A stretch of DNA of 64,000 nucleotides from an uncultured bacterium. GTDB lineage: Bacteria; Patescibacteriota; Minisyncoccia; Phycocordibacterales; UBA6065. Positions within the stretch are counted from its first letter, which is position 1. Each line of letters starts with the position of its first letter. Positions 1-64,000 of this stretch are shown piece by piece. The translations under genes were made by a program, and so were the position numbers. A model generated the notes under the pieces. That model was not told the DNA's origin and searched no databases. It saw only the letters and a list, made by a program, of their open reading frames with translations. Location of the stretch: contig CAWJEP010000004.1 in the NCBI GenBank assembly GCA_963841935.1, positions 14,975 through 78,974 on the forward strand, written 5' to 3'.

Positions 1-114
1 CACAGGTGAAGACTATCGCGGAGAAAAAATTGCCAGACCTTTCCGCAGGATCGCTCGAAGCGGCAATGAGAACGATAGAAGGCACGGCAAGAAATATGGG
101 AGTGGAGGTGAAGT
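1..114 (+). CDS. rplK: ribosomal protein L11, C-terminal fragment (gene starts upstream of the window)
   Basis: Frame 3 reads ...[32 protein letters not shown]-stop. This matches the conserved L11 C-terminus (PDL.A..LE.AM..I.GTARSMG.V). Stop TAA at 112-114. Confidence 0.6.
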
Positions 115-196
115 AAAAAACGCAGACAAAGTATTTTTTCGCTTGTGCGCTTCGCTCCGACTTACGCGCTCAAAAATACTTTGTCTGCGTTTTTTT
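115..196 (+). terminator. intrinsic terminator hairpin containing a conserved 49-nt palindromic core (copy A)
   Basis: Left arm aaaaaacgcagacaaagtatttttt, 32-nt loop cgcttgtgcgcttcgctccgacttacgcgctc, right arm aaaaatactttgtctgcgttttttt. The arms are perfectly complementary and end in a T-run, directly after the rplK stop. Confidence 0.6.
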
Positions 197-197
197 C

Positions 198-225
198 TTG
201 CAAAAAAATTTTCGGTAAGTAGTAT
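198..225 (+). promoter_or_regulatory. sigma70-like promoter, TTGCAA-N16-TAGTAT
   Basis: TTGCAA at 198-203, 16-nt spacer, TAGTAT at 220-225, about 35 nt upstream of the 259 start. The same -10 hexamer TAGTAT recurs at three other predicted promoters in the window. Confidence 0.4.
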
Positions 226-258
226 GAATCTCAAACACCAAAATGCAAGGAGTACCTT

Positions 259-834
259 ATGAAAATCAGTCTGTATTTCGCTCAATCTCTGACAAAGGCG
301 CCTCCGCGGCTCATCGCGTCAATCGAGCGTTTCCGTCAGCGCGTAAAGAAAAGACATCCCGAGTGGGAGCTCTTGGAATTTTTCGGGCTCGGGCCGAGCC
401 CGAACGACGGCAAGATCGCCAAGTTCGACATCATCAGGCTTCTGCGGGCCAGGCTCGTAGTGGCGTTCATCGAAGGCGAATCGGCTGGGAGGGATATCGA
501 AATCGGCATACGACTCGCACTCGGATTGCCGATCTTGATTGTCGCCCACAAGAATTGGGTCAGGTCTAGGATGGTCACCGGGCCGGCGGAGCTTTGGCCG
601 AAGTTCGTGAAGTTTCGCCGGTATCGGCGGATAAACGAAGTCGAGGGCATGATAGTCGCGGCCATTAAGCGCTTCGGGTTCAAGGACTTTTATGCGCCGT
701 CGGTCTATGTCGCTCCGCATTTGCAGGAGCTGTACAAAAAGGCCGTCAGGAAATGTCTTGTGGGCCCGGGACCGGGAAGGATTGGATATATTACTGACCC
801 GGATACAAAGGAGCTCAAGTTGGTCTTTGGCTAA
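259..834 (+). CDS. hypothetical protein; weak resemblance to the nucleoside 2-deoxyribosyltransferase-like fold
   Basis: 191-aa ORF with higher GC than its neighbours. The motif VAFIEGESAGRDIEIGIRLALGLPILIVAHKN resembles the E.G...G.P catalytic-Glu region of the NDT-like family. It lies next to nucleotide-metabolism genes. The functional call is weak. Confidence 0.45.
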   Translation: MKISLYFAQSLTKAPPRLIASIERFRQRVKKRHPEWELLEFFGLGPSPNDGKIAKFDIIRLLRARLVVAFIEGESAGRDIEIGIRLALGLPILIVAHKNWVRSRMVTGPAELWPKFVKFRRYRRINEVEGMIVAAIKRFGFKDFYAPSVYVAPHLQELYKKAVRKCLVGPGPGRIGYITDPDTKELKLVFG

Positions 835-837
835 GTC

Positions 838-870
838 AGCCTCGCGAAACGCGAGGCTTTTTATTTTCTG
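838..870 (+). terminator. rho-independent terminator
   Basis: agcctcgcgaaacgcgaggct hairpin followed by TTTTTATTTT. Confidence 0.6.
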
Positions 871-891
871 AAATCGGAATATACTTTTCTC

Positions 892-1389
892 ATGGAAAAA
901 ACTACAAAACATGTGCGACCAAGCTGGGATGAATATTTCATAAAAATTTGCCGCGTTGTTGGCGAGCGGGCGACGTGCGATAGAGGTTCAGGAGGCTGCG
1001 TGATTGTTAAAGACAAAAGAATTCTTACGACGGGTTATGTCGGAGCGCCTGCCGGAGTCGCTCATTGCGATGAGGTGGGCCACGAACTTCACACGGTGAT
1101 AGACGATGACGGCACGCAATCAAAACATTGCATCAGAACATCGCACGGCGAACAAAACGCCATCGCGAACGCCGCGAGAAAAGGCGTGGCCATCGAAGGC
1201 GCGACGCTTTATTATTTCATTACGCCCTGCTATATCTGCGCCAAGATGATTATCAACTCCGGAATAAAACGAGTCGTGGTGGAAAAGGATTATCATTCTT
1301 CGAAAAGAAGCAAAGAAGTATTCAAAGAAGCCGGTGTCGAATTCGTCCTTCTCAATCCAGAAGTGGAAACTTACGCGGATATGAAATAG
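892..1389 (+). CDS. dCMP deaminase (cytidine/deoxycytidylate deaminase family)
   Basis: HGEQNAI (zinc-binding H.E) and PCYICAKMIINSGIKRVV (PC..C) motifs; 165 aa. Confidence 0.8.
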   Translation: MEKTTKHVRPSWDEYFIKICRVVGERATCDRGSGGCVIVKDKRILTTGYVGAPAGVAHCDEVGHELHTVIDDDGTQSKHCIRTSHGEQNAIANAARKGVAIEGATLYYFITPCYICAKMIINSGIKRVVVEKDYHSSKRSKEVFKEAGVEFVLLNPEVETYADMK

Positions 1390-1390
1390 C

Positions 1391-2699
1391 TCACTCTTTC
1401 TTCACAATGTCGTGGAGACCGCGTTTGATGTTCCAAATGCCCGCCGAGGTGTCGTGGTGCATTGCGATGCCCGGAACGCTTTCTTTGATGGCGTCGCCCA
1501 TTCTTTGAGCTTCACGGCGTAGTGTCGGATGGACAGCGTCTCCGGAGCGCAGCTCGGCGATATAGACGGCGGAGGGAAGTGGACAGGTGATTTTGACCGT
1601 CACGGTGTATCCCATTGCCACGTAATATTGTTTTATTTCTTTTGAAGTTTTCAGTTTGGCAATTCTTTTTTCTTGTTCTGCCAAAAGTTTCGCCGCTTCT
1701 TTTTTTAATTCCGGCGTGAGCTGTTCGAGATACCACGGATAAAATCCGTGGGCCGTTGAAAGCAGAGGCATTTCTTGCACGGCGCTTCGATGACGTTGCA
1801 AGTCCCTATATGAACCGAAATCCAAAGAGAACCTGAAAACAATATCACCGTATTCACGCAATCTCTGGTGAAGTTCGGTCTTTGCCGGCCTTTCGGCGAG
1901 AAGTTTTTGGTGTTTTTTCAAGCCATCGAGGTCGAGACGGACTTCATACGAGAAATTTTTTATTGTCGCATCGTCAAAATAGGCGAACTCCGCCATTGTT
2001 TTTTCCAAATAATCATCCTCTGCCGGATATTCAGGATAGCCAAAGCTCGACGGGTATTTTGTTTTCAGTCCTGAAAGTATGTTGTTTGCAACTTCCCGCA
2101 CTTCGGAGAGTGGATGATGACGCATTTCCTTCATGTGGTCGTAAGCTTGGCGGAGGTTCGTGTGCCAAGCGACGTATGTCGTCGCGCCGGCCGGAAGAAA
2201 TCCTCGCGCGATGTCGAAAGCGCGGGCCTTTATGGCTTTTTCGTATATCGTTTCTTTTTCTCCTTCTTTTATCGGGAAGCGAACCTTGAGTGACGGCACA
2301 AGTTTTTCCAAAGCGTGGCTGTAAAATTTCATCCATTCGTCCTGAATCTCTTTGCTTTCCTTTCGTCTCAAGCGGATCGACGACCGGCTGATTCGCCATG
2401 TCCAGATAGCGCGTCGAAGCCTCTTGGCCGCTGTATAGTGGCCAGTCCTGAATGGCTTTGGCTACGAGCATCGAAACGTTTTCCGCGCATATGGTCGTCG
2501 TGCCGCAGTCGCCGATGGATTTGTGTCCGTAACCGACGTAGTAGCTCGCCATAAATTTCTCCGGTCCGACTTTCGCCACTTCTTCGAGATGGATTTTCGC
2601 GCTCCGCGGACTTCTTGAATATTTCGCCTGAATCATCGCCACCGCTTCGGGAGCGATGCCGTCAATTATTATTATTTCTCTCTGTTTTTTTTCTTCCAT
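1391..2699 (-). CDS. thyX: flavin-dependent thymidylate synthase ThyX, tandem-duplicated (two ThyX-like halves); reading frame interrupted by one frameshift near 2335-2395
   Basis: Two overlapping minus-strand ORFs (2031..2699 and 1391..2371) in different frames. The N-terminal half carries GHKS...VAKAIQDWPLYSGQEASTRY. The C-terminal half carries VFRFSLDFGSYRDLQRHRS and ARGFLPAGATTYVAWHTNLRQ, all ThyX-like. Confidence 0.6.
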
Positions 2700-2733
2700 A
2701 GCGTTAAAATATTATTGAGCTATTATAGAACAA

Positions 2734-3906
2734 ATGAAAGACAAAGAGATAGAGAAACTCATAAAGGCGGAAGACAAGCGACAGAAAAGCGTGGTGAATC
2801 TCATCGCCTCGGAAAATTATGTTTCCGACGATGTTTTAGCCGCGCTCGGCTCCGTACTGACGAATAAATACGCCGAAGGTTATCCGGCGGCAAGGTATTA
2901 CGGAGGAAATGAAATCACGGACAAAGTAGAAGTCTTGGCGAAGAAGCGCGCGCTTGCGGCATTTGGACTTTCCGAAAACGAATGGAGCGTAAATGTTCAG
3001 CCACTTTCGGGTTCGCCTGCAAACCTAGCGGTTTATCTCGCTCTTGTTCCTCCGCACGAAAAAGTAATGGGAATGTCTCTCGACCAAGGCGGACATCTGA
3101 CCCACGGACACAAAGTTTCCATTACCGGAAAAGTCTGGACGCAAATCCCGTACGGCGTTTCCAAAGAAACTGAAGTCATCGATTACGAAGAAATAAAAAA
3201 TAAAGCCGTGGCGGAGAAACCGAGAATGATTATCGCCGGATTTACCGCCTATCCGCGCGTCATCGATTGGAAAAAATTCCGCGAAATCGCCGACGCCTGC
3301 GGCGCGTATCTGATGGTCGATATGTCTCACATCGCGGGACTTGTCGCGGGCGGCGCGTATCCGTCGCCGTTTCCTTACGCCGATGTCGTAACGACGACCG
3401 TGCATAAAACTCTTCGCGGTCCGCGCTCGGCTATCATTTTTTCCAAGAAAGACGAGCGCGAACTCGGCAAGAAAATCGACAAGGCTGTTTTCCCGGGACT
3501 TCAGGGCGGGCCGCATTTAAATCAAATCGCCGCTGTCGCGGTAGCGCTCAAGGAAGCCACAGCTCCGGCATTCAAAAAATACGCCAAGCAAATCATTTTA
3601 AACGCCCGAAAGCTCGCAAGCGAGCTTTCGGGCCTCGGCTGGAAGATTATTTCCGGCGGCACGGACTCGCACCTAATTTTGGTCAATGTTTTCGGCACAG
3701 TTGGTTACGGCGGCAAAGAAGCAAGCGACAGGTTGGAAAAGGCCGGCATAATCGTCAACAAAAACGCTATTCCATATGACACTCGACCGCCGGTTGACCC
3801 TTCAGGCATTCGCCTCGGCACCGCGGGTGAGACGACTCGCGGAGCGAAAGAAAAAGATATGGTCGCGCTCGCCGAAAGAATGGATAAAATCCTGCGCGGA
3901 AAATGA
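2734..3906 (+). CDS. glyA: serine hydroxymethyltransferase
   Basis: LIASENYVSDDVLAALGSVLTNKYAEGYPAARYYGG and TTTVHKTLRGPRSAIIF motifs. Confidence 0.9.
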   Translation: MKDKEIEKLIKAEDKRQKSVVNLIASENYVSDDVLAALGSVLTNKYAEGYPAARYYGGNEITDKVEVLAKKRALAAFGLSENEWSVNVQPLSGSPANLAVYLALVPPHEKVMGMSLDQGGHLTHGHKVSITGKVWTQIPYGVSKETEVIDYEEIKNKAVAEKPRMIIAGFTAYPRVIDWKKFREIADACGAYLMVDMSHIAGLVAGGAYPSPFPYADVVTTTVHKTLRGPRSAIIFSKKDERELGKKIDKAVFPGLQGGPHLNQIAAVAVALKEATAPAFKKYAKQIILNARKLASELSGLGWKIISGGTDSHLILVNVFGTVGYGGKEASDRLEKAGIIVNKNAIPYDTRPPVDPSGIRLGTAGETTRGAKEKDMVALAERMDKILRGK

Positions 3907-4532
3907 AAAAAGGAAAATTCATCGTGATTGATGGCGGCGAAGGCTCCGGCAAAAGCACCCAGCTCCAATTTTTAAAAGAAAAATATCCGAAAGCTCTGTT
4001 TACCCGCGAACCTGGAGGCTCGGAATACGGCGAAGAAATCAGAAACCTGATGCTCAAATCACCTTTGGCGAAAGAAGCGAGCGCCGAGACGCAGTTCGGT
4101 CTCATTTGGGCGAACCGTGCCGATCACATCGCCAGAAAAGTCCGACCCGCTCTCGATAATGGCGTAAATGTGATTTCCGACAGATTCGATTCGTCGACAT
4201 TCGCTTATCAAATATACGGCCAAGAGGGAACGGAACTGAAAGATTTGTTTTTTGAGATAAGAAAAATTTTTATAAAAGAGTGTGTGCCGGATCTTTATGT
4301 CTTTTTCGACATATCGCCGGAGGAAAGCATCAAAAGGACAACGATGCGCGCGAATCTTTTCGGCGAGAGCAACCACTTCGACGAAAGAAAAATAGAATTT
4401 CACCGCCGTGTGCGGGAAGGTTACGCGGAATTCGCCAAGATTTTCCCGAAGAATGTGAGAATCATCGACGCCAGCGGTTCGAAAGAGGAAGTCTGGAAAT
4501 CGTTTCAAAAAATTCTGGACCCGATTCTTTGA
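3903..4532 (+). CDS. tmk: thymidylate kinase
   Basis: P-loop IVIDGGEGSGKSTQ. Start overlaps the glyA stop (ATGA). Confidence 0.85.
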   Translation: MKKGKFIVIDGGEGSGKSTQLQFLKEKYPKALFTREPGGSEYGEEIRNLMLKSPLAKEASAETQFGLIWANRADHIARKVRPALDNGVNVISDRFDSSTFAYQIYGQEGTELKDLFFEIRKIFIKECVPDLYVFFDISPEESIKRTTMRANLFGESNHFDERKIEFHRRVREGYAEFAKIFPKNVRIIDASGSKEEVWKSFQKILDPIL

Positions 4533-4556
4533 TTTTCGGCGTGGTAAAATATTTCA

Positions 4557-4991
4557 ATGAGTAAAACCTTAAAAATCGTAAGAGTTTCCGAAGTCGTGCC
4601 TGTGCCGAAATACAGCCTCAAGGGCGATGCCGGTTTTGACCTTTATGTGGGCGAGCGACTTGTCTTAAATCCTATGAAACGGGCGTCGGTAAACACCGGA
4701 TACAAGTTGGAGATTCCTTACGGCTGCGTCGGTATTATTTACGAAAAAAGCGGACTCTCGCATAAAAACGGCATTATCACTTTTGGCAATGTCATTGACG
4801 CCGGCTATCGCGGCGAAGTGAAGGTCGGTGTAATAAATCTCGGCGAAGAGCCTTATGTTTTCGAGCCGGGACACAAAATCGCCCAAATGATTGTGCACAA
4901 ATTTGAAACTATGAAATTCAAAGAAGTAAAAGACGGAGAGCTTTCTAAATCCGAACGCGGCGACCGCGGGTTCGGCAGCACGGGAAAATAA
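4557..4991 (+). CDS. dut: dUTP diphosphatase (dUTPase)
   Basis: GDAGFDL, GIIDAGYRGEV-like and C-terminal RGDRGFGSTG motifs. Confidence 0.85.
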   Translation: MSKTLKIVRVSEVVPVPKYSLKGDAGFDLYVGERLVLNPMKRASVNTGYKLEIPYGCVGIIYEKSGLSHKNGIITFGNVIDAGYRGEVKVGVINLGEEPYVFEPGHKIAQMIVHKFETMKFKEVKDGELSKSERGDRGFGSTGK

Positions 4992-4995
4992 TTTT

Positions 4996-6714
4996 ATGGA
5001 AATCCAAAAAGAGTTAAAGACGCAAATAGAAAAAGCCCTGAAAAATCTCGGCCTTACCGCGCCGGAAATAATATTGGAATATCCGTCCGACATATCTTTT
5101 GGAGATTTCGCCACGAATGTCGCTATGAGCGCCGCGAAACAAGCGAAGAAAAACCCGCGCGAATTTGCGGAGCAAATTCGCGCCCAGCTTATCGAAAACA
5201 AACCGAAGTTTTTGGAGAAAATAGAAGTTGCCGGTCCTGGTTTCATAAACTTTTTTCTTTCGCGGCAATTTTTCGCTGATAATTTGGCGGAAGTAGCCAA
5301 ACAAAAAGAAAAATTCGGACAGAACAAACTTTTCAAAGGCGAAAAAGTTCTCGTCGAGTACACCGACCCGAATCCTTTCAAACCTTTTCACATAGGACAC
5401 CTGATGAGCAATGCCATAGGGGAATCGATTGCTTGTCTATATGAAAATTCCGGAGGAAATGTCAAAAGAATGTGTTATCAAGGCGATGTGGGACTTCATG
5501 TGGCTAAAGCCATATACGGAATGCATCAAGCCGGCATGCCGAAGGATATGTCGGCTTCGGCGTCGATTCTTGCTCAATATATCGGCGAATGTTACGCGAA
5601 AGGAAGTGCCGCGTATGAAAAAGAATCCGAAGCGAAAAAATGGATTGACGATGTGAATAAAAAAATTTACGCCAGAAGCGATAAAGAAGTCAGCCAAGTT
5701 TACGATTGGGGAAGAAAAATCACACTCGAAGCCTTCGAAGAAATCTACAAAATTTTGGGTACGAAATTCGATTTTTCTTTTTTCGAGAGTGAGGTCGTAA
5801 AAGAAGGCGAGAAAATCGTCAGTGAATCTTTGAAAAAAGGAATTTTCGAAAAAAGCGACGGAGCGGTGGTATTTCATGCGGAAAAATACGACAAAAAACT
5901 TCACACGAGAGTTTTCATCACCTCGCAAGGACTTCCGACATACGAGACGAAAGAGCTCGGGCTCATAGAAAAGAAATTCAAGAAGATAAATCCGGATATT
6001 TCCATTACCATCACGGCAAACGAACAGGACGAATATTTCAAAGTCGTTTTGAAAGCCATTGAGCTCATTTTTCCGAAAATCAGAAACAAAACGGAACATA
6101 TTTCTCACGGAATGATGCGTTTCGCCGACGGAAAAATGTCTTCACGCACGGGCAATGTAATTTCTGGCGAGTCGCTCATCGCGGATATTGAAGATATGGT
6201 GGAAGAAAAAATAAAAGAAAGAGGTTTTGACGAGGCCACGAGGAAAGACATTGCCCAAAAAGTCGCCGTCGCGGCGATTAAATATTCGATTTTGCGACAG
6301 GGAATATCGAGTGACATCATTTTTGACGCCGACAAGTCCATTTCATTCGAAGGCGACTCCGGTCCGTATCTTCAATACGCCGTCGTACGGGCGAATTCCG
6401 TTTTGGAAAAAGCCAAGAAGGAGGGCCTGAAAGTTTCCGTTAAAAGTCCGGACGAATCGGCGAGTTTGCTCGAGAGGAAACTTTCGAGGTTTCCGGAAAT
6501 CGCGGCGCGCGCCGTGAAGGAGCGCGCGCCGCATCATATCGCCACATATCTGACCGACCTCGCGTCAGAATTCAACTCCTATTACGCTGTGACAAAAATT
6601 ATCGACAAAGAAAATCCGCATTCGTCTTATCGTCTCGCGCTCACAAATGCTTTTGAAATTATTATGAAAAACGGCCTCTCGCTTCTCGGCATCGAAATCC
6701 CCAGCAAAATGTAG
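4996..6714 (+). CDS. argS: arginine--tRNA ligase
   Basis: Class I HIGH motif (PFKPFHIGHLMSNAIGE), ArgS-like length (572 aa) and a DALR-like C-terminus. Confidence 0.9.
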   Translation: MEIQKELKTQIEKALKNLGLTAPEIILEYPSDISFGDFATNVAMSAAKQAKKNPREFAEQIRAQLIENKPKFLEKIEVAGPGFINFFLSRQFFADNLAEVAKQKEKFGQNKLFKGEKVLVEYTDPNPFKPFHIGHLMSNAIGESIACLYENSGGNVKRMCYQGDVGLHVAKAIYGMHQAGMPKDMSASASILAQYIGECYAKGSAAYEKESEAKKWIDDVNKKIYARSDKEVSQVYDWGRKITLEAFEEIYKILGTKFDFSFFESEVVKEGEKIVSESLKKGIFEKSDGAVVFHAEKYDKKLHTRVFITSQGLPTYETKELGLIEKKFKKINPDISITITANEQDEYFKVVLKAIELIFPKIRNKTEHISHGMMRFADGKMSSRTGNVISGESLIADIEDMVEEKIKERGFDEATRKDIAQKVAVAAIKYSILRQGISSDIIFDADKSISFEGDSGPYLQYAVVRANSVLEKAKKEGLKVSVKSPDESASLLERKLSRFPEIAARAVKERAPHHIATYLTDLASEFNSYYAVTKIIDKENPHSSYRLALTNAFEIIMKNGLSLLGIEIPSKM

Positions 6715-6728
6715 TAGAATGGCTCTGT

Positions 6729-9700
6729 ATGGAGCAAAAACCTAGGAATAAGCTTGTGGAAATCGAGGAAGAAATTCTCGCTTTTTGGAACAAGGAGAAA
6801 ATCTTTCAAAAATCCCTCGAAAAAGAATCTCCTATGGGCGAGTTTGTTTTCTACGACGGACCACCATTCGCCACGGGTTCGCCGCACTACGGGCACGCTC
6901 TGGCCGGGACAATCAAAGATGTCGTCTTGCGATACAAGACGATGCGCGGATTTCGCATTCCTCGTCGCTGGGGTTGGGATTGCCACGGATTGCCCGTGGA
7001 AAATCTCGTCGAGAAAGAACTCAATCTCGCCACGAAAAAAGATATTGAAAAATACGGCGTCGAGAAATTCAACGAAGCGGCGAGAGCGAGTGTTTTTCGT
7101 TATGAAAAAGAGTGGAAGAAAATTATTCCGCGCACGGGGAGATGGATGGATATGGAAAATCCTTACAGCACCATGGATTCGTCATACACGGAATCGGTCT
7201 GGTGGGCGTTTAGTAAACTTCACAAAAAAAATCTCATCTATGAAGGATATAAATCGATGCAGATTTGTCCGCGTTGCGAGACGACCTTGTCGAATTTCGA
7301 AGTCGGGCAAGGATACAAAGACGTCACGGATATTTCCGTTTACGCGAAATTCGAACTCATTGACGAGCCGAACACATTTCTCCTCGCTTGGACGACCACG
7401 CCATGGACATTGCCGGGGAATGCGGCTCTAGCGGTCGGCAGGAATATAAATTATTCAAAAGTTTTGTGCGAAAACGCGATATGTATCGTCGCCGAAGAAA
7501 AAGTCGCCGAAGTTTTTGCCGGAAAACAATATGAAACAGCCGGAAAAATTCTCGGGAGCGGGCTTGTCGGAAAAGAATACGAACCGCTGTTTGATTATTA
7601 CGACGATGATTCGATAAAAAATCACGGGAACGCTTTTAAAGTTTACGCCGCGGATTTTGTCACGACCACTGACGGCACGGGAATCGTCCACATCGCTCCG
7701 GCGTTCGGCGAAGACGATATGAATCTGGGCCGTGAATACGATTTGCCTTTTATCCAGCACGTCTCGATGGACGGAACTTTCAAAAAAGAAGTCAGAGATT
7801 TCGCCGGCCTTCATGTAAAGCCGAAAGACGACCCGCAGAAAACGGACATAGAAATCATCAAATGGCTCGCGGCGAAAAACCTGCTTTTCGCCAAGAAAAA
7901 AATCGTCCATCCGTATCCGCATTGCTGGCGTTGCGACACGCCACTTCTCAATTACGCCGCGAGCTCGTGGTTCGTGAAAGTGGCGAGTTTCAAGGATAAA
8001 TTGGTTTCTGAAAACAAAAAAGTCTCGTGGGTACCAAGCGAAATCGGCGAAAACAGGTTTGGCGATTGGCTTTCCGGCGCGCGGGATTGGGCTATTTCGC
8101 GTTCGCGTTTCTGGGGCGCGCCTATTCCAGTCTGGCGTTGCGAAGATTGCGATAGGGCAAAGGTCGTCGGCTCGCTTGAAGACATAAAAAAATATTCAAA
8201 GCCGAGAAACAAATACATTTTGATGCGCCACGGCGAGTCCGAAAGCAATGTTTTGGGCTTGGCAAGCGTAAATGTTCATAACAAAGACAATGTTACCGAG
8301 AAAGGCAGAGGGGAAACGGTATTTTCGGCCAAGAAACTTTCCGGCGAGAAAATAGACCTCGTAGTTTCTTCACCTTTTATTAGGACAAGAGAAACAGCGG
8401 AAATCATGGCGGAAAATATCGGATACCCGAAAGAAAAAATAGAATACGATAATCGTTTGGGAGAATTGAACATCGGAATTTTCGACGGTAAACCTTGGAG
8501 CGAGTATCACGGTTTTGTCGGAACTTATCAAAACAGATTTATCAAAGCACCCGAAGGCGGCGAGACGCTTTTTGAAGTCAGAGAAAGGATGCTTTCGGCG
8601 CTTTACGACATTGATAAAAAAAATACCGGGAAAACTATTCTCATCATGAGTCACGAAGCGCCGCTTTTCGTCCTCGACCAAGCGGTTTTGGGAGTTGACC
8701 CGAAAAAAACCGTAAAGCACGGAGAGTTTTTGAAAAACGCAGAGTTCAAGAAAATAAATTTCGTTCATCTTCCTCACGATAAAAATTTCAAAACGGATTT
8801 TCATCGGCCTTTCATCGACCAGATTTTCCTCTCCTGCGAATGCGGTGGAAAAATGAAACGCGTGCCGGAAGTTTTCGACTGCTGGTTTGAATCCGGCTCG
8901 ATGCCTTACGCCTCGGCGCATTATCCTTTCGAAAAAGAAAATTTTTCTCCGAGAAAATTTTTCAAAAGCAAGCGCTATCCGGCGGATTTTATCGCCGAGG
9001 GACTCGACCAAACTCGCGGATGGTTTTATTCGATGCTCGTCCTCGGCACGGCGCTTTTCGGAAAAACACCCTATAAAAATGTGGTGGTAAACGGCCTTAT
9101 TCTCGCCGAAGACGGCACAAAAATGTCCAAATCAAAAGGCAATTTCTCGCCGCTTATGGATACCATGGACAAATACGGCGCGGACGCTTTGCGGTATTTT
9201 CTGTCCGCGTCGCCCGCCGTCCGCGCCGAAGACGTGTGTTTTTCCGAAAAAAGCGTCGATGAAGTATCGAAAAAGCTTTTGCAAAGACTCGACAACGTTT
9301 TGGCTTTTTACGAACTTTACGCCGACAAGAAATTTGTCGAGAAAACCGAGCCGAAAAATATTTTGGACAAATGGATACTCGCCAGACTCGATGAGACGAT
9401 AAAGAAAGTCACGGAAGCGCTCGAAAAATACGAGCTCGACCGAGGCGCGCGGCCGATTTTGGATTTCGTCGACGATATGTCGAATTGGTATATACGCCGT
9501 AGCCGAGAGAGGTTTAAATCCGACGACGAGGCAGACAAATCGGCCGCGCTAAACACTACGCGACACGTGCTCTGCGAACTTTCAAAGATTATGGCGCCGT
9601 TCACGCCTTTCTACGCCGAATATCTTTTCGGAAAAACGAAATTCGAAGGCGCGAAAGAAAGCGTTCATCTCGAAAATTGGCTGGAAGCGAAAACTTTCGA

Positions 9701-10181
9701 CGAGAAATTGGTTGACGATATGAAAGAAGCGAGAAAACTTGTGACGCTCGGCCTAGAACAAAGGGCGAAAGCCGGAATAAAAGTCCGCCAGCCCCTCTCA
9801 AGCGCGAAAATGAAAATCAGAAATCTAACGGCTGGCGTGTCAGCACTCATCGCGGACGAACTCAATGTCAAAGAAATCGTAAATAGCGACGGAGAGATTC
9901 AAATAGACACCAATATCACGCCGGCACTTCGCGAAGAGGGAACAGTCCGAGAGTTTGTCCGCGCGGTGCAGGAACTGCGTAAGGAGAATGGATTTTCCGT
10001 AAGCGACCATGCTGTTCTCTTAGTTGACTCCGACGAAAAAGGCAAGGAGCTCGTGTCCAAATCCCACGCCGAACTTAAAAAAGTCGCAAATGTTTCGGAA
10101 ATCAAGCACGAAAAAATCAACGATGCCGAACTTCTCAAAATCGAGGAATATTCTTTTAAACTCAAAATACTTAAGAAGTAA
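6729..10181 (+). CDS. ileS: isoleucine--tRNA ligase (archaeal/eukaryotic type) carrying an inserted histidine-phosphatase domain
   Basis: PPFATGSPHYGHAL, HCWRCDTPL, RDWAISRSRFWGAPIPVW, EVFDCWFESGSMPYA and KMSKSKGN motifs. Continuous 1150-aa ORF. Confidence 0.9.
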   Translation: MEQKPRNKLVEIEEEILAFWNKEKIFQKSLEKESPMGEFVFYDGPPFATGSPHYGHALAGTIKDVVLRYKTMRGFRIPRRWGWDCHGLPVENLVEKELNLATKKDIEKYGVEKFNEAARASVFRYEKEWKKIIPRTGRWMDMENPYSTMDSSYTESVWWAFSKLHKKNLIYEGYKSMQICPRCETTLSNFEVGQGYKDVTDISVYAKFELIDEPNTFLLAWTTTPWTLPGNAALAVGRNINYSKVLCENAICIVAEEKVAEVFAGKQYETAGKILGSGLVGKEYEPLFDYYDDDSIKNHGNAFKVYAADFVTTTDGTGIVHIAPAFGEDDMNLGREYDLPFIQHVSMDGTFKKEVRDFAGLHVKPKDDPQKTDIEIIKWLAAKNLLFAKKKIVHPYPHCWRCDTPLLNYAASSWFVKVASFKDKLVSENKKVSWVPSEIGENRFGDWLSGARDWAISRSRFWGAPIPVWRCEDCDRAKVVGSLEDIKKYSKPRNKYILMRHGESESNVLGLASVNVHNKDNVTEKGRGETVFSAKKLSGEKIDLVVSSPFIRTRETAEIMAENIGYPKEKIEYDNRLGELNIGIFDGKPWSEYHGFVGTYQNRFIKAPEGGETLFEVRERMLSALYDIDKKNTGKTILIMSHEAPLFVLDQAVLGVDPKKTVKHGEFLKNAEFKKINFVHLPHDKNFKTDFHRPFIDQIFLSCECGGKMKRVPEVFDCWFESGSMPYASAHYPFEKENFSPRKFFKSKRYPADFIAEGLDQTRGWFYSMLVLGTALFGKTPYKNVVVNGLILAEDGTKMSKSKGNFSPLMDTMDKYGADALRYFLSASPAVRAEDVCFSEKSVDEVSKKLLQRLDNVLAFYELYADKKFVEKTEPKNILDKWILARLDETIKKVTEALEKYELDRGARPILDFVDDMSNWYIRRSRERFKSDDEADKSAALNTTRHVLCELSKIMAPFTPFYAEYLFGKTKFEGAKESVHLENWLEAKTFDEKLVDDMKEARKLVTLGLEQRAKAGIKVRQPLSSAKMKIRNLTAGVSALIADELNVKEIVNSDGEIQIDTNITPALREEGTVREFVRAVQELRKENGFSVSDHAVLLVDSDEKGKELVSKSHAELKKVANVSEIKHEKINDAELLKIEEYSFKLKILKK
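8206..8775 (+). other. in-frame histidine phosphatase (PGAM-like, RHG superfamily) domain inserted within ileS
   Basis: YILMRHGESESN (RHG catalytic motif), SSPFIRTRETAE, ILIMSHEAPL (His-containing second half). It lies between IleS segments VVGSLEDIKKYS and TDFHRPFIDQIF, which are contiguous in canonical type-2 IleS. Confidence 0.7.
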
Positions 10182-10191
10182 GAAATCTTGT

Positions 10192-10219
10192 TTGACATAA
10201 AGTCTCTTCTCACTAGTAT
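10192..10219 (+). promoter_or_regulatory. sigma70-like promoter, TTGACA-N16-TAGTAT
   Basis: TTGACA at 10192-10197, TAGTAT at 10214-10219, upstream of the GTG-start gene at 10279. Confidence 0.45.
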
Positions 10220-10278
10220 GGGCTTAGTGACTCTTTCCATGATCAACACAAACAATAACCCTTAACCAAGGCTTACAG

Positions 10279-10854
10279 GTGGCTTCACAATACACGCAGG
10301 CGAAAATTACCCTCACGGGTCTCGCGGGAACAGGCAAGTCGTCGGCGGGCAAGATATTGAAGGACGCGTTAAATCTAAAGTGCCACCTCTCCGCCGGAGA
10401 TTTCGTCAGGGAAATGGTCGAAGGCGGAAAATGGGGACTTCAGACTCTCGATGAGTTTGAGACTCGCGCTCAGACTGACTTCCGATATGACTGCGAAATC
10501 GACCAGAGGACTACAAACTTCGGCGTCGAGAACACGAGCTTTGTCTTCGATGGCCGGATGGCGTGGGATTGTATCCCAAGGTCCATAAAAATCCTGCTGA
10601 CTTGCGATGATACCGTGAGATTCGAGCGTGTCGCCAACCACAGGAATATGTCCGTCAATGAGGCGGTGGCGCAGACCATTCATCGCGAGGCGAGCATAAG
10701 GTTCAGGTTTCACAAGTGGTATCGGTTCGCGCGTTTCGACGACCCGAAACATTTCGACCTCGTCATAGACACGACCGATAAGCCGTCGGAGCTCGTGGTT
10801 GGCGATATTATAGACTTCGCCGCGTCGCGAGGCGTGGTACGCATAGCGGCATAA
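10279..10854 (+). CDS. cytidylate-kinase-like family P-loop protein
   Basis: Walker A motif TLTGLAGTGKSSAGKIL. GTG start. GC content is noticeably higher than flanking genes. Promoter upstream and terminator downstream. Confidence 0.55.
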   Translation: MASQYTQAKITLTGLAGTGKSSAGKILKDALNLKCHLSAGDFVREMVEGGKWGLQTLDEFETRAQTDFRYDCEIDQRTTNFGVENTSFVFDGRMAWDCIPRSIKILLTCDDTVRFERVANHRNMSVNEAVAQTIHREASIRFRFHKWYRFARFDDPKHFDLVIDTTDKPSELVVGDIIDFAASRGVVRIAA

Positions 10855-10857
10855 TAC

Positions 10858-10896
10858 CCAGAGCCCGTCCGTGAAAATGGACGCGGCTCTTTTTTG
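10858..10896 (+). terminator. rho-independent terminator
   Basis: gagcccgtccgtgaaaatggacgcggctc hairpin followed by TTTTTTG. Confidence 0.5.
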
Positions 10897-10909
10897 TTAG
10901 AATAAACGG

Positions 10910-11389
10910 ATGTACGCGATTTATGAAACTGAAGCTTTCGTTCTAGAATCATCCGGCAGGCGCGAGGCCGACAAGATTTTTTCTTTGTATACCGAAGAAT
11001 TCGGAATGATTCGCGCGAGCGCGATTGCGGTGCGAAAAATGCAATCAAAACTGCGTCCACATCTTACCGATTTTTCTCTAGTGTCCGTGTCGCTCGTGCG
11101 AGGCAGAGAGACTTGGAGAATCACGGCGGCGCGGCGATTTCTCGCCGCGCCGCCCCATCTCATCCGCCCATTGCTTCTCGTCAGGCGCCTTGTTCACGGG
11201 GAGATGGCTCAGCCGAAACTTTTTTCCATCCTGCGCGAGGCCTTCATGGGTAATATGCCAGAAACCTCGGCGGTTCTTCGCATTCTTCACGAGCTTGGCT
11301 ATGTTGATGAGAAGACTCTGTCCGTTAACCCGAGCACAAAAGAAGCCGTGGTGCTCATCAACAAAGCCATTCGCGAGAGTCAACTTTAA
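10910..11389 (+). CDS. recO: DNA repair protein RecO, short form
   Basis: N-terminus AIVLESSGRREADKIFSLYTEEFGMIRASAIAVRK matches the RecO N-terminal OB-fold consensus. 159 aa is shorter than typical RecO. Confidence 0.6.
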   Translation: MYAIYETEAFVLESSGRREADKIFSLYTEEFGMIRASAIAVRKMQSKLRPHLTDFSLVSVSLVRGRETWRITAARRFLAAPPHLIRPLLLVRRLVHGEMAQPKLFSILREAFMGNMPETSAVLRILHELGYVDEKTLSVNPSTKEAVVLINKAIRESQL

Positions 11390-11401
11390 TAGTCAGACAC
11401 G

Positions 11402-13321
11402 TTGGCGTGGTATAATTTTCCAATGCCTTTGTTCGAGGATAAGAATAAAAGTTCCATAGACAGAGTCCGCCGCAACCTTTACGCGCGCAAGGCGCCAGCC
11501 AGCGGAGAAGTGCGCCACGATATTCATGTTCCTCGAGAAGAAAATGTGGTCGCCGATTGGGCTGACAACGCAGAAAAAAAATCTCCGGGTTTCCAATTGC
11601 CATCGCCAAAAAAGTCTTATCGAGTGCTTTTTTGGTTCGCTTTGGGACTTTTCGTGTTGTCCGCTGGCGTCGCGGCTTATTCTTTCTTCGGTGGCTCGGT
11701 CTTTGTGTCATCGGACAACGTTGATATGACCATTACCGGACCGACGACCGTCGCCGGCGGCTCACCCACGAGTTTTTCCGTGGCCGTTACCAATAAAAAC
11801 AAGACGGACATCGAGCTCGTCGACCTCATCGCCGATTTTCCCATAGGAACTAAGGACCCATCGAATCCGACGCAGGACGTGGGCCGGCAAGACGTTTCGC
11901 TCGGCACGATAAAAGCCGGCCAAGTAGCCCAAAGCCAATTTCAGGGAATATTTTTCGGCGCTCAAGGCGACACCGAGACGATAAAATTTACCGTTGAATA
12001 CCGCACCGCGGATTCGAACGCCGTTTTTTACAAAGAAAAAGACATTCCAGTTGCCATATCCTCGTCGCCCATATCCGTGGCGGTTTCCGGTCTCGACGCC
12101 GTGAATTCCGGCGAGCCGATGACGCTTACCTTTACCGTGTCGTCTAACAGCACAAACGTGGTCAACGATGTGGCGCTCGAGCTCACATATCCTTTCGGCT
12201 GGACGTCGCTTTCTTCCAACCCCGCGCCGTCCTCCGGGCAAAATATCTGGAATCTCGGAGACCTTGCGCCGGGCGCCACGACGACCATAAGCGTTTCCGG
12301 TGAGATAAACGGTCAAGACGGCGACCAAGATGTCATCGGCGCGAGCGCTGGCATCGCGAACGCTCAAGGCGCCATAGCCACGACCATCGTCTCGACCCAG
12401 TACTCGGTTCTGATAGAGAAACCATTTCTCTCCGCCGTCATTTCTCTCGACGGACAAAACGGAAGTAATTACGCCTCGCCGGTCGGCAAAGTAGTCAACG
12501 CCACTATAGATTGGCAGAATACCGGCACCTCGCGCATCACAAACGGCCAAATCGTCGTGGCCCTTTCGGGGAACGCTCTTGACCCGTCGTCGGTTTCCAC
12601 TTCCGACGGATATTACGATTCCGTGGACAACACCATTACTTGGGACGGAGGCCGCGTGCCCACTCTCGCTCTCATCGCTCCCGGAGATTCCGGAGAATTT
12701 CATTTTAGTTTCTCGTCACTCGGAAATATTTCAAATATGACGAGCGCCTCCATCGGTCTCGACCTTTCGGTAAAAGGACAGCGCATCGACCAGTCGAATG
12801 TTCCGCAACAAGTTTCTTCCGAGTCCACGGAAACGGTGAAAATAGTTTCCAACCTTTCTTTGTCGTCGCGCGCCGTTTATTCTTCGGTGGTAATGCAAAA
12901 CGCCGGACCGCTTCCCCCGAAAGTAAACCAAACGACCGATTACGCGGTCATTTGGACGGCGGCGAACACTTCAAACGCCGTTTCCGGCGTGAAAGTTTCC
13001 GCCACGCTTCCGCCTTACGCCGCGTTTACGGGAGTGACTTATCCATCAAACGCTAGCGTCTCGTACTCGTCGTCCACGGGAAATTTTATTTGGAACGTCG
13101 GCGCGCTTGCTTCAGGCGCGACGTCGGAGCTTGATTTCCAAGTTTCCGTCACGCCAAGCGCGCCGCAGGCCAATACTTCGCCAATCATCATCGGCGGCGC
13201 GACCATCACGGGTATCGACAATTTTGCCGGCGTTTCAGTACAAGCTTCCGCAGAGCCGGTGACGACCGACATATCAAGCGATCCGACATTCGCGCCAGGC
13301 GACGAAACGGTTGGACAATAG
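11402..13321 (+). CDS. membrane-anchored cell-surface protein with DUF11-like beta-sandwich repeats
   Basis: N-terminal cytoplasmic segment and a single TM (VLFWFALGLFVLSAGVAAYSFF). Repeated IWNLGDLAPGATTTISVSGEINGQ / FIWNVGALASGATSELDFQVSVTP modules. Confidence 0.7.
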   Translation: MAWYNFPMPLFEDKNKSSIDRVRRNLYARKAPASGEVRHDIHVPREENVVADWADNAEKKSPGFQLPSPKKSYRVLFWFALGLFVLSAGVAAYSFFGGSVFVSSDNVDMTITGPTTVAGGSPTSFSVAVTNKNKTDIELVDLIADFPIGTKDPSNPTQDVGRQDVSLGTIKAGQVAQSQFQGIFFGAQGDTETIKFTVEYRTADSNAVFYKEKDIPVAISSSPISVAVSGLDAVNSGEPMTLTFTVSSNSTNVVNDVALELTYPFGWTSLSSNPAPSSGQNIWNLGDLAPGATTTISVSGEINGQDGDQDVIGASAGIANAQGAIATTIVSTQYSVLIEKPFLSAVISLDGQNGSNYASPVGKVVNATIDWQNTGTSRITNGQIVVALSGNALDPSSVSTSDGYYDSVDNTITWDGGRVPTLALIAPGDSGEFHFSFSSLGNISNMTSASIGLDLSVKGQRIDQSNVPQQVSSESTETVKIVSNLSLSSRAVYSSVVMQNAGPLPPKVNQTTDYAVIWTAANTSNAVSGVKVSATLPPYAAFTGVTYPSNASVSYSSSTGNFIWNVGALASGATSELDFQVSVTPSAPQANTSPIIIGGATITGIDNFAGVSVQASAEPVTTDISSDPTFAPGDETVGQ

Positions 13322-13345
13322 GTGATTTTCCGATAGTCTATAAAC

Positions 13346-14673
13346 ATGAAAAAAGAATCGAATCAAGGCGACAAAGTGATGGAGAATATAATTTCTCTTT
13401 GCAAGAGACGCGGCTTTATTTTTCAGGGCTCGGAAATATACGGCGGCCTCGCCGGCACATGGGACTATGGGCCTTACGGCGTCGCTCTCAAAAATAATGT
13501 CAAAAATATTTGGTGGAAGAGATTTGTCACCGACAGGGAAGATATGTACGGCTTTGACGCGGCTATTTTGATGAATCAAAACACATGGAAGGCGAGCGGT
13601 CATGTCGCGGGATTTTCGGACCCGCTTGTCGAATGCGCCAAATGCCATCACCGTTTTCGCGCCGACCAACTCGAAGACAAAAAAAAGTGTCCCGATTGCG
13701 GCGGAAAATTAAGCGAAGCGAGACAGTTTAATATGATGTTTCGCACCAATGTCGGCGCGATAGAAGGCACGGATTCCGTTTCTATCTGCGCCCCGAGACG
13801 GCGCAGGGAATGTTCGTCAATTTCAAAAATATTTTGGACACTTTTCATCCGAAACTTCCGTTTGGTATGGCACAGATAGGCAAAGCTTTTCGAAACGAAA
13901 TAGCGCCCCGTGATTTTCTCTTCCGTTCACGGGAATTCGAACAGATGGAAATAGAATATTTCGTCGACCCGAAAGATTGGGAAAAAACTTTCGAAGAATT
14001 CGTCAAAGAAGTCCATTCTTTCACAAAAGATATCGGTTTGCCGCAGAAAAACGTCCACGAGCTCGAAATTCCCGACGGCGAGCGCGCGCATTATTCCAAA
14101 CGCACGATTGATTTTGAATTCGATTATCCTTTCGGCAAAAAAGAATTGTACGGTCTCGCTTATCGCACGGATTTTGACCTTTCCGCTCATGCCGGACTCT
14201 CGAAAGTCGACCTTTCATACTACGACGAGGAAACTAAAGAACGTTTTGTGCCTCACGTCGTCGAGCCGTCTTTCGGTGTTGATCGCACGATTCTCGCTAT
14301 CCTCTCATCGGCTTATGTTGAAGACGAAATGGGCGGAGAGAAAAGAACGTACCTCAAGCTCGCGCCGTCTGTCGCTCCGGTAAAAGTCGCCGTCTTTCCG
14401 CTTCTCAAAAATAAGCCGGAATTAGTAAAAAAAGCCAGAGAAGTTTACGGTGCTTTGAAAAAAGAATTTTCTGCCGTGGAATTCGACGACAACGGCAACA
14501 TAGGCAAACGTTACCGCCGCCAAGACGAAATCGGCACACCGTTTTGCGTGACGGTCGATTTCGACACTCTGGAAAAGGATGATAGCGTAACCGTCCGCGA
14601 CAGAGACTCCGGAAAACAAGAAAGAGTCGCCCTCAAAGAAGTTTCGAAGTATTTGTCCAAGAAATTAAATTAA
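13346..14673 (+). CDS. glyQS: glycine--tRNA ligase (alpha2-type GlyQS); frame broken by a 1-nt indel near 13778-13790
   Basis: ORF 13346..13879 (…[15 protein letters not shown]) and ORF 13810..14673 (frame shifted; the upstream extension reads [17 protein letters not shown]…FRNEI…REFEQMEIE). Together these are the contiguous conserved GlyRS sequence TNVGA…YLRPETAQG. Confidence 0.8.
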
Positions 14674-14674
14674 T

Positions 14675-15949
14675 ATGCAATTCAAAAAACATATTTTGCC
14701 AAACGGCGTTCGCGTTATTCTCGTTCCGATGAAAGACAATCTGACGGTGACTTTCGGAATGTACGCTTGCACCGGCTCGCTCTATGAAACGAAAGAACAG
14801 GCGGGCATTTCGCACTTTCTCGAGCATATGTGTTTCAAAGGCACGAAAAAAAGGCCGTCGCCACGCTCTATTTCTCTCGAGCTTGATTCCATGGGCGCCA
14901 AATACAACGCCTACACTTGGCTTGAGAAGACGTGCTATTGGGCAAAAGCCAGCGCCGAGCACTTCGAGAAAATCGCCGAGATAGTTTCCGACATATATCT
15001 TAATTCCGTCTTTCCGGAAGATGAAATCAAGAAAGAAAAAGGCGTGGTTCTCGGCGAAATAGATATGTACAACGACAATCCGCAGGCGAAAGTAGACGAT
15101 GTTTTGATGGAGCATATGTACAAAGGTACTCCGGCGGAGCGTTCGACTATTGGTTTTAAAGAAACGGTTTCCGCCGTCACGCGAGGCGATCTTTTGAAAT
15201 ATCGCGATTCTCAATACAAGGCCGAGAACACGGTCATCGCCGTTGCGGGCGGAGTTTCGGAAAAAGAAATGCTTTCCGTGGCGGAAAAAATAGGAAAGAA
15301 ATTAAAGAAAGGTAAATGGACTCCGCAATTTTCGACCGAAGACAAAAAACAGGCAGCTCCGGAAGTTGCCGTGTTTACGAAAGAAACCGACCAGGCTCAT
15401 ATCATCGTGTCTTTTCGAAGCTTCGACCGTTTTGACAAGGATGTCTACATCGCGAACGGCATCGCCAATATTTTGCGTAGCGGGATGAGCTCGCGTCTTT
15501 TCACCCGCCTGCGCGAGAAAATGGGTTCCGGATATTATGTAAGCGCGGCGCATTATCCTTTCAGCGATTTCGGCTGTTTTTCCATATCGACCGGCACGAC
15601 GCCCGCTCGTGTCGCCGAAATTGTAAAAGCCATAGTCGAAGAAGTCGGCAGACTCAAAACGGAGCCGGTAAAAAAAGCCGAATTAAAAAAAGTTCAGGAA
15701 ATCGTGCGCTCGGGACTCAAAATGGGACTCGAATCGTCCGATGAAGTCATGGAATTTTTCGCCGACCAGGAAGTGGGGAAGAAGCAGATTAAAACGCCGG
15801 AGGAATACGAAAAAATAATTTCTTCCATCACAGCCAAAGATATTATGCGCGTGGCAAAAAGAATTTTCACAAACGAAAGGATGAACTTGGCCGTCGTCGG
15901 ACCTATCAAAGAGAACGCGGAGCTCGAAAAAGCTTTGACGTTGAAGTAA
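14675..15949 (+). CDS. M16-family zinc peptidase (insulinase-like)
   Basis: Inverted zinc motif HFLEHMCFKGT (HxxEH); 424 aa. Confidence 0.8.
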   Translation: MQFKKHILPNGVRVILVPMKDNLTVTFGMYACTGSLYETKEQAGISHFLEHMCFKGTKKRPSPRSISLELDSMGAKYNAYTWLEKTCYWAKASAEHFEKIAEIVSDIYLNSVFPEDEIKKEKGVVLGEIDMYNDNPQAKVDDVLMEHMYKGTPAERSTIGFKETVSAVTRGDLLKYRDSQYKAENTVIAVAGGVSEKEMLSVAEKIGKKLKKGKWTPQFSTEDKKQAAPEVAVFTKETDQAHIIVSFRSFDRFDKDVYIANGIANILRSGMSSRLFTRLREKMGSGYYVSAAHYPFSDFGCFSISTGTTPARVAEIVKAIVEEVGRLKTEPVKKAELKKVQEIVRSGLKMGLESSDEVMEFFADQEVGKKQIKTPEEYEKIISSITAKDIMRVAKRIFTNERMNLAVVGPIKENAELEKALTLK

Positions 15950-15960
15950 TAGAAAAAGCA

Positions 15961-17079
15961 TTGTATGCTTGTCGTATGTCCGAGGAACCAAAAAATCTCA
16001 CGGTCTCCATTTCCGCCGGCACTATTGCCAAGGTAATACTCATTTGTTTGCTTTTCGTCGTTCTGTATATCATCAGAGACGTAGTCCTTATCGTCCTCAC
16101 GGCCGTTATCATCGCTTCGGCCGTCGAACCGGCGGCAAGGAGACTCATAAAAATGGGCATTCCTCGCGTCTTTTCGGTTTTCTCCATTTACGTAATTCTC
16201 GGCGTCGTTGCCGCTGGTATAGTGTATCTTTTCGTGCCGCTGCTTCTTCAAGACGCGTCGAATTTCCTCAACTCAGTGCCCCAATACGCCGATTCCATTT
16301 CTCTTTGGGCGCCGGCGGGCAGTCAGGCGGTAACGGCGGCGGCGCAGAGCGTCGCTCCGGGCGTCACCGCGTCAAACGCGGTCGCTCAGGAAATCGCCAA
16401 TTCAAGTTTCTCCATTTCAAACGCCATCACGGAAATCAACGGAGCCATATCGAACATTTCCGGCGGCTTCTTCAACACGGTTTCGTTCGTCTTCGGCGGC
16501 GTGCTGTCGTTTATTCTTATCGTCGTGATTTCTTTTTATCTTACAGTACAGGAAAACGGTGTGGAAAAATTTCTGCGCATCGTCACGCCGATCCATCACG
16601 AAAAATACGTCGTTGACCTTTGGAAAAGAACGCAAAACAAAATCGGTCTTTGGATGCAGGGACAAGTCGTGCTTATGCTCCTCGTCGGTATTCTAGTTTA
16701 TCTAGCGCTTACCGTACTTGGTGTTCAAAACGCTTTGCTTTTCGCTTTTCTCGCCGGACTTATGGAACTTATTCCGCTTTTTGGTCCGGTAATTTCGGCA
16801 ATTCCCGTCGTCGCCGCGGTCTACGCGACGGGTGGCATATCGTTCGCTCTCGTCATAGTGGGCGTCTATCTCATCATTCATCAATTCGAAAATCACCTCA
16901 TATATCCCTTGGTCGTGACGAAAATAGTCGGCGTACCGCCGATTCTCGTCATCCTTTCTCTTATTATAGGATTTGAACTCGCCGGTTTCCTCGGTATTTT
17001 GCTTTCCGTGCCGGTCGCGGCGATACTCGTCGAATTCGTCGAAGACGTTCAGAAAAACAAAATCGCCCGCGTCGGTTAG
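15961..17079 (+). CDS. AI-2E family transporter (UPF0118/PerM-like membrane protein)
   Basis: Multi-pass membrane protein with typical AI-2E N-terminal helices (VLTAVIIASAVEPAARRL) and C-terminal VPVAAILVEFVED. Confidence 0.7.
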   Translation: MYACRMSEEPKNLTVSISAGTIAKVILICLLFVVLYIIRDVVLIVLTAVIIASAVEPAARRLIKMGIPRVFSVFSIYVILGVVAAGIVYLFVPLLLQDASNFLNSVPQYADSISLWAPAGSQAVTAAAQSVAPGVTASNAVAQEIANSSFSISNAITEINGAISNISGGFFNTVSFVFGGVLSFILIVVISFYLTVQENGVEKFLRIVTPIHHEKYVVDLWKRTQNKIGLWMQGQVVLMLLVGILVYLALTVLGVQNALLFAFLAGLMELIPLFGPVISAIPVVAAVYATGGISFALVIVGVYLIIHQFENHLIYPLVVTKIVGVPPILVILSLIIGFELAGFLGILLSVPVAAILVEFVEDVQKNKIARVG

Positions 17080-17091
17080 CGGACTTTCAAT

Positions 17092-18546
17092 ATGGAAAAG
17101 AAGTCTTTCTACATAACGACGACTCTGCCGTACGTGAACGCCGAGGCGCACCTCGGTCACGCCCTCGAGTTCGTCCGCGCCGACATTATTGCCAGATGGA
17201 AGAAACTAGAGGGTTTTGAAGTTTTTTTCAACACCGGCGCGGACGAACATGGTCAAAAAATCGCGGATGCCGCCAAGAAAGCGGGGAAATCGCCCCAAGA
17301 ATATGTTGATGAATATTCCAAAAAACTTCAAGGGCTTCAAAAAACGCTCGGACTCTCCGAAGACGTCCATTTTATCCGCACGACGGACAAAAACCACATA
17401 AAAGCGGCGCAGGAATTCTGGAAACGCGTGGATAAAAACGGATTTATATACAAGAAAAATTACAAATCGAAATATTGCATCGGTTGCGAGCTAGAGAAGA
17501 CGGACTCGGAACTTGAAAACGGCAAATGCCCGATTCATCCGAACCTCGAAATAGAAATCATCGACGAAGAGAATTATTTTTTCAGATTTTCGAGTTTCAA
17601 AGGTTATCTTTCGGATTTTTACGGGAAAAATCCGAATTTCGTCATACCGGATTTTCGTTACAACGAGGCCAAAGCTTTTGTCGAGCGCGGTCTCTCCGAT
17701 TTCAGCATTTCACGACTCAAATCGAAAATGTCTTGGGGCATTCCCGTGCCGGGCGACGAGGACCAAGTGATGTATGTGTGGTTCGATGCTTTAGTCAGTT
17801 ACATTTCGACTCTCGGCTGGCCGAAAGACGAGAAAAATTTCAATAAATTCTGGCGAGACGGCACGCCGACGCAATATTGCGGCAAAGACAACACGCGTTT
17901 CCAAGCAGTGATGTGGCAGGCGATGCTAATGGCGGCCAAGCTTCCGCCGACAGCGACGGTCGTCGTCGATGGATTCATCACTGGCGATGGTGGCGTGAAG
18001 ATGTCCAAATCGCTCGGCAATTACAAAAGTCCGGTGGAACTTGTAAACGAATACGGCACGGATGCTTTGCGATATTTTCTCGCGAGAGAAATCTCTTCTT
18101 TCGAAGATTCGCCTTTTACGATTGAGCGATTCAAAGCGGCTTACAATTCAGGTCTCGCGAACGGGTTAGGTAATTTGGTGAGCAGGGTGATGAAGATGGC
18201 GACCACACACGGAGTTCAATGTGGTGAGCCAGTATTTAATATAGAGAAAGATAATTTCTATAAAACCTATAAACTGGCGTTGGATAAATATGACATCAAA
18301 CAAGCAACGGACGCGGTTTGGCTTTGCATCGATTGGGCAGATCGTTCTGTCCAACAAGAGCAGCCATTCAAAAAAATAAAGACTAACCAAGAAGAAGCAA
18401 AAAAAGATATAGAAATTTTGCTAGGCGACCTCATGAATATTTCTCAAATGTTAGAACCGATTTTGCCCGAAACTTCCATGACAATAAAAAACTTAGTCAA
18501 AGGCAACAAAATGCCTGACAAACCTCTCTTTGCGAGGAAAGACTGA
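17092..18546 (+). CDS. metG: methionine--tRNA ligase
   Basis: YITTTLPYVNAEAHLGHALE (HLGH) and KMSKSLGN motifs. Confidence 0.9.
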   Translation: MEKKSFYITTTLPYVNAEAHLGHALEFVRADIIARWKKLEGFEVFFNTGADEHGQKIADAAKKAGKSPQEYVDEYSKKLQGLQKTLGLSEDVHFIRTTDKNHIKAAQEFWKRVDKNGFIYKKNYKSKYCIGCELEKTDSELENGKCPIHPNLEIEIIDEENYFFRFSSFKGYLSDFYGKNPNFVIPDFRYNEAKAFVERGLSDFSISRLKSKMSWGIPVPGDEDQVMYVWFDALVSYISTLGWPKDEKNFNKFWRDGTPTQYCGKDNTRFQAVMWQAMLMAAKLPPTATVVVDGFITGDGGVKMSKSLGNYKSPVELVNEYGTDALRYFLAREISSFEDSPFTIERFKAAYNSGLANGLGNLVSRVMKMATTHGVQCGEPVFNIEKDNFYKTYKLALDKYDIKQATDAVWLCIDWADRSVQQEQPFKKIKTNQEEAKKDIEILLGDLMNISQMLEPILPETSMTIKNLVKGNKMPDKPLFARKD

Positions 18547-19319
18547 TGAAACCGCAATTTATAGATGTTCACGCGCATTTAAATTTCGCCGATTACGACG
18601 CGGACAGGGAAGAGACAATAAAACGCGCTCTTCTCGCCGGCGTTTGGCTCATAAATGTCGGCGTGGAGAAAAAGGAATCAAAACTCGCCGTGGAGATTGC
18701 GGGAAAATATAAAGAAGGCGTTTATGCAATCGTCGGACAACATCCGACGAGCAAAGAAGATTTTGATTTGGATTTCTACAGAAAGTTAGCGAAATCGAAA
18801 AAAATCGTGGGAATAGGCGAGTGCGGACTCGATTTTTTCAGAGTGACCGACGAGGCTGCGCGCGAAAAACAGTATGCTGTTTTTCGCGCGCAGATAGAAC
18901 TCGCCCTAGAACTTGATTTACCTCTGATGATTCATTGTCGAGACGCATATGCGGAGACGCTCGCTATTTTGAATGAATACAAAGCGAAAGCGGGGGACAA
19001 ACTGCGCGGCGATTTCCATTTTTTCGCCGGAGATATCGAAATCGCCCAGAAAATTTTGGATTTGGGATTCAATCTTTCATTTACCGGCGTCATAACATTT
19101 GCCCGCGAATACGAGAAACTCGTGAAATTTGTCCCGCTCGACCGAATGTTTTCCGAGACCGATTGCCCATTCGTCACGCCCGTGCCCAATCGCGGCAAAA
19201 GGAACGAACCACTTTTTGTCCGCGATGTCGTCGCTAAAATCGCTCGTATCAGAAACGAAGATTCCGAAAAAGTCGGCGAGCAACTTCTCAAAAACGCCAT
19301 AAAGTTTTTCCGGCTCTAA
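18546..19319 (+). CDS. tatD: TatD-family metal-dependent deoxyribonuclease
   Basis: FIDVHAHLNF and IGECGLDFF motifs. Start overlaps the metG stop. Confidence 0.85.
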   Translation: MKPQFIDVHAHLNFADYDADREETIKRALLAGVWLINVGVEKKESKLAVEIAGKYKEGVYAIVGQHPTSKEDFDLDFYRKLAKSKKIVGIGECGLDFFRVTDEAAREKQYAVFRAQIELALELDLPLMIHCRDAYAETLAILNEYKAKAGDKLRGDFHFFAGDIEIAQKILDLGFNLSFTGVITFAREYEKLVKFVPLDRMFSETDCPFVTPVPNRGKRNEPLFVRDVVAKIARIRNEDSEKVGEQLLKNAIKFFRL

Positions 19320-19416
19320 TCTTGCAAAAAATCGCTTTTCTGATAGTCTTTACGACACTTGTTTAGGAGCCACAGCCATGGCGACATACAAGATTAGAAG
19401 TTAATAAATAAAAAAT

Positions 19417-19923
19417 ATGTCAGAAGACACGAAGACGGAAAAGGCCACCGTCTACGAAGTGGGTTACCACATCGTTCCAACTGTCTCTCCGGAAAATCTG
19501 CCGAAAGAGGTGGACGCCATAAAGGCGATTCTAGGGAAAGTTGGCGCGAAGACTCTTAACGAAGAGGGTCCGAGGATGATGGCGCTTTCATATCCGATGC
19601 TCAAAGTTGTGGGACCAAAACGCGATTATTTTGAGACGGCGTATTTCGGTTGGGTAAAGTTTGAAGCGGAGCCGAAAGCGGCCGTGGAGCTTAAAAACGC
19701 TCTCGACCTTTCGGAAAAAGTCTTGCGATTTATCATCGTCAAGACCGTCCGCGAAAACACCATGCACGGACACAAATTCGTCAAAGAAGGCAAGGAAGCG
19801 CCGCGTCGCGCCGCTTCGACGGACCTGCCTACCGGCAAGGCGGGCAAAAAAGTCGAAGGAGTAAAACCCGAAGCGACGGCGGAAGAACTCGACAAATCTA
19901 TCGACAAGCTTGTGATAGAATAA
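19417..19923 (+). CDS. rpsF: ribosomal protein S6 with C-terminal extension
   Basis: YEVGYHIVPTVSPE…VLRFIIVKTV matches S6. Classic rpsF-ssb-rpsR order. Confidence 0.8.
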   Translation: MSEDTKTEKATVYEVGYHIVPTVSPENLPKEVDAIKAILGKVGAKTLNEEGPRMMALSYPMLKVVGPKRDYFETAYFGWVKFEAEPKAAVELKNALDLSEKVLRFIIVKTVRENTMHGHKFVKEGKEAPRRAASTDLPTGKAGKKVEGVKPEATAEELDKSIDKLVIE

Positions 19924-19950
19924 GGGCGTTAAAAATTATCCTCCATCACT

Positions 19951-20409
19951 ATGTATCTCAATCGTGCGACAATCATCGGCAATCTGACGCGAGACCCTGA
20001 AATCCGCGCCTTGCCATCCGGCATTCAAGTGGCGACTTTCGGCGTCGCGACAAACAGAGTTTGGCGCGACAAAGACGGCGCGCAAAAAGAAGACACCCAG
20101 TTTCACAACATCGTGGTCTTCGGTCGCCAAGCGGAAACCTCGGCGCAATATTTGCGCAAAGGCCAGCAGGTTCTCGTCGAAGGCAGAATGCAGACGAGGT
20201 CGTGGGATGACAAGACGAGCGGCGAGAAAAAATACCGAACGGAAATAGTCGCCGACCGAGTGCAATTTGGTCAGAAACCCGGAGGCGCGGGAGCGCCGAC
20301 CTCGAGCGCTTCAAGTTCGTCGGCAAAGAAAGCTCCGGCAAAAGAGGCCGAACTCGATACGATTGAATATCCCGAAGAGGACATTAAACCGGAAGACATT
20401 CCATTCTAA
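19951..20409 (+). CDS. ssb: single-stranded DNA-binding protein
   Basis: OB-fold N-terminus NRATIIGNLTRDPEIRALPSG and acidic C-terminal tip EDIPF. Confidence 0.85.
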   Translation: MYLNRATIIGNLTRDPEIRALPSGIQVATFGVATNRVWRDKDGAQKEDTQFHNIVVFGRQAETSAQYLRKGQQVLVEGRMQTRSWDDKTSGEKKYRTEIVADRVQFGQKPGGAGAPTSSASSSSAKKAPAKEAELDTIEYPEEDIKPEDIPF

Positions 20410-20445
20410 CCCGCCTGCCGGCGAGGCAGGATTAATTAAAAAATT

Positions 20446-20667
20446 ATGATTCCAACAGCAGAAAAAACAAATCAGTGCTTCTTTAAACAGCACGGCATCA
20501 CGGAAATCGATTACAAAGACATTACGATTCTCGAAAGATTCATAAATCCGCACGGACGCATCATGTCGCGAAAGCGCACGGGCGTTTCCGCTCAAAGCCA
20601 GCGCAAGCTTTCTCAAGCCATCAAGCGCGCGCGATTTATGGGACTTATGCCGTATGTAGCTAGATAA
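20446..20667 (+). CDS. rpsR: ribosomal protein S18
   Basis: DYKDITILERFINPHGRIMSRKRTGVSAQSQRKLSQAIKRAR. Confidence 0.85.
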   Translation: MIPTAEKTNQCFFKQHGITEIDYKDITILERFINPHGRIMSRKRTGVSAQSQRKLSQAIKRARFMGLMPYVAR

Positions 20668-20678
20668 AGAAGAATATA

Positions 20679-20714
20679 AAGCGGCGCGCACGAAAGTGCG
20701 CGCCGCTTTTGTTT
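20679..20714 (+). terminator. rho-independent terminator
   Basis: gcggcgcgcacgaaagtgcgcgccgc hairpin followed by TTTTGTTTG. Confidence 0.7.
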
Positions 20715-20864
20715 GACTTCATATTCAAAAAGAGTAATGTTCTCAATCAGAAACGCTCGTGTTTAGCTTTCCGAGAAAATAAAACGTGTGTCAGCCTGAA
20801 GTTGTCGCACGGGGCCTGAAGCCACTTTTCTCCCAATCGAACACATTGAAAGGAAACAATAGTT

Positions 20865-21422
20865 ATGCAACTCGGAATCGTCGACATCTACAGATTGTAT
20901 CGCCTTGGACTTTTGCCACGATGGATGTGGGAAAAATGGTCAGAAAATCTCAAGAACGAAGTTTCTTTGCCCGTATCTTTTAACCGTGAGAATCGCATTC
21001 GCAGGACTTTTCTTGGGATTTCTTTCGGCCTCGCTTGTCTTTATCCGGGGTTGACGGAACTAGAGATTCGGCTCTTTGGGCCGATATCCCTCGGTTTCTT
21101 CTTTCTCTACATCTCTTACACCACGCGGTTCATCCGGTGGGCGAGGGATGTCAAAAAGCTTTATGGGTATAGTCACACTGGTCTCAACAGCTTTTTGGAC
21201 ATAAGTCACAGGGAGTTTGAGCAGCAGGTTCGAGCACGGCTTGTTTCCATCGCTCGGGACGTAATCGAGCGACAAAAACAACAGCCTCAAGAGACGAAAT
21301 CATATTTGCGGAAGTTATTCAATCGGCACCATTCGTTCTTTCTCAAGTTTTACCTCGTTGACAGGTCTTGGAGACCTTATTTCAACGCGGCGGAAAAGCC
21401 TTTGGCTCCCGTTTCCGTCTGA
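20865..21422 (+). CDS. hypothetical protein
   Basis: 185-aa ORF with Trp/Arg-rich N-terminus and hydrophobic middle (GISFGLACLYPG…ISLGFFFLYISY). No recognisable family. Confidence 0.5.
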   Translation: MQLGIVDIYRLYRLGLLPRWMWEKWSENLKNEVSLPVSFNRENRIRRTFLGISFGLACLYPGLTELEIRLFGPISLGFFFLYISYTTRFIRWARDVKKLYGYSHTGLNSFLDISHREFEQQVRARLVSIARDVIERQKQQPQETKSYLRKLFNRHHSFFLKFYLVDRSWRPYFNAAEKPLAPVSV

Positions 21423-21425
21423 AAT

Positions 21426-21450
21426 CAAAACCGCCTTTCGGCGGTTTTTT
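21426..21450. terminator. bidirectional terminator between convergent genes
   Basis: aaaaccgcctttcggcggttttt. A-run and T-run flank a GC hairpin between the + ORF ending at 21422 and efp ending at 21454. Confidence 0.6.
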
Positions 21451-21453
21451 TGT

Positions 21454-22017
21454 TTAGCTGACTCGTTCGCGGTATTCTCCCGTGTCGGTGTTTATTTTTA
21501 TGATGTCGCCTTCATTTATGAATAGGGGAGCATTGACCGTGGCGCCCGTCTCGACGGTGACGACTTTGTTTCCGCCTTTTGAAGTGTCGCCGCGGACGGC
21601 CGGAGGCGCTTCTGTCACTTTGAGCTCGACGGTGATGGGAAGTTTCACTCCGAAAATTTTCTCGTCAAAAATGCGAGCCGTGACGACCGAGCCGATCTTG
21701 AGAAACTTTCTGCCGTCGCCGAGGACTTCTTCCGAGAGTTTGAAACGGTCCGCCGGATTGTCCGGCGCGGAGAACCACCAATCGCCACGGCTTTGATACA
21801 TATATTTGACCTCCTTTTCTTCAATTTCCGCTTCTTCGGCTTTTTCCGCCTGATGGAAAGTCAGCTCGACGACGCGACCGTTTATGACGCCCTTGAGCTT
21901 CGCCTTGTTTTGCGGTTTTCTCTGCTGCATTCTGAAAATATGCGCGTCGAGGACTTCGTACGGCTCGCCGTCGACGAGGATGACTTTTTTCGGCAGGATT
22001 TCGTTGTATTCAAGCAT
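21454..22017 (-). CDS. efp: elongation factor P
   Basis: DGEPYEV…, KOW-like domain and C-terminal FINEGDIIKINTDTGEYRERV. Confidence 0.85.
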   Translation of the reverse strand: MLEYNEILPKKVILVDGEPYEVLDAHIFRMQQRKPQNKAKLKGVINGRVVELTFHQAEKAEEAEIEEKEVKYMYQSRGDWWFSAPDNPADRFKLSEEVLGDGRKFLKIGSVVTARIFDEKIFGVKLPITVELKVTEAPPAVRGDTSKGGNKVVTVETGATVNAPLFINEGDIIKINTDTGEYRERVS

Positions 22018-22071
22018 TTTGTTTTTGGAATCGGAAAATCCATACTATCCGAGCCGCCGAAAAAAGTCCAA

Positions 22072-22215
22072 TTAAAGAAGGGTTTTAATCAGGCCCAAGA
22101 TGCCGATAAAGACCACCATAATCCAGAGGGGAATGGAGAAAGTCACATTGTAGACGGGAACAAATTGTATGAGGGCGCCGAGTGCTATTACTACGAGCCA
22201 GAAAAGAATCTTCAT
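22072..22215 (-). CDS. small hydrophobic protein (47 aa), hypothetical
   Basis: MKILFWLVVIALGALIQFVPVYNVTFSIPLWIMVVFIGILGLIKTLL. Two predicted TM helices. Below the ORF-track length cutoff. Confidence 0.3.
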   Translation of the reverse strand: MKILFWLVVIALGALIQFVPVYNVTFSIPLWIMVVFIGILGLIKTLL

Positions 22216-22218
22216 AAT

Positions 22219-23292
22219 TTATTCGGACTCCGCCGAGCCCGCGGGCGCGGGCTCGGCTACGGGTTCGCCTTTTTCAAGAGCCTGTTTAATTTCCTTGAGA
22301 ATGGTGCTTTCCGTTTTTTTGTTTTCTTTTAGGAAAATTCTCGTGGCGTCATAGCCGCGGCCCAAAGTCTCTTCGCCGTATTTGTATGAGCTTCCCGATT
22401 TTTTGATGATGCCGAGCTTTTCGCCCAAAGCGATGATTTCGCCTTGGCGGCTGATGCCTTCGTTATACATAAGGTCGAATTCAGTTTGCTTGAAAGGCGC
22501 GGCGACTTTGTTTTTGACGACTTTCACCCGCACGCGTCCGCCCATAATCTCGTCGCCTTTTTTAATCTGCGCTATGCGACGAATGTCGAGGCGAATCGAG
22601 GTGTAAAACTTCAAAGCTTTGCCGCCGGTCGTCGTTTCCGGATTGCCGAACATTACGCCGAGTTGCATTCGGATTTGGTTGATGAAAATAATTATCGTTT
22701 TTGATTTCGCGGTGATGGCGGTCAATTTGCGGAGAGCTTGAGACATAAGCCGCGCTTGTTTGCCCATTTGCGCTTGGCCCATATCGCCCTCGATTTCATC
22801 TTTTGGCGTCAGTGCCGCGACGCTATCCACGACTATGACATCTATTTTTCCGGAGCGGACGAGCGACTCCACTATTTCAAGAGCTTGTTCTCCGGTATCA
22901 GGCTGGGAAATGAGGAGGTCGTCGATTTTCACGCCGAGTTTCTTCGTGTATTCGGGGTCCATGGCGTGTTCGGCGTCGATGTAAGCGCCGATACCGCCTT
23001 TTTTCTGGGCTTCGGCGATGATATGAAGAGCCAGAGTCGTCTTACCCGAAGATTCCGGACCGAATATTTCTATTATGCGGCCGCGGGGAATGCCGCCGAC
23101 GCCCAAAGCGTAGTCGAGGCCTATTGAGCCGGTGGGCACGACGTCAAAATCGACTTTCGGTTTTTCGCCGAGCATCATTATCGATTCTTCGCCGAATTTA
23201 GTCCTTATAGCCGCTAGAGTGTCGTCCATATTGGGCCTGACTTTCTCCGTTTCTTTTTCTTTTACCGCGATTTTTTCGTTTTTCTTCGCCAT
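22219..23292 (-). CDS. recA: recombinase RecA
   Basis: [36 protein letters not shown] Walker A and full-length RecA core. Confidence 0.95.
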
Positions 23293-23298
23293 ATAAAA

Positions 23299-23652
23299 TT
23301 ATTGTTCCGTTAATTGCAAAGTTTTCGTTGTTTCTTTGCCGAATTTATCGCGTCCATAAATCGTTACGATATTATATCCTTTTGAAAGAATAATGTCCTC
23401 GCTAAAGTTGCCGTTTTCGTCGGTAAATATTTGCCGGCCGTCCAAAGTCATAAACACCACGTTTTTCGCAATGCCGATTATCGTTATTTCCGTCGTCGAT
23501 GATACGGCGCCGTTTTCCGGCGCCGTAATGGATATCTCGGGGCCCAAAGCCAGGTTTCGAACTTGGAAAGACGCGTAAAAAATAAGTCCCAATGCTATGA
23601 CCAAAATAATTCCAAGTCGGATTCTTTTTCTGACGATTTCTCTTTGGTTCAT
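23299..23652 (-). CDS. hypothetical membrane-anchored protein
   Basis: N-terminal TM (LGIILVIALGLIFYASF) and a beta-rich extracytoplasmic domain. Start overlaps the ftsK stop. Confidence 0.5.
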   Translation of the reverse strand: MNQREIVRKRIRLGIILVIALGLIFYASFQVRNLALGPEISITAPENGAVSSTTEITIIGIAKNVVFMTLDGRQIFTDENGNFSEDIILSKGYNIVTIYGRDKFGKETTKTLQLTEQ

Positions 23653-25838
23653 ATAGCGTCTCCGGAGCTTTTTTCGTTTTCGGCGCCGCCCGTTCCAGTT
23701 CCGCCCAAAATGTCTCGCGGCTTGGCGCCGTCGGCGGCTCCAATGACGCCGCGCTCTTCGAGCAAATCCATTAGGCGGGCGGCGCGGGAATATCCGACGC
23801 GGAGTTTTCTTTGGATGTATGAAGTCGAAGCTTTGCCGGCTTCGATGACGGCGGCTTTGGCGTCTTCGTAAAGCTCGTCGTCGTCCTCGACACTGCCGTC
23901 GACAACAGAATCGAATAGGACGTTTTTGTCGGCGACGGCTTGTTCCGTCAGATTAAGTTCGCTCGGAATATCGTCGGCGCTGTTGGTAATGATAAACTTC
24001 ACGACTTTTTTCACTTCACCTTCGGAAATATAAGCCGATTGAATGCGCGCGGGTTTGCTCATTTCGCCGGAAAGATAAAGCATGTCGCCGGCGCCGAGGA
24101 GCTTCTCGGCGCCGATGGTATCTAGAATGGTGCGCGAATCGACTTGAGAAGAAACTTGAAAAGCCATACGTGCCGGAATGTTGGCTTTGATGAGACCGGT
24201 AATGACGTTGACCGACGGCCGCTGTGTCGAAAGCAATAAGTGAATGCCGACGGCGCGAGACATTTGAGCCAGCCGAACGATTGCCGCTTCAAGCTCGCGC
24301 GGATACGTCGTCATAATATCGGCCAATTCATCTATGATGATGACAATAAAGGGCATAGTATCCGGCGCTTCTTCGTCTTCGACGCGTCTCTTTGCCGCTT
24401 CGCCGCCGATTTTTTTGTGATAAGAATCAATGTCTCGGACTTTATTGGCCTCAAGAATGTCATACCGTCTATCCATTTCTTTAGCCGCCCATTTCAAAGC
24501 GAGAATAGCTTTCTTGGAGTCGGTAATGACCGGCGTGAGGAGGTGCGGTATGCCTTTATAGAGCGTCAGCTCGACGCGCTTCGGGTCAATCATAATGAAT
24601 TTTAGTTCTGCCGGAGAATTTCTGTAGAGAAGGGAAGTGATAATCATATGAATGGATACGGATTTGCCGGAGCCGGTCGTGCCGGCAATGAGGGCGTGAG
24701 GCATTTTTCCGAGATTGGCGAAATGAGACTTGCCGGAAATGCCGCGGCCCAAAGCTATGAGTAAAGGTTTGTCGGAGACGCGGAATTCTTCGCTTCCGAG
24801 TAGCGTGCCAAGACCCACGATGGTTTTCGTCGAGTTCGGCACCTCGATACCAACCAAAGATTTACCTGGAATCGGCGCTTCTATGCGCAAAGGGTGGGCG
24901 GCCAAAGCAAGGGATAGATCGTTTTGCAAAGCAACGATGCGCGAAAGTTTTACGCCTTCGGCCGGCTTTAAAGCGTAGCGCGTGACGGACGGACCTATGG
25001 AAACTTCATCCATTTCCACGTCAATACCGAAATTCATCAATGTTCTTTTTATGATGTTGGCGTTGCCTCTCACGTCTCCGACGCCCGGCGTGCCGTGGTC
25101 ACGCTCGAGAAGGTCTAATGGCGGCGGTATGTAAGCTTTGTCGCTTTCGCGAGACGGAGTTTTGATGAATGATTTGACGTCTCCTTCCGCGACGGCGATT
25201 TTTACTTTCTCGTCTTTTGTTTTTTTCGGTTTCTCGACAGGTTTTTCTTCTTCCTGTTCTTCTTCGCCGACTGTTATCTCGACATTATCTTCTTCAAACT
25301 CATCCTCGTCTTCTTCATCCTCATCTTTTTTCCACCAAATGGAAGAAAACAGTCCGGCGAAATCTATTTCGGCATTGAAAGCGATGATTATCGAAGCGAC
25401 GAGAATAGCAGAAAGGAAAATAACACTCGCCGTCGTGGCGAAAAATTTAACGAAAGGATACGCCACGGCGCTTCCGATTACGCCGCCATCGCCCGCTTTG
25501 GCTATGTCAATGAGACCTAGCGCGGAGAAAAGAAAAAGAAGCGAACCGATAAGTTTTAATATGTCGAATCGCTGATGAATGTTTTTTAGGAAAGCCACAC
25601 CGAGGGCGACGAGAATAATGGGCAAAAGATAATAGCCGAGACCGAGAAGATACGAGAGTCCTTGGTACGTGTAATCGCCGGCCGGTCCCGCATAAGAGCG
25701 CGCGGCAAGCAATGAAAATATTGCTACCACGAAAGCGATGATAGCGATAACTCCTTGAAGCGCCTCGTCGCGCAGACCGCCGAGTCTCCTTTTTTCCTTT
25801 CTAGATTTGTCTTCCTTTGCCGATTTTTTCTTTGCCAT
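23649..25838 (-). CDS. ftsK: DNA translocase FtsK/SpoIIIE
   Basis: N-terminal TM helices, acidic linker, motor domain GTTGSGKSVSIHMIITSLL and gamma winged-helix (SYIQRKLRVGYSRAARLMDLLEERGVIG). Confidence 0.9.
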   Translation of the reverse strand: MAKKKSAKEDKSRKEKRRLGGLRDEALQGVIAIIAFVVAIFSLLAARSYAGPAGDYTYQGLSYLLGLGYYLLPIILVALGVAFLKNIHQRFDILKLIGSLLFLFSALGLIDIAKAGDGGVIGSAVAYPFVKFFATTASVIFLSAILVASIIIAFNAEIDFAGLFSSIWWKKDEDEEDEDEFEEDNVEITVGEEEQEEEKPVEKPKKTKDEKVKIAVAEGDVKSFIKTPSRESDKAYIPPPLDLLERDHGTPGVGDVRGNANIIKRTLMNFGIDVEMDEVSIGPSVTRYALKPAEGVKLSRIVALQNDLSLALAAHPLRIEAPIPGKSLVGIEVPNSTKTIVGLGTLLGSEEFRVSDKPLLIALGRGISGKSHFANLGKMPHALIAGTTGSGKSVSIHMIITSLLYRNSPAELKFIMIDPKRVELTLYKGIPHLLTPVITDSKKAILALKWAAKEMDRRYDILEANKVRDIDSYHKKIGGEAAKRRVEDEEAPDTMPFIVIIIDELADIMTTYPRELEAAIVRLAQMSRAVGIHLLLSTQRPSVNVITGLIKANIPARMAFQVSSQVDSRTILDTIGAEKLLGAGDMLYLSGEMSKPARIQSAYISEGEVKKVVKFIITNSADDIPSELNLTEQAVADKNVLFDSVVDGSVEDDDELYEDAKAAVIEAGKASTSYIQRKLRVGYSRAARLMDLLEERGVIGAADGAKPRDILGGTGTGGAENEKSSGDAI

Positions 25839-25958
25839 GTCATGAAATTATAACAGAAAATATTTGCTTTTATTTTTGTCCTTAATATAATGGACAACAT
25901 TCGATAGTAACGATAAAAAGGACAAGCGAAAACAGCCGTTAATATATAAAGGACATAT

Positions 25959-26753
25959 ATGGAAAACAAAAAGGACACACAAGGCAATAACCAAGACAAT
26001 CAAAAGCAAATAGCCGGTATGACTGTCTTTGACAGCCGAGCCCACTTTGCTTTCGTCCAGAAGAAAACGGAAAAACTTGTCGCCGCCATTTACGTCGTTT
26101 CAAACTTTATAAAGGACAACGAACCACTCAAATGGTCCATCCGCGAGAAAGCCCTGGAACTCCTCGAGCTCGCGACACTTCTCAATTTCGTTTCTCTCGA
26201 CGAGCGTCGAGCGATACTTCGAAACCACCAATCGGTGGCGTCCGAAATCATCTCTCTTTCCGGCGTAGCCCGTGTAAGCGGTCTTTTTTCGGAAATGAAC
26301 CACGATATTATTAAAAGGGAATTCGAGACGCTTCTCCGCACCATAGATGAGAGCGAAAAGAAACAAGAGACTTCCGTCTTTGCTCCGGATTTCTTCGAAA
26401 CGAAAAGTCTTCTCGAAAGACCATCATCGCCAGATGTCCAATACGGACAAAATTCTTCCGCTGAGTCCTTTATGAATAACCGAAAAATTCAAAAGGACAA
26501 AGTGAACGCCAACCAGCCAAGAAAGACGCAAAATCAGGCCACTATAGAACAAAACATAAAGGACAAAGACAGGAAAACACTAATTATCGATATGTTAAGG
26601 AAAAAAGACGGTTTGGGCATAAAGGACTTTGTTAGTGTCATTTCCGGCGTAAGCGCCAAAACTATTCAGCGTGAGCTCCTTTCTCTCGTAGCCGAGGGCC
26701 ATATTCGCAAGGAAGGCGATAGGAGATGGTCTCGCTATTTTATCGCCCGCTAG
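25959..26753 (+). CDS. hypothetical protein with C-terminal winged-helix DNA-binding-like domain
   Basis: The C-terminus GIKDFVSVISGVSAKTIQRELLSLVAEGHIRKEGDRRWSRYFIAR resembles a wHTH. The N-terminal 180 aa are unassigned. Confidence 0.5.
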   Translation: MENKKDTQGNNQDNQKQIAGMTVFDSRAHFAFVQKKTEKLVAAIYVVSNFIKDNEPLKWSIREKALELLELATLLNFVSLDERRAILRNHQSVASEIISLSGVARVSGLFSEMNHDIIKREFETLLRTIDESEKKQETSVFAPDFFETKSLLERPSSPDVQYGQNSSAESFMNNRKIQKDKVNANQPRKTQNQATIEQNIKDKDRKTLIIDMLRKKDGLGIKDFVSVISGVSAKTIQRELLSLVAEGHIRKEGDRRWSRYFIAR

Positions 26754-26779
26754 CCATAAATAAGGCCATTTTTGCATCG

Positions 26780-26808
26780 TTGACGGGAATCGCGCCGTAG
26801 TATAGTAT
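26780..26808 (+). promoter_or_regulatory. sigma70-like promoter, TTGACG-N17-TAGTAT
   Basis: TTGACG at 26780-26785, TAGTAT at 26803-26808. It starts a ~500-nt leader upstream of surface-protein locus 1. Confidence 0.45.
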
Positions 26809-27040
26809 GTAATGACTGGAAAAACCCATTAAAACAAAGGCGCAAATCGACAAAATCGTTTGCGTTTTTGACTTCATAGGGTTATCCACATTTGTATATT
26901 TTGCGGCTGTCCGCCGCCAATATATAATTGTTTGCGAGGCAATGTTTTTGCCTTCCGTTCGTTGACAATTGAATATTCCCCAAAGAAGACAATTGTCAGT
27001 TAAATAATCAGTTATCTACTTTTCCGGCTCTGTCGACTTG

Positions 27041-27083
27041 GTGTGGCGATTCGGCGCATTTTTCGTGCCCCGAATCGCCACAC
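27041..27083 (+). promoter_or_regulatory. perfect 14-bp stem hairpin in a long 5' leader
   Basis: gtgtggcgattcgg [15-nt loop] ccgaatcgccacac. No T-run follows. The overlapping 62-aa and 91-aa ORFs are artefacts of the palindrome. Confidence 0.4.
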
Positions 27084-27304
27084 TAAAAGTGAGGCGGAAA
27101 GGATAGTAGTTCGCGTCTCGACGATTACGAAAGTAGTCGGCGGACAAAAACGTTTCGCTCAAAGCAGTCGAATAGCTTTGCGAGACGGGTATTATTATTC
27201 GTTCGCTTGCGGCGCTTCGGCGTCGCATTAAAACTTCGAATGCGTTGTCGCACATTATTAATAACGCGGCGAGCATTCGTCGAATTATCAAAAAACAAAA
27301 CAGT

Positions 27305-29393
27305 ATGACTAAATCAATTCAGACTTCAAAGGTAGTCGCGGCTGTCGTAGGTCTCGGACTTGCGGCATCTCTTCTCCTTGGTGTCTCGGCTAACGTGGCT
27401 AGCGCTCAGTCAATGACCCTCGCTCAGCTCGTTAACCTCTTTATCAGTCTCGGTATAATTCCGCCGAGCGAAGCAGCAGCCGCGCAAGCAGCTATTGCCA
27501 ACTCAGCAACAACCCCGGCGGCATCGTCCTACACCTACAACACCGACCTCACGGTCGGTTCGACAGGCGCTGACGTCACTGCTCTTCAGAAAGCGTCATC
27601 GCGAATGGCGACCTAGCCTCTGGTCTCAACACCGGATACTTCGGCGCTATCACGAAGGCGGGCGTTATGAAATAGCAGGCATCTGTTGGTGTTCCGTCAA
27701 CAGGTTACTTTGGTCCGCTTACTCGCGCGCAAAGCTTAACGGTTCAGGCTCGAGCAGACGACCACGACAACCACAACGACGACTGAATGGTTCGACGTCC
27801 TCGACGGTCACGAACACTGGCGTTGAAGGTGTCCTAACGGTCAACCTCAACTCCACTCCGTCGTCAGGTCAGAACGTCTATGAAGGCGATTCAAAAGACG
27901 GCTTGCTCGGAATCAAACTCCAAGCACAGCTTTCTCCGATCGACATTCAGCGCGTTCAGGTCGACCTCGGTAACTCGTCAAACTTCTACACGAAGTACTT
28001 CTCGAACCTTTATCTCGTTAGCGACACCGGACAAGTTCTTGCCCAGGCTGCGCTTAACCCGAACACGGTCACGAAGCAGACTTCGTCTGGTTCAAACGAG
28101 TATTACCTCACCTTCAGCGGATTCAATTACACGGTTCCGGGTGACAACTCGGTCCATGTCTTGACCGTTGAAGGCAGACCTCTACAGCTCAATCGACACA
28201 TCGCTTAACGGTACTGCCATTCCAGTCGTAATTGACGCGAATGGTATCCGCGGCGTTGACGGTGCGGGCGTAGACCAGTACGGTCCGACCAGCGGCACTC
28301 TCTCAAACAGCGTGACGCTTCAGGGTTCACTCTCTTCTAGCGCTCAGCTTCAGTTGTCTACAGACCCGTCGACTCCGCTCACAACGAGCGCTGTCGCTTC
28401 ACAGGGTTCAGCAAGCAACGAGCTTGATGGTCAGACGGCCCTCGTCTTTGACCTCTACGCTCAGAAGGATTGGATTCAGCTTGATAACCTCACCACTGGT
28501 ATCTACAACAGCAATGAATCGACTGGTGGTTCGGCCACGGCGACTACGGCTTATCTCTATGCTGGTAGCCAGCAGATAAGCTCGGCCGCAATCTCGTACA
28601 ACGCTACTGGAATTTACGGCACAGCCAACTTCCAGAACATTAACTACAAGATTGCTCAGAACACAACGCAGCCGTTCACGATTAAAGTTGACGTTAAGAG
28701 CGCAAACTCTTCGACGAAGACCTTCTACGCGACGGTTACGCAGAGTTACATCCTAGCGGAGAACTCACAGGGTAATACCTTGTATGTCTCCGGATCTACT
28801 GGCGCTTCCGGCAACCCAACGGTTTCCGGTTCAGCGACTGGTAATCCGATCTCCGTCAACTCTGGTGGACCGGTCTTCAGTCTTGTTGGTTCTCCGACAA
28901 TAACGACTGGCGCGACACCGGTTATCGCCAACAACTCGACGTCAACACTCCAGGCAGTGTTTAACGTCCAGATTCAGGCGCTTGGTTCGAACGTTTACTT
29001 CGCTGACCAGACAGCTTCATCGACCTTCGTGGTTGGTCTCTACCTTAACGGTGCGGAGACAGCCTCCCCGGCCCTTGTTGCTTCATCGACGTCAGTAAGC
29101 GTTCCTTCGAATGGTGTTGTTACGACAGGTTTGCCTTATCAGACCGGTCTTTCTACCGGTGCAGATGGTACTGCCTTCGAACTTCAACAGAACAACACTG
29201 TTACGATTCCGGTTACCTTCAACATGCAGGGTCGCGTAGTCCGCTTCTGGTGCAAGCATCACCTATGGCTCATACGCTATAGGTCTTGATAGCATCACTT
29301 GGTCTCTCGCGGGAACTGGATCGACGGTCACTTCATCCTTCATGAAGGGTCAGACGAGCTGGAGAACACCTACAGCTCAGAACTTCCCTTAAT
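27305..29393 (+). pseudogene. surface protein with signal peptide, PG_binding_1-like domain, poly-Thr linker and beta-rich repeats; disrupted by at least 5 frameshifts and one in-frame TAG (paralog of 38609..40893)
   Basis: Three track ORFs (27245..27616, 27495..28208, 28168..29289) plus frame changes near 27594, 27750, 27790, 28170 and 29250. An in-frame TAG at 27672-27674 sits inside LTVGSTGADVTALQKA(L)IANGDLASGLNTGYFGAITKAGVMK-stop-QASVGVPSTGYFGPLTRAQ. The N- and C-termini are collinear with locus 2. Confidence 0.6.
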
Positions 29394-29439
29394 GATGGCT
29401 TAGTAACTAACGACGAACCGCAAGGTTTGACGTAGTTTC

Positions 29440-29475
29440 GGCAAAAGCCGCCCGCAAGGGCGGCTTTTGCTTTAT
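29440..29475 (+). terminator. rho-independent terminator
   Basis: aaaagccgcccgcaagggcggctttt followed by GCTTTATCTATTTTT. Confidence 0.6.
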
Positions 29476-29497
29476 CTATTTTTGTTATACTTATTAT

Positions 29498-30460
29498 ATG
29501 AACAAGCAGAGAGGATTCATAAAATTCCTTTTGGTCATCGTGCTCGCCGCCTCCGTCATCATTGCGTTTCTATATTTTTGGCAGAAATATTCTTTGAACG
29601 GTCCTTTCTCCGCCGTGCCGGCCACCTCCGGCAATCCGAGTTCCTCATCCGTGAACCCGCTCACTAATTTCGGCTCAAATTTTTCCAATCCTTTTTCCGC
29701 CAGTTCCAACCCAAACGCTCCGGTAAAAAACTCTCCTTACGCCGGCAAGGTCACGCTTTCGGAGGGCGACGCGGCGTCTAGCTATCAGCCCGACGGCGAA
29801 TACATCGAGATTTACAACAACGGCAACTCATCCGTGAATATTACCGGCTGGACTCTCGAGAACGCTTTCGGTAATCGTCCCATTCAGACTACGGGCAATC
29901 AGGCGGTCAACGTCACTCCGGAGCAAGTCAAGATTCCGGAAGGCACGAATTTTCTCGACCCGTCGGACAATTTCGTCTTGAGCCCCATCATTCTTTCGCC
30001 GGAGGATACGGCTATCGTCACGACCGGCGCGCCGTTCGTTTCGTATCCCTACAAAATTTCGTATTCTTTTCGAGTAAACGAATGCGCCGGTTACCTCAAT
30101 TACACTTATCCTTTTAACCCGCAGATAAACGATATCTGTCCTTTGCCGAAAAACGAGACGGGCATCGATGCCGTCACGGATGTCTGTTACAACTACGTGC
30201 GTTATCTTCCGGATTGCTACGACCCGGCGGTGCAGGACAAAAATAATTTAAAAAACAATTTCCAGCAGAACTGCGTAAATTATATTGACGAACATTTCAA
30301 CTACGCCGCTTGCGTGGCCAATCACGAGAACGACGCGAATTTCAATCAGCCGACTTGGCGCGTCTTTTTGGGACTCAACCACGAACTCTGGCACGAGCCC
30401 GACGATTCCATCAAACTTTTCGACGCAAGCGGCCGGTTGGTGGACGAGATTGATTATTAA
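29498..30460 (+). CDS. membrane-anchored secreted protein with lamin-tail-like (LTD) domain and Cys-rich C-terminal domain
   Basis: N-terminal TM (FLLVIVLAASVIIAFLYF). The LTD signature EYIEIYNNGNSSVNITGWTLEN recurs in the 31667 protein. Twelve Cys in the C-terminal 130 aa. Confidence 0.65.
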   Translation: MNKQRGFIKFLLVIVLAASVIIAFLYFWQKYSLNGPFSAVPATSGNPSSSSVNPLTNFGSNFSNPFSASSNPNAPVKNSPYAGKVTLSEGDAASSYQPDGEYIEIYNNGNSSVNITGWTLENAFGNRPIQTTGNQAVNVTPEQVKIPEGTNFLDPSDNFVLSPIILSPEDTAIVTTGAPFVSYPYKISYSFRVNECAGYLNYTYPFNPQINDICPLPKNETGIDAVTDVCYNYVRYLPDCYDPAVQDKNNLKNNFQQNCVNYIDEHFNYAACVANHENDANFNQPTWRVFLGLNHELWHEPDDSIKLFDASGRLVDEIDY

Positions 30461-30469
30461 AAATAAATA

Positions 30470-30755
30470 CAAAACCCCAGTCCAAATGCTTGCAATTAGC
30501 CGAAGCTAAAGCAAGACAATGAGGACTGGGGTCTCTGTGGCGTGGCCCTAGGGTATTTAGTTGTACCGGCTGTCTCGCGACAGTCTTGCCCTGGTGGACC
30601 AGCTTAGCCTGTATGGGGCTGTTTTCCGCGGGGAACCGGCGGCGGCCGGGGATACCCACGTATTTAGGTGCTATCGTTGATTAGTGCGCGGTGCGGCTTC
30701 ATCAACTTGTATACATTACTCTCGCGGGAATAAAAAGCAAATCTACTTATTCACA
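30470..30755. ncRNA. candidate structured RNA of unknown class (GC-rich intergenic element)
   Basis: About 285 nt with no credible ORF. GC is far above the local background. Nested hairpins ccccagtcc…ggactgggg, ctgtctcgcgacag and ccgcggGGAAccggcgg. Bounded by an ORF stop and a minus-strand terminator. I found no SRP domain IV (AGCAG/GGAA) or tRNA motif. Confidence 0.35.
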
Positions 30756-30756
30756 A

Positions 30757-30790
30757 TAAAAAAAGCCGCCCGAGGATACGGGCGGCTGGC
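30757..30790 (-). terminator. rho-independent terminator of the minus-strand gene 30791..31171
   Basis: Minus-strand reading gccgcccgtatcctcgggcggc followed by TTTTTTTATTG, immediately after the stop codon. Confidence 0.6.
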
Positions 30791-31171
30791 TTATGAAGGT
30801 CTTGCGAGAAAAGTGCAGGTCGCACGCAAGCTCGTGCGGTTGGCGCCGATATCAAACGGATAATGTGTCGTGATTACGAGGCCAACACAGCAACCATTCA
30901 TCTTGCGCCGGTCGTAGGAGATAATAGCCTCAAAACGATCGCCGTTTATTCTTTGGTTCTCGATATCGTAACCGAGGTTCCAATAATGTTCCTTGACGGT
31001 CTTTGCTATCGTTTCGATATCCGGCGTCTCTTCGTCGCTTTCAAATAAGATAAGAAATTCCGAGTCCTGAATCGGATACAGTCGACTCCTCCCCCCTCCG
31101 AAAGCGCGGACGAGAAGCTCGCCGAGCTTGCCTTCGTTGAAAAGTTCCATCAATCCTCTGGCTGATGCCAT
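30791..31171 (-). CDS. hypothetical protein
   Basis: 126-aa ORF with clean terminator. No family assignment. Confidence 0.45.
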   Translation of the reverse strand: MASARGLMELFNEGKLGELLVRAFGGGRSRLYPIQDSEFLILFESDEETPDIETIAKTVKEHYWNLGYDIENQRINGDRFEAIISYDRRKMNGCCVGLVITTHYPFDIGANRTSLRATCTFLARPS

Positions 31172-31270
31172 TTTGGGTTTTCCTTGCGATTGATTGCCCT
31201 AGGATGCCGCCTAGTCGGGTTCTGTTTCGCTCTATACATTACTTGCCGCGGGGATTTTGTAAAGTGAGCA

Positions 31271-31594
31271 CTATATAAAGACTTTTTCCGGAAAATTTTT
31301 GAAATGGGGTTCGGAGACAGCTTTCCAAGCGGTCGGGGAATCTGGTATTGAAAGCGGGGATTGGTTCATCCCATTCCATGAGCTCTTTAGCGAGGGTATG
31401 CGCGACACTAACTGCCCGGTTTTTATTTTTTTAAACAAGGCTATTCTGCTTATGTGCATGAGTCTTGCCGCTTCGGCGGTAGAGAAGTGTGATTTTGTAT
31501 GGTTATTTTCTGACATGTCTCTAGGTTGATATATGTCTGTGAAACAATGATCACAAATAGTAGTGTAGTCGCGGATTAAGGGCTTTATCCACAC
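31271..31594 (-). CDS. small helix-turn-helix protein (excisionase/AlpA-like HTH_17 motif)
   Basis: FSTAEAARLMHISRIALFKKIKTGQL resembles Xis/AlpA/MerR-type HTH. The true start is probably the internal MSENNH. Confidence 0.45.
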   Translation of the reverse strand: MWIKPLIRDYTTICDHCFTDIYQPRDMSENNHTKSHFSTAEAARLMHISRIALFKKIKTGQLVSRIPSLKSSWNGMNQSPLSIPDSPTAWKAVSEPHFKNFPEKVFI

Positions 31595-31666
31595 AACCGA
31601 CTTGTTGCGATAAATCGAAACTAGTAATATAAGGCCGTAAATTTAATTTTTTAAACTTTTAAAACA

Positions 31667-33085
31667 ATGCGTCGGCGGACGTACTTTTTTATTTCGTTTT
31701 TAACTCTCGGTTTCCTTGTCCCGTTTTGTGTTCTCGCCGATTCCAGCAATATTAGTTCCCTAGTTTTTACAACCGAACCACAGACCGTAGACGCCGGTGT
31801 TCTTTCTCAAGAAATGACCGTCCAAACGCAGGATATTTCTGGTAATCCGATTCCGGCAGGAGAGACAAGCACCACAACTTTAACGAGCACGTCTCCCACA
31901 GGTCAGTTTTTTGGACCATCCGGCACATCGGCATTTTCACAAACAACTTCCGCTACCACAGAAAATAGAAATTTTACTTACAAAGATTCGAACCCAGGTA
32001 CATACACCATCACGGCGACGTTAATAGGCCGAACGAGCGGTAAGCAGTTTTCCGCGACGCAGACAATTGTTGTTACCGGTTCATCGGCTGATAATTCTTC
32101 ATCGGATAATTCAGACGCCTCTTCCACAAATAATTCATCAGCCGATTTAAATACCACTTCAAACAATTCGGAAGAGAACTCTTCCGACGCCTATTCAAGC
32201 CAAGAAACGATTTACGCCGGTTCGGATGATGAATCTTTCGGTTTGAGTATTGGCAGGAATCGTTTGGTCTCGGTCGGTGAGCCGGTTGTTTTTCTCGCGA
32301 GAATCATTTCCGGCGATTCATCATACGCCGGGACGCTTTTTCATTTCGCTTTTGGCGACGGCACCGAATGGAACGGCGAAAGCGCGACCCATACGTATAA
32401 ATACCCTGGAGATTATATTGTCGTCGTCGAAGCCAACCGATTTGGCGTGGATGCTGTCGCCGAAGCCAAGGTAAAAGTTGTCTCTCCGGACGTGGTCATT
32501 TCAAATTCCGACGCGAATTCGGTTGTTGTGACAAACAACGGAGCCGATGAAATCAATTTGGGCGGTTGGGTCATAACCGACTTCGTTGGAAGGTTTATCG
32601 TGCCGCAGGACACGATAATTTTGGCCCATTCGTCAATTACTGTTTCCTCGTCCGTGATGAAAACGAAAACTTTTTCCGGAGTCATAAGTCTTTATGACCC
32701 GTCGGAGAAGGAAGTGGCCGCCGCGCCTACGGACGCGGCGGCGGGCGGAGACATGACGATTGCTTTGCCTGGGGGAATGACTGCGGCTGAATTTAGCGAT
32801 ACGTTCTCACAGAAATTTTCCGACGCTTTGAAAGATTCCGAAACATCCGTTGAGGGAAATGGTGTGAAGGAGACGAAGGTAGTGGCGCGGCCTGCCGGCG
32901 GGCAGGCCGCGCCACTGCCCGCTAACGCGGAAGCGGCGGTCGCCGCTTCGTCGTCTCCAGAAGTCGCCGTCAACGAGTCCAGTTCCTCGGCGGCTACGGT
33001 GATTTATAGTGTTCCACACCATTCTGAGGACTCTGTTTTCTCCGGCATCGGTTCTTGGTTTAGCGGCCTATTCGGAAAAAAATGA
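31667..33085 (+). CDS. secreted protein with signal peptide, Ser/Asn-rich linker, PKD domain and LTD domain
   Basis: Signal peptide FFISFLTLGFLVPFCVLA. PKD-like region FHFAFGDGTEWNGESATHTYKYPGDYIVVVEANRFG. LTD-like region VVVTNNGADEINLGGWVITDFVGRFIVPQD. Confidence 0.7.
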   Translation: MRRRTYFFISFLTLGFLVPFCVLADSSNISSLVFTTEPQTVDAGVLSQEMTVQTQDISGNPIPAGETSTTTLTSTSPTGQFFGPSGTSAFSQTTSATTENRNFTYKDSNPGTYTITATLIGRTSGKQFSATQTIVVTGSSADNSSSDNSDASSTNNSSADLNTTSNNSEENSSDAYSSQETIYAGSDDESFGLSIGRNRLVSVGEPVVFLARIISGDSSYAGTLFHFAFGDGTEWNGESATHTYKYPGDYIVVVEANRFGVDAVAEAKVKVVSPDVVISNSDANSVVVTNNGADEINLGGWVITDFVGRFIVPQDTIILAHSSITVSSSVMKTKTFSGVISLYDPSEKEVAAAPTDAAAGGDMTIALPGGMTAAEFSDTFSQKFSDALKDSETSVEGNGVKETKVVARPAGGQAAPLPANAEAAVAASSSPEVAVNESSSSAATVIYSVPHHSEDSVFSGIGSWFSGLFGKK

Positions 33086-36045
33086 AAAAATCCATAAATA
33101 TTTTGGTGGTTATCGGAATTTCGACGGCATTTTTTGTCGCACCGGCTTTAGCTCACGCCTATACGATTGTCACGGGTAGCAGTCTACCTTCAGATACCGA
33201 ATGGACGGCCGACAAAAGTCCCTACGTCATCATGAATGATTTTACTGTTCCACTGGACGTGACGCTCACTATAGACCCAGGCGTCGTCGTCGAATTCACC
33301 GGACGGGAGAGTCTATATGTTTGGGGAAACATCATAGCTAACGGTACGACAAACCAGAAAATTTATTTTACCGCCGCCGGAGACGCTTCAGTTGGAGCGG
33401 TTCTTAATGATTCCGACGATATTTTTCCGATTTCCTTGTGGGGAATTGTCGTCGAAGGCGGCGTCTTGAACATGAACAACGCCGAAATGCGCTCCATGGT
33501 TTATGGCATTGATATGTACGGCGGTAATATTGATCTGAATAACGTGTCAATATCCGGAGATGAACCAACGATAGAAGATATAAACGGCACACTTGATTTT
33601 TCGAATGTTGATCTAGGTGGCGATCCCGGCTATGCGATTCTTTTAGGCGGTTCTTACGCCGAGCTTTTCGCGAATAATGTCTCGATTCACGATAGTGGTG
33701 GAGGTGTAGAGACGTGGGCAAACGCTAAAATTTCCGCCACAAACCTAAACTTATCGCGTATAAACGGACAAGCATTCAATTTGATTGGCGGGTCATTAAA
33801 TCTTTCCGATTCAACATTATCCGACATATACACCACCGCAAATCTTGCGGCAATTTCAACGACCATTGGTACGAGCTTGTCCATAGATTCGACAACTATC
33901 TCAAACGTATCTGGCACGGTTATTAATATTTTGAATGGAGCCAATGTCTCTATATCAAATACGGTCATATCAAACGCAGTTGGAGGGATCGAAATAAGCG
34001 ACGGCCTTTCATATTTGCCCAATTATAGTCCGAACGCGTTAAATACTATCTCGTCCTCCACCATTTCGAACATTGATAACGACGCCATCGATGTTTCCGG
34101 CGCCAATTTAAATGTTTCAGGTTCGTCTCTGACGAACATCGGTCAGTACGCTCTGTACAACACGGATTCTTCGCCACTCGCGGCCGCTGAAAATAATTAC
34201 TGGGGCGACCCAAGCGGACCATACAATCCAAATTCAAATCCAAACGGCCACGGTGCGGAAGTTTCCGATGGCGTTGATTTTTCAAATTGGACAGGAGAGA
34301 CGGCATCTACGGCCACAACTACTTCGGCCACTTCCACTCCGTCGGAATCAACTACAACTTCTTCCGTACTCGAACCGGTGATTATTATTCCCGGCATATT
34401 CGGTTCGGAAGAAAAAGACGGCGCGTGGGTAATGGACCCGATTCTCCACGCTTACGACGACCTCATTGCTACTTTGGCTGCGAACGGGTACAGCACGAGC
34501 ACGACGCTTTTTACTTTTCCTTATGATTGGAGGAATTCAAATGTCGTGACGGCAAAACTTTTGGAACAAAAAATTTCCGAAGTAAAAACCATTTGCGGGT
34601 GTTCAAGAGTAAATCTCGTGGCTCACTCGATGGGCGGACTAGTGGCGCGGCAGTATATTCAATCCGACGATTACCAAAATGACGTGGACAAAGTGATTTT
34701 TCTTGGCACGCCACACCTCGGCGCACCGGAAGATTATTTTGCTTGGGAGGGTGCAGTCGCCTCTCCAAATCCTCTGGATCTTTCTGGAAAAGTAATGGAC
34801 GCCATTCTTGGCGAATATGGTTTGCACGAGGGATATTTAAGTCCGTTTAATTTTATCCATGAAAAAGTGCCATCTATTCAAGAGCTTTTGCCAATCAGTG
34901 CATATAAGTTTGATTTTGACACTGGGGAAATTCAAGAATATTCATCGTCTACTTACCCAACAAATTCTTTTTTGGAAAATTTGGAGGCCACAAAAAGTCT
35001 TTTAAGTAGTCGAGTCAATGTTTTTAACATCGTGGGGGACATTGGTGGCAGTTCAACCATAGAAAAAATAGGAGTCCGTCCAGCAACTGATATAGCTCCT
35101 TTTTATACAGATGGTCAGCCCGCAACGATTTTGTCTGGAGGCCTCATTTATGGCGATGGTGACGGCACAGTTCCTCTTTCAAGCGCTAGTGATTTCCCAG
35201 TCTACGACACGTTAGATCAGAAACATACAGATTTACCTGATTATGCTGAGGAAGATGTATTTAAAATATTAACAGGGGGTAGTCTTCAGACAATTATTCG
35301 TGATGCAGTCATTCCAGATTTACGATTTTTGGTCATAAATTTGTTTTCCCCGATTCACATTCTGATTACAGCTCCTGACGGCAAAAGAATCGGTTACGAC
35401 CCTACGACCGGACAAGAAATAAACGAAATTTCGGGAGCTTTTTATACCGGCACAACGACAGAAAACGAGTATATAACAATTCCAAATCCTGAAGACGGGC
35501 AGTACCAAGTCGAGTCAATAGGATATGCTGATGGAGACTATACCATTACCGCGTCAGATGTTACCGGCGGTTCCACTACAAACACAAGTATGAGCGGTAC
35601 GACATCGGTCGGCGCTCAATCGTCACAGACTTTTACCCTGAGCTCGTCCACTGTTCTCTCTATCAATACGGACGCGAGTTCTCAACAATCGGAACAGACC
35701 ATTTCTGCTTTGTCTGTCCATCAATACGGCGGCGGGAATTCAGTCACCGCCACGCAAACAAAAGAAAAATTTGATCCGAACACTTTTATGATAACAATGA
35801 ACGCGCCTATAGATAAATTCGTGAAGGAATACAAGCTGGCTTATCGTTCTACGCATTGGGGTGAATATCAGGCGGAACTCGCGGAAAATAATAGCCAAGT
35901 GACAACTTCAACTGAGGTAGAAACAGCGTCTGTTTATCAAGCCGTGCCGAGTTCTCTAAATGATGAATTGAGTTGGTTTGCCGACAAATTTGTCGGTATA
36001 ATTAGCAAAGTTGCCGGTAATCTTTTTAATCTCATAAACAAATGA
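33082..36045 (+). CDS. large secreted protein: N-terminal right-handed beta-helix repeats and central alpha/beta-hydrolase (lipase / LCAT / PGAP1-like) domain
   Basis: Signal peptide. Repeated NVSISN/SISNTVISN beta-helix-like segments. Lipase core PVIIIPGIFGS…VNLVAHSMGGLVARQYI (GxSxG)…FLGTPHLGAP. 987 aa with no frame disruption. Confidence 0.75.
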   Translation: MKKSINILVVIGISTAFFVAPALAHAYTIVTGSSLPSDTEWTADKSPYVIMNDFTVPLDVTLTIDPGVVVEFTGRESLYVWGNIIANGTTNQKIYFTAAGDASVGAVLNDSDDIFPISLWGIVVEGGVLNMNNAEMRSMVYGIDMYGGNIDLNNVSISGDEPTIEDINGTLDFSNVDLGGDPGYAILLGGSYAELFANNVSIHDSGGGVETWANAKISATNLNLSRINGQAFNLIGGSLNLSDSTLSDIYTTANLAAISTTIGTSLSIDSTTISNVSGTVINILNGANVSISNTVISNAVGGIEISDGLSYLPNYSPNALNTISSSTISNIDNDAIDVSGANLNVSGSSLTNIGQYALYNTDSSPLAAAENNYWGDPSGPYNPNSNPNGHGAEVSDGVDFSNWTGETASTATTTSATSTPSESTTTSSVLEPVIIIPGIFGSEEKDGAWVMDPILHAYDDLIATLAANGYSTSTTLFTFPYDWRNSNVVTAKLLEQKISEVKTICGCSRVNLVAHSMGGLVARQYIQSDDYQNDVDKVIFLGTPHLGAPEDYFAWEGAVASPNPLDLSGKVMDAILGEYGLHEGYLSPFNFIHEKVPSIQELLPISAYKFDFDTGEIQEYSSSTYPTNSFLENLEATKSLLSSRVNVFNIVGDIGGSSTIEKIGVRPATDIAPFYTDGQPATILSGGLIYGDGDGTVPLSSASDFPVYDTLDQKHTDLPDYAEEDVFKILTGGSLQTIIRDAVIPDLRFLVINLFSPIHILITAPDGKRIGYDPTTGQEINEISGAFYTGTTTENEYITIPNPEDGQYQVESIGYADGDYTITASDVTGGSTTNTSMSGTTSVGAQSSQTFTLSSSTVLSINTDASSQQSEQTISALSVHQYGGGNSVTATQTKEKFDPNTFMITMNAPIDKFVKEYKLAYRSTHWGEYQAELAENNSQVTTSTEVETASVYQAVPSSLNDELSWFADKFVGIISKVAGNLFNLINK

Positions 36046-36410
36046 AAAAAGAAAATATCCGGGACGGAATCATACTTGTGGTTTTGTTGATTGCGAGCGG
36101 TTTATTCACTTGGTATCTAGGAGATTACTTTGGCATTTGGTATGCGCAGATTTTTAATTTAGGTTTTCATACATTTGCTGTAATAATGGGATTTCCAATT
36201 GCGTATCTATTGTTTATTTTTTTTACTGTTCGACTTTTTATACCAAGAGCGAACCCATACATTTACGCTGTTATTTTTTTGCCAGGACTTCTCTTCAGTC
36301 TTTTATTCAGTTCCGAAATTTTCGTAGCCTTTTTTCCATTCCTCTTCGCGGTTGTCGGTTATCTATTAGCACTTCTTGTAAATTGGATGATACATCTTAT
36401 TAAAAGGTAA
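36042..36410 (+). CDS. small polytopic membrane protein, hypothetical
   Basis: Four hydrophobic helices in 122 aa. Start overlaps the upstream stop. Confidence 0.45.
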   Translation: MKKENIRDGIILVVLLIASGLFTWYLGDYFGIWYAQIFNLGFHTFAVIMGFPIAYLLFIFFTVRLFIPRANPYIYAVIFLPGLLFSLLFSSEIFVAFFPFLFAVVGYLLALLVNWMIHLIKR

Positions 36411-36466
36411 TTTGACTTCCTTTTTGAAAGCGATAGGGTAGTGGAAAACAGCACAAAAGGACACAA

Positions 36467-36841
36467 ATGATATTTAAGTATCAGGCAGTGATTTATCCGC
36501 CAAAAAAATACACGCCGAAGGGGGTCAAGAAGGGGAGCCACATTTTCTCCATCGCCGGGGTGATCGGCATAAACACTTTGCAGAAAGATGTCGTGGTAGA
36601 CCTTATCAAGAGACGGATTTGGATAAGGGAGCTCGGCGCGTGTTTCTTCGTCGCCGATTACTCCAGGCCGTATGACATTCTCTACCTCGAGCGCAGGCTT
36701 TCCAAGCTGTCGCGCGCGATAGCCCAACGCTTGTGCGACGAAGGCTGGGCATACAACCACGAAGTGCCAAGTCGTTACCACTTGCCGGATTTTTATCTTC
36801 AAACGAACCTTCCGGTCGTTCTCGAGCCGGCGTCACGGTGA
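36467..36841 (+). CDS. hypothetical protein
   Basis: 124-aa ORF. The terminator hairpin overlaps its 3' end. Confidence 0.45.
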   Translation: MIFKYQAVIYPPKKYTPKGVKKGSHIFSIAGVIGINTLQKDVVVDLIKRRIWIRELGACFFVADYSRPYDILYLERRLSKLSRAIAQRLCDEGWAYNHEVPSRYHLPDFYLQTNLPVVLEPASR

Positions 36842-36853
36842 CGCCGGCTTTTT
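36826..36853 (+). terminator. rho-independent terminator
   Basis: gccggcgtcacggtgacgccggc (11-bp perfect stem) followed by TTTTTC. Confidence 0.5.
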
Positions 36854-36880
36854 CTTGCGGAACGTAGGAAATCTGATAGT

Positions 36881-37345
36881 ATGGCGTCAAACGTTCGTTC
36901 AACAGTTCAGTTAAAAGGATTTATGATTACTCAAGAAGTTTCTTTCAAGGACTTATCGGTAGAATCGCGGAGGAAGATCAAGAAAATCGTGTGGCAAGTT
37001 GCCGCACTTATGCTTTCATATCCGGCCGCACTCATTTTCTCGATTGCTATGGGTTGGGACCACGTCGCGGCGGCGATATTTTTTCCTCTGCCGATTGCTT
37101 TTGCCATTACTTGCTTTGCGATGACGTGGTCCATCGTAAAAGAAACTAACGCCGGTATTAGCGGTGCTATCACGGGAATGTTTTCCATCGGCCTTGGTCT
37201 GTTCGGCATCGTTATCGCTTTTTCAAGCCACGATGTCGTCACCCAACCGTGGGGGGCATTGGTTCCTCAACTGTTTCCAAGCGATACCAGGTTTCCTAGT
37301 GTCAGCGGGAAAACTTCTATGGCAAGCTCTTTGCCACGCATTTAA
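36881..37345 (+). CDS. hypothetical membrane protein
   Basis: 154 aa with three or four TM helices (LMLSYPAALIFSIAMGW…ITGMFSIGLGLFGIVIAF). Confidence 0.5.
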   Translation: MASNVRSTVQLKGFMITQEVSFKDLSVESRRKIKKIVWQVAALMLSYPAALIFSIAMGWDHVAAAIFFPLPIAFAITCFAMTWSIVKETNAGISGAITGMFSIGLGLFGIVIAFSSHDVVTQPWGALVPQLFPSDTRFPSVSGKTSMASSLPRI

Positions 37346-37379
37346 CGGCTGAATCGCCACTCACAGACATCTCTTTATG

Positions 37380-37560
37380 AGGTGTTTTTTCTTGCAAATT
37401 TCGGAGATTTTGATAAGGTAATAGCAAAGGCCGGAGAAAGCGGGCAACCATAAGTCCCGCCGAGGTCGAAGCGACGCAAACTATCGTTTGCGTCGCCCAA
37501 ACTCCGGCCCGCCGCGTATACGCGGCGGGCCAAGCCTTTTTTTAACAGACAATTGTCAAA
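37380..37560 (+). promoter_or_regulatory. rplJ leader: candidate ribosomal protein L10 autoregulatory leader with internal attenuator hairpin
   Basis: About 180-nt structured leader. GC-rich hairpin ggcccgccgcgtatacgcggcgggcc followed by aagccTTTTTTT about 20 nt before the rplJ start, as in L10-leader attenuation. Confidence 0.4.
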
Positions 37561-37563
37561 AAA

Positions 37564-38058
37564 ATGGCAATCAACAAAGCAAAGAAAAAAGAGATTGTGG
37601 AGAAGCTCGAGAAATCATTTTCTCAAGCCAAATCCATGGTTTTTCTCGGTGTCAAAGGCATCAAGGTCAACGAGCAGAACAAATTGCGAAAGATTCTTCG
37701 CGAACAGGGAGTCGGCTACACCATAGCCAAGAAAACCCTCGTCGGTCGCGCGCTCGATAAAGCGAAAATCTCGGGCGTAAAGCCGGAGTTTCTCGCCGAG
37801 CTCGCCGTGGCTTTTAGCGAAGACAATCTCGCGAGCCACAGGGAAATAGCTGATTTTCAGAAGAAGAACAAAGACAATGTGAAAATCATCGGCGGAGTTT
37901 TCGACGGAGTTTATGTCGACGCGGTCAAAGTTTCGGAGCTCGCTTCGATTCCGCCGCGAGAGATGCTTCTCGCCCAACTCATCAATCTGCTCAATTCGCC
38001 GATTCAAGGTTTCGTCATGGCGCTTTCGGAAATCGCCAAGGGAAAACCGCAGGCCTAA
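37564..38058 (+). CDS. rplJ: ribosomal protein L10
   Basis: Position upstream of rplL and a conserved L10 core. Confidence 0.85.
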   Translation: MAINKAKKKEIVEKLEKSFSQAKSMVFLGVKGIKVNEQNKLRKILREQGVGYTIAKKTLVGRALDKAKISGVKPEFLAELAVAFSEDNLASHREIADFQKKNKDNVKIIGGVFDGVYVDAVKVSELASIPPREMLLAQLINLLNSPIQGFVMALSEIAKGKPQA

Positions 38059-38081
38059 TTATTCTTAATTAAATTAAAATC

Positions 38082-38477
38082 ATGTCAGAAGAGAAAAAAG
38101 TCGTAGAGACTCCGGCGAAATTCAAAAGCCTCGTCGAGTCAGTGGAAAAAATGTCGGTCATCGAACTTCACGAATTGGTCAAACATCTCGAAGAGAAGTT
38201 CGGAGTAAGCGCAGCGGCGGTCGCGGTCGCGGCTCCGGCAGCGGCAGGCGCAGCGGCGGAAGAGAAGTCAATCTTCACGGTTGAACTGCGCGACGCCGGC
38301 GCGAGCAAGATTAACGTCATCAAAGTCGTCAAAGAAGCTCTCGGCCTCGGACTGAAAGAAGCCAAGGACCTCGTCGACGCGGCTCCGAAAGTTCTCAAAG
38401 AAGGTCTCAAGAAAGAGGACGCGGACAAGCTCAAGAAAGATATCGAAGCGGCAGGCGGAAAAGTCGAACTCAAATAA
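38082..38477 (+). CDS. rplL: ribosomal protein L7/L12
   Basis: Ala-rich hinge [19 protein letters not shown] and C-terminal domain [21 protein letters not shown]…[14 protein letters not shown]. Confidence 0.9.
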
Positions 38478-38493
38478 ATTTCACGAAATTAAA

Positions 38494-38526
38494 AGCGGCC
38501 CCGCCATAGGCGGGGCCGCTTTTCGT
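38494..38526 (+). terminator. rho-independent terminator
   Basis: agcggccccgccataggcggggccgct followed by TTTCGTT. Confidence 0.6.
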
Positions 38527-38608
38527 TATCCCCGCCTTCGTTGCGAATACGTCGGGGGGGGTGTTATCATAGAGGACAGAAATTTAGAATCATTAATCGT
38601 ATTTATCA

Positions 38609-40893
38609 ATGAAAAAATCAATTATTTCGGCAGTTTTGGCACTCGTCATTCTTGTGGGTGTTGGGGGTAGCGTTGCCGTGAACACGGCAAATGCCCAGAA
38701 CGTGACCCTTCAGCAAATTATTTCGCTTTTTATAGCTCTCGGCATCATTCCAGCCGATAAGGTGGCAATCGCCGAAGCGGCGGTGGGATTGCCGATAACG
38801 ACGACGACAACAACTACTTCGACAAACTCGAACCAACCATTAATCGCTGTCGTCGGTAATCCGACGATTTCGTCCAATCAGACGTATCCGCAAAACGGCT
38901 ACTCGACTACCACTTTGGTCGCGACATTCAATGTCCAGATCCAAGCCAGCGGCGACAATTTCTATTTCGGCAGTCCTTCTGTCCAGCCGTTTGATTTTTC
39001 CGTGGGAAAAAACGGCGCGTGGGCGACATGTCGGTATATTCTCACTCCGAATCATTCTCCGTGCCGTCTGCCGGCGTCATAACTCAAGGACTTCCCAGCA
39101 ACGTGGCTTTTGAAATTCAGCAGAACAACACTGTCCAGATTCCCGTCACGTTCTATTTATATCTAGGCCAAAACACTTCGGGCAATTATTCGATTGGACT
39201 CAACTCCGTCAATTTCTCGTATGATTCCGGAGACAAGGGCACGGTTTCTGAAATCAAAGGCGTAGGCACTCCGGCGATTTCCGCGACTGGCCCGCAGAAT
39301 ACGACCACTACGACTTCTCAGACGACAAATGTAGCCCAGCAACTTTCTCTCTCTGCTATCTTTGAAGGTAACAATACAAGCGGTACGGTCACGAACGGAC
39401 CGGTCTATGGATTTGTTGCTTCTATATCAAATCCAAATGTTGCCTCTCTCACTATCAGTTTAAGTTGTCCGGCCGGTGTCGGCGCAGTAATGAAAGCGAC
39501 AGGGGATTGTAACGATTCCGGAGCCACTTTTGCTGGTCAGTCAACTGGCTCGAATGGTTGGCAAGGATTGTTTCTCAACAGCACAGGCAGTAGTCAAACA
39601 GTGATTGTCTATGCGAGGGCTTATGATGCAAATAAAAATGTTTTAGCAACAGCACAGACAAGTATAGTGATCCCATCTACGACTTCGGCGACAAATACCA
39701 TTACTACCGTAACTCCGACGATCACTGTTACATATCCGTCAGCGGGAAACGTTCTTGACGACAACGCGCAAAAAGGAAGCGGACCAGGGCCCTCTCCGGT
39801 GGCGAACATTCAGTGGACATCATCGGGACTTGGCAGTGACATGATCGGTATAGAACTTCTCGGCACGAATGGTCAGCAGGTAAGGTCTATCGCGAACAAC
39901 ATTTCCAATACCGGCAGTTATCTTTGGCCGTCCGACCCGACTCTTCAGAACGGAAGTTATGAGATAGAGGTCTATGACACATCTGCCAAAGGCCTAAATA
40001 TTCAGGCTCAAAGCGGATACTTTACCATTACCAACTCTCTTGCGGGACAGACGACACAGACAACAGTGACAACGTCACCGAATCAATCTGTTACCGGCAC
40101 AGAAACGATCGCTCCGAATAATCAAACTATTTCTTCGGGACAGACCGCGACTCTAAACGTTACCGTTCCAAGCAATACGACATCCGCCAAGATTTATTTG
40201 AGTTGCTCGTATGGAATAGGTGCGACAATTGAAGAGCTTGGAGACCTTGATCCGTGTAACGCTTATGAAAACTTGCCGGTATCCGTAAGTCAGATTCATG
40301 TGACTCTTTCCAACACCACCTCGAACCCAATTACCGTTGTTCCTAACTATTATATCTACACGTCTGCGAATCCCAATTATGCTTACGGAGTCTCGTCATC
40401 GATAACAGTGCTTCCAGTACAAACGACGACAACGACTCCAACCACATCCCCGTTACAATCGTCCGTATCTAATAATTCCGTGCCGGGGCTGACCATTATG
40501 GCGAGTCCGGTGGTTGCCGCTGCGGGACAAAGTTTTACGATTACTTCGGTCGCGACCGGAGGAAGCTTTACGCAGCACGGACTCGAGATATGTCTCTCGA
40601 CCAATCCATGCACGGCTGGCAACGACGGCGGTCACGGTTGGCAAAATATCGGCGCGAACAACCCACCCTCGGCAGGTACCGACGCGCTTACCGTACCGTA
40701 TTCTCCTTCGCAGGCCGGAACGTATTCCATTCACGCGTATGACAGCGTCAACGGCGGTGCGAGTTACACCTACACCCCTTCAGTTCAAGTGACCGTGACC
40801 GCGGCGACAAGTATGAACGCGGGTAGTTCAAATCTTGGTAGCGCGTATGTTGGTGTAAACGACGTTATCAATCTTCTGAATCTTCTCAAGTAG
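38609..40893 (+). CDS. cell-surface protein (paralog of locus 27305..29393) with signal peptide, poly-Thr linker and long beta-rich Thr/Ser/Asn-rich domain; one frameshift near 39020-39080
   Basis: The N-terminus AQNVTLQQIISLFIALGIIP matches the locus-1 N-terminus AQSMTLAQLVNLFISLGIIP. ORFs 38609..39082 and 39019..40893 overlap in different frames. FNVQIQASGDNFYF and FEIQQNNTVQIPVTF blocks are collinear with locus 1. Confidence 0.65.
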
Positions 40894-40904
40894 TTTTTAC
40901 AAAA

Positions 40905-40942
40905 CAGCCGCCGCCCGCCTTGTGCGGGCGGCGGCTTTTTTG
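40905..40942 (+). terminator. rho-independent terminator
   Basis: cagccgccgcccgccttgtgcgggcggcggct followed by TTTTTTGG. Confidence 0.7.
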
Positions 40943-40959
40943 GTGTATACTATTTTCCT

Positions 40960-41527
40960 ATGAACGACAAAACCATTGAGACAATATTCGGTTCGGCGGA
41001 TCGAGTGAAAATTATCAGGATATTTGTTTTTAATCCGGAAAAGATATTTCTCGTCGACTTTGTCGGCGAGAAAGTGTTTCTGACCAAGGCTCGCGCTCAA
41101 AAAGAAACAAAAAACCTCGAAAGAGCGGGACTTCTCGTACCGGAAAGGCCAGCGGTTTTACTCTCAACAAAAGTTCGCAGCTACCTTTCGCCGCTTCAGG
41201 AATTTCTCCCGGCGACCAATCCGACGGCAAAGAGGAAATCGTGAAGAAGCTTTCGGCGGTGGGAAAGATAAAACTTGTCGATTCTTTCCGGAGTATTCAT
41301 TCGAAACCCCGAAAGCCGCCTCGACCTTCTCGTCGTCGGCGACAAAATCAACAAAACTCGGCTCTCGGGCGTCCTTAAATCGATTGAATCCGGAAATCGG
41401 CAAAGAACTCTTGTTCTCCGTCTTTGACAGGGCGGATTTCAAATACCGTTTGGATATGAAAGATAAGCTTGTAATGGATGTTTTGGACTTTCCTCACGAG
41501 AAAATAGTGAATAAACTGGGGATTTAG
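40960..41527 (+). pseudogene. degraded gene with at least 3 frame changes (fragments: MNDKTIETIFGSADRVKIIRIF… / NPESRLDLLVVGDKINKTRLSGVLKSIES / EIGKELLFSVFDRADFKYRLDMKDKLVMDVLDFPHEKIVNKLGI)
   Basis: Protein-like translations switch frame three times within 570 nt. Only the first 94 codons form an ORF in the track. Confidence 0.45.
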
Positions 41528-41617
41528 GCGGAACAAGGTGTGGATAAACAAAGGCCAAAAAACCTGTAGAATAGAGGAGGTCTCGAAAATTATAGGTAAT
41601 TTATTTGTAAGGTATAT

Positions 41618-42307
41618 ATGATAATTCAAACATGGGGCGATTCGCTCACCGGCGCTTTCCAGTCTATCTGGTACGGCGTGGCGGCTTTCGTTCCGAATCT
41701 CATAGCGGCGGTTATCATCCTTATTATTGGATGGATAGTCGCGGCGCTTCTCGGCCGCCTTGTTTCCCAAATCATCAAGGCAATCAAAGTTGACACGGCT
41801 CTCGAGTCGGCGGGTTTCGGCAACGTGGTCAAGCGCGCTGGCTTCAATCTCGATTCTGGCGCCTTCCTCGGCGGCTTGGTAAAGTGGTTCGTCATCGTGG
41901 CTTTCCTCGTGGCGGCCTTCCAAGTTCTCGGCCTGACGCAGGTCAACGCTTTCCTTCAGGAAGTCGTCCTTCTCTATTTGCCGCAAGTCATCGTAGCGGT
42001 GCTTATCGTCCTCGTGGCGGTAGTCGTCGCCGATGCCATGCAGAAAGTCGTGACCGGAGCGGCTCGCGCGGCTCACATCAAAGCGGCGAATTTCGCCGGC
42101 TCTCTCACGAAATGGGCTATTTGGATCTTCGCTTTTCTCATTGCTCTTGAGCAATTGGGTATAGCGGTTGGATTCATCCAGACTCTTTTCACCGGCGTAG
42201 TAGTGGCTCTCTCGCTCGCTTTCGGCCTTTCATTCGGTCTCGGCGGTCAGGAGGCCGCTTCTCACTGGATTGCGAAATTCAGAAGCGAAATCTCCGACAG
42301 GATGTAG
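41618..42307 (+). CDS. membrane protein with repeated conserved-TM-helix modules (MscS-related TM_helix repeat-like)
   Basis: Three similar hydrophobic modules (IAAVIILIIGWIVAALLGRLV / VKWFVIVAFLVAAFQVLG / TKWAIWIFAFLIALEQLG). Confidence 0.55.
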   Translation: MIIQTWGDSLTGAFQSIWYGVAAFVPNLIAAVIILIIGWIVAALLGRLVSQIIKAIKVDTALESAGFGNVVKRAGFNLDSGAFLGGLVKWFVIVAFLVAAFQVLGLTQVNAFLQEVVLLYLPQVIVAVLIVLVAVVVADAMQKVVTGAARAAHIKAANFAGSLTKWAIWIFAFLIALEQLGIAVGFIQTLFTGVVVALSLAFGLSFGLGGQEAASHWIAKFRSEISDRM

Positions 42308-42435
42308 TTTGTCGTGGTTTTAGGCAAAAAAGCCGCGCCGTCGCCTCAGGGCGACGGCGCGGCTTGCTATATGAAGCCTTGTTTGCTACTATGATTTTCA
42401 AAGCTTTTCCGAAAGCTTTTTGTTTTTCTCTATAT

Positions 42436-42621
42436 ATGGCAAAGACTTCCGTCGTCGCGCGGGCCAATAAAAAGCCCAAATTCTCCACGCGTATCGTCAA
42501 ACGCTGTTTTCGCTGCGGAAGGAAAAACGGCTACATGGGGGACTTTGGCGTCTGCCGCATCTGTTTCCGCGAACTCGCTAACGAAGGCGTCATTCCGGGC
42601 ATTAAGAAATCTTCTTGGTAA
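42436..42621 (+). CDS. rpsN: ribosomal protein S14, zinc-binding type Z
   Basis: MAKTSVVARANKKPKFSTRIVKRCFRCGR…CRICFRELA (four Cys). The true start is internal to track ORF 42364..42621. Confidence 0.8.
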   Translation: MAKTSVVARANKKPKFSTRIVKRCFRCGRKNGYMGDFGVCRICFRELANEGVIPGIKKSSW

Positions 42622-42630
42622 TTTCCTAAT

Positions 42631-43023
42631 ATGACAGACCCGATTTCAGATTTAATCATCCGCATTCAGAACGCTTCCAGAGCGGGAAAGGAATCGGTCG
42701 CTGTGCTTGATTCAAATATGGCTTTCGCCGTTTTGGAAAAACTTTCGACTCGCGGATTTGTCGGAAAACCGAAGAGAGTATTGAAAGGAAAAATAAAAAC
42801 AATAGAGGTTGCTCTCGTTTACAAAGCCGACAAATCTCCCCGCATAAAGGGCGTGAAGCGCTATTCGAAACTTTCAAAGCGTCTCTACAAAGGTTTCCGC
42901 GAAATTCACAGCGTCAAGCAGGGCTTCGGCTCGATGATAGTTTCAACGCCTAAAGGCATTCTCGCCGACGACGAAGCCAGAAAGGAAAAAGTCGGCGGCG
43001 AAATTCTTTTCTCCATTTGGTAA
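42631..43023 (+). CDS. rpsH: ribosomal protein S8
   Basis: MTDPISDLIIRIQNASRAG and C-terminal GGEILFSIW. Confidence 0.9.
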   Translation: MTDPISDLIIRIQNASRAGKESVAVLDSNMAFAVLEKLSTRGFVGKPKRVLKGKIKTIEVALVYKADKSPRIKGVKRYSKLSKRLYKGFREIHSVKQGFGSMIVSTPKGILADDEARKEKVGGEILFSIW

Positions 43024-43036
43024 TTTAAATATTTTT

Positions 43037-43564
43037 ATGTCGCGCATAGGAAAAAAACCAATAACCCTTCCCGAAAAAACCACCGTCTCCGTGACGGAGC
43101 ATCTAGTCACGGTCAAAGGGCCTTTGGGCGAGCTCTCCCGCGTTGTGCCTTCGGGCATCAACATTGATATTAAGGAAAATGTCGTGACGGTTACCGCCCC
43201 GAATCCGGAGAAAGACGCTTTGTGGGGCACGATTACCGCTCACATAAGAAATATGGTCGCGGGCGTTAACAAACTATATGAAAAGAAACTCGTCGTTGAA
43301 GGCATCGGTTTCAAAGCCGATGTCAAAGGCACGGATCTCGTGATGGCTCTCGGATTTTCTCATCCGGTAGTCGTGCCGATTCCGAAAGGCCTCAAAGTTT
43401 TTTCGGATAAAAACGTCATTACGGTTTCCGGCATCGACAAGGAGCTCGTCGGCAATTTTACGGCATCGGTCAGGGCGATGAAAAAGCCGGAGCCGTACAA
43501 AGGCAAGGGTATTCATTATGAAGGCGAAGTTATCCGCCGAAAGCAGGGCAAGAAAGCGGCTTAA
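43037..43564 (+). CDS. rplF: ribosomal protein L6
   Basis: MSRIGKKPITLP…VTVKGPLGEL. Confidence 0.9.
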   Translation: MSRIGKKPITLPEKTTVSVTEHLVTVKGPLGELSRVVPSGINIDIKENVVTVTAPNPEKDALWGTITAHIRNMVAGVNKLYEKKLVVEGIGFKADVKGTDLVMALGFSHPVVVPIPKGLKVFSDKNVITVSGIDKELVGNFTASVRAMKKPEPYKGKGIHYEGEVIRRKQGKKAA

Positions 43565-43569
43565 AATTT

Positions 43570-43917
43570 ATGAAGAAAAACAGCAAAACAGAAAAAAAAG
43601 ACCGACGGCATGTGAAAATTCGCACGCGCGTTTTCGGCACGGCGGAGCGTCCGAGACTTTCCATTTTTAAGTCAAATAAATTTATGTACGCCCAGCTTAT
43701 CGACGACGAAGCGGGCAAGACTCTCGCCTCAGCTTCTTCCGTATCGCTTAAAAAAGGCACGAAGTCCGTTCAGGCGAAAGAAGTCGGCGCGCATATCGCT
43801 ACCAAAGCCAAAGCGGCGAAAATTTCCAAAGTCGTTTTTGATCGCGGCGGCTTTGCTTACAAAGGTCGAGTGAAAAATGTCGCGGAAGGCGCACGCGAGG
43901 GCGGACTTATATTTTAA
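43570..43917 (+). CDS. rplR: ribosomal protein L18
   Basis: RPRLSIFKSNKFMYAQLIDDEAGKTLASASS. Confidence 0.85.
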   Translation: MKKNSKTEKKDRRHVKIRTRVFGTAERPRLSIFKSNKFMYAQLIDDEAGKTLASASSVSLKKGTKSVQAKEVGAHIATKAKAAKISKVVFDRGGFAYKGRVKNVAEGAREGGLIF

Positions 43918-43926
43918 TAATCATTT

Positions 43927-44577
43927 ATGACCGACGAAATCAAAAAAACAGAAAAAGAAGTTATCGTTCCGGTCGCTGAAGTGGAAGCGATAGTCGAAGA
44001 AGTTGCCGCTGTGGTTCCGGAGGTTGCGGCGGAGGTAAACGGGGCGGACCGCGGCAGACGTCCTGCGCGAGGCGGCCGTCGCGGCGGCAAAAAGCCGGAG
44101 CGCGGAGCTCGCACCAAGCCGGAATTCGACAACAAAATTCTCGCCATCAGGCGCGTGGCTCGCGTCGTCGCCGGCGGCCGCCGATTTAATTTTAGCGTTG
44201 CCCTGGTTGCCGGAGATAAAAAAGGCAAAGTGGGCGTTGGTTTGGGAAAAGCCGGCGACACGGCTTTAGCCATCGACAAAGCTCTTCGCGACGCCAAGAA
44301 ACACATGATAGTCGATAAACACCACGAAAGATATGTCCGTTCCGCACGAATCTTTCGCCAAATATTCGAGCGCTCGCGTCTCCATCGCGCCTTCGAAAGA
44401 CCGCGGACTCGTCGCGGGCTCTGCCGTGCGCACCGTGCTCGAACTCGCGGGGATTTCAAACGTCGTGGGGAAAATAGTTTCTCCTTCAAAAAACAAACTA
44501 AACATTGCCCGCGCGACGATCAAAGCGCTCGAAGGTCTCAATCTGGTAAAACCGCCGAGAGTTTCCGCCAAATAATT
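43927..44577 (+). CDS. rpsE: ribosomal protein S5; frame broken by an indel near 44310-44333
   Basis: N-terminal part RVARVVAGGRRFNFSVALVAGDKKGKVGVGLGKAGDTALAIDKALRDAKKHMIVDK in one frame. C-terminal part MSVPHESFAKYSSARVSIAPS…VRTVLELAGISNVVGKI in ORF 44333..44575. The 362-aa track ORF 43927..45015 is read-through artefact. Confidence 0.8.
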
Positions 44578-44587
44578 TCAAAATCAT

Positions 44588-45022
44588 ATGCAAATGAACA
44601 CCCTCAAACGAAATACAAAAAGAATGACCTCCCGCCAGAGAGGTCGTGGAGGCAAGCGCGGCAAAACCTCGGGCCGCGGTACGAAAGGCATGCTCGCGCG
44701 CGCCGGCTACAAACGCCGACCGGAAATGCGCGACATCATAAAGAGATTGCCGAAACTTCGCGGTTACGCTTTCAACAGCTTTCAGAAAAAAGTTTCCATC
44801 GTTTCTCTCGATTTGCTAGAAAAGCATTTCAAATCCGGCGCCGAAGTTTCTCCGGCGACACTTCTCTCCGCCGGCCTCATAAAGAAAGAGAGCGGCATCT
44901 TTCCCCGAATCAAAATTCTGTCCGACGGCGAAATCGGGAAGAAACTTTCAGTCTCAGGATGCGCAGTTTCGAAAGGCGCGAAAGAAAAAATAGAAAAAGC
45001 CGGCGGAAGCGTTAGTCAATAA
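44588..45022 (+). CDS. rplO: ribosomal protein L15
   Basis: Gly/Arg-rich N-terminus RGRGGKRGKTSGRGTKG. It follows rpsE directly, with no L30 gene between. Confidence 0.85.
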   Translation: MQMNTLKRNTKRMTSRQRGRGGKRGKTSGRGTKGMLARAGYKRRPEMRDIIKRLPKLRGYAFNSFQKKVSIVSLDLLEKHFKSGAEVSPATLLSAGLIKKESGIFPRIKILSDGEIGKKLSVSGCAVSKGAKEKIEKAGGSVSQ

Positions 45023-45026
45023 AACA

Positions 45027-46298
45027 ATGGACGTATTTTTCAAAAAACTTTCTCTCATTTGGCACGACAAGGAGCTTCGGAAACGCCTGCTTTTCATTTT
45101 TCTAATTTTGGCGATTTTCAGACTCCTGACCACCATTCCCATTCCGGGCATTGACCCCACGCGACTCGCGACCTTGATAGGCAACAGCCAATTTTTGGGA
45201 CTTCTAAACCTTTTCTCCGGCGGCGGTCTCTCAAATCTCTCCATAATGATGCTCGGCGTCGGACCTTACATTACGGCCACCATCATAATGCAGCTTTTGA
45301 CCCTTATGTCGCCGAAACTCAAGGCAATGTATCAGGAAGAAGGCGAAGCTGGCAGAGCAAAATTCTCCCAGTATTCGCGCATTCTCACTTTACCTCTCGC
45401 CCTTCTTCAAGCCACGGGTTTTCTCATACTTTTACAGCGCGAAAGCGTCGTTTCCTCGCTTTCGATATTCAGTTTTGTTACCAACATCATCGTAATTGCC
45501 GGCGGTTCGATGCTTCTTATGTGGCTCGGCGAAATGATAACGGAGTTTGGCGTCGGTAACGGCGTCTCGCTCATCATCTTTGCCGGCATCATCGCGCGAC
45601 TGCCGACGGCGCTCTCCGGCGTCGCGGCGACTTACGACCCGTCGCAACTTCCTCTTTACGTCGCGCTCATCGCTTTGTCGCTCGCGGTCATTTACGCCGT
45701 TGTCTACGTGACGGAAGCGGAGCGTCCGGTGCCGGTGACTTATGCCAAACAGGTGAGAGGTCAGAAAGTTTACGGCGGCGTTTCCACCTATATTCCTCTT
45801 CGCGTCAATCAAGCCGGCGTTATTCCGATTATCTTCGCTCTATCCATACTGCTTTTTCCGCAAATGATTTTTAACTTCTTCGCCACTTCCACGAACGCTA
45901 TTTTGGCGAACATTTCCAATATTGGTCTCTCAATCGTGAACAACCCGTGGCTTTACGACACCGGTTATTTCATTCTCGTCTTCCTCTTTACCTATTTCTA
46001 CACGGCCGTGACTTTCGACCCAGTTGTCATATCAGAAAACCTCCAGAGAAGCGGTGCCTTTGTTCCCGGAGTGCGTCCCGGACACCCGACGGCGGAATAT
46101 CTTTCCAAAATCGTCACCCGTATTACCATGGTCGGCGCTATATTTCTCGGTATTATCGCCGTATTGCCTCTCATCCTTCGTTCCACGACCGGTAACGCTT
46201 CGTTTGCCATCGGCGGCACGGCCCTCCTCATCGTCGTCTCTGTCGTCATTGACCTCGTGAAAAACGTCGACGCCCAAGTCTCGATGCGCGAGTACTAA
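45027..46298 (+). CDS. secY: preprotein translocase subunit SecY
   Basis: Ten-TM architecture. LRKRLLFIFLILAIFRL…GIDP N-terminus. Position in the spc operon. Confidence 0.9.
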   Translation: MDVFFKKLSLIWHDKELRKRLLFIFLILAIFRLLTTIPIPGIDPTRLATLIGNSQFLGLLNLFSGGGLSNLSIMMLGVGPYITATIIMQLLTLMSPKLKAMYQEEGEAGRAKFSQYSRILTLPLALLQATGFLILLQRESVVSSLSIFSFVTNIIVIAGGSMLLMWLGEMITEFGVGNGVSLIIFAGIIARLPTALSGVAATYDPSQLPLYVALIALSLAVIYAVVYVTEAERPVPVTYAKQVRGQKVYGGVSTYIPLRVNQAGVIPIIFALSILLFPQMIFNFFATSTNAILANISNIGLSIVNNPWLYDTGYFILVFLFTYFYTAVTFDPVVISENLQRSGAFVPGVRPGHPTAEYLSKIVTRITMVGAIFLGIIAVLPLILRSTTGNASFAIGGTALLIVVSVVIDLVKNVDAQVSMREY

Positions 46299-46321
46299 TT
46301 TTCGGTTACACTTATAGGCGT

Positions 46322-46912
46322 ATGAAACAAATCACATGCGTCTTTTTTGGACGGAGCGGTTCCGGCAAAGGCACCCAGGCGGATTTGCTTTTGAGATATC
46401 TCGCGGAACACGACCCGGAAAGAAAAACTCTCTACGTCGAAACGGGTCAGCGCTTCCGTGATTTTGCCAAAAAGAAAAACTATACTTCCGGCAAAGTCAG
46501 GGAAGTTTTGGCGGCGGGCAAATTTAATCCGCCGTTTCTGCCCATATGGAACTGGACCGGATTTCTCGTGGAAAATTTTACCGGCAAGGAGCACTTGGTT
46601 TTCGACGGCGTCTGCCGCATGCCGGAAGAGGCGCCGGTATTCGATTCGGCTCTGCAGTTTTATGGTTTGGAAAAGCCGGTAATAATTCTTCTTGAAGTGC
46701 CACACACGGAAGTGAAAAAACGATTACTCAAGCGCGGTCGGTCTGACGATACCGACGAAAGAATAGACGAGAGACTTCGTTCGTTTGAAGCCACGGCACA
46801 GCCAGCGGTTAAATATTTCGAGAAAGCTCCGAGCTGTAAGTTTGTCAGCATAAACGGCGACCAATCCATCGAGGCGGTTTTTGAAGAAGTTAAAAAAGCT
46901 CTCGGAATTTAA
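46322..46912 (+). CDS. adk: adenylate kinase
   Basis: P-loop FFGRSGSGKGTQA. Operon position after secY. Confidence 0.85.
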   Translation: MKQITCVFFGRSGSGKGTQADLLLRYLAEHDPERKTLYVETGQRFRDFAKKKNYTSGKVREVLAAGKFNPPFLPIWNWTGFLVENFTGKEHLVFDGVCRMPEEAPVFDSALQFYGLEKPVIILLEVPHTEVKKRLLKRGRSDDTDERIDERLRSFEATAQPAVKYFEKAPSCKFVSINGDQSIEAVFEEVKKALGI

Positions 46913-47686
46913 ATGGCAGTCATCATAAAAACTCAAGAAGAAATAGAAAAAATGCGCGAGGGTGGCAAGCGCCACGCGCGAATTTTGCGCGAACTCTCCA
47001 AACTCGTTAAGCCGGGGATTTCTTCGCAGGAATTGGAAAATACGGCTCTAGAACTCATTAAAAAGGAGGGCGGCAAGGCGTCTTTTCTCGGATATAAGCC
47101 GTGGGGAGCGAAGTACTCGTTTCCAGCGGCGCTTTGCGTTTCAATAAACGACGAAGTCGTTCACGGAATTCCAAACGGCAATTCGTCAAAAATCTTGCGA
47201 GAAGGCGATATTGTCTCTCTCGACCTTGGGTTTACTTACAAAGGTCTCATTACCGACGCCGCCATCACGGTCGGCGTCGGTAGAATAAATCCGCAAGCGA
47301 AAAAACTTTTGGCGACGACCGAAGAAGCTATGTACGCCGGAATAAAAAAAGCAAAAGTAGGAAACACTACGGGCGATATTGGAGCGGCGGTTTTCGCCGT
47401 CGGCAAAAAAGCCGGATTCGGCGTCGTGGACATTCTCTCCGGCCATGGCGTCGGCAGATTCGTCCACGAAGACCCCTACGTGCCGAATTTCGGAGAAAAA
47501 GGCGAGGGCGAAGTTTTGAAAGGCGGAATGACCATCGCCGTCGAGCCGATGTTTAATCTCGGCACGAAAGAAATTATTTTGGAAAAAGACGGTTACACTT
47601 TTCGCACCGCGGACAAAAAAATGTCGGCGCATTTCGAGCACACTATTTTAATTACGGAAAAAGGCGCGGAGATTTTAACAAAATAA
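46913..47686 (+). CDS. map: methionine aminopeptidase type I
   Basis: Pita-bread fold motifs (GDIVSLDLGFTYKGLITD, HGVGRFVHEDP, GMTIAVEPM). Confidence 0.9.
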   Translation: MAVIIKTQEEIEKMREGGKRHARILRELSKLVKPGISSQELENTALELIKKEGGKASFLGYKPWGAKYSFPAALCVSINDEVVHGIPNGNSSKILREGDIVSLDLGFTYKGLITDAAITVGVGRINPQAKKLLATTEEAMYAGIKKAKVGNTTGDIGAAVFAVGKKAGFGVVDILSGHGVGRFVHEDPYVPNFGEKGEGEVLKGGMTIAVEPMFNLGTKEIILEKDGYTFRTADKKMSAHFEHTILITEKGAEILTK

Positions 47687-47757
47687 AATCGGGTATTTTT
47701 TCGCTTGTGCGCTCCGCTCCGACTTACGCGCTCAAAAATACCCAATTTTATTTTGTT
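47680..47757 (+). terminator. terminator hairpin containing the conserved 49-nt palindromic core (copy B)
   Basis: caaaataaaatcgg + GTATTTTTTCGCTTGTGCGCTCCGCTCCGACTTACGCGCTCAAAAATAC + ccaattttattttg. The core is 48/49 identical to copy A at 131-179. The outer stem sequence is unrelated to copy A. Confidence 0.6.
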
Positions 47758-47777
47758 TATGTTAGTATATAAATTCT

Positions 47778-48389
47778 ATGAAACACCCAAAAGAAGAACG
47801 GACGCTTATTATTGTGAAACCCGACGCGGTACAGAGAAATCTGATTGGGGAAATAATTTCCAGATTCGAAAAACTCGGCCTCAAAATCGCCGCGATTAAA
47901 ATGCTTGTGCCGACGGTGGAGCACGTGGAGGCGCATTATACCCTGGACCCGCAGTGGCGTCGGATTACGGGAGAAAAAACCATAAAAGCTTACACCGACA
48001 GGGGACTCAAGCATCCCGTTAGCGACGACCCGATAAAAGTCACCGAAATAATTTTGCAGAAACTCAAGGATTACATAGCCAGCGGTCCCGTCATACCGAT
48101 AGTTTTGGAAGGAGCGCACGCGGTGGAGGTCGTTCGCAAGCTTGTCGGCGGCACGGAGCCCCTCCGTGCCGCCGCGGTCGGCACTATCCGCGGAGATTTC
48201 GCTTTAGATTCGTATTCTATGGCCGACACGGACGGCCGCTCCGTAAGAAATCTAATTCACGCCTCCGGAAGCGTCGCCGAAGCGGATAAAGAAATCAAAC
48301 ATTGGTTCAAAAAAGAGGAAATCATCGACTATAAACTCGTGATGGAGGACATTCTATACGGCAAGAACCTTGACGGACTGCTTAAATAG
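47778..48389 (+). CDS. ndk: nucleoside diphosphate kinase with a C-terminal extension of about 50 aa
   Basis: LIIVKPDAVQRNLIGEIISRFEKLGLKIAAIKM and GSDS-like HASGS motif; 203 aa. Confidence 0.85.
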   Translation: MKHPKEERTLIIVKPDAVQRNLIGEIISRFEKLGLKIAAIKMLVPTVEHVEAHYTLDPQWRRITGEKTIKAYTDRGLKHPVSDDPIKVTEIILQKLKDYIASGPVIPIVLEGAHAVEVVRKLVGGTEPLRAAAVGTIRGDFALDSYSMADTDGRSVRNLIHASGSVAEADKEIKHWFKKEEIIDYKLVMEDILYGKNLDGLLK

Positions 48390-48454
48390 TTTTTGACTGT
48401 TTTTTTCGTATTTATCCACGTATCTTTTTTGAAAACTATTGCTTATAATTAGGC

Positions 48455-48640
48455 GGGTCAGAGAAGTGGTGTTCTATAAACCATTTTAAGGGATAGTCGT
48501 ATCGTGATGAGTTCAGTGAGCACCTTCGGGAGTTCTAAGAAACATTCGTGTGACAACCCACCTAGATTTTCTAGGGCGACCACTTCATGACCCCTCGAAA
48601 AAGCCCGATTTGCCCGCCGGCAAATCGGGCTTTTTCATTT
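48455..48640 (+). ncRNA. candidate structured 5' leader (riboswitch- or attenuator-like) ending in an intrinsic terminator just before the 48657 gene
   Basis: Possible TATAAT at 48444-48449. Long-range closing stem GGGTCAGAGAAGTGGT (48454-48469) with ACCACTTCATGACCC (48580-48594). Terminator aaaagcccgatttgcccgccggcaaatcgggcttttt at 48598-48636, 20 nt before the start codon. Confidence 0.35.
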
Positions 48641-48656
48641 CTGCTATACTTTCTCA

Positions 48657-49055
48657 ATGTTTTGGAATAAATATCTCTTGCCGTCCATCGTCGTGTTGCT
48701 TTGTATGGCCACGCTTCATCTTTTGTTCATTAAATTCTACATATATTGGACACTGCGATGGGTGGACATTCCGGTTCACATCCTCGCCGGAATTTGGGTA
48801 GTCCTGACTTTGGCGTGGATTCTCGGATGGTTAAAACCGGAGATTGAAATTCCTTTTTTTCGCGCGATTATTTGGGGACTCATCGTCGGCGGTCTTTGGG
48901 AAATCGGCGAACTAACGCTCGGAATCAATTTGGCGACCGCTCATGGATATGTCGCCGACACGATAAAAGATTTGACCGACGATGTTATCGGCGCCGCTTG
49001 CGGATTTTTCGTTGTATCATGGATGAATCGGAACAACGGCTTAAAAAACAAATGA
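48657..49055 (+). CDS. hypothetical polytopic membrane protein
   Basis: 132 aa with four TM helices. Stop overlaps the next start (ATGA). Confidence 0.5.
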   Translation: MFWNKYLLPSIVVLLCMATLHLLFIKFYIYWTLRWVDIPVHILAGIWVVLTLAWILGWLKPEIEIPFFRAIIWGLIVGGLWEIGELTLGINLATAHGYVADTIKDLTDDVIGAACGFFVVSWMNRNNGLKNK

Positions 49056-50425
49056 AACCATTTGGAAAAATAACATTTCTCGGCGGTGCGGGGGAAGCGA
49101 CGGGTTCCCATTTTATTTTTGACGTTTTGGGACATAGATACGCTGTAGATTGCGGCATAGTCCAAGGCGAAAGGTTCGCCAACGAAGAAAATTCAAAAGT
49201 TTTTCCGTACGACGTGTCGAAACTCGAAGCTTTAATCGTCACCCACGCTCACACCGACCACATCGGCAGGATTCCGAAACTCGTGGCTCAAGGTTTCAAG
49301 GGACCGATTTATTCCACGGCGGCGACGAAAGAACTTTCTTCCGCTACTTTCGACGACGCGGTAAAAATAATGACGATGGAGGCCCGAGAACTTCACAAAG
49401 AACCTCTTTATACTGGAGCAGATGTCGCGGCGGCGCTTTCGGTGTGGAAAACGGTAGATTATCACGCGCCACTGACGCTCGCACAGGGAATATCTTTCGA
49501 ACTGAAAGATTCCGGACACATTTTGGGTTCAGCGATTGTCGAGTTCTCTGTGCAATCCGAAGAAAAAATCCATAAAGTCGTCTTTACCGGCGACCTTGGC
49601 AATTCGCCATCGCTTCTTTTGCCTGATACCGAAGTCATAAATGACGCGGAGTATATGGTTATGGAAAGCGTTTATGGCGACAGGAACCATGAGCCGGCGG
49701 CCGAGCGCGACGAGACTTTCGCTAAAGCGGTCGTCGAGACAATCGCGCGAGGCGGCACGGTCATCATTCCGGCTTTTTCCATCGAACGGACGCAAGTTTT
49801 GCTCTACAGCATCGAGAAACTTTTTGAAAGCGGCAGACTTCCGAGCGTGCCGGTATTTCTCGACTCACCGCTCGCTTTAAAGGTGACGCACGTCTATGAA
49901 GAGAATACGAATCTTTTTAACGACGCGGCGCGACAAGCGGCACAGGGCCACGACCTTTTCAATTTCAAAAATCTGACGGTAGTCCGAACACCGGTGGAAT
50001 CGGCGGCGATTCACGAAAACCAGGGACCGAAAATAATTCTAGCGGGAAGCGGTATGTCGGTGGGCGGCCGAGTAATCTCTCACGAAAAGTATTATCTGGG
50101 TGACGCGAACTCCGCCATCGTATTTGTCGGCTACCAAGCCGCCGGTTCGCTTGGTCGTCGCATTGCCGACGGAGAAAAAAATGTGACAATCGACAATGTT
50201 CCCGTGACTATCCGCGCCAAAATTGTCCAAATCGACGGCTTCTCGGCGCATAAAGACAGCGACCACCTCCTCGAATTTGTTTCTCATTCGCAGAAAACGC
50301 TCAAAAAAGTTTTCGTCTGTATGGGCGAGCTTTCAAGTGAGACGTTTCTTGCTCAAAAAATCAGGGACAATTTAAATATCATCGCCGTCGTGCCCGAAGA
50401 AGGAAGCAATGCAGAGCTTGAATAA
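49052..50425 (+). CDS. metallo-beta-lactamase-fold beta-CASP ribonuclease (RNase J-like)
   Basis: ITFLGGAGEATGSHFIFD…VDCG…ALIVTHAHTDHIGRIPKL (HxHxDH) followed by beta-CASP region. The true start is the internal MKPFGK; track ORF 48872..50425 is over-extended. Confidence 0.65.
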   Translation: MKPFGKITFLGGAGEATGSHFIFDVLGHRYAVDCGIVQGERFANEENSKVFPYDVSKLEALIVTHAHTDHIGRIPKLVAQGFKGPIYSTAATKELSSATFDDAVKIMTMEARELHKEPLYTGADVAAALSVWKTVDYHAPLTLAQGISFELKDSGHILGSAIVEFSVQSEEKIHKVVFTGDLGNSPSLLLPDTEVINDAEYMVMESVYGDRNHEPAAERDETFAKAVVETIARGGTVIIPAFSIERTQVLLYSIEKLFESGRLPSVPVFLDSPLALKVTHVYEENTNLFNDAARQAAQGHDLFNFKNLTVVRTPVESAAIHENQGPKIILAGSGMSVGGRVISHEKYYLGDANSAIVFVGYQAAGSLGRRIADGEKNVTIDNVPVTIRAKIVQIDGFSAHKDSDHLLEFVSHSQKTLKKVFVCMGELSSETFLAQKIRDNLNIIAVVPEEGSNAELE

Positions 50426-50448
50426 TTTTCTCGTGATATATTGAAATC

Positions 50449-51102
50449 ATGAAAAGGATATATCTCGTCCGCCATGGGGAAAGCGAGGGAAATCTCGGAC
50501 CGTTCCGGCAAGGAGCAGACACTCCACTCTCGCCGACAGGAATCAAGCAGGCGGAGTTTGTCGCAAAACGCTTTGAAGTCATTTCAATCGATCGGGTGAT
50601 TGCTAGTACTTACCAACGTGCCAAGCATACCGCTGAAATCATAAACAAAATCATCAACAAACCGATAGAATATTCGGATCTTATCGTGGAAAGAAAAAGG
50701 CCTTCCGTGATCGTCGGCAAGCTAAAAGATGATCCCGAGGTTCTCAAGATAGAAGCTCTTATAAAGGAACATTTTCATTCTCCTGACTGGAGGTATTCGG
50801 ACGAAGAAAGTTTCAGTGATCTCAAGAATCGAGCCCTTGAAACAATAAAATATTTAGAAGGGTGTAAAGAAGAAAATATACTTCTGGTCACTCACGGGAT
50901 CTTCTCCAGGATGATTGCCAGCTGCATTATCATGGGAAAAGAACTTACCTCTCATGAATATCATAATTTATCCTTATCTCTAACCACCGATAATACGGGC
51001 ATCTCATTGTTGGAGAGGTGGGATGAATCAAAATACGATCACCCGTGGACGATTGCCACGTGGAATGATCATGAACACATTGGGGACGGGGAGGAGATAT
51101 GA
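50449..51102 (+). CDS. histidine phosphatase family protein (phosphoglycerate-mutase-like)
   Basis: IYLVRHGESEGN (RHG motif) and LLVTHGIFSRMI (second catalytic His region). Confidence 0.75.
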   Translation: MKRIYLVRHGESEGNLGPFRQGADTPLSPTGIKQAEFVAKRFEVISIDRVIASTYQRAKHTAEIINKIINKPIEYSDLIVERKRPSVIVGKLKDDPEVLKIEALIKEHFHSPDWRYSDEESFSDLKNRALETIKYLEGCKEENILLVTHGIFSRMIASCIIMGKELTSHEYHNLSLSLTTDNTGISLLERWDESKYDHPWTIATWNDHEHIGDGEEI

Positions 51103-51116
51103 CTCAAAGAAATAAT

Positions 51117-51140
51117 AAAACCGCCTTGAGGCGGTTTTTT
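51117..51140 (+). terminator. rho-independent terminator after the phosphatase gene
   Basis: aaaaccgccttgaggcggtttttt. Confidence 0.6.
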
Positions 51141-51252
51141 CGTCTGTATGGGTGAGCCGAGTTCGGAAACTTTTCTCGCACAAAAAATCCGCGACAATTT
51201 AAATATCATCGCCGTCGTGCCGGAAGAGGGAAGCAGTGCTGATTTGATATAG
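51134..51252 (+). repeat. diverged direct repeat of the 3' end of the RNase J-like gene (copy of 50309..50425), retaining the encoded C-terminal peptide
   Basis: Encodes FVCMGEPSSETFLAQKIRDNLNIIAVVPEEGSSADLI-stop. The gene encodes FVCMGELSSETFLAQKIRDNLNIIAVVPEEGSNAELE-stop. About 25 of 115 nt differ, mostly at synonymous positions. Confidence 0.7.
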
Positions 51253-51282
51253 AAAAAAACCGCCCATCGGGCGGTTTTTTTA
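51253..51282. terminator. bidirectional terminator (shared with convergent rplT)
   Basis: aaaaaaaccgcccatcgggcggttttttta. Overlaps the rplT stop codon on the minus strand. Confidence 0.7.
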
Positions 51283-51624
51283 TTTCGCGTGTTCGACGAG
51301 ACGGTCGAAGATTTCCGGATTGTGTTCGGCGAGGTCGGCGAGGATTTTGCGGTCGATGATGATGTCTTTCTTTTTCATCGCGCCCATAAATTTGGAGTAG
51401 GAGAGACCCCTGGCGTCGAGGACGGCGTTGATTTTGATAATCCATTCAGAGCGTCTCGTGCCTTTTTTGTCGCGGCGGTCGCGAAAAGCGTTTGCCCCCG
51501 CGTGAAAGACGGCTTCTTGAGCGGCGCGTTCGTTCGTCGAACGGCGGAAGCGATAACCTTTCGTCATCTTGAGAAGATTTCGGCGGTATTTGAGAGCGTT
51601 TACTCCTTTTTTTACGCGTGCCAT
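51280..51624 (-). CDS. rplT: ribosomal protein L20
   Basis: MARVKKGVNALKYRRNLLKMTKGYRFRRST… matches L20. Confidence 0.9.
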   Translation of the reverse strand: MARVKKGVNALKYRRNLLKMTKGYRFRRSTNERAAQEAVFHAGANAFRDRRDKKGTRRSEWIIKINAVLDARGLSYSKFMGAMKKKDIIIDRKILADLAEHNPEIFDRLVEHAK

Positions 51625-51651
51625 AAAATTTAATTAAAAAATGATTGGAAA

Positions 51652-51843
51652 TTAAAAACCGACGAGAAAATGAGACTTTTCTTTATTGGGAATCTTTAGA
51701 TAAGCCGTGCGTCGCTTGTTCATGGTCGCGCGTCCGCTGTCCTTCGAATTGAAGTGGTTTTGGCCCGGCTTTCTAGCGAGAATCTTGCCGTTCTTCGTGA
51801 CTTTTAGGCGCTTCGTATATGATTTGCGGGTTTTTATCGACAT
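51652..51843 (-). CDS. rpmI: ribosomal protein L35
   Basis: MSIKTRKSYTKRLKVTKNGKILARKPGQNH. The track ORF is extended upstream to 51867. Confidence 0.8.
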   Translation of the reverse strand: MSIKTRKSYTKRLKVTKNGKILARKPGQNHFNSKDSGRATMNKRRTAYLKIPNKEKSHFLVGF

Positions 51844-52022
51844 TGTGTGGAAATAAAGACGCCCCAAAGGGCGATATAAATATATTACAGGAAAACGAAA
51901 AATTGTCCAATGAGTAGTAATACATTTGACATATTTTATTTATAGTTGTAGTTTCATTTCTAAAGGGATTATTTTTATCCTTTGTACCTTTCCAAACAAC
52001 CAAACAACCACCTGAAGTAACA

Positions 52023-52403
52023 ATGAGCTCAAAAAAATCGACCTGTTCTGATTTCATTTTAGCGGCTATAAGGCGACTTCGTCAGAATTCGACATGCTTA
52101 ACGCCGGGAACTGCCGGCGGTGTCGGTCTTCAGAGACTTTTTCCTCTTCTTTGCGAAATATATCCTCGACAAGAAGCTGAAAAGCACATTAACTTGTTGA
52201 TCAAGGGTGAATCTCTCGTATTGGTCTACAATTCGCCTTTGATGGGCGTGCCTCGGGAGAAGTTACCGAAATTACCCTTGAAACTTGTATCGGGCGAGAA
52301 TCATCGCTACCATTTGTACATCAAGGCCGATGGTTTGCCCAGAAAAGTTACCAAGATGAGTAACAGGCGAAAAATTGCCGAGGAGATTCTCGCCAGTCTT
52401 TAA
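52023..52403 (+). CDS. hypothetical protein encoded antisense within the infC-rpmI spacer
   Basis: 126-aa ORF with a Cys-containing N-terminus and its own terminator. It sits on the strand opposite the flanking infC and rpmI-rplT genes. Confidence 0.5.
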   Translation: MSSKKSTCSDFILAAIRRLRQNSTCLTPGTAGGVGLQRLFPLLCEIYPRQEAEKHINLLIKGESLVLVYNSPLMGVPREKLPKLPLKLVSGENHRYHLYIKADGLPRKVTKMSNRRKIAEEILASL

Positions 52404-52408
52404 ACCCA

Positions 52409-52439
52409 AAGCCGTCCTTTCAGCGGGGCGGCTTTTTTT
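52409..52439. terminator. hairpin terminator between convergent gene ends
   Basis: gccgtcctttcagcggggcggc followed by TTTTTTTA. Overlaps the infC stop codon. Confidence 0.45.
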
Positions 52440-52950
52440 ATGCTCTTTCAACTATGACGGAGAGACCTTTCGGGCCTTTCTGCGGCTTTTCGCTAATTTT
52501 ATATTTTTCAGTGAGAAGCACCAGCAGGCGTTCGAGGCGCTCTTCGAGAAATTTCGGGTCGAGATATTTGGCGCGGCCGGGAAGGAAAAGTTCGAGCTTG
52601 ATGCGGTGACCTTCGGCAAGCCACTCGCTAGCTTTCTTGGCTTTGAGGGCGAGGTCGTGTTCGCCGGTGCCGATTTTTACCTGCAGACTTTTGACTTCGA
52701 CTTCGTGGGTTTTTGATTTGGCAACCTTGGCGCGCTTGTTTTCTTCATACTGAAATTTTCCGAAATCCATTATTTTCGCTACGGGAGGGACAGCGTTCGG
52801 GGAAATCTCTATAAGGTCAAAACCGGCGTCGTGGGCGCGATTTAGGGCTTCCGAGAGGGGAATTACGCCTAGGTTTTCGCCCTCCGCTCCTATAACGCGG
52901 ACTTCGGTGGCTCTGATTTGATGGTTGACGCGGATTCGTTCTTTACTCAA
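52438..52950 (-). CDS. infC: translation initiation factor IF-3
   Basis: INHQIRATEVRVIGAEGENLGVIPLSEALNRAHDAGFDLIEISPNA…KFQYEENKR and C-domain EVKSLQVKIGTGEHDL. Confidence 0.85.
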   Translation of the reverse strand: MSKERIRVNHQIRATEVRVIGAEGENLGVIPLSEALNRAHDAGFDLIEISPNAVPPVAKIMDFGKFQYEENKRAKVAKSKTHEVEVKSLQVKIGTGEHDLALKAKKASEWLAEGHRIKLELFLPGRAKYLDPKFLEERLERLLVLLTEKYKISEKPQKGPKGLSVIVERA

Positions 52951-52958
52951 AAGGTTTT

Positions 52959-53729
52959 TTGTTTAGCCGTGATATCTTCTCATATTCAGGAGATTTTGCA
53001 ATTGGTATAATCTTTCCGATGTCTGACGTAACAATTCCAATCGCATTTCTCGCCGGACTCGTGTCATTTCTCTCGCCGTGCGTCTTGCCGATTATTCCGG
53101 GATTTCTGGCTTATCTCGCCGGCACGTCTACGGACGGAAAACAAAACAAGGCCGGAATATTTTTTCAAAGCTTGTGGTTCGTCGTCGGATTTTCCGTCGT
53201 CTTCGCGATTCTCGGCGTCCTTCTCAACACCGTTCTCGTGCATGTGGCGCAAAGCGTCGAGACGTGGCTCTCATACATCGGTGGCGCGATTGTAATTATT
53301 TTCGGACTTTACCTCACGGGACTTTTGCATATAGGATTTCTCGAAAATACTCACGTGATGCGCGTGGACACCAAATCAAAGCGGCCAAGATTCGTCACAT
53401 CGTTTCTTTTTGGTTTCGCTTTCGCCGCCGGCTGGACGCCGTGCGTCGGGGCGACTCTCGGCGCCATCATTGGTCTCGCCGCGACCTCTCCCGGCTCGGC
53501 CTTCGCACTCCTGTTTTCTTACGCCGTCGGCCTCGGCGTACCGTTTCTTCTCGTGGGGCTTTTCGCTTCGCAAGCGGCGGGTTTTTTCGAACGGCACACC
53601 GTGGGATTCTCCTATGTGAACAAAATTTTCGGCGCGCTTTTAATAATCATCGGCATTTTGGTTTTTACCGGTTCGCTTTCCGACATCGCCAATTTTAGTT
53701 TCGTCAATTCTTTAATCCTTCATCAATAA
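52959..53729 (+). CDS. ccdA: cytochrome c-type biogenesis / thiol-disulfide transporter CcdA (DsbD family)
   Basis: FLAGLVSFLSPCVLPIIPGFLAYLAG and a second conserved Cys region AGWTPCVGATLGAI. Confidence 0.75.
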   Translation: MFSRDIFSYSGDFAIGIIFPMSDVTIPIAFLAGLVSFLSPCVLPIIPGFLAYLAGTSTDGKQNKAGIFFQSLWFVVGFSVVFAILGVLLNTVLVHVAQSVETWLSYIGGAIVIIFGLYLTGLLHIGFLENTHVMRVDTKSKRPRFVTSFLFGFAFAAGWTPCVGATLGAIIGLAATSPGSAFALLFSYAVGLGVPFLLVGLFASQAAGFFERHTVGFSYVNKIFGALLIIIGILVFTGSLSDIANFSFVNSLILHQ

Positions 53730-54781
53730 TGAAAACTTCAAAAACTGTTTCGCTCATAGTAGTTTTGCTTCTAGTCGTTTCGGCAATAGCTTACATAGAA
53801 ATGAATAAGGTTTCAGGTGGCGTCTCCGTCGTCGGAAACGATTTTGCGAGCTCGACCGTCGCCATGGCTTCTTCTTCGCGCGCGACTCTCGTCGCGCAAA
53901 AGGCACTACAGTATCCGCGTGCCAAAGAGCTCGTGGATCCGACCGGTTTCATCAACACACCGAACGGTTTGCCCATTACCATTTCGCAATACATAGGCAA
54001 AGATGTTATTCTCGTCGATTTCTGGACATATAGCTGTATCAACTGCCAGCGCACCATTCCATATCTAAATACTTGGTATTCGAAATATCAAGGCGACGGT
54101 TTCGTCATCATCGGCGTTCACACTCCGGAGTTTGATTTTGAAAAAGACATAAATAATGTAAAAGCGGCGACGCAAGAATACGGCATAAAATATCCCGTTG
54201 TCCTCGACAGCGATATGGGCACATGGAACGCTTACGGCAATCTCTATTGGCCGCGGGAATATCTCATCGACATAGACGGTTTTATTCGCGAAGACCACAT
54301 CGGCGAAGGCGGTTATAGCGACACGGAACAGACGATTCAAAAACTTCTCATGGAACGCGCGGATGAGCTAGGGTTAAGCGCGAGCGGCATCGCCACCACG
54401 ACTGTTTCCAATCCCGCGCCCCAAATGCAGACCATAAGCCAGGAAACTTATTTCGGCGCCTATAGAAATACAAATCCCGACGGTTCGAGCAACGCTTCGT
54501 ATCTTTCGGGCGCGTGGAATATTTTGGACCAGTACGCCGAGACTTCCGGTCAGGCGAAACTCGTTTTTCCTTTCACGGCAAAATACGTCTACATTGTAGC
54601 TTCGTCCACTTTGCCGGCCGACGTGACGGTCAAAGTGGATGGAAAGGCGATAAACACCGTCGAAATATCGAACGCGCAGCTTTACACTCTCGTCTCGCAA
54701 TCTGATGTCGAATCCCACACTCTTGAACTCGACATACCGAAATCGGGCCTAGATGTTTTTACTCTGACTTTTGGTTCGTAA
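53729..54781 (+). CDS. thioredoxin-fold thiol-disulfide oxidoreductase (TlpA/ResA-like) with C-terminal extension
   Basis: Signal-anchor plus VILVDFWTYSCINCQRTIPYL (CxxC) and YPVVLD…NLYWPREYLIDIDGFIRE. Paired with ccdA. Confidence 0.7.
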   Translation: MKTSKTVSLIVVLLLVVSAIAYIEMNKVSGGVSVVGNDFASSTVAMASSSRATLVAQKALQYPRAKELVDPTGFINTPNGLPITISQYIGKDVILVDFWTYSCINCQRTIPYLNTWYSKYQGDGFVIIGVHTPEFDFEKDINNVKAATQEYGIKYPVVLDSDMGTWNAYGNLYWPREYLIDIDGFIREDHIGEGGYSDTEQTIQKLLMERADELGLSASGIATTTVSNPAPQMQTISQETYFGAYRNTNPDGSSNASYLSGAWNILDQYAETSGQAKLVFPFTAKYVYIVASSTLPADVTVKVDGKAINTVEISNAQLYTLVSQSDVESHTLELDIPKSGLDVFTLTFGS

Positions 54782-55208
54782 GCTCGTGTTTCTTGTGCAT
54801 CTCGAAGCTTAGAAAATAATTGGCGAGGAAATTCCAAACTCCCACGATGATGGCGGTGACGACTCGAGAGCGAATCGGCGGCACATGAAGGACAAAAGTA
54901 AAAATGAAAACCAGAGCGAGCGTCAGGATTAAACCAATGAGCGCCACAAACATGAAATACGCGTAGCCGTCCTTAAACTCTCGGTCGCTGTCTTTGAAGA
55001 CGAACATATGGACGGCGAAATATTGTATCGTCGTACCGATGACGAAAGTCACGCCGACGGCACAAAGATACCAAAATCCTCGCGTGTGCATGTGTCGCAG
55101 GAGAAATATGAGCGCGACCACTTCCAAAGCCGTCGTCAGTATTCCGGGAATTAAATATTTGAAAAAATCCTCTCCGAAAGTTCGTATGTTCATAGCGGGA
55201 ATCGCCAT
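54759..55208 (-). CDS. small membrane protein, possibly GtrA-like
   Basis: 149 aa with four TM helices, basic N-terminus and C-terminal charged tail. Weak family call. Confidence 0.4.
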   Translation of the reverse strand: MAIPAMNIRTFGEDFFKYLIPGILTTALEVVALIFLLRHMHTRGFWYLCAVGVTFVIGTTIQYFAVHMFVFKDSDREFKDGYAYFMFVALIGLILTLALVFIFTFVLHVPPIRSRVVTAIIVGVWNFLANYFLSFEMHKKHELTNQKSE

Positions 55209-55238
55209 TATAGCGAAAATTCCGTCTCAATACAATTA

Positions 55239-55644
55239 TGGTGGAGATGGGCGGAGTTGAACCGCCGTGCAGACGAGGACCTCATATGGTTCTACGCGAT
55301 GTAGAGATTTTCTTTTGTTTAAGCGTTCACGCTATGAAAGTCACAAAATACGTGGACGCCGATTTTCTTTCCGCTATTCGCGGTTCGGCCGTGCGTCGAA
55401 ACGCTGCACGTCTATTCCGGGCGGATGACGCTTGACTCACTTTTGTCCGGAAGTGTTGGTGAGAAGCGCCGTCTAGACGTAAATTACGCGTAGACAGGAG
55501 CAAAAGCGAAGGCTCCGAAAGGAGACGCTACGGATTTTGCTTTCGAAATGCTGTTTGCATTTGAATTTTCCGAAAGTTTAAAGAGTTCTCGGAGCTCTAT
55601 CGCGCGCATAAGAGGGGAATCGTCTGTCGATGCCTGTCATCCCC
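55239..55644 (-). ncRNA. ssrA: transfer-messenger RNA (tmRNA)
   Basis: Minus-strand 5' end GGGGATGACAGGCATCGACAGACGA follows the canonical GGGG.UGA…GG.UCGAC.G pattern. 3' end GGCGGTTCAACTCCGCC CATCTCC A CCA forms a T-arm plus acceptor strand complementary to 5' GGGGATG (one G-U pair). Internal candidate tag ORF GCA AAC AGC…GTC TAC GCG TAA. smpB lies immediately upstream on the same strand. Confidence 0.75.
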
Positions 55645-55653
55645 ATATGTAAA

Positions 55654-56097
55654 TTATTTTTTCAACGAACGACCGATGTCTCGCTCGGTATCGCGTTTCT
55701 TTATGGACTCTCTCTTGTCGAACTTTTTCTTGCCCCTGACGACACCGAGTGAGACTTTTATCTTACCATTTTTATTATACATCGACAAGGGTACTATTGT
55801 CAAACCTTTCTTGGAATCAACGACCGCGAGCGCGGCGATTTCTTTTTTCGAAAGCAAAAGGCGGCGAAGCCTTTCTGGCTCATAGTCGGCCGGAGTGTTG
55901 CCGGCTTGATAGGCAGGTATGGAAAGTCCGGAGAGAAAGGCTTCGCCGCCGCGGACGAGAACGTAACTGCCGTCGAGAGCCACGCTTTTCGTTCGGAGAG
56001 CTTTTACTTCGTGTCCGGCAAGCTCGATACCGGCTTCGACGGTGTCCAGGATTTCGTAATCAAAACGGACTTTTTTGTTCGTGGCGATATCGGGCAT
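55654..56097 (-). CDS. smpB: SsrA-binding protein
   Basis: MPDIATNKKVRFDYEILDTVEAGIELAGHEVKALR…GSYV…GLSIPAY matches SmpB. The track ORF is over-extended to 56259. Confidence 0.85.
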   Translation of the reverse strand: MPDIATNKKVRFDYEILDTVEAGIELAGHEVKALRTKSVALDGSYVLVRGGEAFLSGLSIPAYQAGNTPADYEPERLRRLLLSKKEIAALAVVDSKKGLTIVPLSMYNKNGKIKVSLGVVRGKKKFDKRESIKKRDTERDIGRSLKK

Positions 56098-56137
56098 AAG
56101 GAAAGTATAACAAAAAGAAAAATAGATATTTTTCTTT

Positions 56138-58078
56138 TTGCCTATTTTGTGTATAATACCCAAACTTATGGCTGTTCCAGCGAAAAAAGACGGCGGCAAC
56201 AAAAAGAAGCCAAAAACGCTTTGGCAGTTTCTCGGCAACATAGGCGCTACGTTTCTCATATTTTTCGCCGTGCTCGCGCTTTATTCTTTCATTTCGGGTT
56301 CCGGCGCTCCGGCTCCCGTTACGATTCCGATTTCCGCTCTGGCATCCGATGTTTCCTCCGGCAAAGTTAAATCAATAGACATAAACGGCGATGACCTCGC
56401 GGTTACGTATCAAGACGGCACGGACAAAGTTTCTAAAAAAGAAACAGACCTCGCGCTTTCGCAAACTTTGGTCAATTACGGCGTGCCCGCGGCAAAAATA
56501 GAAGCCGTGAATATTACCGTCGAGAAGCAAAGCAGTTTCACTTATTGGTTCGAAATACTCGCTCCGACTATAATCTCCGTTTTGTTCATCGCCATCTTCA
56601 TCTGGTTTATCATGCGTCAAGCCAAGGGCGCCGGCATGCAGGCTTTTTCTTTCGGCCAATCGAAAGCCCGCATCTCTTTTCCGGGAGACAAAAAACAAAA
56701 AGTCACGTTTAAAGATGTCGCCGGCACCAAAGAAGCCAAACAGGAACTTTCGGAAATCGTCGATTTCCTGAAAAATCCGAAAAAATTTCTTGAGATAGGC
56801 GCGGTCATTCCCAAGGGCGTGCTTCTCATGGGCGCGCCCGGCACCGGCAAAACGCTTCTCGCCCGCGCGGTCGCGGGCGAAGCCAACGTGGCTTTCTTTT
56901 CCATTAGCGGCTCGGAATTCGTGGAAATGTTCGTGGGAGTCGGAGCCAGCCGCGTACGCGACCTTTTCAAAATGGCCAAACAAGCGGCGCCGGCAATTAT
57001 TTTCGTCGATGAAATCGACGCCGTCGGTCGCGTACGCGGCACGGGCGTGGGCGGTGGAAACGATGAGAGGGAACAAACACTGAACCAAATCCTAGTCGAG
57101 ATGGACGGCTTTGAGCCGAACGAAAAAGTCATCGTCATGGCGGCGACGAACCGTCCCGACGTTCTCGACCCGGCGCTTCTTCGTCCGGGAAGATTCGACC
57201 GTCGCGTGGTTATCGATTTGCCCGATCGTGCCGACCGCGAAGAAATTCTGAAAATTCACGGCGCGAAAAAGCCGTTTGCCGAAGACGTAAACCTGCAGGT
57301 TGTCGCCGAACGCACCCCCGGATTTTCCGGCGCCGACCTTTATTCGCTTATGAATGAAAGCGCCATACTTGCCGCGCGGGAAAACAGGACGAAAGTTTCC
57401 CAATACGACCTCATTCGCGCCATAGAAAAAGTCATGCTCGGTCCCGAACGCAAAAGTCACATTCTTTCAAAACAGGAGAAAAAAATTACCGCTTATCACG
57501 AAGCCGGTCACGCGCTCGTTTCGTCCGTGCTTACTCACGCCGACCCGGTGCATAAGATTTCAATAATTTCTCGCGGTCGCGCGGCGGGATACACGCTTCA
57601 TTTGCCGCTTGAGGATAGACGCCTGCAATCGAAGAAAGAATTTCTAGACGACATCGCGGTTTCTCTCGGCGGCTACGTGGCGGAGAAAATGATTTTCGGC
57701 GACGTGACGACTGGACCGAGCAACGACCTTCAGGTTTCGACCGCTCTGGCTCGCGATATGGTGGCAAAATACGGAATGTCGGAAAAAGTCGGCGTCTTGG
57801 CCCTAGAAGGCATGGGCGGCAGACCGCTCTTCGGCAAAGGAATGGAAGAGCATGATTATTCCGAAAAAAGCGGCGCCGTAATTGATACCGAAGTCCAAAG
57901 AATTATGTCCGAAGGATACAAACGAGCGGAGAAAGTCATTAAAGAAAAAAGAAAAGCCCTCGATGCCATAGCGGAACGCCTCATCGAGACGGAAACCATT
58001 GAACGCGAAGAATTCGAAAAGATTTTGGTCGTGAACGGTATCACGCCCAAGAAAAAACAGGAAGAAAAAGTTTTGTAA
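56138..58078 (+). CDS. ftsH: ATP-dependent zinc metalloprotease FtsH
   Basis: Two N-terminal TM helices, AAA module [23 protein letters not shown], second region of homology (SRH) and HEAGHAL zinc motif. Confidence 0.9.
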
Positions 58079-58093
58079 ATAAAAAGAGCCGCA

Positions 58094-58525
58094 CTAGGAC
58101 ATGCGGCCCTCGAGTCCCTTTCGGGCACAACAAATCAGGTTCCAAACATCATCAGGGAAAACTCGAGCTTCGAGGCTATTCTTGCTTATAAACGTCGCCC
58201 CATTCTCATTTTTCAATTCTCCCGAGAACTCATACGCGTAAAAGTGACACGCGAATTGTTCCCCTTTCCACCAAAAATCTGGAATCACGTCACAGACGAA
58301 ACTCCGGTTTCTCAGCGTTACATTGTCGAAGAAGGGTTTGATGAGGTTTTTTATGAATTCCTCGTGGAGAAGCTCGCCGTTTTTCCCGATGGGCACCGTC
58401 CACCTGTTGTTGTCCGTCCGAATAATGACCATTTTACGTTCGTCGTTTATGAGCGCGAACGCGAACAAATTTTTTTCTTGGACAAACATTGTGTACCTCC
58501 GGAGAAAATTATAGCACCGCGACAT
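58094..58525 (-). CDS. hypothetical protein
   Basis: 143-aa ORF convergent with ftsH. No family assignment. Confidence 0.5.
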   Translation of the reverse strand: MSRCYNFLRRYTMFVQEKNLFAFALINDERKMVIIRTDNNRWTVPIGKNGELLHEEFIKNLIKPFFDNVTLRNRSFVCDVIPDFWWKGEQFACHFYAYEFSGELKNENGATFISKNSLEARVFPDDVWNLICCARKGLEGRMS

Positions 58526-58602
58526 TTTTAATTAGGAACACTTTGCGTTGCCATGTCGTTTTATTTGTGGTAGATTCGCTTTGAACTTCCTCATACCAAA
58601 CA

Positions 58603-58824
58603 ATGAATACCGATAAGAAATTCGAATTGTCCGACACCATCGTCGAGCCAACGAGGTTCTTTTACAATCTTTTTTTCTACGTATTTCTCTCCGGACAGAA
58701 ATGTCTGGAGTGTAGATGGTGCAAAACCAGAAAAAGAATGTTCAATGACGATTTGTGCGTTTCTTGCGCGGAGTCGTTGGGCATGACAAATTCTCGGGAA
58801 CATCCCCATTGCCGCCGCGTCTGA
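58603..58824 (+). CDS. small Cys-rich (zinc-ribbon-like) protein
   Basis: CLECRWCKTRKR…CVSCAE provides two CxxC pairs. Confidence 0.45.
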   Translation: MNTDKKFELSDTIVEPTRFFYNLFFYVFLSGQKCLECRWCKTRKRMFNDDLCVSCAESLGMTNSREHPHCRRV

Positions 58825-58840
58825 CGCGGCGGCTTTTTAT
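58811..58840 (+). terminator. rho-independent terminator
   Basis: gccgccgcgtctgacgcggcggc followed by TTTTTATTTC. Confidence 0.6.
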
Positions 58841-58866
58841 TTCAAAATAATTATTCACACTACTTG

Positions 58867-58894
58867 TTTGACATTGTTTCGCGCGGGAGTAGTA
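58867..58894 (+). promoter_or_regulatory. sigma70-like promoter, TTGACA-N16-TAGTAT
   Basis: TTGACA at 58867-58872, TAGTAT at 58889-58894. Drives the ORF-less transcript described next. Confidence 0.5.
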
Positions 58895-58900
58895 TTTTTC

Positions 58901-59232
58901 ACCGGAGCCGGAACGTCCAATTTCGGCTTAAGTACACAACGTCAGTGACATAAGAGACAATGAACAACAAATCCAGTCAGGTTCATTCCGTAGGGGCTTC
59001 CAGCGCCTCTTCATCGGTCAACGGTCAAGTTTCGCGTCATGACAGTTCCAGCGACAGGGTCAGGTGGGTCTCGAAGAATTCCCACTGCGGTGGTTCATGG
59101 GAAAACATGAACGACAGTCCTTCTCTGCCACCGCGACCAAGGGGAACAATTTTGAGTTTCAGACCCGGTTTCGCCCATTAGCGGCCGGAATCATTTTTAC
59201 GCAAGGAGACGCCGCGGGGCCGTCTCCTTTTT
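58901..59232 (+). ncRNA. rnpB: candidate RNase P RNA (reduced bacterial type)
   Basis: About 330-nt promoter-to-terminator unit with no credible ORF. Blocks resembling RNase P conserved regions: TCATTCCGTAGGGGC (…CCAUAGGGC…), ACAGGGTCAGGTGGG (…AGGGUGAAA.GGUG…), GACAGTCC…CCACCGCGACCAAGGGG (…ACAGUCC…CCACC.GGAGCAAGG…GGGG), TTTCAGACCCGGTTTCG (…ACAGAACCCGGCUUAUCG). Terminator gcaaggagacgccgcggggccgtctcc followed by TTTTTTA at 59197-59231. Confidence 0.45.
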
Positions 59233-59239
59233 TATTGCT

Positions 59240-59267
59240 TTTACAACCTTTGAAAATGCGATATAAT
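59240..59267 (+). promoter_or_regulatory. sigma70-like promoter, TTTACA-N16-TATAAT
   Basis: TTTACA at 59240-59245, TATAAT at 59262-59267, 8 nt before the ATG at 59275. Confidence 0.4.
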
Positions 59268-59274
59268 CGAGCGA

Positions 59275-60972
59275 ATGGCAACGATTGACGAGACAAATAA
59301 AGTCACTTATTTCGCCTTTACCGACTCTAGAGGCAAGAAAATCCCTTTCGGCATCAAAGCCAAAGACCGCACAAAACACACCTACATCATAGGTAAGACG
59401 GGCATGGGCAAATCCACGGTTCTCGAAAATATGGCGATTCAGGATATTCAGAGCGGTAACGGCATCACTTTCATAGACCCGCACGGCAAAACCGCCGAAC
59501 TTCTTCTCGAATACGTGCCGGAATCCAGAATAAACGATGTCCTTTACATCGCGCCGTTCGACACAGATTTTCCCGTTTCATTCAATGTCATGGAAGACGT
59601 AGGCGAAGACAAGAGGCATCTCGTGGTCAACGGTCTAATGTCGGCTTTCAAGAAAATCTGGGTGGACGCGTGGAGCGCGAGAATGGAATACATTTTGAAT
59701 AATATTTTGCTCGCACTCCTCGAATATCCCGGATCGACACTCATTGGCGTCAACAGAATGCTCGCCGACAAAGATTACCGCAAAAAAGTCGTAAGTAATG
59801 TCAAAGACCCGGCGGTCAGGGCTTTTTGGGTGGACGAATTCGCCAAATACGGCGAGCGATACATGCAAGAAGCCGGCGCGGCGATTCAAAACAAAATCGG
59901 TCAGTTTATTTCCAATCCTCTGGTCAGGAACATTATCGGCCAGCCGAAATCCACTTTCGATTTACGCAAGATGATGGACGAGAAAAAAATCATCATCATC
60001 AACTTGTCGAAAGGCAGGGTGGGAGAGCAGAACGCGAACCTTCTCGGCTCGATGCTCATCACGAAAATATATCTTGCCGCAATGTCTCGCGCCGATATTT
60101 CGGAAAAAGAATTGAACCTTTTGCCGCAGTTTTATCTTTACGTCGATGAATTTCAATCTTTCGCCAACGAATCTTTCGCAAACATTCTTTCCGAAGCCCG
60201 AAAATACAAACTCAATCTGACGATGGCGCACCAATATATCGAACAAATGTCCGACGAAGTCCGCGCCGCCGTTTTCGGCAACGTCGGCACGATGGTTGTC
60301 TTTCGCGTCGGCGCTTACGACGCGGAAGTTTTGGAAAAAGAATTCGCGCCAAGATTCGAGAGCGCGGATATAGTCAATCTCGGTATTTTCCAGATTTATC
60401 TCAAGCTTATGATTGATGGCGTGACGAGCCAGCCTTTTTCCGCAACGACAATGCCTCCGATAGAAAAGCCGCCCTTGTCTTTCCGCGACAAAATAGTGGA
60501 AGAGTCGCGTAAAGCATTTTCCCGCCCGCGCGCGGATGTCGAAAAAGATGTTATTGCCCAATCCGGCGGGCAAGGGGATCAAACAGCTCCGCCTGCGCCA
60601 TTTGCGCGCTCGGAAAACTCGCAACCCCAGGCAAGGCCTCAAACAGTTCCTCGCGCGCAGATGGCGCCGCCTCCGCGACCACAAATTCAAACGACGCCAC
60701 CGCAACCATCCCGTCCGACGCTAGAATCGTCTGACGGATTTTCGAGTCTCAAAGACATAGCGGCAAAAATTTCAAAACCTCAAAATCCACCGCGTCCGCA
60801 AGAGCATTTTCCTCCGAAAAAAGTCGGCACGGAAGAACACAAGCAAAATCTCCGAGCCGCGCTTTCCGATGTCTTGAAGAAACAGCCAAACCAAACCGAA
60901 GGCACTTTGCCGAAGGCGCCAGCGAAAAATGAAGTTCCCGAAGATGTCTTACGTTCTATTCTGGGAGAATAA
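59275..60972 (+). CDS. P-loop ATPase of the TraD/TraG/VirD4 (type IV coupling protein, FtsK/HerA superfamily)-like family with Pro/Gln-rich disordered C-terminal tail
   Basis: Walker A YIIGKTGMGKST. Walker B-like FYLYVDEFQSF. NLTMAHQYIEQM motif. C-terminal 170 aa of low complexity (PPAPF…PPPRPQIQTTPPQPSRP). Confidence 0.55.
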   Translation: MATIDETNKVTYFAFTDSRGKKIPFGIKAKDRTKHTYIIGKTGMGKSTVLENMAIQDIQSGNGITFIDPHGKTAELLLEYVPESRINDVLYIAPFDTDFPVSFNVMEDVGEDKRHLVVNGLMSAFKKIWVDAWSARMEYILNNILLALLEYPGSTLIGVNRMLADKDYRKKVVSNVKDPAVRAFWVDEFAKYGERYMQEAGAAIQNKIGQFISNPLVRNIIGQPKSTFDLRKMMDEKKIIIINLSKGRVGEQNANLLGSMLITKIYLAAMSRADISEKELNLLPQFYLYVDEFQSFANESFANILSEARKYKLNLTMAHQYIEQMSDEVRAAVFGNVGTMVVFRVGAYDAEVLEKEFAPRFESADIVNLGIFQIYLKLMIDGVTSQPFSATTMPPIEKPPLSFRDKIVEESRKAFSRPRADVEKDVIAQSGGQGDQTAPPAPFARSENSQPQARPQTVPRAQMAPPPRPQIQTTPPQPSRPTLESSDGFSSLKDIAAKISKPQNPPRPQEHFPPKKVGTEEHKQNLRAALSDVLKKQPNQTEGTLPKAPAKNEVPEDVLRSILGE

Positions 60973-60974
60973 TT

Positions 60975-61109
60975 TATGTACGTATTTTTTCTTTTTTTGG
61001 TCATCGCGCTTGGAATAATCGGTTTTTTCTCCGTTGCCGTGAGCGAAAAATCAGAAAAAAAAGTCGGTACTGTTTCCGCCGAATACGAGATTATAGAAGA
61101 CAATGCCTG
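60975..61109 (+). CDS. small hydrophobic peptide (44 aa), hypothetical
   Basis: MYVFFLFLVIALGIIGFFSVAVSEKSEKKVGTVSAEYEIIEDNA. Below the track cutoff. Overlaps the next start. Confidence 0.25.
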
Positions 61110-62236
61110 AAACAACGCCAAAACGAATCCTGATTTTCTCCCTCACGTATTATCCGCGCCGCATTGGCGGCGCGGAAGTCGCGATAAAAGAAATCACCGA
61201 CCGATTATCGCAAAACGAATACGAATTCGACATGGTCACGCTTCATTTGGATGGAGATTTGCCGGCATATGAAAAAATCGGAAACGTAAATGTCTATCGA
61301 GTCGGCCGAGGAAAATATTTTTTTACCATGATGGCGGCAAAAAAAGCGGCGTCTCTTCATAAAGAAAGAAAATACGACGCAGTCTGGAGTATGATGGCAA
61401 ACTACGCCGGCTTCGCCGCGCTTTTTTTCAAAATGCGGCACGCAAAAACGCCGTTCATTTTGTCGCTTCAAGAAGGCGACCCGATTGATTACATAAAAAA
61501 GCGCGTCAGGTTCGTCTATCCGCTTTTTAAAAAGATTTTCACCAAAGCCGACGTCATTCAGACGATTTCAAATTATCTCGCCGATTTCGCCCGCGATATG
61601 GGTGGAAAAAATATCATCGTCGTGCCGAACGGCGTCGACGTGGCGCGTTTTTCAGCGCGAATTTCCACGAGAGAAAACGAAATCGGCAAAGCCGTCGAAG
61701 ACGTGTTTCTCGTAACGGCATCGCGTCTCGTCCTAAAAAACGCCGTTTCGGATATTGTTAAGGCCCTTAAATTTCTGCCGCAAAACGTGAAACTTCTCGT
61801 TTGCGGCACGGGCTACGAGGAAAAAAGCTTGCGAGCCCTTGTCGAGAAACTTTCTCTGGGTGGTCGCGTAGTTTTCAAAGGTTTCGTGCCGCAAAAAGAT
61901 TTGCCGGCGTATCTTAGGACTTGCGACATATTCGTCAGGCCGTCGCTTTCCGAAGGTTTCGGCAATTCTTTTATCGAAGCAATGGCGGCACGGATTCCCG
62001 TCGTCGCTACGCCGGTCGGCGGCATCGTTGACTTTCTCTCCGATAAAAAGACCGGACTTTTTTGCGCCGTTTCCGAGCCGAAAGATTTGGCCAAAAAAGT
62101 CGAAATCTATATGCGCGATATAAATCTTCGCGAGGAAATCATCGACAACGCGTTTCTTATGGTAAAAGAAAAATACGATTGGAACTTGATTGCGCGCGAT
62201 ATGAAAGAAAAAGTGTTCGACAAAATACTTTTATGA
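61103..62236 (+). CDS. glycosyltransferase family 4
   Basis: GT-B C-terminal motif SLSEGFGNSFIEAMAARIPVVATPVGG. Confidence 0.8.
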   Translation: MPETTPKRILIFSLTYYPRRIGGAEVAIKEITDRLSQNEYEFDMVTLHLDGDLPAYEKIGNVNVYRVGRGKYFFTMMAAKKAASLHKERKYDAVWSMMANYAGFAALFFKMRHAKTPFILSLQEGDPIDYIKKRVRFVYPLFKKIFTKADVIQTISNYLADFARDMGGKNIIVVPNGVDVARFSARISTRENEIGKAVEDVFLVTASRLVLKNAVSDIVKALKFLPQNVKLLVCGTGYEEKSLRALVEKLSLGGRVVFKGFVPQKDLPAYLRTCDIFVRPSLSEGFGNSFIEAMAARIPVVATPVGGIVDFLSDKKTGLFCAVSEPKDLAKKVEIYMRDINLREEIIDNAFLMVKEKYDWNLIARDMKEKVFDKILL

Positions 62237-63348
62237 AAATTCTTATCGCAACGGGAATATATCCGCCGCAAATAGGAGGGCCGGCCACATACTCGAAACT
62301 TCTGCACGACGAATTGCCGAAATACGGTTTTGAAGTTTCCGTTTGTAATTTCGGCGATGTTTTGAAATTTCCGAAAATCGTCCGTCACGCGGTTTATTTC
62401 TGGAAACTCATTCTTGTTTCGGCAAATGTTGACGCCTTATACGCTCAGGATCCGGTGTCCGTCGGTTTTCCGGCGCTTCTGGCGTCGCAAGTTCGCGGAA
62501 AGAAATTTATTTTGAAAATCGTGGGGGACTACGCGTGGGAACAGAGCACACAGCGTTTCGACGTCTTTGACCGGCTCGACGATTTCTCCGCGATATCGAA
62601 ACCGTATTCGCTTCGCGTGAGATTTCTGAAAAAAATCCAAAAATACGTCGCCGACGGAGCGGATAAAATCGCCACGCCGAGCGCCTATTTGAAAAAAATC
62701 ATTTCTAATTGGGGAGTGGATTCGAAAAAAATAACCGTCATACACAACGCTTTCGATTTCAAAGGTCTTTCGGTGGGCAAAAGCGTCTTGCGCCACAAGC
62801 TCGGCATTACCGGCACGACAATCATTTCCGCCGGCCGGCTCGTGCCTTGGAAAGGATTTTTCGCGCTCATTGCCGCCTTAGCGGAAGTTAAAAAAGAAAT
62901 TCCCGACGCTGTTCTTTATATAGCCGGAGAAGGTCCGTTTAGAGGCGAACTTGAGAAAAAAACAAAAGACATGAACCTTTCGGATAGCGTTGTTTTTCTT
63001 GGAAAAGTGGCGCAAGATTTGCTTTTTGAGTATGTAAAAGCCGCCGATGTTTTCGTCTTAAACACCGACTATGAAGGTTTTTCTCATCAACTTCTTGAAA
63101 CTATGGCCCTAGGCACGCCTATTATAACTACGCCGGTTGGCGGCAACGTGGAGCTCATTGAAGATGAATTGACGGGGCTTTTTGTCGAATATAACGACGA
63201 GAAGAAAATTGCGGACGAGGTCGTCAGACTCGTAAGAGACCCGGTATTTGCCGATGAAGTTTCAAAAAACGCCAAAGCAAAAGTCAAAGAATTTTCCGAC
63301 GAGCGAATGCTTTCCGAGCTAGCGGTATTTCTCAAAACAATAAAATGA
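62234..63348 (+). CDS. glycosyltransferase family 4
   Basis: MKILIATGIYPPQIGGPATYS start (track ORF over-extended upstream to 62062). EGFSHQLLETMALGTPIITTPVGG. Confidence 0.8.
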
Positions 63349-64000
63349 AAGTCTTAATGATATCGAACGATCCGAAGATTTTAGAAAAAGGAAGCGCGGT
63401 TTTCGCGCGCGTGGAGGAGTACGGGAAACAATTCGAAGAGCTTCACGTTTTGTATGTTACCGGCAGGTCGTTTAAACATTCGCCTTTTTCCGCCGTTATG
63501 GCGGGGAAAAAATAATGCGCGAGCGCGGTTTCGGAGAAAACGATTTAATCACGACCCAAGACCCGTTTCTTACGGCAAGCGCGGGCGCGAGTTTGAAGAA
63601 AAAATTCAAAAGTAAATTGGAAATCCAGATTCACACAGATATCGGCTCGCCTTATTACGCCGCGGAAAAATTTACCAACAGAATGCGGCTTTGGTCCGCA
63701 AGGAAAAACATCCCAAATGCCGACCATATTCGTGTCGTGTCGGAAAGAATTAAAAAATTTCTCATCGAAGCGAAATGCTTGCGCATTTCGCCCGAGAAAA
63801 TAGAAGTCAGGCCGATATTCGTAGACACGGAGAAAATAAAAAACGCGCCTATTACTGCAGACCTCCATAAAAAATATCCGCAGTTCAAAAAAATCATTCT
63901 GATGGCGTCGCGCCTCACGCACGAGAAAGACATTCCGACCGCTTTGCGCGCGTTTTCGCTCTTGCGAAAACGCGCGCCTGATACCGGCCTAATAATTGTC
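63345..64000 (+). CDS. glycosyltransferase family 4, 3'-truncated by window end; 1-nt frame break in an A6 run near 63509-63514
   Basis: MKVLMISNDPKILEKGSAVFARVEEYGKQFEELHVLYVTGRS…AGKK-stop in one frame. Continues in the next frame as IMRERGFGENDLITTQDPFL…ILMASRLTHEKDIPTALRAF. Confidence 0.6.

Follow-up and report, generated by a model that had tools for sequence, protein, structure and literature searches.

A 49-nucleotide palindromic repeat, probably mobile, that builds terminator-like hairpins at gene ends in Patescibacteria

Rickettsia palindromic elements (RPEs), reportedly described by Ogata and colleagues in 2000, are said to occupy both intergenic DNA and, in frame, housekeeping ORFs. 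With a length of about 100-150 bp, RPEs are conserved from end to end. REP and REPIN sequences are short hairpin repeats at gene ends, present in tens to hundreds of copies and persisting at conserved positions, for which roles in termination or mRNA stability have been proposed; domestication has been proposed for REPIN-RAYT systems, in which REPs often flank the gene of the Y1 HUH transposase (RAYT). Correia/NEMIS elements of Neisseria and the ERIC, RUP, BOX and Nezha repeats measure 100-400 bp, with terminal inverted repeats of at least 20 bp and a direct target duplication (TA for Correia). Among larger elements, IS1397 and ISKpn1 insert into REP loops, and class C group II introns insert next to terminators. 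To our knowledge, no known bacterial transposon inserts into palindrome centres with inverted flank duplication. CPR (Patescibacteria) genomes are regarded as streamlined, with few repeats.

We analysed a window of 64,000 nt, the whole stretch of DNA presented above, in which a preliminary description had pointed to a 49-nt palindromic core shared by two hairpins. The core represents a previously undescribed element family that builds terminator-like hairpins at gene ends. No such element is described in the literature on CPR bacteria that was covered; this coverage was incomplete, which makes it weak evidence of novelty.

A conserved 49-nt unit in locus-specific stems

The core occurs twice in the window, both times on the + strand (Table 1), as first described. 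The two copies are alike at 48 of 49 bases, the sole difference being T152 in copy A and C47714 in copy B. With up to 3 mismatches allowed, the window contained no third copy, and none was present in 100 dinucleotide-preserving shuffles. The spacing between the inner arms is 33 nt in both copies, which corrects the 32-nt loop reported before. The left arm of copy A overlaps the stop codon of rplK (114-116), and that of copy B overlaps the stop codon of map (47684-47686), with ndk as the next gene. Compared with shuffled sequences, both whole hairpins showed much better folds on either strand (z from -5.9 to -8.1). Hairpin B contains a single mismatch, C·A on the + strand and hence G·T on the - strand. 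Positions 149-155, in the middle of copy A, read GCTTCGC, and the opposite strand reads GCGAAGC. The outer stems of copies A and B are unrelated to each other and each is self-complementary, as had been noted; the two copies are therefore not a segmental duplication.

Table 1. Hairpins, filled and empty sites, in-gene copies and sequence variants (window coordinates unless a locus is named)
Feature	Location	Strand	Description
Whole hairpin A	111..199	no strand	arms 111-138 and 172-199, 28 nt, 96% complementary
Hairpin A, runs	115-120; 190-197		A-run on the left; T-run on the right
Copy A, 49-nt unit	131..179	+	inner inverted repeat GTATTTTT (131-138) / AAAAATAC (172-179) flanking 33-nt middle
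Copy A, middle	139..171	+	33 nt, TCGCTTGTGCGCTTCGCTCCGACTTACGCGCTC
Whole hairpin B	47677..47757	no strand	arms 47677-47700 and 47734-47757, 24 nt, 96% complementary
Copy B, 49-nt unit	47693-47741	+	middle 47701-47733
Copy B, excess over empty allele	47690..47744	+	55 nt = CGGGTATTTTT + middle + AAAAATACCCA
Copy B, further excess	47745-47749		ATTTT, ~5 nt, beside the 55 nt
Empty site, dCMP-deaminase-like gene and thyX	1383..1400		GAAATAG-CTCA-CTCTTTC, convergent stop codons of the two genes
Empty site, secY-adk	46299..46321		secY-adk spacer
map-ndk, empty	L056, L061, L062 (three independent assemblies)		...ACAAAATAAAATATTTTGTGG...
map-ndk, window			ACAAAATAAAAT / CGGGTATTTTT-middle-AAAAATACCCA / ATTTT / ATTTTGT, at centre of empty-allele palindrome
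map-ndk, filled	L012, L043		same copy as in the window, small partly compensated stem changes
map-ndk, filled	L060		middle inverted
map-ndk, filled	L059		CC->AA variant, left half-site duplicated
map-ndk, filled	L058		const3 hairpin, 25-bp stem, same point
map-ndk, island	L055 6623-13676; L057 9462-15809		~7-kb island with T4SS-like genes at the same point (window 47687)
In-gene copies, PolA linker	L006, L044		two independent copies, opposite orientations, different frames
In-gene copy, alanine racemase	L001		in frame
In-gene copy, ComEC	L008		in frame
In-gene copy, class-I methyltransferase	L042		in frame
In-gene copy, UvrC, N-terminal half	L041		in frame
const1b			middle variant, CC->AA plus 1-nt deletion
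Intermediate middle form	L059		CC->AA
Expanded middle form	L005 6713-6752		internal expansion
const3			sister family, TCGAAAACTCGCTTYGCTCARACATTCTC
const2 and const4			carrier families, each holding a const1 hairpin nested in its own middle

In an exact scan of 185,579 species representatives with 22 specified middle bases, the core was present in only one of them, a MAG with 9 copies on 8 contigs. JGI metagenome contigs, scanned with 20 bases of the middle, gave 47 matches in 44 contigs. From the two scans together, about 46 distinct copies, with stems that differ from locus to locus, were left once identical sequences had been removed. The core is thus multi-copy in related genomes rather than confined to two occurrences. 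Viral contigs scanned for the core contained no copy. One 21-nt match in an unrelated GC-rich contig, with no hairpin and no RNA family, was rejected as a chance match (L017). Because the best protein matches of the neighbouring genes were named Paceibacterota, Taylorbacteria or Patescibacteria, the hosts are taken to be a narrow clade of Patescibacteria (CPR), Paceibacteria- or Taylorbacteria-like; the label 'Saccharibacteria' on the 9-copy MAG is doubtful.

Among 33 non-orthologous copies, only the 8 stem positions adjoining the middle were informative (0.4-1.4 bits; Y-T-T-T-T-A-T-G in outward order), and positions further out carried 0.0-0.5 bits, mostly about 0.1-0.3, being merely A-rich. 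The conserved unit is 8+33+8 = 49 nt, GTATTTTY, the 33-nt middle and RAAAATAC, and coincides exactly with the core recognised earlier. GTATTTTY/RAAAATAC forms terminal inverted repeats, as in MITEs, in these 33 copies. Part of the near-constancy at middle positions 9-29 is a product of the scans, which demanded an exact match of 20-22 nt there; a relaxed search of the retrieved loci brought up diverged middle variants as well (Table 1). An inner repeat, (G/A)TATTTTT ... AAAAATA(C/T), is common to const1-const4, and the central GCTTCGC (GCGAAGC on the other strand) is common to const1, const1b and most const3 copies. Nesting inside the middles of sister elements was seen in 3 cases. Judging from these likenesses, const1-const4 appear to share the architecture of a tiny MITE-like superfamily.

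We sought a significant fold of the middle alone by nearest-neighbour folding and found none (z = +0.4 on both strands); the idea that the middle folds by itself was rejected. That five of its six reading frames are open is uninformative, about 3.5 open frames being expected for 11 codons by our estimate. Elsewhere in the window, beside the tmRNA gene (55239-55644), positions 55860-55950 hold perfect 17-bp arms, GGCGGCGAAGCCTTTCT and AGAAAGGCTTCGCCGCC, around a 57-nt middle with an inner hairpin; this structure could represent a further hairpin-loop element or belong to a gene.

Stem statistics were taken from an ungapped alignment of 36 copies with 20 stem pairs. Paired cells amounted to 94.9%, compared with 57.0±1.3% in shuffles and 41-50% with the partners slid, and the covariation score was 0.969 against 0.20; double-sided changes occurred in 19 of the 20 stem pairs. 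Pairing was almost purely Watson-Crick, in outer stems that are locus-specific. The few mismatches were unevenly distributed between the strands: the strand written TCGCTTGT... had 19 A·C/C·A and 3 G·T/T·G (two-sided binomial p ~0.0009; ~0.004 without the three outermost positions), and on the opposite strand the A·C mismatches become G·T wobbles. This polarity tracks the orientation of the core, not the direction of the adjacent genes; in the copies with such mismatches, the adjacent mRNA would have G·U in six and A·C in four. That the A-rich arm always lies 5' of the core is uninformative, a perfect palindrome reading alike on both strands.

On the strand that favours G·T, copy A reads GCGAAGC and copy B GCGGAGC. 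The two agree with d(GCGNAGC), and the single base that differs between the window copies is its N. d(GCGNAGC) is a very stable DNA mini-hairpin motif at single-stranded DNA priming sites (PMC13037366). We give this match little weight because the middle has a z of +0.4 and two const3 copies break the motif.

Filled and empty sites at gene ends

We compared the map-ndk spacer across ten related contigs and the window. The map genes of the related contigs are 72-78% identical (51-57% at third codon positions), and the middles at this site are 30-33/33 identical across the genomes compared. The empty allele is an 8-bp palindrome, ACAAAATA-AAA-TATTTTGT, over the stop codon. Since this allele already has ACAAAATA/TATTTTGT, most of the outer stem of copy B predates the insertion; the ~5 nt ATTTT in the window spacer extend the pairing beyond the 55-nt unit. 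The other occupants of the same point are listed in Table 1. Those of L055 and L057, directly after the map stop codon, include the genes TraG-D_C, DUF8128 and T4SS-DNA_transf.

Beyond ndk, window positions 48394-48640 form a conserved intergenic stretch with a promoter-like TTGACT...TATAAT, followed by a sequence of ~140 nt with pairing ends (putative RNA body ~48455-48593, terminator 48597-48636). RNAalifold on five genomes gave 43 pairs, 9 of them with compensatory changes, and there was no Rfam match. This stretch is probably an unannotated small RNA gene.

Two further sites are empty in the window. That at 1383-1400 is an imperfect 7-bp palindrome; at the equivalent position, L036 and L049 have a complete hairpin, with middles 33/33 identical and stems that differ by one compensatory change, A-T to G-C. 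The secY-adk spacer is filled in L026, by a copy whose stem is 27 bp long, and holds an ordinary short terminator in L043. Empty homologues of filled sites thus exist both in relatives (map-ndk) and in the window itself (1383-1400 and 46299-46321). After rplK, L036 has an ordinary terminator versus copy A in the window; the downstream gene differs too, and this is not a clean empty site. The window rplK is not followed by rplA, the next ORF (259-834) having no Pfam match. When window 117-890 is set against L036 5215-6066, the genes after rplK are not homologous and the flanks are syntenic, which marks a variable slot beside copy A.

The preliminary description had proposed insertion into the loops of pre-existing terminator hairpins. 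Copy B does lie at the centre of an older palindrome, but this palindrome, an AT-only 8-bp repeat over the stop codon, is weak and not a real terminator. A model in which an existing terminator is always invaded is contradicted by the empty sites. The empty states elsewhere lack a hairpin or have a different terminator. On these comparisons, the element creates a terminator-like hairpin more often than it invades one.

No clear direct target-site duplication was found at the filled/empty comparisons. The extra ATTTT at map-ndk adjoins the element and is not a flanking direct repeat, and palindromic flanks blur the boundaries. The left half-site is present twice in L059 and in L036.

Most copies lie 0-15 nt from a stop codon, and their orientation varies: of those that adjoin one, about 14 have the core on the same strand as the gene and about 8 have it on the other strand. 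Convergent genes flank five copies. The reported association with translation-related operons is true of rplK and map in the window; the link is incidental, as other copies follow hsp20, dnaK, thyX, secY and more.

In the hairpins, a perfect stem of 20-30 bp lies between an A-run and a T-run. Because the ordinary terminators of the window (stems of 15-19 bp, loops of 3-5 nt) are built alike, the hairpins probably act as bidirectional intrinsic terminators, and termination may be the reason why intergenic copies persist. A canonical intrinsic terminator has a G+C-containing stem, a loop of 3-8 nt and a U-tract at the 3' end of the transcription unit. A loop of 33 nt far exceeds this, and a simple consensus terminator scan did not call the element hairpin sites (loop 33 nt). 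In the secY-adk spacer of L058, positions 9328-9401 form a perfect long palindrome, GGAAAAGTGGCATTTCTTTTTT-CG-AAAAAATGAAATGCCACTTTTC, with the T-run/A-run inner repeat of the family and almost no middle. This palindrome may be a hairpin element that lost its loop, a hint that such elements gave rise to some of the ordinary terminators with long stems.

Copies inside genes

At least six non-orthologous copies lie in frame, without stop codons, inside identifiable genes (Table 1), with Pfam domain matches on both sides of, or across, each insert. Their stem lengths are 18, 21 or 24 bp, multiples of 3, with the exception of the UvrC copy (20 bp). As predicted from the ORFs, the middle is translated in four of six frames, as ERVSRSEAHKR, ACALRSDLRA, ARKSERSAQA and SLVRFAPTYAL. 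Alanine racemase homologues without the insert have the ancestral length. Relatives of PolA carry decayed versions, such as SLVRFAPTTRS, and the copies in ORFs are therefore not protected from decay.

Alleles of alanine racemase give ambiguous information on where the stem comes from. Of the two empty alleles, L053 contains the right arm ACCCTGCCGCGC and L054 the left-arm-like GCACGGCAG; this may mean either that the flank was duplicated in inverted form during insertion or that 'one arm plus middle' was lost in independent deletions. L053 supports a model in which movement is restricted to the 49 nt and every stem arises as an inverted copy of flanking sequence. The same model is contradicted by non-orthologous copies that share up to ~20 bp of stem and by sites where the whole hairpin is new (thyX, secY-adk). 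The outer stem could come from a pre-existing palindrome, from inverted flank duplication, or be carried in with the element.

Other interrupted or palindromic genes occur in the window. A class I tRNA synthetase ORF of the isoleucyl/valyl type (6729-10178, 1150 aa) has a complete His_Phos_1 (histidine-phosphatase) domain inserted at residues 497-663. A perfect 19-bp palindrome with a 4-nt loop lies at 32878-32919 inside the ORF of a PKD/LTD-domain protein, and a perfect 17-bp palindrome, also with a 4-nt loop, at 18856-18893 inside TatD. The latter was ruled out as an insertion, the Pfam match running straight through it.

Interpretation and comparison with known elements

Our best explanation, which we consider likely, is that the 49-nt unit is a very small non-autonomous palindromic repeat of a CPR clade, MITE/REP/RPE-like and mobile now or recently. 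It is supported by gain and loss at orthologous sites, by subfamilies, by nesting and by the presence of both orientations at one site. The small palindromic element first suggested for the two window hairpins is favoured in the same way by the multiple copies, the empty sites and the differing flanks.

Copy B sits at the centre of an older short palindrome, and its long perfect stem combines the half-sites already there, the inverted repeat of the element and a few bases that were newly duplicated. This central landing, the nesting, and the exchange of families and occurrence of both orientations at one site suggest that single-stranded centres of hairpins or palindromes are preferred as targets. 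Because the stem mismatches are almost all G·T on one strand, whatever the direction of transcription, we infer that a single-stranded intermediate of fixed polarity may move the element. Candidate routes would be template switching from one hairpin to another and transposition as single-stranded DNA, in the manner of IS200/IS605 or REP-RAYT.

The neighbourhoods of the copies yielded no transposase or other mobilising gene, the Pfam-annotated loci (~0.4 Mb of fragments) no Y1_Tnp and no RAYT gene, and the retrieved loci no candidate for a parent autonomous IS with the same terminal repeats. Between the paired inverted copies in L019 and L007 there was no transposase and only housekeeping genes (RsmI-like, MBL-fold, NUDIX, nitroreductase, sugar kinase).

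A broader proposal, conceivable but on balance doubtful, would make const1-const4 a superfamily of 45-60-nt 'loop cassettes' that move as single-stranded DNA hairpins of fixed polarity into palindrome centres, extend these by inverted flank duplication and install or replace bidirectional terminators; the middle with d(GCGNAGC) would be the recognition site of a putative, possibly domesticated enzyme.

The most serious alternative is a host cis-element, in which a protein or an RNA would bind the 33-nt middle, as the preliminary description had also considered, on a hairpin or cruciform at the end of a gene; the copies would be vertically inherited and kept by purifying selection. It would gain from orthologous middles that are 30-33/33 identical while third codon positions of map are only 51-57% identical, from the fully identical middles of L036 and L049 on stems with a compensatory change, from the GCTTCGC common to const1, const1b and most const3 copies, and from the strand-specific tolerance of G·T, which points to selection on one single strand. 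Against it stand presence and absence among close relatives, different middle families at one site, flips of orientation relative to genes and at the same site, copies in ORFs of unrelated housekeeping genes, with those in the PolA linker decaying, and the lack of both a significant fold in the middle alone and a candidate binding partner. We regard this alternative as unlikely as a full account; it is compatible with a mobile origin via domestication.

The high identity of the middles, despite near-saturated synonymous sites, has two possible causes: purifying selection on a bound site, and homogenisation or re-insertion. At the map site it fits purifying selection at least as well as re-insertion or gene conversion. 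A hint of gene conversion comes from L059, in which the CC->AA change equals the diagnostic bases of another subfamily.

A structured small RNA, a ribozyme gene or a regulatory motif acting as RNA, with the stem selected as RNA and a functional loop, would account for very stable folds on both strands, strong stem covariation and copies at mRNA 3' ends. Such a product is nevertheless highly improbable. A search of Rfam at gathering and permissive thresholds returned nothing specific to the hairpins, the window's only match being tmRNA, and the hairpins scored 15-39 bits on generic long-hairpin models with gathering thresholds of 44-245 bits. Watson-Crick pairs make up almost all of the pairing, the strand on which G·T is favoured depends on core polarity and not on the direction of the adjacent gene, both orientations relative to transcription occur, and the in-frame, stop-free copies in ORFs speak against cleavage or independent transcription.

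Chance, segmental duplication, and an assembly or library artefact such as a hairpin adapter, which the constant loop between inverted flanks resembles only superficially (as in adapter read-through), are refuted by recurrence in multiple assemblies and by orthologous filled and empty sites: shuffles gave no match, the flanks are unrelated, the same element stands at consistent positions in independent NCBI, ENA, JGI and Logan assemblies, and the stems are only 20-30 bp, with normal genes continuing on both sides.

If the small mobile repeat is the right explanation, a 49-nt sequence shapes gene ends in CPR bacteria and adds peptides to proteins that include PolA, ComEC and alanine racemase, with a turnover that exceeds that of the genes around it. 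In annotation, it would account for odd insertions in CPR proteins and for long hairpins after genes. As mobile DNA, it would be a minimal element with a conserved middle, variable stems and palindrome centres as target, and its strand-biased mismatches open a single-stranded mechanism to testing. Should the hairpins indeed terminate transcription, it would be a selfish element that spreads terminators.

The analogy with REP, RPE and Correia-type elements drawn in the preliminary description holds for behaviours that are shared and breaks down at the defining features of size and of conserved tag and stem, and apparently at target-site duplication. Like RPEs, the CPR elements are small non-coding palindromic repeats in reduced genomes, whose in-frame copies add a peptide without breaking the gene; insertion with the frame kept was found in PolA, alanine racemase, ComEC, the methyltransferase and UvrC. 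They differ from RPEs in the unit of 49-55 nt, the locus-specific outer stems, the absence of sequence similarity, the phylum, and their concentration at stop codons with a terminator-like build.

With REP/REPIN sequences they share the range of copy number, long-term persistence at conserved positions, hairpins at gene ends and strand-specific features consistent with recognition of single-stranded DNA. REPs carry 5' GTAG or CGTC tags (PMC3733652). In the alignment of 36 copies and in the arm logo, GTAG and CGTC were absent from the foot of the hairpin, and the stem beyond 8 nt was not conserved. REPs, imperfect palindromes of 20-40 nt, conserve their stem and tag around a short and variable loop, whereas in the CPR element the middle is conserved and the stem varies.

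Correia/NEMIS elements and MITEs are likewise non-autonomous intergenic inverted repeats with presence/absence variation and subfamilies, and can supply terminators or processing sites; the CPR unit differs from them in its 49-55 nt, its repeat of 8-11 bp and the absence of a detectable direct duplication. IS1397/ISKpn1 and class C group II introns also use the centre or loop of gene-end palindromes as landing sites, which gives nested palindromes, but these are autonomous, 1-2 kb long and equipped with their own enzyme, whereas the CPR element encodes nothing. Intrinsic (Rho-independent) terminators resemble it in the perfect stem, the A-run upstream, the T-run downstream and the position directly after stop codons. 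Their loops are of 3-5 nt without conserved sequence, in contrast to the conserved 33 nt of the CPR element, which also occurs inside ORFs, where it has no A or T runs.

Follow-up and report, generated by a model that had tools for sequence, protein, structure and literature searches.

A split thyX gene among dTMP-synthesis genes

The window, by which we mean the whole 64,000-nucleotide stretch of DNA analysed here, carries a thyX locus on its minus strand, with a dCMP deaminase gene on one side and a divergent run of genes, glyA-tmk-dut-argS (2734–6714), on the other. The identities of glyA, tmk and dut were taken from Pfam labels on the syntenic genes of L001, the locus of the closest intact relative.

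892–1389, plus strand: dCMP deaminase, neighbour in the dTMP-synthesis cluster (Pfam dCMP_cyt_deam_1, E = 7.7e-23)
1391–2699, minus strand: entire thyX locus with 435 codons, the stop codon and an extra base (ORF list, homologues of 429–453 aa, translation)
2734–3906, plus strand: glyA (SHMT), divergent from thyX
3903–4532, plus strand: tmk, divergent from thyX
4557–4991, plus strand: dut, divergent from thyX

The thyX locus spans 1309 nt on the minus strand, or 436 codons plus one base, and is covered by two overlapping open reading frames at 2031–2699 (222 aa) and 1391–2371 (326 aa). Joining residues 1–113 of the upstream frame to the downstream frame without its first four residues gave a sequence 85–92% identical to single-ORF proteins of 429–453 aa. 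Equivalently, removal of one base from thyX yielded a 435-aa protein with 92% identity over its full length to intact homologues of 434–435 aa, so that the double-length ThyX of about 436 aa proposed in the first-pass annotation is recovered by a one-base repair. The repaired product is 57–93% identical to 44 aligned members of what we call long ThyX, and has all the hallmark residues of that family. In the annotation of the source genome, the gene call is a truncated product of 313 aa (P0055, 100% identical).

One extra base interrupts the reading frame

Alignment of the DNA with L001, which encodes protein P0001, placed the extra nucleotide inside GACGAAAGGAAAGC, and translation agreed with this position.

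2359–2363, minus strand: site of the frameshift, where minus-strand AAAGG past Lys113 holds one nucleotide too many

Deleting any single base of AAAGG recovers ...DPLETK-ESKEIQDEW... on translation, and relatives read D-P-L-x-T/S-K-E-S/G-K-E-I-Q through this position in one frame. A single frame break had been predicted between 2335 and 2395, and that is where it lies. The accompanying idea that the two halves of the protein are in different frames was mistaken: both halves map as ThyX domains (see below), and the frameshift therefore lies inside the N-terminal domain, in its middle after K113, away from the domain boundary near residue 225 (window position ~2025).

The insertion is the only lesion in the gene, with no further stop or indel in the 1308 nt of thyX, and thyX is the only split gene among those common to the window and L001 (~9 kb). 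All relatives inspected have an intact, single-frame thyX, and the frameshift is private to the source assembly. For the extra base at 2359–2363, an error in assembly or sequencing or else a very recent lesion is the most likely origin. We think it unlikely, if still credible, that the frameshift is genuine and thyX a freshly inactivated pseudogene in an organism dependent on host thymidine or dTMP salvage. The extra base is present in the assembled sequence, the gene call of the source genome is truncated, and Patescibacteria are often host-dependent, yet the lesion stands alone in the gene, dN/dS against the nearest relative is low on either side of the break (about 0.06; 0.03 upstream and 0.07 downstream for the repaired window gene against L001), and the relatives inspected as well as the neighbouring pathway genes are intact. 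If the frameshift were real, the copy in the source genome would be non-functional.

Programmed +1 ribosomal frameshifting, in which tRNA-Lys would slip from AAA to AAG on A-AAG-G, is mechanically possible, and judging from the sequence exactly ...TK-ESKEIQ... would be read if the P-site tRNA-Lys slipped by +1 on AAA-G. Every inspected homologue is nevertheless a single ORF, including those 85–92% identical, the site is unconserved in the DNA alignment with L001, and no conserved stimulatory element was identified. Because such a slip is absent from all relatives inspected, we rejected it as extremely improbable.

Both halves of the protein resemble ThyX

The repaired protein matched the Pfam family Thy1 (PF02511) in two stretches with a score of 81 bits (gathering cutoff 24.8). 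The two domains were placed as follows.

2051–2651, minus strand: N-terminal ThyX domain, residues 17–216, containing the frameshift
1439–2023, minus strand: C-terminal degenerate ThyX domain, residues 226–420 (Pfam Thy1, AlphaFold, Foldseek)

Searched separately, the N half (residues 1–224) scored 63.9 bits against Thy1 (E = 2.3e-17, profile positions 9–190 of 191), as expected from its earlier assignment as ThyX. The C half (residues 226–435) scored 22.5 bits (E = 1.1e-4, profile positions 44–190), slightly below the cutoff, and only 5 of 20 C halves from the family reached E ≤ 0.01; the sequence evidence for this half is marginal for both reasons. Direct comparison of the halves with hhalign gave no significant match in a first, narrow alignment and a weak match with consistent register (P about 0.004) with 459 sequences, while the global modes of the program returned nonsensical alignments. 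Neither the repaired protein (phmmer) nor a 45-sequence profile (hmmsearch) found any ThyX among all PDB chains, and we therefore turned to fold comparison.

The full-length AlphaFold model (pLDDT 89.2, pTM 0.88) runs through one and the same order of strands and helices twice, and ThyX structures ranked first in its Foldseek search of the PDB (probability 1.00). Modelled alone, the C half was predicted with similar confidence (pLDDT 89.7) and had 151 PDB matches at E ≤ 1e-3, with a probability of 1.00 and TM-scores of 0.55–0.59 in the listed top; TM-scores across the full-length and C-half models (0.53–0.59) are relative to the target. The top matches listed for the C half were the ThyX proteins of Thermotoga maritima, PBCV-1 and Mycobacterium tuberculosis, together with the ThyX-fold methylase PolB. 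These matches rule out that the C half is an unrelated domain, and on the predicted structures, more than on its marginal sequence similarity, the C half is settled as ThyX. Together, the Pfam matches of each half and the independent model of the C half support a tandem duplication of the ThyX fold within one polypeptide, in line with what the first-pass annotation had suggested from the letters alone. We found no double ThyX architecture among solved structures, and the longest ThyX target among the matches listed has 270 residues. Against TIGR02170, the NCBIfam equivalog for ThyX, the repaired protein scored 33 bits where the cutoff is 87.9, so functional orthology with ThyX is not guaranteed.

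Active-site residues are divided between the domains

Residues of the N domain were assigned from an hhalign register against T. maritima ThyX and an hmmsearch register against M. tuberculosis ThyX, which agreed; the reference sequences were checked and are identical to the PDB entries.

2406–2447, minus strand: N-domain ThyX-motif region DWPLYSGQEASTRY, with D85-W86-P87 in place of RHR, and with S90, E93, S95, R97 and Y98
2150–2206, minus strand: N-domain segment ARGFLPAG...TNLRQ, R165 to R183 (hhalign and hmmsearch registers)
1754–1807, minus strand: C-domain motif region R298...R302-H303-R304-SAVQEMPLLST, with RHR and the R74 equivalent kept and the Ser-x-Arg-Tyr loop lost
1547–1630, minus strand: C-domain distal segment, with Q357 for T. 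maritima R147, P375 for R165, and R384 equivalent to R174 (M. tuberculosis R199)

In T. maritima numbering, H59 of the N domain corresponds to H53, S61 to T55 (M. tuberculosis S71), S90 to S83, E93 to E86, S95 to S88, R97 to R90, Y98 to Y91, R165 to R147, N181 to N163, R183 to R165 (M. tuberculosis R190) and R193 to R174. The N domain thus keeps the Ser-x-Arg-Tyr element, and D85-W86-P87 occupies the place of R78-H79-R80, as had been read from the sequence by eye. One segment, ARGFLPAGATTYVAWHTNLRQ, had been attributed to the C half; it comprises residues 164–184 and belongs to the N domain.

The C domain has a strand, IVFRF (IVFTF in T. maritima), followed by a helix that ends in R302-H303-R304, and in the full-length model the position of these three residues matches that of D85-W86-P87 in the N-domain helix. 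The best local hhalign alignment of the C domain likewise put RHR on RHR, an alignment that is not significant alone. The distal register was the same in two weak hhalign alignments, one between the C half and T. maritima ThyX (E = 1.2e-3) and one between the two halves (E = 3.9e-3). Past RHR the register is uncertain by two residues, such that the positions of R90 and Y91 are held by S314-T315 in the ungapped and by A316-H317 in the gapped alignment. The original reading that the C half keeps RHR therefore stands, and its "ST for RY" depends on the register; Arg-Tyr after the C-domain RHR is absent in any register, and no conserved Arg or Tyr is found there.

The ThyX signature RHR-x7-S-x-R(Y) is incomplete in each single domain and, family-wide, complete only when both domains are combined. 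Intact catalytic motifs in both halves are ruled out by the N-domain registers and by the table of conservation among close members.

Complementary loss is conserved across the long ThyX family

We defined the family by full-length, single-ORF matches of ~430–450 aa to the profile of alignment A1. Its N domain is marked by D-x-x and S-x-R-Y (D-x-x/S-x-R-Y), and its C domain by R-H/Q-R together with the R174 equivalent. Conservation was assessed in three sets, comprising 190 unique close members, 142 representatives at 36–52% identity, and 117 further distant members that include non-Patescibacteria.

N-domain S95 and R97 were present in 100% of all three sets, and E93, Y98, R165 and H59 in at least 94% of each; among the 190 close members, E93, R165 and R183 were invariant and Y98 was found in 189. 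None of the 449 members has a complete RHR at N-domain positions 85–87, Arg occurring at 87 in 7–8 members per set and at 85 in none listed. In the C domain, R298, R302 and R384 were present in 100% of the 449 members, as was R304 save for two Gln, both in the set of 117; position 303 is His or Gln, and positions 310–315 are hydrophobic or Ser/Thr. Equivalents of S88, R90, Y91, R147 and R165 were not found in the C domain throughout the 449 members, and Q357, which replaces R147, occurred in 190/190, 133/142 and 115/117 members, or 438/449 (97%). The C domain never varies at the R174 equivalent, a position that is relaxed in the N domain (157/190, 41/142 and 58/117). These counts show the same split, invariant or nearly so, across the 449 members, and the complementary retention proposed for the single window gene extends to its family: as aligned, complementary residue loss is a family hallmark.

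Some of the positions that depart from canonical ThyX are themselves conserved. D85 and W86 are invariant or nearly so in close members, W86 and P87 vary widely in distant ones, and D299, Q357 and Y379 are invariant or nearly so across the family. For the repaired gene against L001, dN/dS came to 0.058 in the N domain and 0.061 in the C domain. Purifying selection is thus equally strong on the two, the "degenerate" half being as constrained as the other.

Long ThyX is widespread in Patescibacteria

In a profile search of 1.84 billion representatives, the number of clusters, all counted at 50% identity, was 2749 for E ≤ 1e-3, 1736 for E ≤ 1e-10 and 773 for E ≤ 1e-30. The best 150 clusters were mostly ~420–550 aa with an end-to-end match to the profile, alongside about ten shorter fragments and a few longer proteins. 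The duplicated gene is therefore no peculiarity of the window, the same architecture being found family-wide in the clusters at E ≤ 1e-30.

Scanning one genome per GTDB species gave 436 loci, the best 80 of which all belong to Patescibacteria (Paceibacterota, Parcubacteria, Gracilibacteria, Peregrinibacteria, Uhrbacteria and others) and cover the full query length except for a few at contig ends. A separate clade of ~450-aa proteins, with the same residue pattern, comes from Zixibacteria and from metagenome-assembled genomes that carry the label Nanoarchaeota. The family is mostly from Patescibacteria and is intact wherever inspected; thousands of relatives in ultra-small bacteria carry a double-domain ThyX, and long ThyX seems to serve Patescibacteria as their standard thymidylate synthase.

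A predicted dimer with two active sites

In M. tuberculosis ThyX, active site 1 is built from three subunits (Pozzi et al. 2019, PMC6514825). From subunit A come R95-H96-R97, in contact with dUMP as well as with the phosphates, ribityl chain and flavin of FAD, and also R199 (T. maritima R174), in contact with dUMP; S71 and R190 of subunit B contact FAD; and the Q103 backbone, S105, R107 and the Y108 lid of subunit C contact dUMP and the flavin (PMC6514825). In PBCV-1 ThyX, Q75 and R182 lie on monomer A, and S88 and Q89 on monomer B (Basta et al. 2012, PMC3498832). A subunit assignment for R147 was not found in the accessible ThyX literature. The partition in long ThyX coincides with these published roles, as the C domain has the residues of role A only and the N domain those of roles B and C only. 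Summed over the two domains, every listed residue of canonical ThyX that contacts FAD or dUMP is present and invariant.

In our reading, the ThyX domain was duplicated in tandem, and the two copies then shed complementary sets of active-site residues. The C domain would supply the part of subunit A, with RHR holding the phosphates of FAD, the flavin and dUMP, and with the R174 equivalent contacting dUMP, and the N domain would supply the parts of subunits B and C, with Ser/Thr55 and R165 on FAD and Glu86, Ser88, Arg90 and Tyr91 in the substrate loop; R147 and H53 would also be retained by the N domain. From the residue partition, two chains would associate as a pseudo-tetramer (N1, C1, N2, C2). 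If two N and two C domains formed a 222-symmetric tetramer, each C domain would adjoin both N domains across the two pseudo-dyads, and because of this two complete sites could form, (C1, N1, N2) and (C2, N2, N1). The dimer would thus have two complete FAD/dUMP sites. In the two reciprocal sites an N domain would take role A and C domains roles B and C, and these sites, devoid of all phosphate-binding residues, would be dead. The model predicts relaxation of the R174 equivalent in the N domain and its invariance in the C domain, which takes role A, and this holds.

Given the family-wide complementary split and its match to the published subunit assignment, a pseudo-tetramer with fewer, asymmetric sites would be the most economical reading of these sequences. 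The duplication, the partition of residues with its conservation, the synteny, and the place and uniqueness of the frameshift come directly from the data; a dimer with two sites is predicted from residue bookkeeping, and catalysis is likewise a prediction. Taken as a whole, we consider it probable that long ThyX arose by domain duplication and complementary loss, that it mimics the canonical tetramer as a two-site dimer, and that it likely still makes dTMP.

We consider it highly improbable that the pseudo-tetramer is active at all four sites, K81, H188, H195, Q357 or Y379, for example, standing in for the missing Arg and Ser residues. Constraint on the "degenerate" positions is shown by the invariance of the replacements, D85 and W86 among close members and Q357, Y379 and D299 across the family. 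The reciprocal site, however, would lack RHR, S88, R90, Y91 and R165 simultaneously, its replacements (Asp, Trp, Pro, Leu, Met, Pro) are unable to bind phosphates, and W86 and P87 are highly variable in distant members.

Members of the family may instead be obligate asymmetric dimers whose "dead" pseudo-sites have been conserved through repurposing, for which we see a modest chance at best. Such pseudo-sites may, for example, hold the tetramer-like core in place as a structural plug, or offer NADPH, folate or a nucleotide a docking or allosteric pocket. If so, long ThyX would be the first natural ThyX to divide labour between catalytic and non-catalytic sites.

The near-invariance of D85 and W86 in close members and of D299, Q357 and Y379 across the family, and a C domain as constrained as the N domain (dN/dS 0.06), are compatible with repurposing.

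Genomic context and predicted function

We also assessed the neighbours of thyX in 82 related loci, using flanks of up to 4–6 kb and counting dCMP deaminase within ~4 kb of thyX. SHMT was found in 47/82 loci, Tmk in 41/82, dUTPase in 32/82 and dCMP deaminase in 32/82, and ThyA was not found in the window or in the flanks of the related loci. On the basis of this conserved dTMP-pathway cluster, long ThyX most likely still makes dTMP from dUMP.

We give little chance to the family being a ThyX-fold enzyme with another substrate, as PolB is, or a non-catalytic protein. Its score against TIGR02170 is far under the cutoff, it has no sequence-level match to any solved ThyX, PolB is among its fold matches, and no assayed member was found in the literature. 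All residues that contact FAD and dUMP are nonetheless kept and invariant over the two domains, dCMP deaminase, SHMT, Tmk and dUTPase are conserved neighbours, and no ThyA was found in the window and the related-locus flanks.

Relation to known ThyX proteins

Long ThyX is a variant of a known enzyme, and the family is already annotated as ThyX in databases. Each of its halves has the fold of canonical homotetrameric ThyX/FDTS (T. maritima TM0449, PDB 1O26; M. tuberculosis Rv2754c, PDB 3GWC), the FAD- and dUMP-contacting residue set of the canonical enzyme equals the sum of its two halves, and both share a genomic role beside glyA, tmk and dut. It differs from canonical ThyX in having two domains per chain, with no complete RHR-x7-S-x-R-Y in either, in being a predicted dimer with two sites where the canonical enzyme is a tetramer with four, and in a similarity too low for phmmer or hmmsearch to reach solved ThyX.

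Two other proteins appear among the fold matches. Thy1 of Thermus thermophilus (PDB 6J61) is longer than the usual ThyX and has an extra C-terminal domain; in a protein of 270 aa, however, the extension is far too short to form another ThyX domain, and the one present aligns with T. maritima ThyX over the full length (E = 2.3e-65). The UMP/dUMP methylase PolB of Streptomyces cacaoi (PDB 4P5A/4P5B) is a ThyX-fold flavoenzyme and a weak fold match, but it has a single domain without duplication and is near T. maritima ThyX (E = 3.7e-34). PolB acts in the context of secondary metabolism. The ThyX of chlamydiae, which reportedly was assayed by Griffin et al. in 2005, is said to have ~530 aa, about twice the normal length. 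Chlamydial ThyX has been reported as too divergent for inclusion in ThyX phylogenies (PMC6171736).

Duplication of the ThyX domain has been noticed before, since Valas and Bourne 2009 (PMC3224940) mention in one sentence that Chloroflexi and "a few other species" have a ThyX, described as uncharacterised, in which the domain is duplicated. That protein has two ThyX domains per polypeptide as long ThyX does; the 2009 account is without residue analysis, whereas the members of long ThyX named here are from Patescibacteria, Zixibacteria and Nanoarchaeota metagenome-assembled genomes. Beyond this sentence, our literature search found no description of the duplication, of complementary residue loss or of a dimeric ThyX, and neither a solved structure nor an assay was found for any member of the long ThyX family.

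Implications

The frameshift leads to a truncated gene call of 313 aa in the source genome, and therefore pathway reconstructions could mis-score dTMP synthesis as incomplete. At the level of the family, long ThyX is abundant (773 clusters of 50% identity at E ≤ 1e-30) yet falls under the NCBIfam ThyX equivalog threshold. The active site of ThyX is unusual in being assembled from three subunits, and long ThyX would be a ready-made natural experiment on this arrangement, in which the three roles are hard-wired into two domains and which reveals the subunit that must supply each residue. A ThyX with only half as many sites as usual is a further prediction.

Genomic context of thyX

The thyX gene lies within a compact cluster for the dTMP pathway that is preceded by an open reading frame and followed by a gene for an aminoacyl-tRNA synthetase (aaRS):

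259-834, + strand: 191-aa open reading frame, immediately upstream of the dCMP deaminase gene
892-6714: dTMP-pathway cluster, comprising dCMP deaminase, thyX (opposite strand), glyA, tmk and dut, then argS
6729-10181, + strand: isoleucyl-tRNA-synthetase-like class I aaRS, 1150 aa (Pfam)

In the window, tmk and glyA overlap by 4 nt. Gene order in the cluster is kept at L001, the locus of the closest relative with an intact thyX, and the cluster genes were repeated neighbours of thyX across many Patescibacteria loci. The 191-aa open reading frame, which borders these nucleotide-metabolism genes, had no match in a Pfam scan; at the syntenic position, L001 carries a gene (7941-8345) whose 134-aa product had no Pfam match either. 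Within the aaRS, the Pfam scan placed a histidine-phosphatase domain (His_Phos_1) at residues 497-663 (E = 1.5e-27), flanked on both sides by class I aaRS catalytic-domain matches, and the one homologue compared, that at L001, had an identical Pfam pattern.

Annotation and distribution of long ThyX

Scored against TIGR02170, the curated NCBIfam equivalog for ThyX, the repaired window product, the one long-ThyX protein covered, reached 33 bits; the model's cutoff is 87.9. Extrapolating from this protein, we infer that the model may fail on the entire long-ThyX family, in which case annotation of its members as ThyX would have to rest on other evidence.

Long-ThyX proteins of ~450 aa with the same split-motif pattern as the window's thyX product also occur outside Patescibacteria (homologues P0343, P0312 and P0449, and the gene at 4001-5353 of locus L084, which stands outside any dTMP cluster). 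Some come from genomes of Zixibacteria, with contigs as long as 4.5 Mb, and others from metagenome-assembled genomes labelled Nanoarchaeota. Mutual identity among these proteins was 60-89%, and the named Nanoarchaeota members were 64-65% identical to a Zixibacteria query. This distribution suggests that the gene has passed horizontally between bacteria and DPANN archaea, or else that contigs were mis-binned.

Follow-up and report, generated by a model that had tools for sequence, protein, structure and literature searches.

Few enzymes are as strongly conserved as the aminoacyl-tRNA synthetases; new catalytic domains in them are rare and have usually revealed new biology, as with editing domains and the signalling appendages of eukaryotic synthetases. 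What, then, does a whole second enzyme do inside the isoleucyl-tRNA synthetase (IleRS) of a patescibacterium, one of a radiation of bacteria that are tiny, depend on hosts and have a minimal metabolism? We asked this of a 64-kb stretch of DNA from an uncultured patescibacterium (the window, 64,000 nucleotides). The only IleRS that we saw there holds a phosphatase within its CP3 subdomain, and strong selection maintains this domain over much of the Patescibacteria. The fusion may be a way for a reduced genome to economise on metabolism, or it may connect phosphate metabolism with translation in a new way.

The synthetase gene and its diagnostic elements, in coordinates of the window, are as follows.

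6729..10181, + strand: complete type-2 isoleucyl-tRNA synthetase gene, 1150 aa, holding the nested phosphatase (open reading frame, TIGR00392, Foldseek)
6885..6896, + strand: HYGH, the HIGH-type class I signature, aa 53-56 (H56 nearly invariant in 148 fusion proteins)
7389..7409, + strand: WTTTPWT, the CP1 editing-site motif, aa 221-227 (W221, T222, T223, T224, P225 and T227 invariant in homologue alignment A1)
9120..9134, + strand: KMSKS, class I signature, aa 798-802 (K801 invariant; K798 and M799 nearly invariant)
9366..10175, + strand: anticodon-binding domain and type-2 C-terminal domain, DUF5915 (PF08264, PF19302)

The 1150-aa reading frame was uninterrupted, as a first-pass annotation of the locus had claimed, and the whole protein scored 896.4 bits (cut-off 621.4, E=2e-269) against the NCBIfam model TIGR00392 (ileS). 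A Foldseek search with the AF2 model gave TM scores of 0.83-0.93 to IleRS2 (8c8v) and to Thermus thermophilus IleRS (1ile). The protein was closer to type 2 than to type 1, both in the Foldseek comparison (TM 0.83 vs. 0.78-0.79) and in alignment to solved structures (E=1.5e-222 for IleRS2 8c8u vs. 2e-89 for IleRS1 8c9e). Its C-terminal organisation was also that of type 2, with PF08264 at aa 880-1024 (E=1.7e-32), PF19302 at aa 1057-1149 (E=5e-16) and no type-1 zinc-binding domain. The editing domain 1wk8 was matched with E=2.9e-25. Scores against the mupirocin-resistance models MupB and MupA (781.7 and 771.6 bits) fell far below their cut-offs of 1900 and merely reflect generic type-2 similarity. 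No class Ia IleRS element has been lost: HYGH and KMSKS, which are conserved across 148 homologues, are both present, as are the editing motifs of CP1, the anticodon-binding domain and the type-2 C-terminal domain. The fused enzyme would be expected from its sequence to charge tRNA-Ile normally. No second ileS gene was found within the 64-kb window.

The Pfam domain tRNA-synt_1 was broken into two parts in this protein, one at aa 16-492 and the other from about aa 703. Between them, His_Phos_1 (PF00300) matched aa 497-663 with E=1.5e-27 and 96.9 bits (cut-off 21.7), bearing out the claim of a complete histidine-phosphatase domain; the isolated insert segment scored 101.5 bits against the same cut-off. 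His_Phos_1 was the only Pfam domain in aa 480-702, and no Hint/intein domain was detected there. The insert and its predicted catalytic residues are located as follows.

8199..8783, + strand: inserted histidine-phosphatase domain (PhoE/PspA-like), aa 491-685 (Pfam envelope aa 497-663, nt 8217-8717)
8226..8234, + strand: RHG motif, with R500, H501 (predicted phospho-acceptor nucleophile) and G502 (conservation in 166 fusion proteins)
8382..8384, + strand: R552, second phosphate-binding arginine, motif SSPxxRT (conserved in 166/166)
8463..8465, + strand: E579, predicted proton donor, motif L-x-E-x-x-x-G (E in 162/166, D in 4/166)
8652..8654, + strand: H642, second catalytic histidine, motif ILIMSH (conserved in 166/166)

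The interval given earlier, 8164-8835, does locate the insert; it is one base out of frame and takes in about 12 flanking residues per side of the insert proper (8199-8783). The motifs quoted for the insert were found where they had been placed: RHG at aa 500-502, SSPFIRTRETAE beginning at aa 547 and ILIMSHEAPL beginning at aa 637. The segment has the alpha/beta fold of branch 1 of the histidine phosphatase superfamily; a different fold would have spoken against the annotation. To measure conservation we used 166 fusion proteins, which are 50%-identity representatives matching at E<1e-30 from ENA, JGI, NCBI and Logan assemblies; the junction was thus present in at least 166 clusters at 50% identity. 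R500 and H501 were conserved in 100% of them and G502 in 96%, and the full catalytic core of branch 1 (R500, H501, R552, E579, H642) was present, each residue being 98-100% conserved. We assign E579 the putative role of proton donor on the model of E89 in dPGM and E327 in FBPase-2. The length of the insert was tightly held, at 196-200 aa in most of the 166 homologues, and its junctions with the synthetase were predicted with confidence in the structure model. Compared with a syntenic relative that is 89% identical (L083), dN/dS was 0.072 in the insert and 0.057-0.094 in the IleRS parts, showing that the insert is under purifying selection equal to that on the synthetase core. Mean pairwise identity was 40% for the insert vs. 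about 60% for the core, so that the insert is the faster-evolving part overall.

The insertion had been assigned to the catalytic core of the synthetase. Alignments to solved IleRS structures place it instead in the peripheral CP3 subdomain, the parts of which are given below.

8079..8117, + strand: CP2-CP3 linker ARDWAISRSRFWG, aa 451-463 (from sequence; yeast equivalent from PMC7955072)
8118..8198, + strand: N-terminal half of CP3, with the first Cys pair CEDC, aa 471-474, nt 8139-8150 (structure alignments)
8784..8864, + strand: C-terminal half of CP3, with DFHRPFID and the second Cys pair CEC, aa 703-705, nt 8835-8843 (8c8u alignment)

Residues 6-490 of the query aligned to residues 7-478 of 8c8u, and residues 680-1054 to residues 477-852. 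About 190-195 aa are thus inserted cleanly at 8c8u residues 477/478 with no synthetase segment displaced, in agreement with the earlier description of some 190 aa between segments that are adjacent in canonical type-2 IleS. The N-terminal side of the insertion corresponds to residue 478 of 8c8u, 479 of 1ile and 499 of Candida albicans IleRS, the last of which falls within that enzyme's own CP3 (473-534). The alignment to 8c8u picks up again at residue 477 in the C-terminal half of CP3, where H692, P694 and D697 are invariant among homologues. The site therefore lies in a variable, surface-exposed, peripheral subdomain of the Rossmann fold, and the active-site core is untouched.

The insert was correctly described as lying between two Cys pairs. 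The cysteines of the first pair are kept in 98/166 and 95/166 homologues, and those of the second in 98/166 and 97/166. The Cys4 knuckle formed by these pairs is already known from T. thermophilus IleRS, as the zinc motif of CP3. Just about 59% of the fusion proteins keep it, and it therefore does not belong to the phosphatase module. CP3 topology varies between IleRSs, and the zinc motif is found in some only (PMC7191050); in human IARS1, CP3 serves as a protein-docking surface. The CP2-CP3 linker lies only 28 residues upstream of the insert, and the equivalent yeast segment, 453-ARDWNVSRNRYWG-465, forms part of the wall of the pocket that takes up the tRNA 3' end and reveromycin A (PMC7955072). 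In one relative, L050, the identical CP3 point is occupied by a 131-aa insert that is unrelated and matches nothing in Pfam, and GNAT and Y1-transposase-like domains are nested at other IleRS positions in relatives. The CP3 point is most likely a permissive hot spot for insertion.

We then determined how widely the fusion is shared. PF00300 was present in all 120 of the best full-length matches (54-100% identity), which belong to Paceibacterota/Parcubacteria where named, and the full-length search yielded at least 120 intact fusions. Thirteen GTDB loci carry the fusion in a single continuous reading frame, with the labels Paceibacteria, Yanofskybacteria, Spechtbacterales and Peregrinibacteria, and the gene order SHMT-Tmk-ArgS-IleS-CMK-like-RecO is kept among relatives. 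The fusion marks an entire lineage, Paceibacteria and relatives, and has been handed down within a large clade. We found no description of a phosphatase insertion in IleRS in the literature, and a 2026 survey of over 100,000 IleRS sequences does not mention one. This agrees with the first-pass annotation, which knew of no described fusion of this kind. The fusion is nevertheless not a singular case; fusion proteins are already in public databases, where the architecture is not named.

The association of His_Phos domains with IleRS takes several forms. In some Peregrinibacteria the domain occurs as a tandem duplicate within IleRS, and a small Gracilibacteria-like group has a second His_Phos domain at another IleRS site; to these site-2 domains, stand-alone PhoE-like proteins are at least as similar as the CP3 inserts. 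In two proteins, P0213 and P0305, GNAT and His_Phos occur together in one IleRS. The ArgRS and MetRS of the window are plain, with no such insert. As to whether the insertion arose once or several times, insert bearers in a crude NJ tree of insert-masked IleRS fell into at least three groups interleaved with insert-free sequences, a topology that is unreliable at such depth. BLAST of the Peregrinibacteria domains favoured fused domains only marginally and is likewise unreliable at such depth.

To which phosphatase subfamily does the insert belong? It scored under the curated NCBIfam cut-off of every named subfamily. The dPGM models were not reached (NF038349, 64.7 vs. 225; PRK03482, GpmB, 46.4 vs. 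261; TIGR01258 with the isolated insert, 20.5 vs. 81.7), nor were those of the phosphoserine phosphatase PspA (NF045917, 51 vs. 350) and the alpha-ribazole phosphatase CobC (TIGR03162, 65.7 vs. 162.9). The top NCBIfam match of the isolated insert was NF005567 (E=5e-20, 72 vs. cut-off 326). Structural similarity to PspA and CobC is high and does not define the substrate. A full-size "cap", together with PspA, PhoE and GpgP as closest structural neighbours, suggests a small-molecule phosphoester as substrate rather than a phosphoprotein.

Comparison with known systems shows what is unusual here. With IleRS2 (1ILE; Priestia megaterium 8C8U/8C8V; yeast 8WND) the protein shares the fold (TM 0.83-0.93), the class Ia motifs, the CP1 editing domain, the zinc knuckle of the CP core and the type-2 C-terminal domain, and with T. 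thermophilus IleRS also the CP3 Cys4 motif. However, solved or described IleRSs have no enzyme domain in CP3, where some 195 residues are nested here. The branch 1 phosphatases PhoE, PspA and GpgP (1H2E, 4IJ5, 6S2Q) are free-standing proteins of about 200-215 aa and often dimeric, whereas the domain described here is internal to a synthetase. A curated precedent of IleRS with an extra enzyme domain is NF040702 (ileS_w_GNAT); the window IleRS scores 325 bits against its cut-off of 1999 and has no Pfam match to a GNAT domain, and the GNAT of P0213 occupies aa 285-415, within the CP1 region rather than CP3. The RNase H/acid phosphatases (M. tuberculosis Rv2228c, M. smegmatis RnhC; NF005567) likewise join a CobC/PhoE-like domain to a nucleic-acid enzyme, and no mechanism is known to link the two activities, but there the phosphatase is a C-terminal fusion to RNase H and is not nested. 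In 6-phosphofructo-2-kinase/fructose-2,6-bisphosphatase the domains are in tandem and share one metabolite, whereas no shared substrate is evident here.

The reading that we prefer, with about even confidence, is that of a housekeeping type-2 IleRS with an active PhoE/PspA-like phosphatase nested in its CP3 loop, probably bifunctional or moonlighting by physical co-residence. Placing a PhoE/PspA-like domain in the CP3 surface loop would yield a single polypeptide with two active sites. The insert would hydrolyse phosphomonoesters by way of phospho-His501, E579 donating the proton, and its place at a permissive hot spot would hold it at fixed stoichiometry with an essential protein. Mere co-residence leaves unexplained the constrained length of the insert and its confidently predicted junctions, which hint at a functional link. 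The tandem copies and the second insertion site hint at a link with IleRS, as do the linker 28 residues upstream and the lack of an insert in ArgRS and MetRS. A less probable alternative is that the phosphatase acts on a product of the IleRS active site or on a ligand bound there: candidate activities are the removal of AMP/PPi, the healing of tRNA 3' ends that bear a 2'/3'-phosphate, and self-protection from a phosphorylated IleRS-targeting inhibitor or metabolite. All of these hints favour it: the insert is specific to IleRS in the window, its length and junctions are constrained, the association with His_Phos is repeated, and the linker so close upstream belongs to the tRNA-A76 pocket. GNAT domains, which give self-protection from aminoacyl-nucleotide antibiotics, occur in the same IleRS in P0213 and P0305, and NCBI curates IleRS with GNAT as a family. 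However, known superfamily chemistry is the hydrolysis of phosphomonoesters of small metabolites, and we know of no superfamily member that acts on tRNA ends or adenylates; moreover, CP3 is peripheral and elsewhere simply a docking surface, and the insert diverges faster than the core. That the phosphatase provides in cis a new accessory activity for synthetases, such as removal of a 2'/3'-phosphate from the end of tRNA-Ile or destruction of an IleRS-directed phosphorylated toxin or metabolite, we regard as rather unlikely. If it were true, the IleRSs of CPR bacteria would have captured His_Phos (and GNAT) domains again and again under selection for on-enzyme repair or self-defence. Physical co-residence is also likelier than a direct part in aminoacylation or editing. 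The novel editing or proofreading module proposed earlier is improbable, since the CP1 editing domain with its motifs is intact and invariant and histidine phosphatases cleave phosphomonoesters rather than aminoacyl esters or adenylates. A replacement editing module we rejected as unlikely on the strength of the intact CP1 domain and of the intact HYGH, KMSKS and WTTTPWT motifs.

Binding without a need for turnover would be served equally well by the invariant phosphate-binding residues, and the domain could then be an allosteric sensor that binds a phosphorylated metabolite, perhaps turning it over slowly, and relays its occupancy so that isoleucine charging is tied to metabolic state. Its rigid, confidently predicted junctions and its nearness in sequence to the tRNA-end pocket linker would suit such a relay. 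We nevertheless think this quite unlikely, for all of the catalytic residues are retained, even the proton donor E579 (E in 98% of sequences, D in the rest), which catalysis requires and binding alone does not, and a literature search gave no precedent of His_Phos sensors in synthetases. It is very unlikely that the insert is a catalytically dead appendage, for example a partner-docking surface that retains the ancestral fold. Protein docking by CP3 in human IARS1 and the unrelated insert at the same point in L050 are consistent with it, but pseudo-enzymes normally lose catalytic residues, and here R500, H501, R552 and H642 are conserved at 100% and E579 at 98% despite a domain identity of about 40%, with a dN/dS of 0.07. 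An artefact, whether chimeric assembly, mis-joined contig, or intein or other mobile element, is effectively refuted. The GC content of the insert (0.43-0.44) is slightly below that of its flanks (0.47-0.52), and the gene is in pieces in the relatives L001 and L002. Against this, the same in-frame junctions recur in more than 160 sequence clusters and 13 GTDB genomes, and in L001 and L002 the gene is interrupted by frame shifts within homopolymer A-runs, typical of long-read errors. Misassembly, which the first-pass annotation had named as a way in which its claim might fail, was rejected on the recurrence of the fusion in hundreds of independent assemblies and on the purifying selection on the insert. 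An intein or mobile element was rejected as well, since Pfam gave no Hint/intein, splicing or homing-endonuclease domain and the insert is kept in frame in all relatives.

The window contains a further histidine-phosphatase gene, which the first-pass annotation had reported as only distantly similar to the insert.

50449..51102, + strand: separate histidine-phosphatase gene, 217 aa, not in the fusion (PF00300, E=5.5e-31)

Its similarity to the insert was indeed limited to 34% identity over 61 aa, which led us to reject the idea that the insert is a recent duplicate of this gene; the two are paralogues at the superfamily level only.

We also considered that IleRS might be naturally split in these bacteria, as the first homologue search gave fragments only and IleS was called in 3-5 pieces on two long contigs. 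This idea was rejected because the frame changes lie in homopolymer A-runs and more than 120 fusions are intact. Among the split IleS calls, one break falls exactly at the insert junction. Thousands of genomes would be better annotated once this architecture is described. Current annotation names are "class I tRNA ligase family protein" or "histidine phosphatase family protein, partial", and gene callers split the fusion gene where long-read assemblies have homopolymer errors.

The ileS gene of the window was read as one uninterrupted frame, and Pfam placed His_Phos_1 (PF00300) at aa 497-663 between two parts of tRNA-synt_1, with Anticodon_1 and the type-2 C-terminal DUF5915 following downstream. 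The E-value of His_Phos_1 was 1.5e-27 in the whole protein and 6e-29 with the segment alone. The domain boundaries thus confirm the first-pass annotation, which had reported a histidine phosphatase inside IleS; all the motifs it had quoted were found at the positions claimed for them in the 1150-aa protein. Its coordinates, 8164-8835, marked the right region, but the frame was one base off and short flanks were included.

6729..10181, + strand: IleS with nested phosphatase, single uninterrupted ORF, 1150 aa
8199-8783, + strand: insert proper, aa 491-685
8139-8150 and 8835-8843: CP3 Cys4 zinc knuckle, bracketing the insert

With the curated ileS model TIGR00392 the whole protein scored 896 bits, well above the cut-off of 621. 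When aligned with the solved Priestia megaterium IleRS2 (8c8u), residues 6-490 matched residues 7-478 and residues 680-1054 restarted at 477. By this alignment, about 190 residues were added and none displaced. Insert-free type-2 IleRSs, including that of the Peribacteria locus L070, join the equivalent of residue 490 straight to 685-690.

As to which relatives share the fusion, a question posed by the first-pass annotation, a full-protein search returned an identical sequence (P0121) and 119 more full-length proteins at 54-89% identity, and PF00300 occurred together with IleRS domains in all of these 120 best full-length matches. Where source labels were given, they read Candidatus Paceibacterota, Parcubacteria or Patescibacteria group. 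The junction-plus-insert segment, run exhaustively with HMMER against 1.84 billion cluster representatives, matched 166 of them at E<1e-30; among the best 150 matches, most were long IleRS proteins aligned at about residues 450-750. In GTDB species genomes, matching loci were labelled Paceibacteria, Minisyncoccia, Yanofskybacteria, Spechtbacterales and Peregrinibacteria/Peribacteria, and at 13 loci the entire fusion was one unbroken single-frame tblastn segment. Chimeric assembly is ruled out for practical purposes as the origin of the fusion, and we give an artefact of any kind a negligible probability. The fusion is real, widespread, conserved and unexplained, and is not unique to this window.

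On two long-read contigs, L001 and L002, the fused IleS was called as 3-5 separate proteins. The frame shifts fall within homopolymer A-runs, so we attribute them to sequencing errors and rejected a naturally split gene. Annotation of such broken copies reads 'histidine phosphatase family protein, partial'.

L001:5930-6050 and 6980-7100: broken fused IleS, frame shifts within homopolymer A-runs
L002:5730-7060: broken fused IleS, likewise

We also noticed that at L019:3516-4142, a 'Peregrinibacteria' locus, the code-11 IleS frame stops early while the tblastn alignment runs on in the same frame, which an error, or UGA recoding in this organism (code 25), could explain.

For the whole protein, AlphaFold2 with a 148-sequence alignment gave a model with a mean pLDDT of 94 and a pTM of 0.88. 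Confidence was 85-97 over most of the insert, fell to 76 at residues 661-670 and was maintained through both junctions, and the synthetase part matched type-2 IleRS structures at TM 0.83-0.93. In structural comparison of the insert, cap-less or protein-directed superfamily members matched over fewer residues and with lower Z. None of the curated subfamily models dPGM, PspA, CobC, GpmB and SixA reached its cut-off for the insert, which we accordingly class as PhoE-like within histidine-phosphatase branch 1, its substrate not being assignable.

Across the 166 fusion proteins, mean identity over the phosphatase domain was only about 40%, and the following residues stood out.

Conservation of insert residues in the 166 fusion proteins
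R500, H501, R552, E612 and H642: 100%
R620: 99%
E579: 98% E, the rest D
G502: 96%
N507: 92%

By superfamily analogy, we assign H501 as phospho-acceptor and E579 as proton donor, with R500, R552 and H642 holding the phosphate. Comparison of the window with L083 (89% identity), the nearest relative whose DNA could be retrieved, gave a dN/dS of 0.072 for the insert, 0.057-0.094 for the IleRS segments and 0.137 for the C-terminal domain, at a dS of about 0.9. Invariant residues and purifying selection together are the sequence signature of a catalytically competent phosphatase domain. The synthetase part is intact too: in the homologue alignment, HYGH, KMSKS, the WTTTPWT editing motif and many further IleRS positions were invariant. 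Mean pairwise identity was about 60% for the catalytic parts of IleRS and 38% for its C-terminal domain.

The CP3 subdomain spans residues 473-534 in C. albicans IleRS and 459-526 in yeast IleRS. Residue 490 of the window protein aligns with C. albicans residue 499 and, judged from alignment ends, with about yeast residue 492, a correspondence that places the insert in CP3 (the Rossmann fold's third 'connective polypeptide'). This subdomain differs in topology in each solved IleRS, and its zinc motif is present in T. thermophilus and absent in yeast and S. aureus (PMC7191050). The Cys pairs that the first-pass annotation saw bracketing the insert are real and are this zinc knuckle, but only about 59% of the 166 fusion proteins keep them, all four cysteines being substituted together in the rest, so the knuckle does not belong to the new module. 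CP3 lies exposed on the protein surface, and in human IARS1 it is where LARS1 docks (PMC13439101). In yeast IleRS, the CP2-3 linker lines the pocket for the tRNA 3' end (PMC7955072); the window's linker, ARDWAISRSRFWG (aa 451-463), lies 28 residues upstream of the insert.

Relatives carried further nested domains.

L022:3534-7907 and L023:2724-7139 (GTDB Peregrinibacteria/Peribacteria): tandem-domain IleRS, proteins of about 1440-1460 aa
P0351, aa 866-1053 (window aa ~877, nt ~9357): site-2 His_Phos at the start of the anticodon-binding domain, besides the CP3 copy
P0213, aa 285-415: GNAT nested in the CP1 editing region
P0305, aa 340-461: IS200-like Y1-transposase-like domain in CP1
P0305, aa 935-1063: GNAT after the DxWFESG motif
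L050:1679-5248 (MAG): unrelated 131-aa insert at the same CP3 point as the window insert, with neither an RHG motif nor a Pfam match

The two His_Phos domains of L022 and L023, and also of P0371, lie in tandem within CP3; the first domain has RHA in L022 and L021, and both domains of L023 and the second of L022 have RHG. The site-2 insertion of P0351 is common only to P0385 (Candidatus Gracilibacteria) and P0386. Since this domain resembles free-standing PhoE-like proteins at least as closely as it does the CP3 inserts, it may be an independent capture. Given this variety, IleRS in these bacteria frequently hosts nested domains, which it seems to accumulate, and CP3 is a hot spot for them.

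The best-supported reading, to which we give about an even chance, is a bifunctional polypeptide in which a normally functioning IleRS would display, on a permissive surface loop, a predicted active small-molecule phosphomonoesterase. Its main rival, less probable, is functional coupling of the two activities, in which the phosphatase would clear a product, heal tRNA ends that carry a phosphate or destroy a phosphorylated inhibitor. In favour of coupling are the recurrence of His_Phos domains in IleRS, the narrow range of insert lengths (196-200 aa in most of the 166) and the co-occurring GNAT domains, but the known chemistry of the superfamily gives it no support. The complete and invariant catalytic set makes a metabolite sensor improbable, and a dead structural appendage more improbable still. 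The first-pass annotation had also proposed a new editing domain. This is unsupported because CP1 is intact and, to our knowledge, aminoacyl esters and adenylates are not hydrolysed by phosphomonoesterase chemistry.

No IleRS-phosphatase fusion was found described in the full-text literature searched, as the first-pass annotation had supposed; that literature leaves most subscription journals outside and hence some room for an earlier description. Neither a 2026 survey of >100,000 IleRS sequences nor a 2026 review of the phylum mentions one, and fusion sequences are plentiful in public databases without specific names or under generic ones. An 'IleRS with GNAT' family is already curated at NCBI, which makes an enzyme domain nested in IleRS a recognised kind of arrangement; what would be new is a phosphatase in that role.

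The gene neighbourhood of IleS is as follows.

2734-13321, + strand: SHMT, thymidylate kinase, ArgRS, IleRS, cytidylate-kinase-like, RecO (N-terminal domain alone detected), 639-aa DUF11 protein

The gene order from SHMT through the DUF11 protein is matched in L083 and also kept in L002. ArgRS ends 14 nt upstream of the IleS start, so the two are probably co-transcribed. No second IleS was found within the window, and its ArgRS and MetRS are plain, without a nested domain. The stand-alone histidine-phosphatase gene reported at 50449..51102 exists by Pfam and is remote from the insert (34% identity over 61 aa). At 47778-48389 (+), a nucleoside diphosphate kinase ORF of 203 aa matches the 135-position Pfam NDK profile in two parts, which suggests an internal insertion there too. 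Finally, a 987-aa protein at 33082-36045 (+) has both a right-handed beta-helix and a lipase-like alpha/beta-hydrolase domain of the LCAT/PGAP1 type; it could be an enzyme that an episymbiont secretes or carries on its surface.

Follow-up and report, generated by a model that had tools for sequence, protein, structure and literature searches.

The locus described here lies in a 64-kb stretch of metagenome-assembled DNA of a Paceibacterota (CPR) lineage (the window, by which we mean the whole of that stretch). It consists of a gene for a beta-CASP ribonuclease, a histidine-phosphatase gene behind it, and rplT converging on them from the other side (Table 1). Between the phosphatase gene and rplT stands an orphan second copy of the ribonuclease gene's 3' end. 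The present 3' end of that gene is referred to as copy A, and the orphan as copy B. In the loci examined with tblastn, the synteny reads map-ndk-(DUF2238-like)-betaCASP, followed by the convergent rplT-rpmI-infC.

Table 1. Features of the beta-CASP/rplT locus (positions are those of the window)
Feature	Position	Strand	Description and basis
beta-CASP metallo-beta-lactamase ribonuclease gene	49052..50425	+	457 aa, intact; Pfam Lactamase_B, Beta-Casp, RMMBL
Repeat copy A	50310..50425	+	Functional last 38 codons and stop of the beta-CASP gene; alignment
29-nt core identical in both copies	50366..50394 = 51193-51221	+	Candidate crossover or gene-conversion tract
23-nt spacer TTTTCTCGTGATATATTGAAATC	50426..50448	+	Always accompanies the phosphatase module
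Histidine-phosphatase (branch 1) gene	50449..51102	+	217 aa, intact; module cargo; PF00300, RHG and THG motifs
Terminator T1, AAAACCGCC-TTGA-GGCGGTTTT and T-run	51117..51140	+	Right end of the module; sequence, hairpin scan
Repeat copy B	51137..51252	+	Orphan beta-CASP 3' end (relic) between T1 and T2
Terminator T2 (A-run, CCGCCC-ATC-GGGCGG, T-run)	51253..51281		Resident, bidirectional; common to beta-CASP and convergent rplT
rplT (ribosomal protein L20)	51280..51624	-	Convergent with beta-CASP; conserved downstream border; tblastn synteny, Pfam L20 in relatives' gene calls

The original prediction had called the ribonuclease gene RNase J-like, and this part of it has to be revised. Judged by its sequence, the protein is a ribonuclease of the TTHA0252/CPSF-73 type, its best solved relative being ribonuclease TTHA0252 (PDB 3ie2, E = 3.7e-74). 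An RNase J identity was rejected: the protein reaches 26.6 bits with TIGR00649 against a cut-off of 400 and 22.8 bits with RnjA against 820, and the RNase J structures in the PDB match it only at E = 3e-6 over 113 residues. RNase J has about 555 aa with a C-terminal domain, compared with 457 aa here. The phosphatase scores 108.2 bits with PF00300 (cut-off 21.7) and belongs to branch 1 of its family; its translation carries LVRHGESEGN, with the catalytic RHG motif, and VTHG, and no NCBIfam equivalog matches it above the model's own cut-off.

The two terminators are of different types. T1 is a perfect 9-bp stem with a 4-nt loop, and its T-run continues directly into copy B. Its stem and loop belong to the CCGCCTTNNGGCGG type, which stands 3' of the phosphatase gene in the related loci L032, L038 and L039 and occurs also in L023/L029, and they are unlike those of T2. 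T2 and the adjoining end of rplT are identical over about 45 nt to the terminator that stands directly 3' of the beta-CASP gene in L030. The spacer is identical in L032 and matches at 22 of 23 positions in L038/L039.

The repeat around the phosphatase gene is real. In an ungapped alignment anchored at both stop codons the copies lie 827 nt apart and are identical at 91 of 117 nt (78%); self-BLASTN over the whole window finds the pair at E = 3.7e-25, and neither self-BLASTN nor tblastn finds another gene-end duplicate in the 64 kb. The start originally assigned to copy B, 51134, is 3 nt early because 51135-51136 belong to the T-run of T1; the repeat as such stands. The insert bounded by the repeats (50310-51136, 827 nt) has the phosphatase gene as its sole ORF, in agreement with the earlier description of a single gene with its own terminator between the copies. 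The translations of copies A and B, VFVCMGELSSETFLAQKIRDNLNIIAVVPEEGSNAELE and FFVCMGEPSSETFLAQKIRDNLNIIAVVPEEGSSADLI, each followed by the stop, differ at 5 amino acids, with about 34 of 38 identical.

As had been noticed, roughly a fifth of the nucleotides differ, and they differ mostly in a synonymous way. Synonymous changes account for 13 of the 18 codons that differ, including the serine swaps TCA-AGT versus AGT-TCG, and the differences are not random over the codon positions (6, 5 and 15 at positions 1, 2 and 3). The Nei-Gojobori estimates are dS 0.87, dN 0.157 and dN/dS 0.18; of 20,000 trials in which copy A received 25 random substitutions, 0 ended with five or fewer amino-acid changes (mean 16.7). 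The longest identical run between the copies is the 29-nt core, which has P = 0.007 if the 25 differences are placed randomly, and their left edges share a 16-nt identical stretch, TTTTCGTCTGTATGGG. Copy B has neither a frameshift nor an internal stop, all its amino-acid positions carry the residue of the clade consensus, and it has therefore not drifted neutrally for long. It holds a 34-codon ATG ORF (51148-51252). A search for a promoter-like site at copy B found none, and with a terminator on either side the copy and its ORF are probably silent.

Three states of this site occur among the related Paceibacterota genomes, the locus data all coming from metagenome assemblies. In the empty state (L030/L031, L023-25, L026/27) the beta-CASP gene is followed by a terminator and rplT. 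The filled state without a relic (L032-L037, L038/L039) has the order beta-CASP, phosphatase, terminator, rplT, with 39-40 nt from the phosphatase stop to rplT and no second 3' end. The filled state with a relic is seen in this window only. The closest sampled relative, L030, has an empty site; L030/L031 share 83-86% nucleotide identity with the window, and L030 is collinear with it over 13.5 kb (42618-56173), a block with genes for ribosomal proteins, SecY, ADK, MAP, NDK, beta-CASP, L20 and IF3 as well as DsbD, a thioredoxin-like protein, GtrA, MCRA and SmpB. The window and L032 are collinear over the beta-CASP and phosphatase genes at 82%. These comparisons uphold the claim that, relative to close relatives, the phosphatase gene is an insertion.

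The phosphatase relatives with at least 90% identity (P0242-P0244) all lie between beta-CASP and rplT, and the next homologues, at 62-65% identity (L018-L022), lie in unrelated accessory-gene contexts with no adjoining beta-CASP gene. A search downstream of the beta-CASP gene in 16 relatives' loci, which took in other cargo in the gap, namely a LOG-like gene (L002/4/5/7/8) and other ORFs (L012, L015, L028, L029), found 0 relics of the gene's own 3' end. The only match to the copy-B peptide in a protein search, a 34-aa ORF (P0245), was rejected as a second relic: it is the tail that a nonsense mutation has cut off from a beta-CASP gene in L040, of the L029 lineage. The viral contigs searched gave no match to the spacer sequence and no relative of the phosphatase.

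Each of the two copies resembles a different relative. The tail of copy A, which ends in AELE and the stop (50395-50425), matches the filled lineage L032 at 28 of 31 nt, and the copy A tail, spacer, phosphatase gene and T1 all match filled lineages. This match supports the claim that the beta-CASP gene received a new 3' end with the insert. The tail of copy B, SSADLI and the stop, matches L030/L029 at 26-27 of 31 nt, and together with T2 and rplT it matches the empty-site L030; copy B can thus be read, as had been proposed, as the displaced end of the gene and not as a decaying target-site duplication. Upstream of the tails the pattern is less simple. The LSS codon block of copy A (50331-50339) and its middle resemble L030/L029/L039, and its left block is identical to that of the L038/39 module over 23 nt. 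The PSS codon block of copy B (51158-51166) resembles L032/L023, and its middle is L030-like. In the 29-nt core both copies match the L030 type at 27 of 29 nt, and L032, a known donor type with the P-left block, matches at only 17 of 29.

The haplotypes found in nature are L-left, N-mid with the ADLI tail (L030/L029) and P-left with the AELE tail (L032). The combinations in the window, (L,N,AELE) in copy A and (P,N,ADLI) in copy B, occur in no other lineage, and JGI metagenomes, scanned with a degenerate form of the copy-B haplotype MGEPSSETFLAQKIRDNLNI, gave 0 matches. The block pattern looks reciprocal, although the informative sites in the 116 nt are few, clustered and partly contradictory, and position 17 breaks the pattern. 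At 75-83% identity a breakpoint scan of the whole beta-CASP gene (sliding window, informative sites) gave too much noise, and it shows one clear switch only, to L032-like sequence in the last ~25 nt.

The dS between the copies, 0.87, is close to the gene-body dS between the window and L030 (0.95), that is, it is at the level between species; with each copy resembling a different relative, the divergence was therefore inherited from two genomes. The synonymous bias arose because the copies diverged as orthologues under selection in two genomes before they were joined. The original prediction had read the bias as purifying selection on both copies in this genome. The sequence comparisons lead us to a different conclusion: the bias does not reflect selection on the relic.

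There are also signs that the module moves. The phosphatase gene has a dS of 0.49-0.79, compared with 1.3-2.25 for the beta-CASP body and 0.9-1.2 for infC in the same genome pairs, so that the module's dS is 2-4 times below that of the beta-CASP body. L038 and L039 share a tract of ~810 nt at 100% identity, a figure that could be inflated by the metagenome assembly of mixed populations; their right flanks are 88% identical and their left flanks are too diverged for each other's BLAST matches. The tract starts no more than 9 nt from the repeat boundary in the window and ends in the terminator. The low dS and the identical tract indicate, therefore, that the module moves between species; 3' end, phosphatase gene and terminator recur at this site in other species as a unit. 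The recurrent left boundary falls on the most conserved nucleotides of the region (KKVFVCMGE motif), a natural point for a homologous crossover. The nearest known module is only 88.5% identical to that of the window; the donor and the pre-insertion genome are unsampled.

The origin that we consider probable is that a module made up of the end of the ribonuclease gene, the phosphatase gene and the terminator came from a related species by recombination and left the old gene end stranded. The ancestral arrangement would have been beta-CASP, T2 and convergent rplT, as in L030, and the donor a related species with a histidine-phosphatase gene between beta-CASP and rplT. The incoming module of ~0.8 kb would have comprised the last ~100 nt of the donor beta-CASP gene, the 23-nt spacer, the phosphatase gene and the donor T1. 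In three other lineages it would have replaced the resident 3' end cleanly; in the window's genome it would have been added. The beta-CASP gene would now be intact with a module-derived end, with the phosphatase gene co-transcribed behind it and terminated by T1, and the resident 3' end would have been pushed downstream into the interval between the terminators. The relic would still look intact because the event was recent relative to the A-B divergence. As to polarity, we infer entry of the module into an empty-site genome, as opposed to entry of a type-i fragment into a filled one.

For the mechanism, the course we infer, and favour, is a single crossover with a circularised fragment, with homology-facilitated illegitimate recombination (HFIR) as the main rival. 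A donor fragment of ~827 nt would have been circularised through a TTTT microhomology shared by the T-run of T1 and GTTTTCGTC, and the circle would have integrated by a single homologous (Campbell-type) crossover in or near the 29-nt core, giving copy A as resident left plus donor tail and copy B as donor left plus resident tail. The low chance probability of the 29-nt core and the reciprocal block pattern speak for this course; against it, the left block of copy A, with its 23 nt in common with L038/39, fits a copy A that is wholly module-derived. The L032 middle matches so poorly that a crossover within it would call for a donor not yet sampled or for a conversion tract. A segment of 116 nt at ~78% identity is a poor RecA substrate, which also counts against a homologous crossover, and we know of no mechanism by which these organisms would form a 0.83-kb circle. 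JGI metagenomes scanned for the circle-type junction T1/TTTTCGTC (terminator/TTTTCGTYTGYATGGG) gave 0 matches. The DNA would probably have entered by natural competence: competence and recombination genes are widespread in Patescibacteria (PMC10633639/PMC10187176), and natural competence has been demonstrated in Saccharibacteria (PMC12455944).

Under HFIR, which we hold to be a possible though not a likely course, a linear donor fragment would have recombined homologously at its left end, in or upstream of the beta-CASP 3' region, and been joined illegitimately at its right end, the T-run of T1, to a TTTT lying 116 nt short of the resident stop codon, so that all of copy A would come from the donor and all of copy B from the resident genome. 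The left block of copy A agrees with this, as does the junction GGCGGTTTTTT/CGTCTG, where the T-run of T1 overlaps the TTTT of GTTTTCGTCTG; the process is marked by such a microhomology of a few bases on one side and a homology anchor on the other. HFIR is known from natural transformation in S. pneumoniae, Acinetobacter baylyi and P. stutzeri (summarised in PMC3240628); CPR bacteria could plausibly take up linear DNA by competence, and HFIR has been put forward to explain comparable displacements of modules (PMC5361080). However, HFIR is predicted to delete recipient sequence, and here the recipient still has its 3' end, as copy B; in E. coli experiments direct flanking duplications, of 109-950 bp, were traced to single crossovers with circular molecules (PMC3240628). 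HFIR would also need pre-existing (L,N,AELE) and (P,N,ADLI) haplotypes and leaves the 29-nt core unexplained. The same final structure is expected if the polarity was the reverse, that is, if the phosphatase gene was already present and an empty-site relative contributed a fragment made up of copy B, T2 and some of rplT, which recombined homologously within rplT and was joined illegitimately to the T-run of T1. The collinearity with L032 and the ~45 nt shared with L030 would suit this course, but we think it unlikely: identity to L030 over 51137-51911 is 86.4%, not above the backbone level of 83.5-86.6%, and the signs of horizontal spread (lower dS, the L038-L039 identity) are on the module.

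The original prediction had favoured an integrative element, perhaps a decayed island, with a replacement copy of the target gene's 3' end; this would be an integrase-mediated or other site-specific element that has the 3' end in its attP. Islands and phages that target tRNA and tmRNA genes reportedly do so at the 3' end, with a replacement copy in attP. The topology here is of that kind, with direct repeats, a gene restored by a 3' end from the insert, the original end displaced to the insert's far side, a 16-nt identical stretch at the left edge, empty sites in relatives and a left boundary that recurs within 9 nt in the L038/L039 exchange. We nevertheless find such an element improbable. 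No tyrosine or serine recombinase is present in the 827-nt, one-ORF insert or in the 13.5-kb L030-collinear block of housekeeping genes, and in three lineages the module occupies this site with neither a second copy nor an att-like scar, which is what plain homologous replacement would give. The recurrent left boundary is explained by the conserved KKVFVCMGE nucleotides, the module was not found in viral contigs, and T1 is a plain hairpin without attC-like features. On the integrative-element reading, GTTTTCGTCTGTATGGG would be the site on which an integrase or recombinase acts. Very improbable is a chimera in which co-occurring empty and filled populations were stitched together in assembly. 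The window does come from a metagenome-assembled contig, and several related contigs break inside the beta-CASP gene, which suggests mixed populations. But the T1-copy B junction shares only ~6 nt (the T-run) with the normal arrangements, too short to mislead a de Bruijn assembler. Contig L017 of Logan (run ERR11630400), an independent assembly by a different assembler and 99.96% identical to the window, spans copy A, the phosphatase gene and T1 together with the first 74 nt of copy B; the junction is therefore not the product of one assembler alone. We give hardly any credence to an in-situ duplication with both copies kept by selection, for example for a functional 34-aa peptide or a regulatory RNA. 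It would account for the intact copy B with its ATG ORF and for the mostly synonymous differences, but the 16 loci searched hold no other relic, this one lies between two terminators with no promoter-like site, and duplication in place cannot make copies that resemble different species, as A and B do.

It is worth setting the locus beside the known systems. It is a new instance of C-terminal displacement, a clean but ordinary scar of gene transfer. Such displacement is known from rhs, cdiA and T6SS effector-immunity loci (Kirchberger et al. 2017, PMC5361080; Jackson et al. 2009, as cited in PMC5361080). As there, the module brings a new 3' end together with the next gene, entry depends on homology to the gene's conserved upstream portion, the old end is orphaned downstream, and clean replacement and displacement are both found among related strains. 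Here, however, the target is a housekeeping beta-CASP gene and the cargo a phosphatase, a conserved RMMBL end and a PF00300 domain in place of a polymorphic toxin tip and its cognate immunity gene; the peptide is near-identical with no functional diversification, the displacement is single and not in an array, and the host is a CPR bacterium. Campbell-type integration likewise leaves a homologous segment, here of 116 nt, directly duplicated on both sides of the insert, and the copies may be reciprocal chimeras at block level, where informative sites are few. In contrast to it, there is no plasmid or replicon here, the presumed circle is only ~0.83 kb and unobserved, and the homology is ~78% identical with no more than 29 nt of perfect identity.

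A gene cassette of the integron kind, to which a single ~0.8-kb ORF with a hairpin behind it and a possible circular intermediate would point, was considered and rejected. Integron cassettes are recognised by attC (R''-L''...L'-R', a GTTRRRY core, extrahelical bases), the IntI integrase and attI. The perfect 9-bp stem of T1 is without attC features, the junction reads GTTTTTT and not GTTRRRY, and there is no IntI gene, other integrase or attI site in the syntenic block. It is also doubtful that the ~0.8-kb unit is a discrete, integrase-less mobile cassette with defined ends, G/TTTT at the KKVFVCMGE-coding site and G/TTTT after the hairpin. Such a unit would be excised as a circle and re-inserted at the same site across Paceibacterota species by host recombination, and the window would be an unresolved co-integrate. 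If this were true, it would establish for CPR bacteria a new class of cassette, minimal and bearing a gene end.

We regard the locus as a well-resolved natural example of how a single accessory gene is gained in the ultra-small genomes of CPR/Paceibacterota bacteria: DNA from related species recombines at a conserved junction of core genes, with no mobile-element machinery. One locus shows all the states, the empty site, the clean replacement and the insertion with a displaced gene end. It also carries a caution: that a gene end and an orphan close to it have diverged with a synonymous bias is no proof of selection on the orphan, because orthologues from two genomes placed side by side give the same pattern automatically. 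The locus could be used as a marker of inter-species recombination in these uncultured bacteria.

As the original prediction had it, the end of the beta-CASP ribonuclease gene is repeated downstream, beyond a cargo that consists of a single phosphatase gene with its own terminator, T1 (see the table below). When the alignment is anchored on both stop codons, the working gene end (copy A, 50310-50425) and the orphan second copy (copy B, 51137-51252) align without gaps at a period of 827 nt and are identical at 91 of 117 nt. Copy B had been placed from 51134, which is 3 nt early, since 51135-51136 are still part of the T-run of hairpin T1. The pair is the sole gene-end duplicate within the 64-kb window (self-BLASTN E = 3.7e-25), and the repeat begins at KKVFVCMGE, a conserved stretch of the RMMBL domain. 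L017, a Logan contig from run ERR11630400 that is 99.96% identical to the window, runs through copy A, the phosphatase and T1 into the beginning of copy B; an assembly chimera is one of the less likely explanations of the duplication.

Coordinates of features at and near the locus
Feature	Position	Strand	Length	Remarks
beta-CASP ribonuclease gene	49052-50425		457 aa	Lactamase_B, Beta-Casp and RMMBL domains
Histidine phosphatase gene	50449-51102		217 aa	branch 1; intact; cargo
Hairpin T1	51117-51140			3' of phosphatase
Hairpin T2	51253-81			3' of copy B; abuts rplT stop codon
rplT	51280-51624			convergent with beta-CASP
ORF, no family	52023-52403	+	126 aa	own terminator 52408-52435
tmRNA gene	55239-55644	-		RF00023, 103 bits

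The gene concerned is not well described as RNase J-like. The closest solved relative of its product is the Thermus ribonuclease TTHA0252 (E = 3.7e-74), with CPSF-73-type enzymes ranking next, while matches to RNase J are marginal. The host is a Paceibacterota (CPR) bacterium, and all the Paceibacterota homologues examined have CMGE in this protein (window 50318-50332), at a site which we take to be the motif C region; canonical RNA-acting beta-CASP enzymes have HGE at motif C. Just upstream of the KKVFVCMGE segment, a strain-level truncation is seen in L040, a contig of the L029 lineage (99.8% identical): a TAA nonsense codon at 628-630, where relatives have GAA, precedes the normal stop by 49 codons, so that the C-terminal 34 codons appear in the gene calls as a mini-ORF of their own.

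The alignment also bore out the largely synonymous character of the divergence. Thirteen of the 18 codon differences leave the amino acid unchanged (two of these are serines that change codon family), and the nucleotide differences fall 6, 5 and 15 times at codon positions 1, 2 and 3 (Nei-Gojobori dS = 0.87, dN = 0.157, dN/dS = 0.18). When 25 substitutions were placed randomly, five or fewer amino-acid changes were obtained in none of 20,000 trials. This pattern had been read as purifying selection on both copies, a reading that is unneeded for the orphan: a dS of 0.87 equals that between the beta-CASP genes of different species (0.95 for the window and L030, 1.1-2.3 for other pairs of the clade). 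Copy B is frameshift-free and agrees with the clade consensus at each residue; neutral drift over a dS of ~0.4 would predict about 9 amino-acid changes. The inter-species level of dS and the all-consensus peptide together argue that the divergence arose in two genomes, while each copy was the working gene end in its own. The juxtaposition of the two is recent, and there is no need to invoke selection on copy B; a functional relic is a less likely reading.

The gene order map-ndk-(DUF2238-like)-beta-CASP, followed by convergent rplT-rpmI-infC, is kept across the loci examined, and the gap between beta-CASP and rplT comes in three states. Comparison with related genomes found it empty in L030/L031, L023-25 and L026/27, where the terminator and rplT follow 0-25 nt after beta-CASP; L030/L031 are the closest backbone to the window (83-86% nucleotide identity over 13.5 kb). 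It is filled with no relic in L032-L037 and L038/L039, whose phosphatases belong to the ≥90%-identity cluster of the window protein and are separated from rplT by just 39-40 nt of terminator. Only the window and its Logan twin are both filled and in possession of the relic. More distant relatives have other cargo in the gap (a LOG-like gene, small membrane proteins, a P-loop protein), with no relic at any of these loci. Remoter phosphatase homologues (62-65% identity) are placed in unrelated accessory regions. In L029 (1673-1833) and L040 (781-940), the gap is occupied by a hydrophobic ORF of ~50 aa (MTNKETTQPEE...); their terminator and rplT end are 100% identical to L032 over 55 nt, against only 78.5% for the beta-CASP genes, a contrast that hints at more recombination at this junction.

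The pieces of the window locus are of two types. The filled-lineage type is seen in the tail of copy A (...AELE*, GAGCTTGAATAA), which matches L032 at 28/31 nt, in the 23-nt spacer (23/23 nt) and in T1, whose CCGCCTTNNGGCGG hairpin also follows the phosphatase of L032, L038 and L039. The tail of copy B (...SSADLI*), together with T2 and the rplT end, is of the type of the empty-site relative L030, to which ~45 nt of T2 and adjoining sequence are identical. The whole beta-CASP gene is nearest to L030/31 (83%, versus 79% for L032), and the last informative sites of copy A switch cleanly from L030-like (10 sites, middle) to L032-like (7 sites, tail). A 29-nt core (50366-50394 = 51193-51221) is the same in both copies and L030-like; a run this long has P = 0.007. 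The left part is a mosaic, copy A having the L-type block CTT TCA AGT, as in L030, L029 and L039, and copy B the P-type block shared with L032 and L023 (CCG AGT TCG).

The module, that is, the gene end, spacer, phosphatase and T1, has a history of its own. L038 and L039 stem from two samples in a single study and share, at 100% identity, an 810-nt tract that begins 9 nt inside the left edge of the repeat and extends to the terminator loop, an identity possibly affected by assembly of mixed populations; their right flanks are 88% identical and their left flanks too diverged for mutual BLAST hits. Identity of the module among the three lineages that bear it is 88%, against 76-78% for the adjacent beta-CASP body, and the phosphatase dS (0.49-0.79) is 2-4 times below that of the beta-CASP body and also below that of infC in the same genome pairs. 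The 810-nt identity, the low dS and the patchy presence among similarly related species argue that the unit of gene end, phosphatase and terminator spread horizontally after the species split, in most cases by clean replacement.

How, then, did the window come to hold both ends? We tentatively favor a circular donor and a single crossover: a fragment of ~827 nt would have circularized at the TTTT common to the T1 T-run and GTTTTCGTC, and integrated when one homologous crossover took place within the 29-nt core or close to it. Such a crossover would leave a reciprocal arrangement of blocks, which the two copies seem to show, and the parental haplotypes it needs all exist in nature. In E. coli, homologous-segment duplications of 109-950 bp were traced to a single crossover of a circular molecule (PMC3240628). 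Genes for competence and recombination occur commonly among Patescibacteria, and Saccharibacteria have been shown by experiment to be naturally competent (PMC10633639, PMC10187176, PMC12455944). Homology-facilitated illegitimate recombination (HFIR) of a linear fragment, joined illegitimately at the same TTTT, would make copy A wholly donor and copy B wholly resident. It accounts for the identity of the copy A left block with the L038/39 module, but it requires two unobserved haplotypes, leaves the 29-nt core unexplained and is expected to delete recipient DNA (PMC3240628), and we consider it somewhat less likely. The 116 nt hold too few independent informative sites to settle the choice. All sequences are metagenome assemblies, from which we infer polarity and sub-mechanism; the reverse polarity is less probable.

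An integrative element had been proposed, with no integrase visible. Indeed, an integrase would not fit into the repeat-bounded insert, and none lies within the collinear 13.5 kb, but the lack of a recombinase, and occupied sites without att copies, speak against such an element. A site-specific cassette is likewise less likely, and it is quite improbable that the recurrent boundaries mark a discrete integrase-less cassette. The module was absent from the viral contigs searched.

Several other features of the window and its relatives are worth describing. The window has, at 47677-47757 and again at 115-195, a long hairpin whose 33-nt loop (TCGCTTGTGCGCTYCGCTCCGACTTACGCGCTC) is conserved and whose stems measure 24 bp; one copy sits just after map, before ndk, and the stems differ between copies yet stay complementary. 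L026 (4642-4721) and L027 (2130-2210) also have the hairpin between map and ndk, in unchanged flanks but with the loop reverse-complemented, which suggests an invertible loop or other structured element; Rfam gave it no family, only sub-threshold hairpin noise. L031 (1-5100) and L023 (183-4713) have T4SS-like genes (DUF8128, TraG/VirD4-like) directly upstream of ndk, where the window (42600-47700), L030 and L026 have secY-adk-map, so that a conjugative-type element or a rearrangement seems to border the hairpin site; L031 and L030 encode the same beta-CASP protein. The DUF2238-like gene upstream of beta-CASP (window 48652-49053) is missing in L030/L031 (L030 5995-6006). A second single-gene insertion relative to L030 (51912-52435), carrying the 126-aa ORF, interrupts the minus-strand infC-rpmI-rplT cluster between infC and rpmI, with no relic or target duplication visible; L032 and L028 have other DNA there. 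By the tmRNA gene, L030 has an MCRA (oleate-hydratase-like) gene (L030 10809-12434) that is absent from the window (55219/55235); ARAGORN found no tRNA or tmRNA gene over the 64 kb. The C-terminal ~120 residues of ORF 28165-29286 are 52-55% identical to translated 38837-39159 (two ORFs, ~10 kb away), which points to a paralogous domain or else a gene fragment.

Among known systems, the locus mimics the topology of integrase-borne islands with a replacement gene end. By their defining tests it is neither an integron cassette, the T1 hairpin not being an attC site, nor a polymorphic-toxin system. In the way it works it is C-terminal displacement, as known at rhs, CDI and T6SS effector-immunity loci, for which HFIR or homologous replacement has been proposed (PMC5361080). 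It adds a new case to a known process, the gene affected being that of a housekeeping ribonuclease and the host a CPR bacterium; it is no novel type of element.
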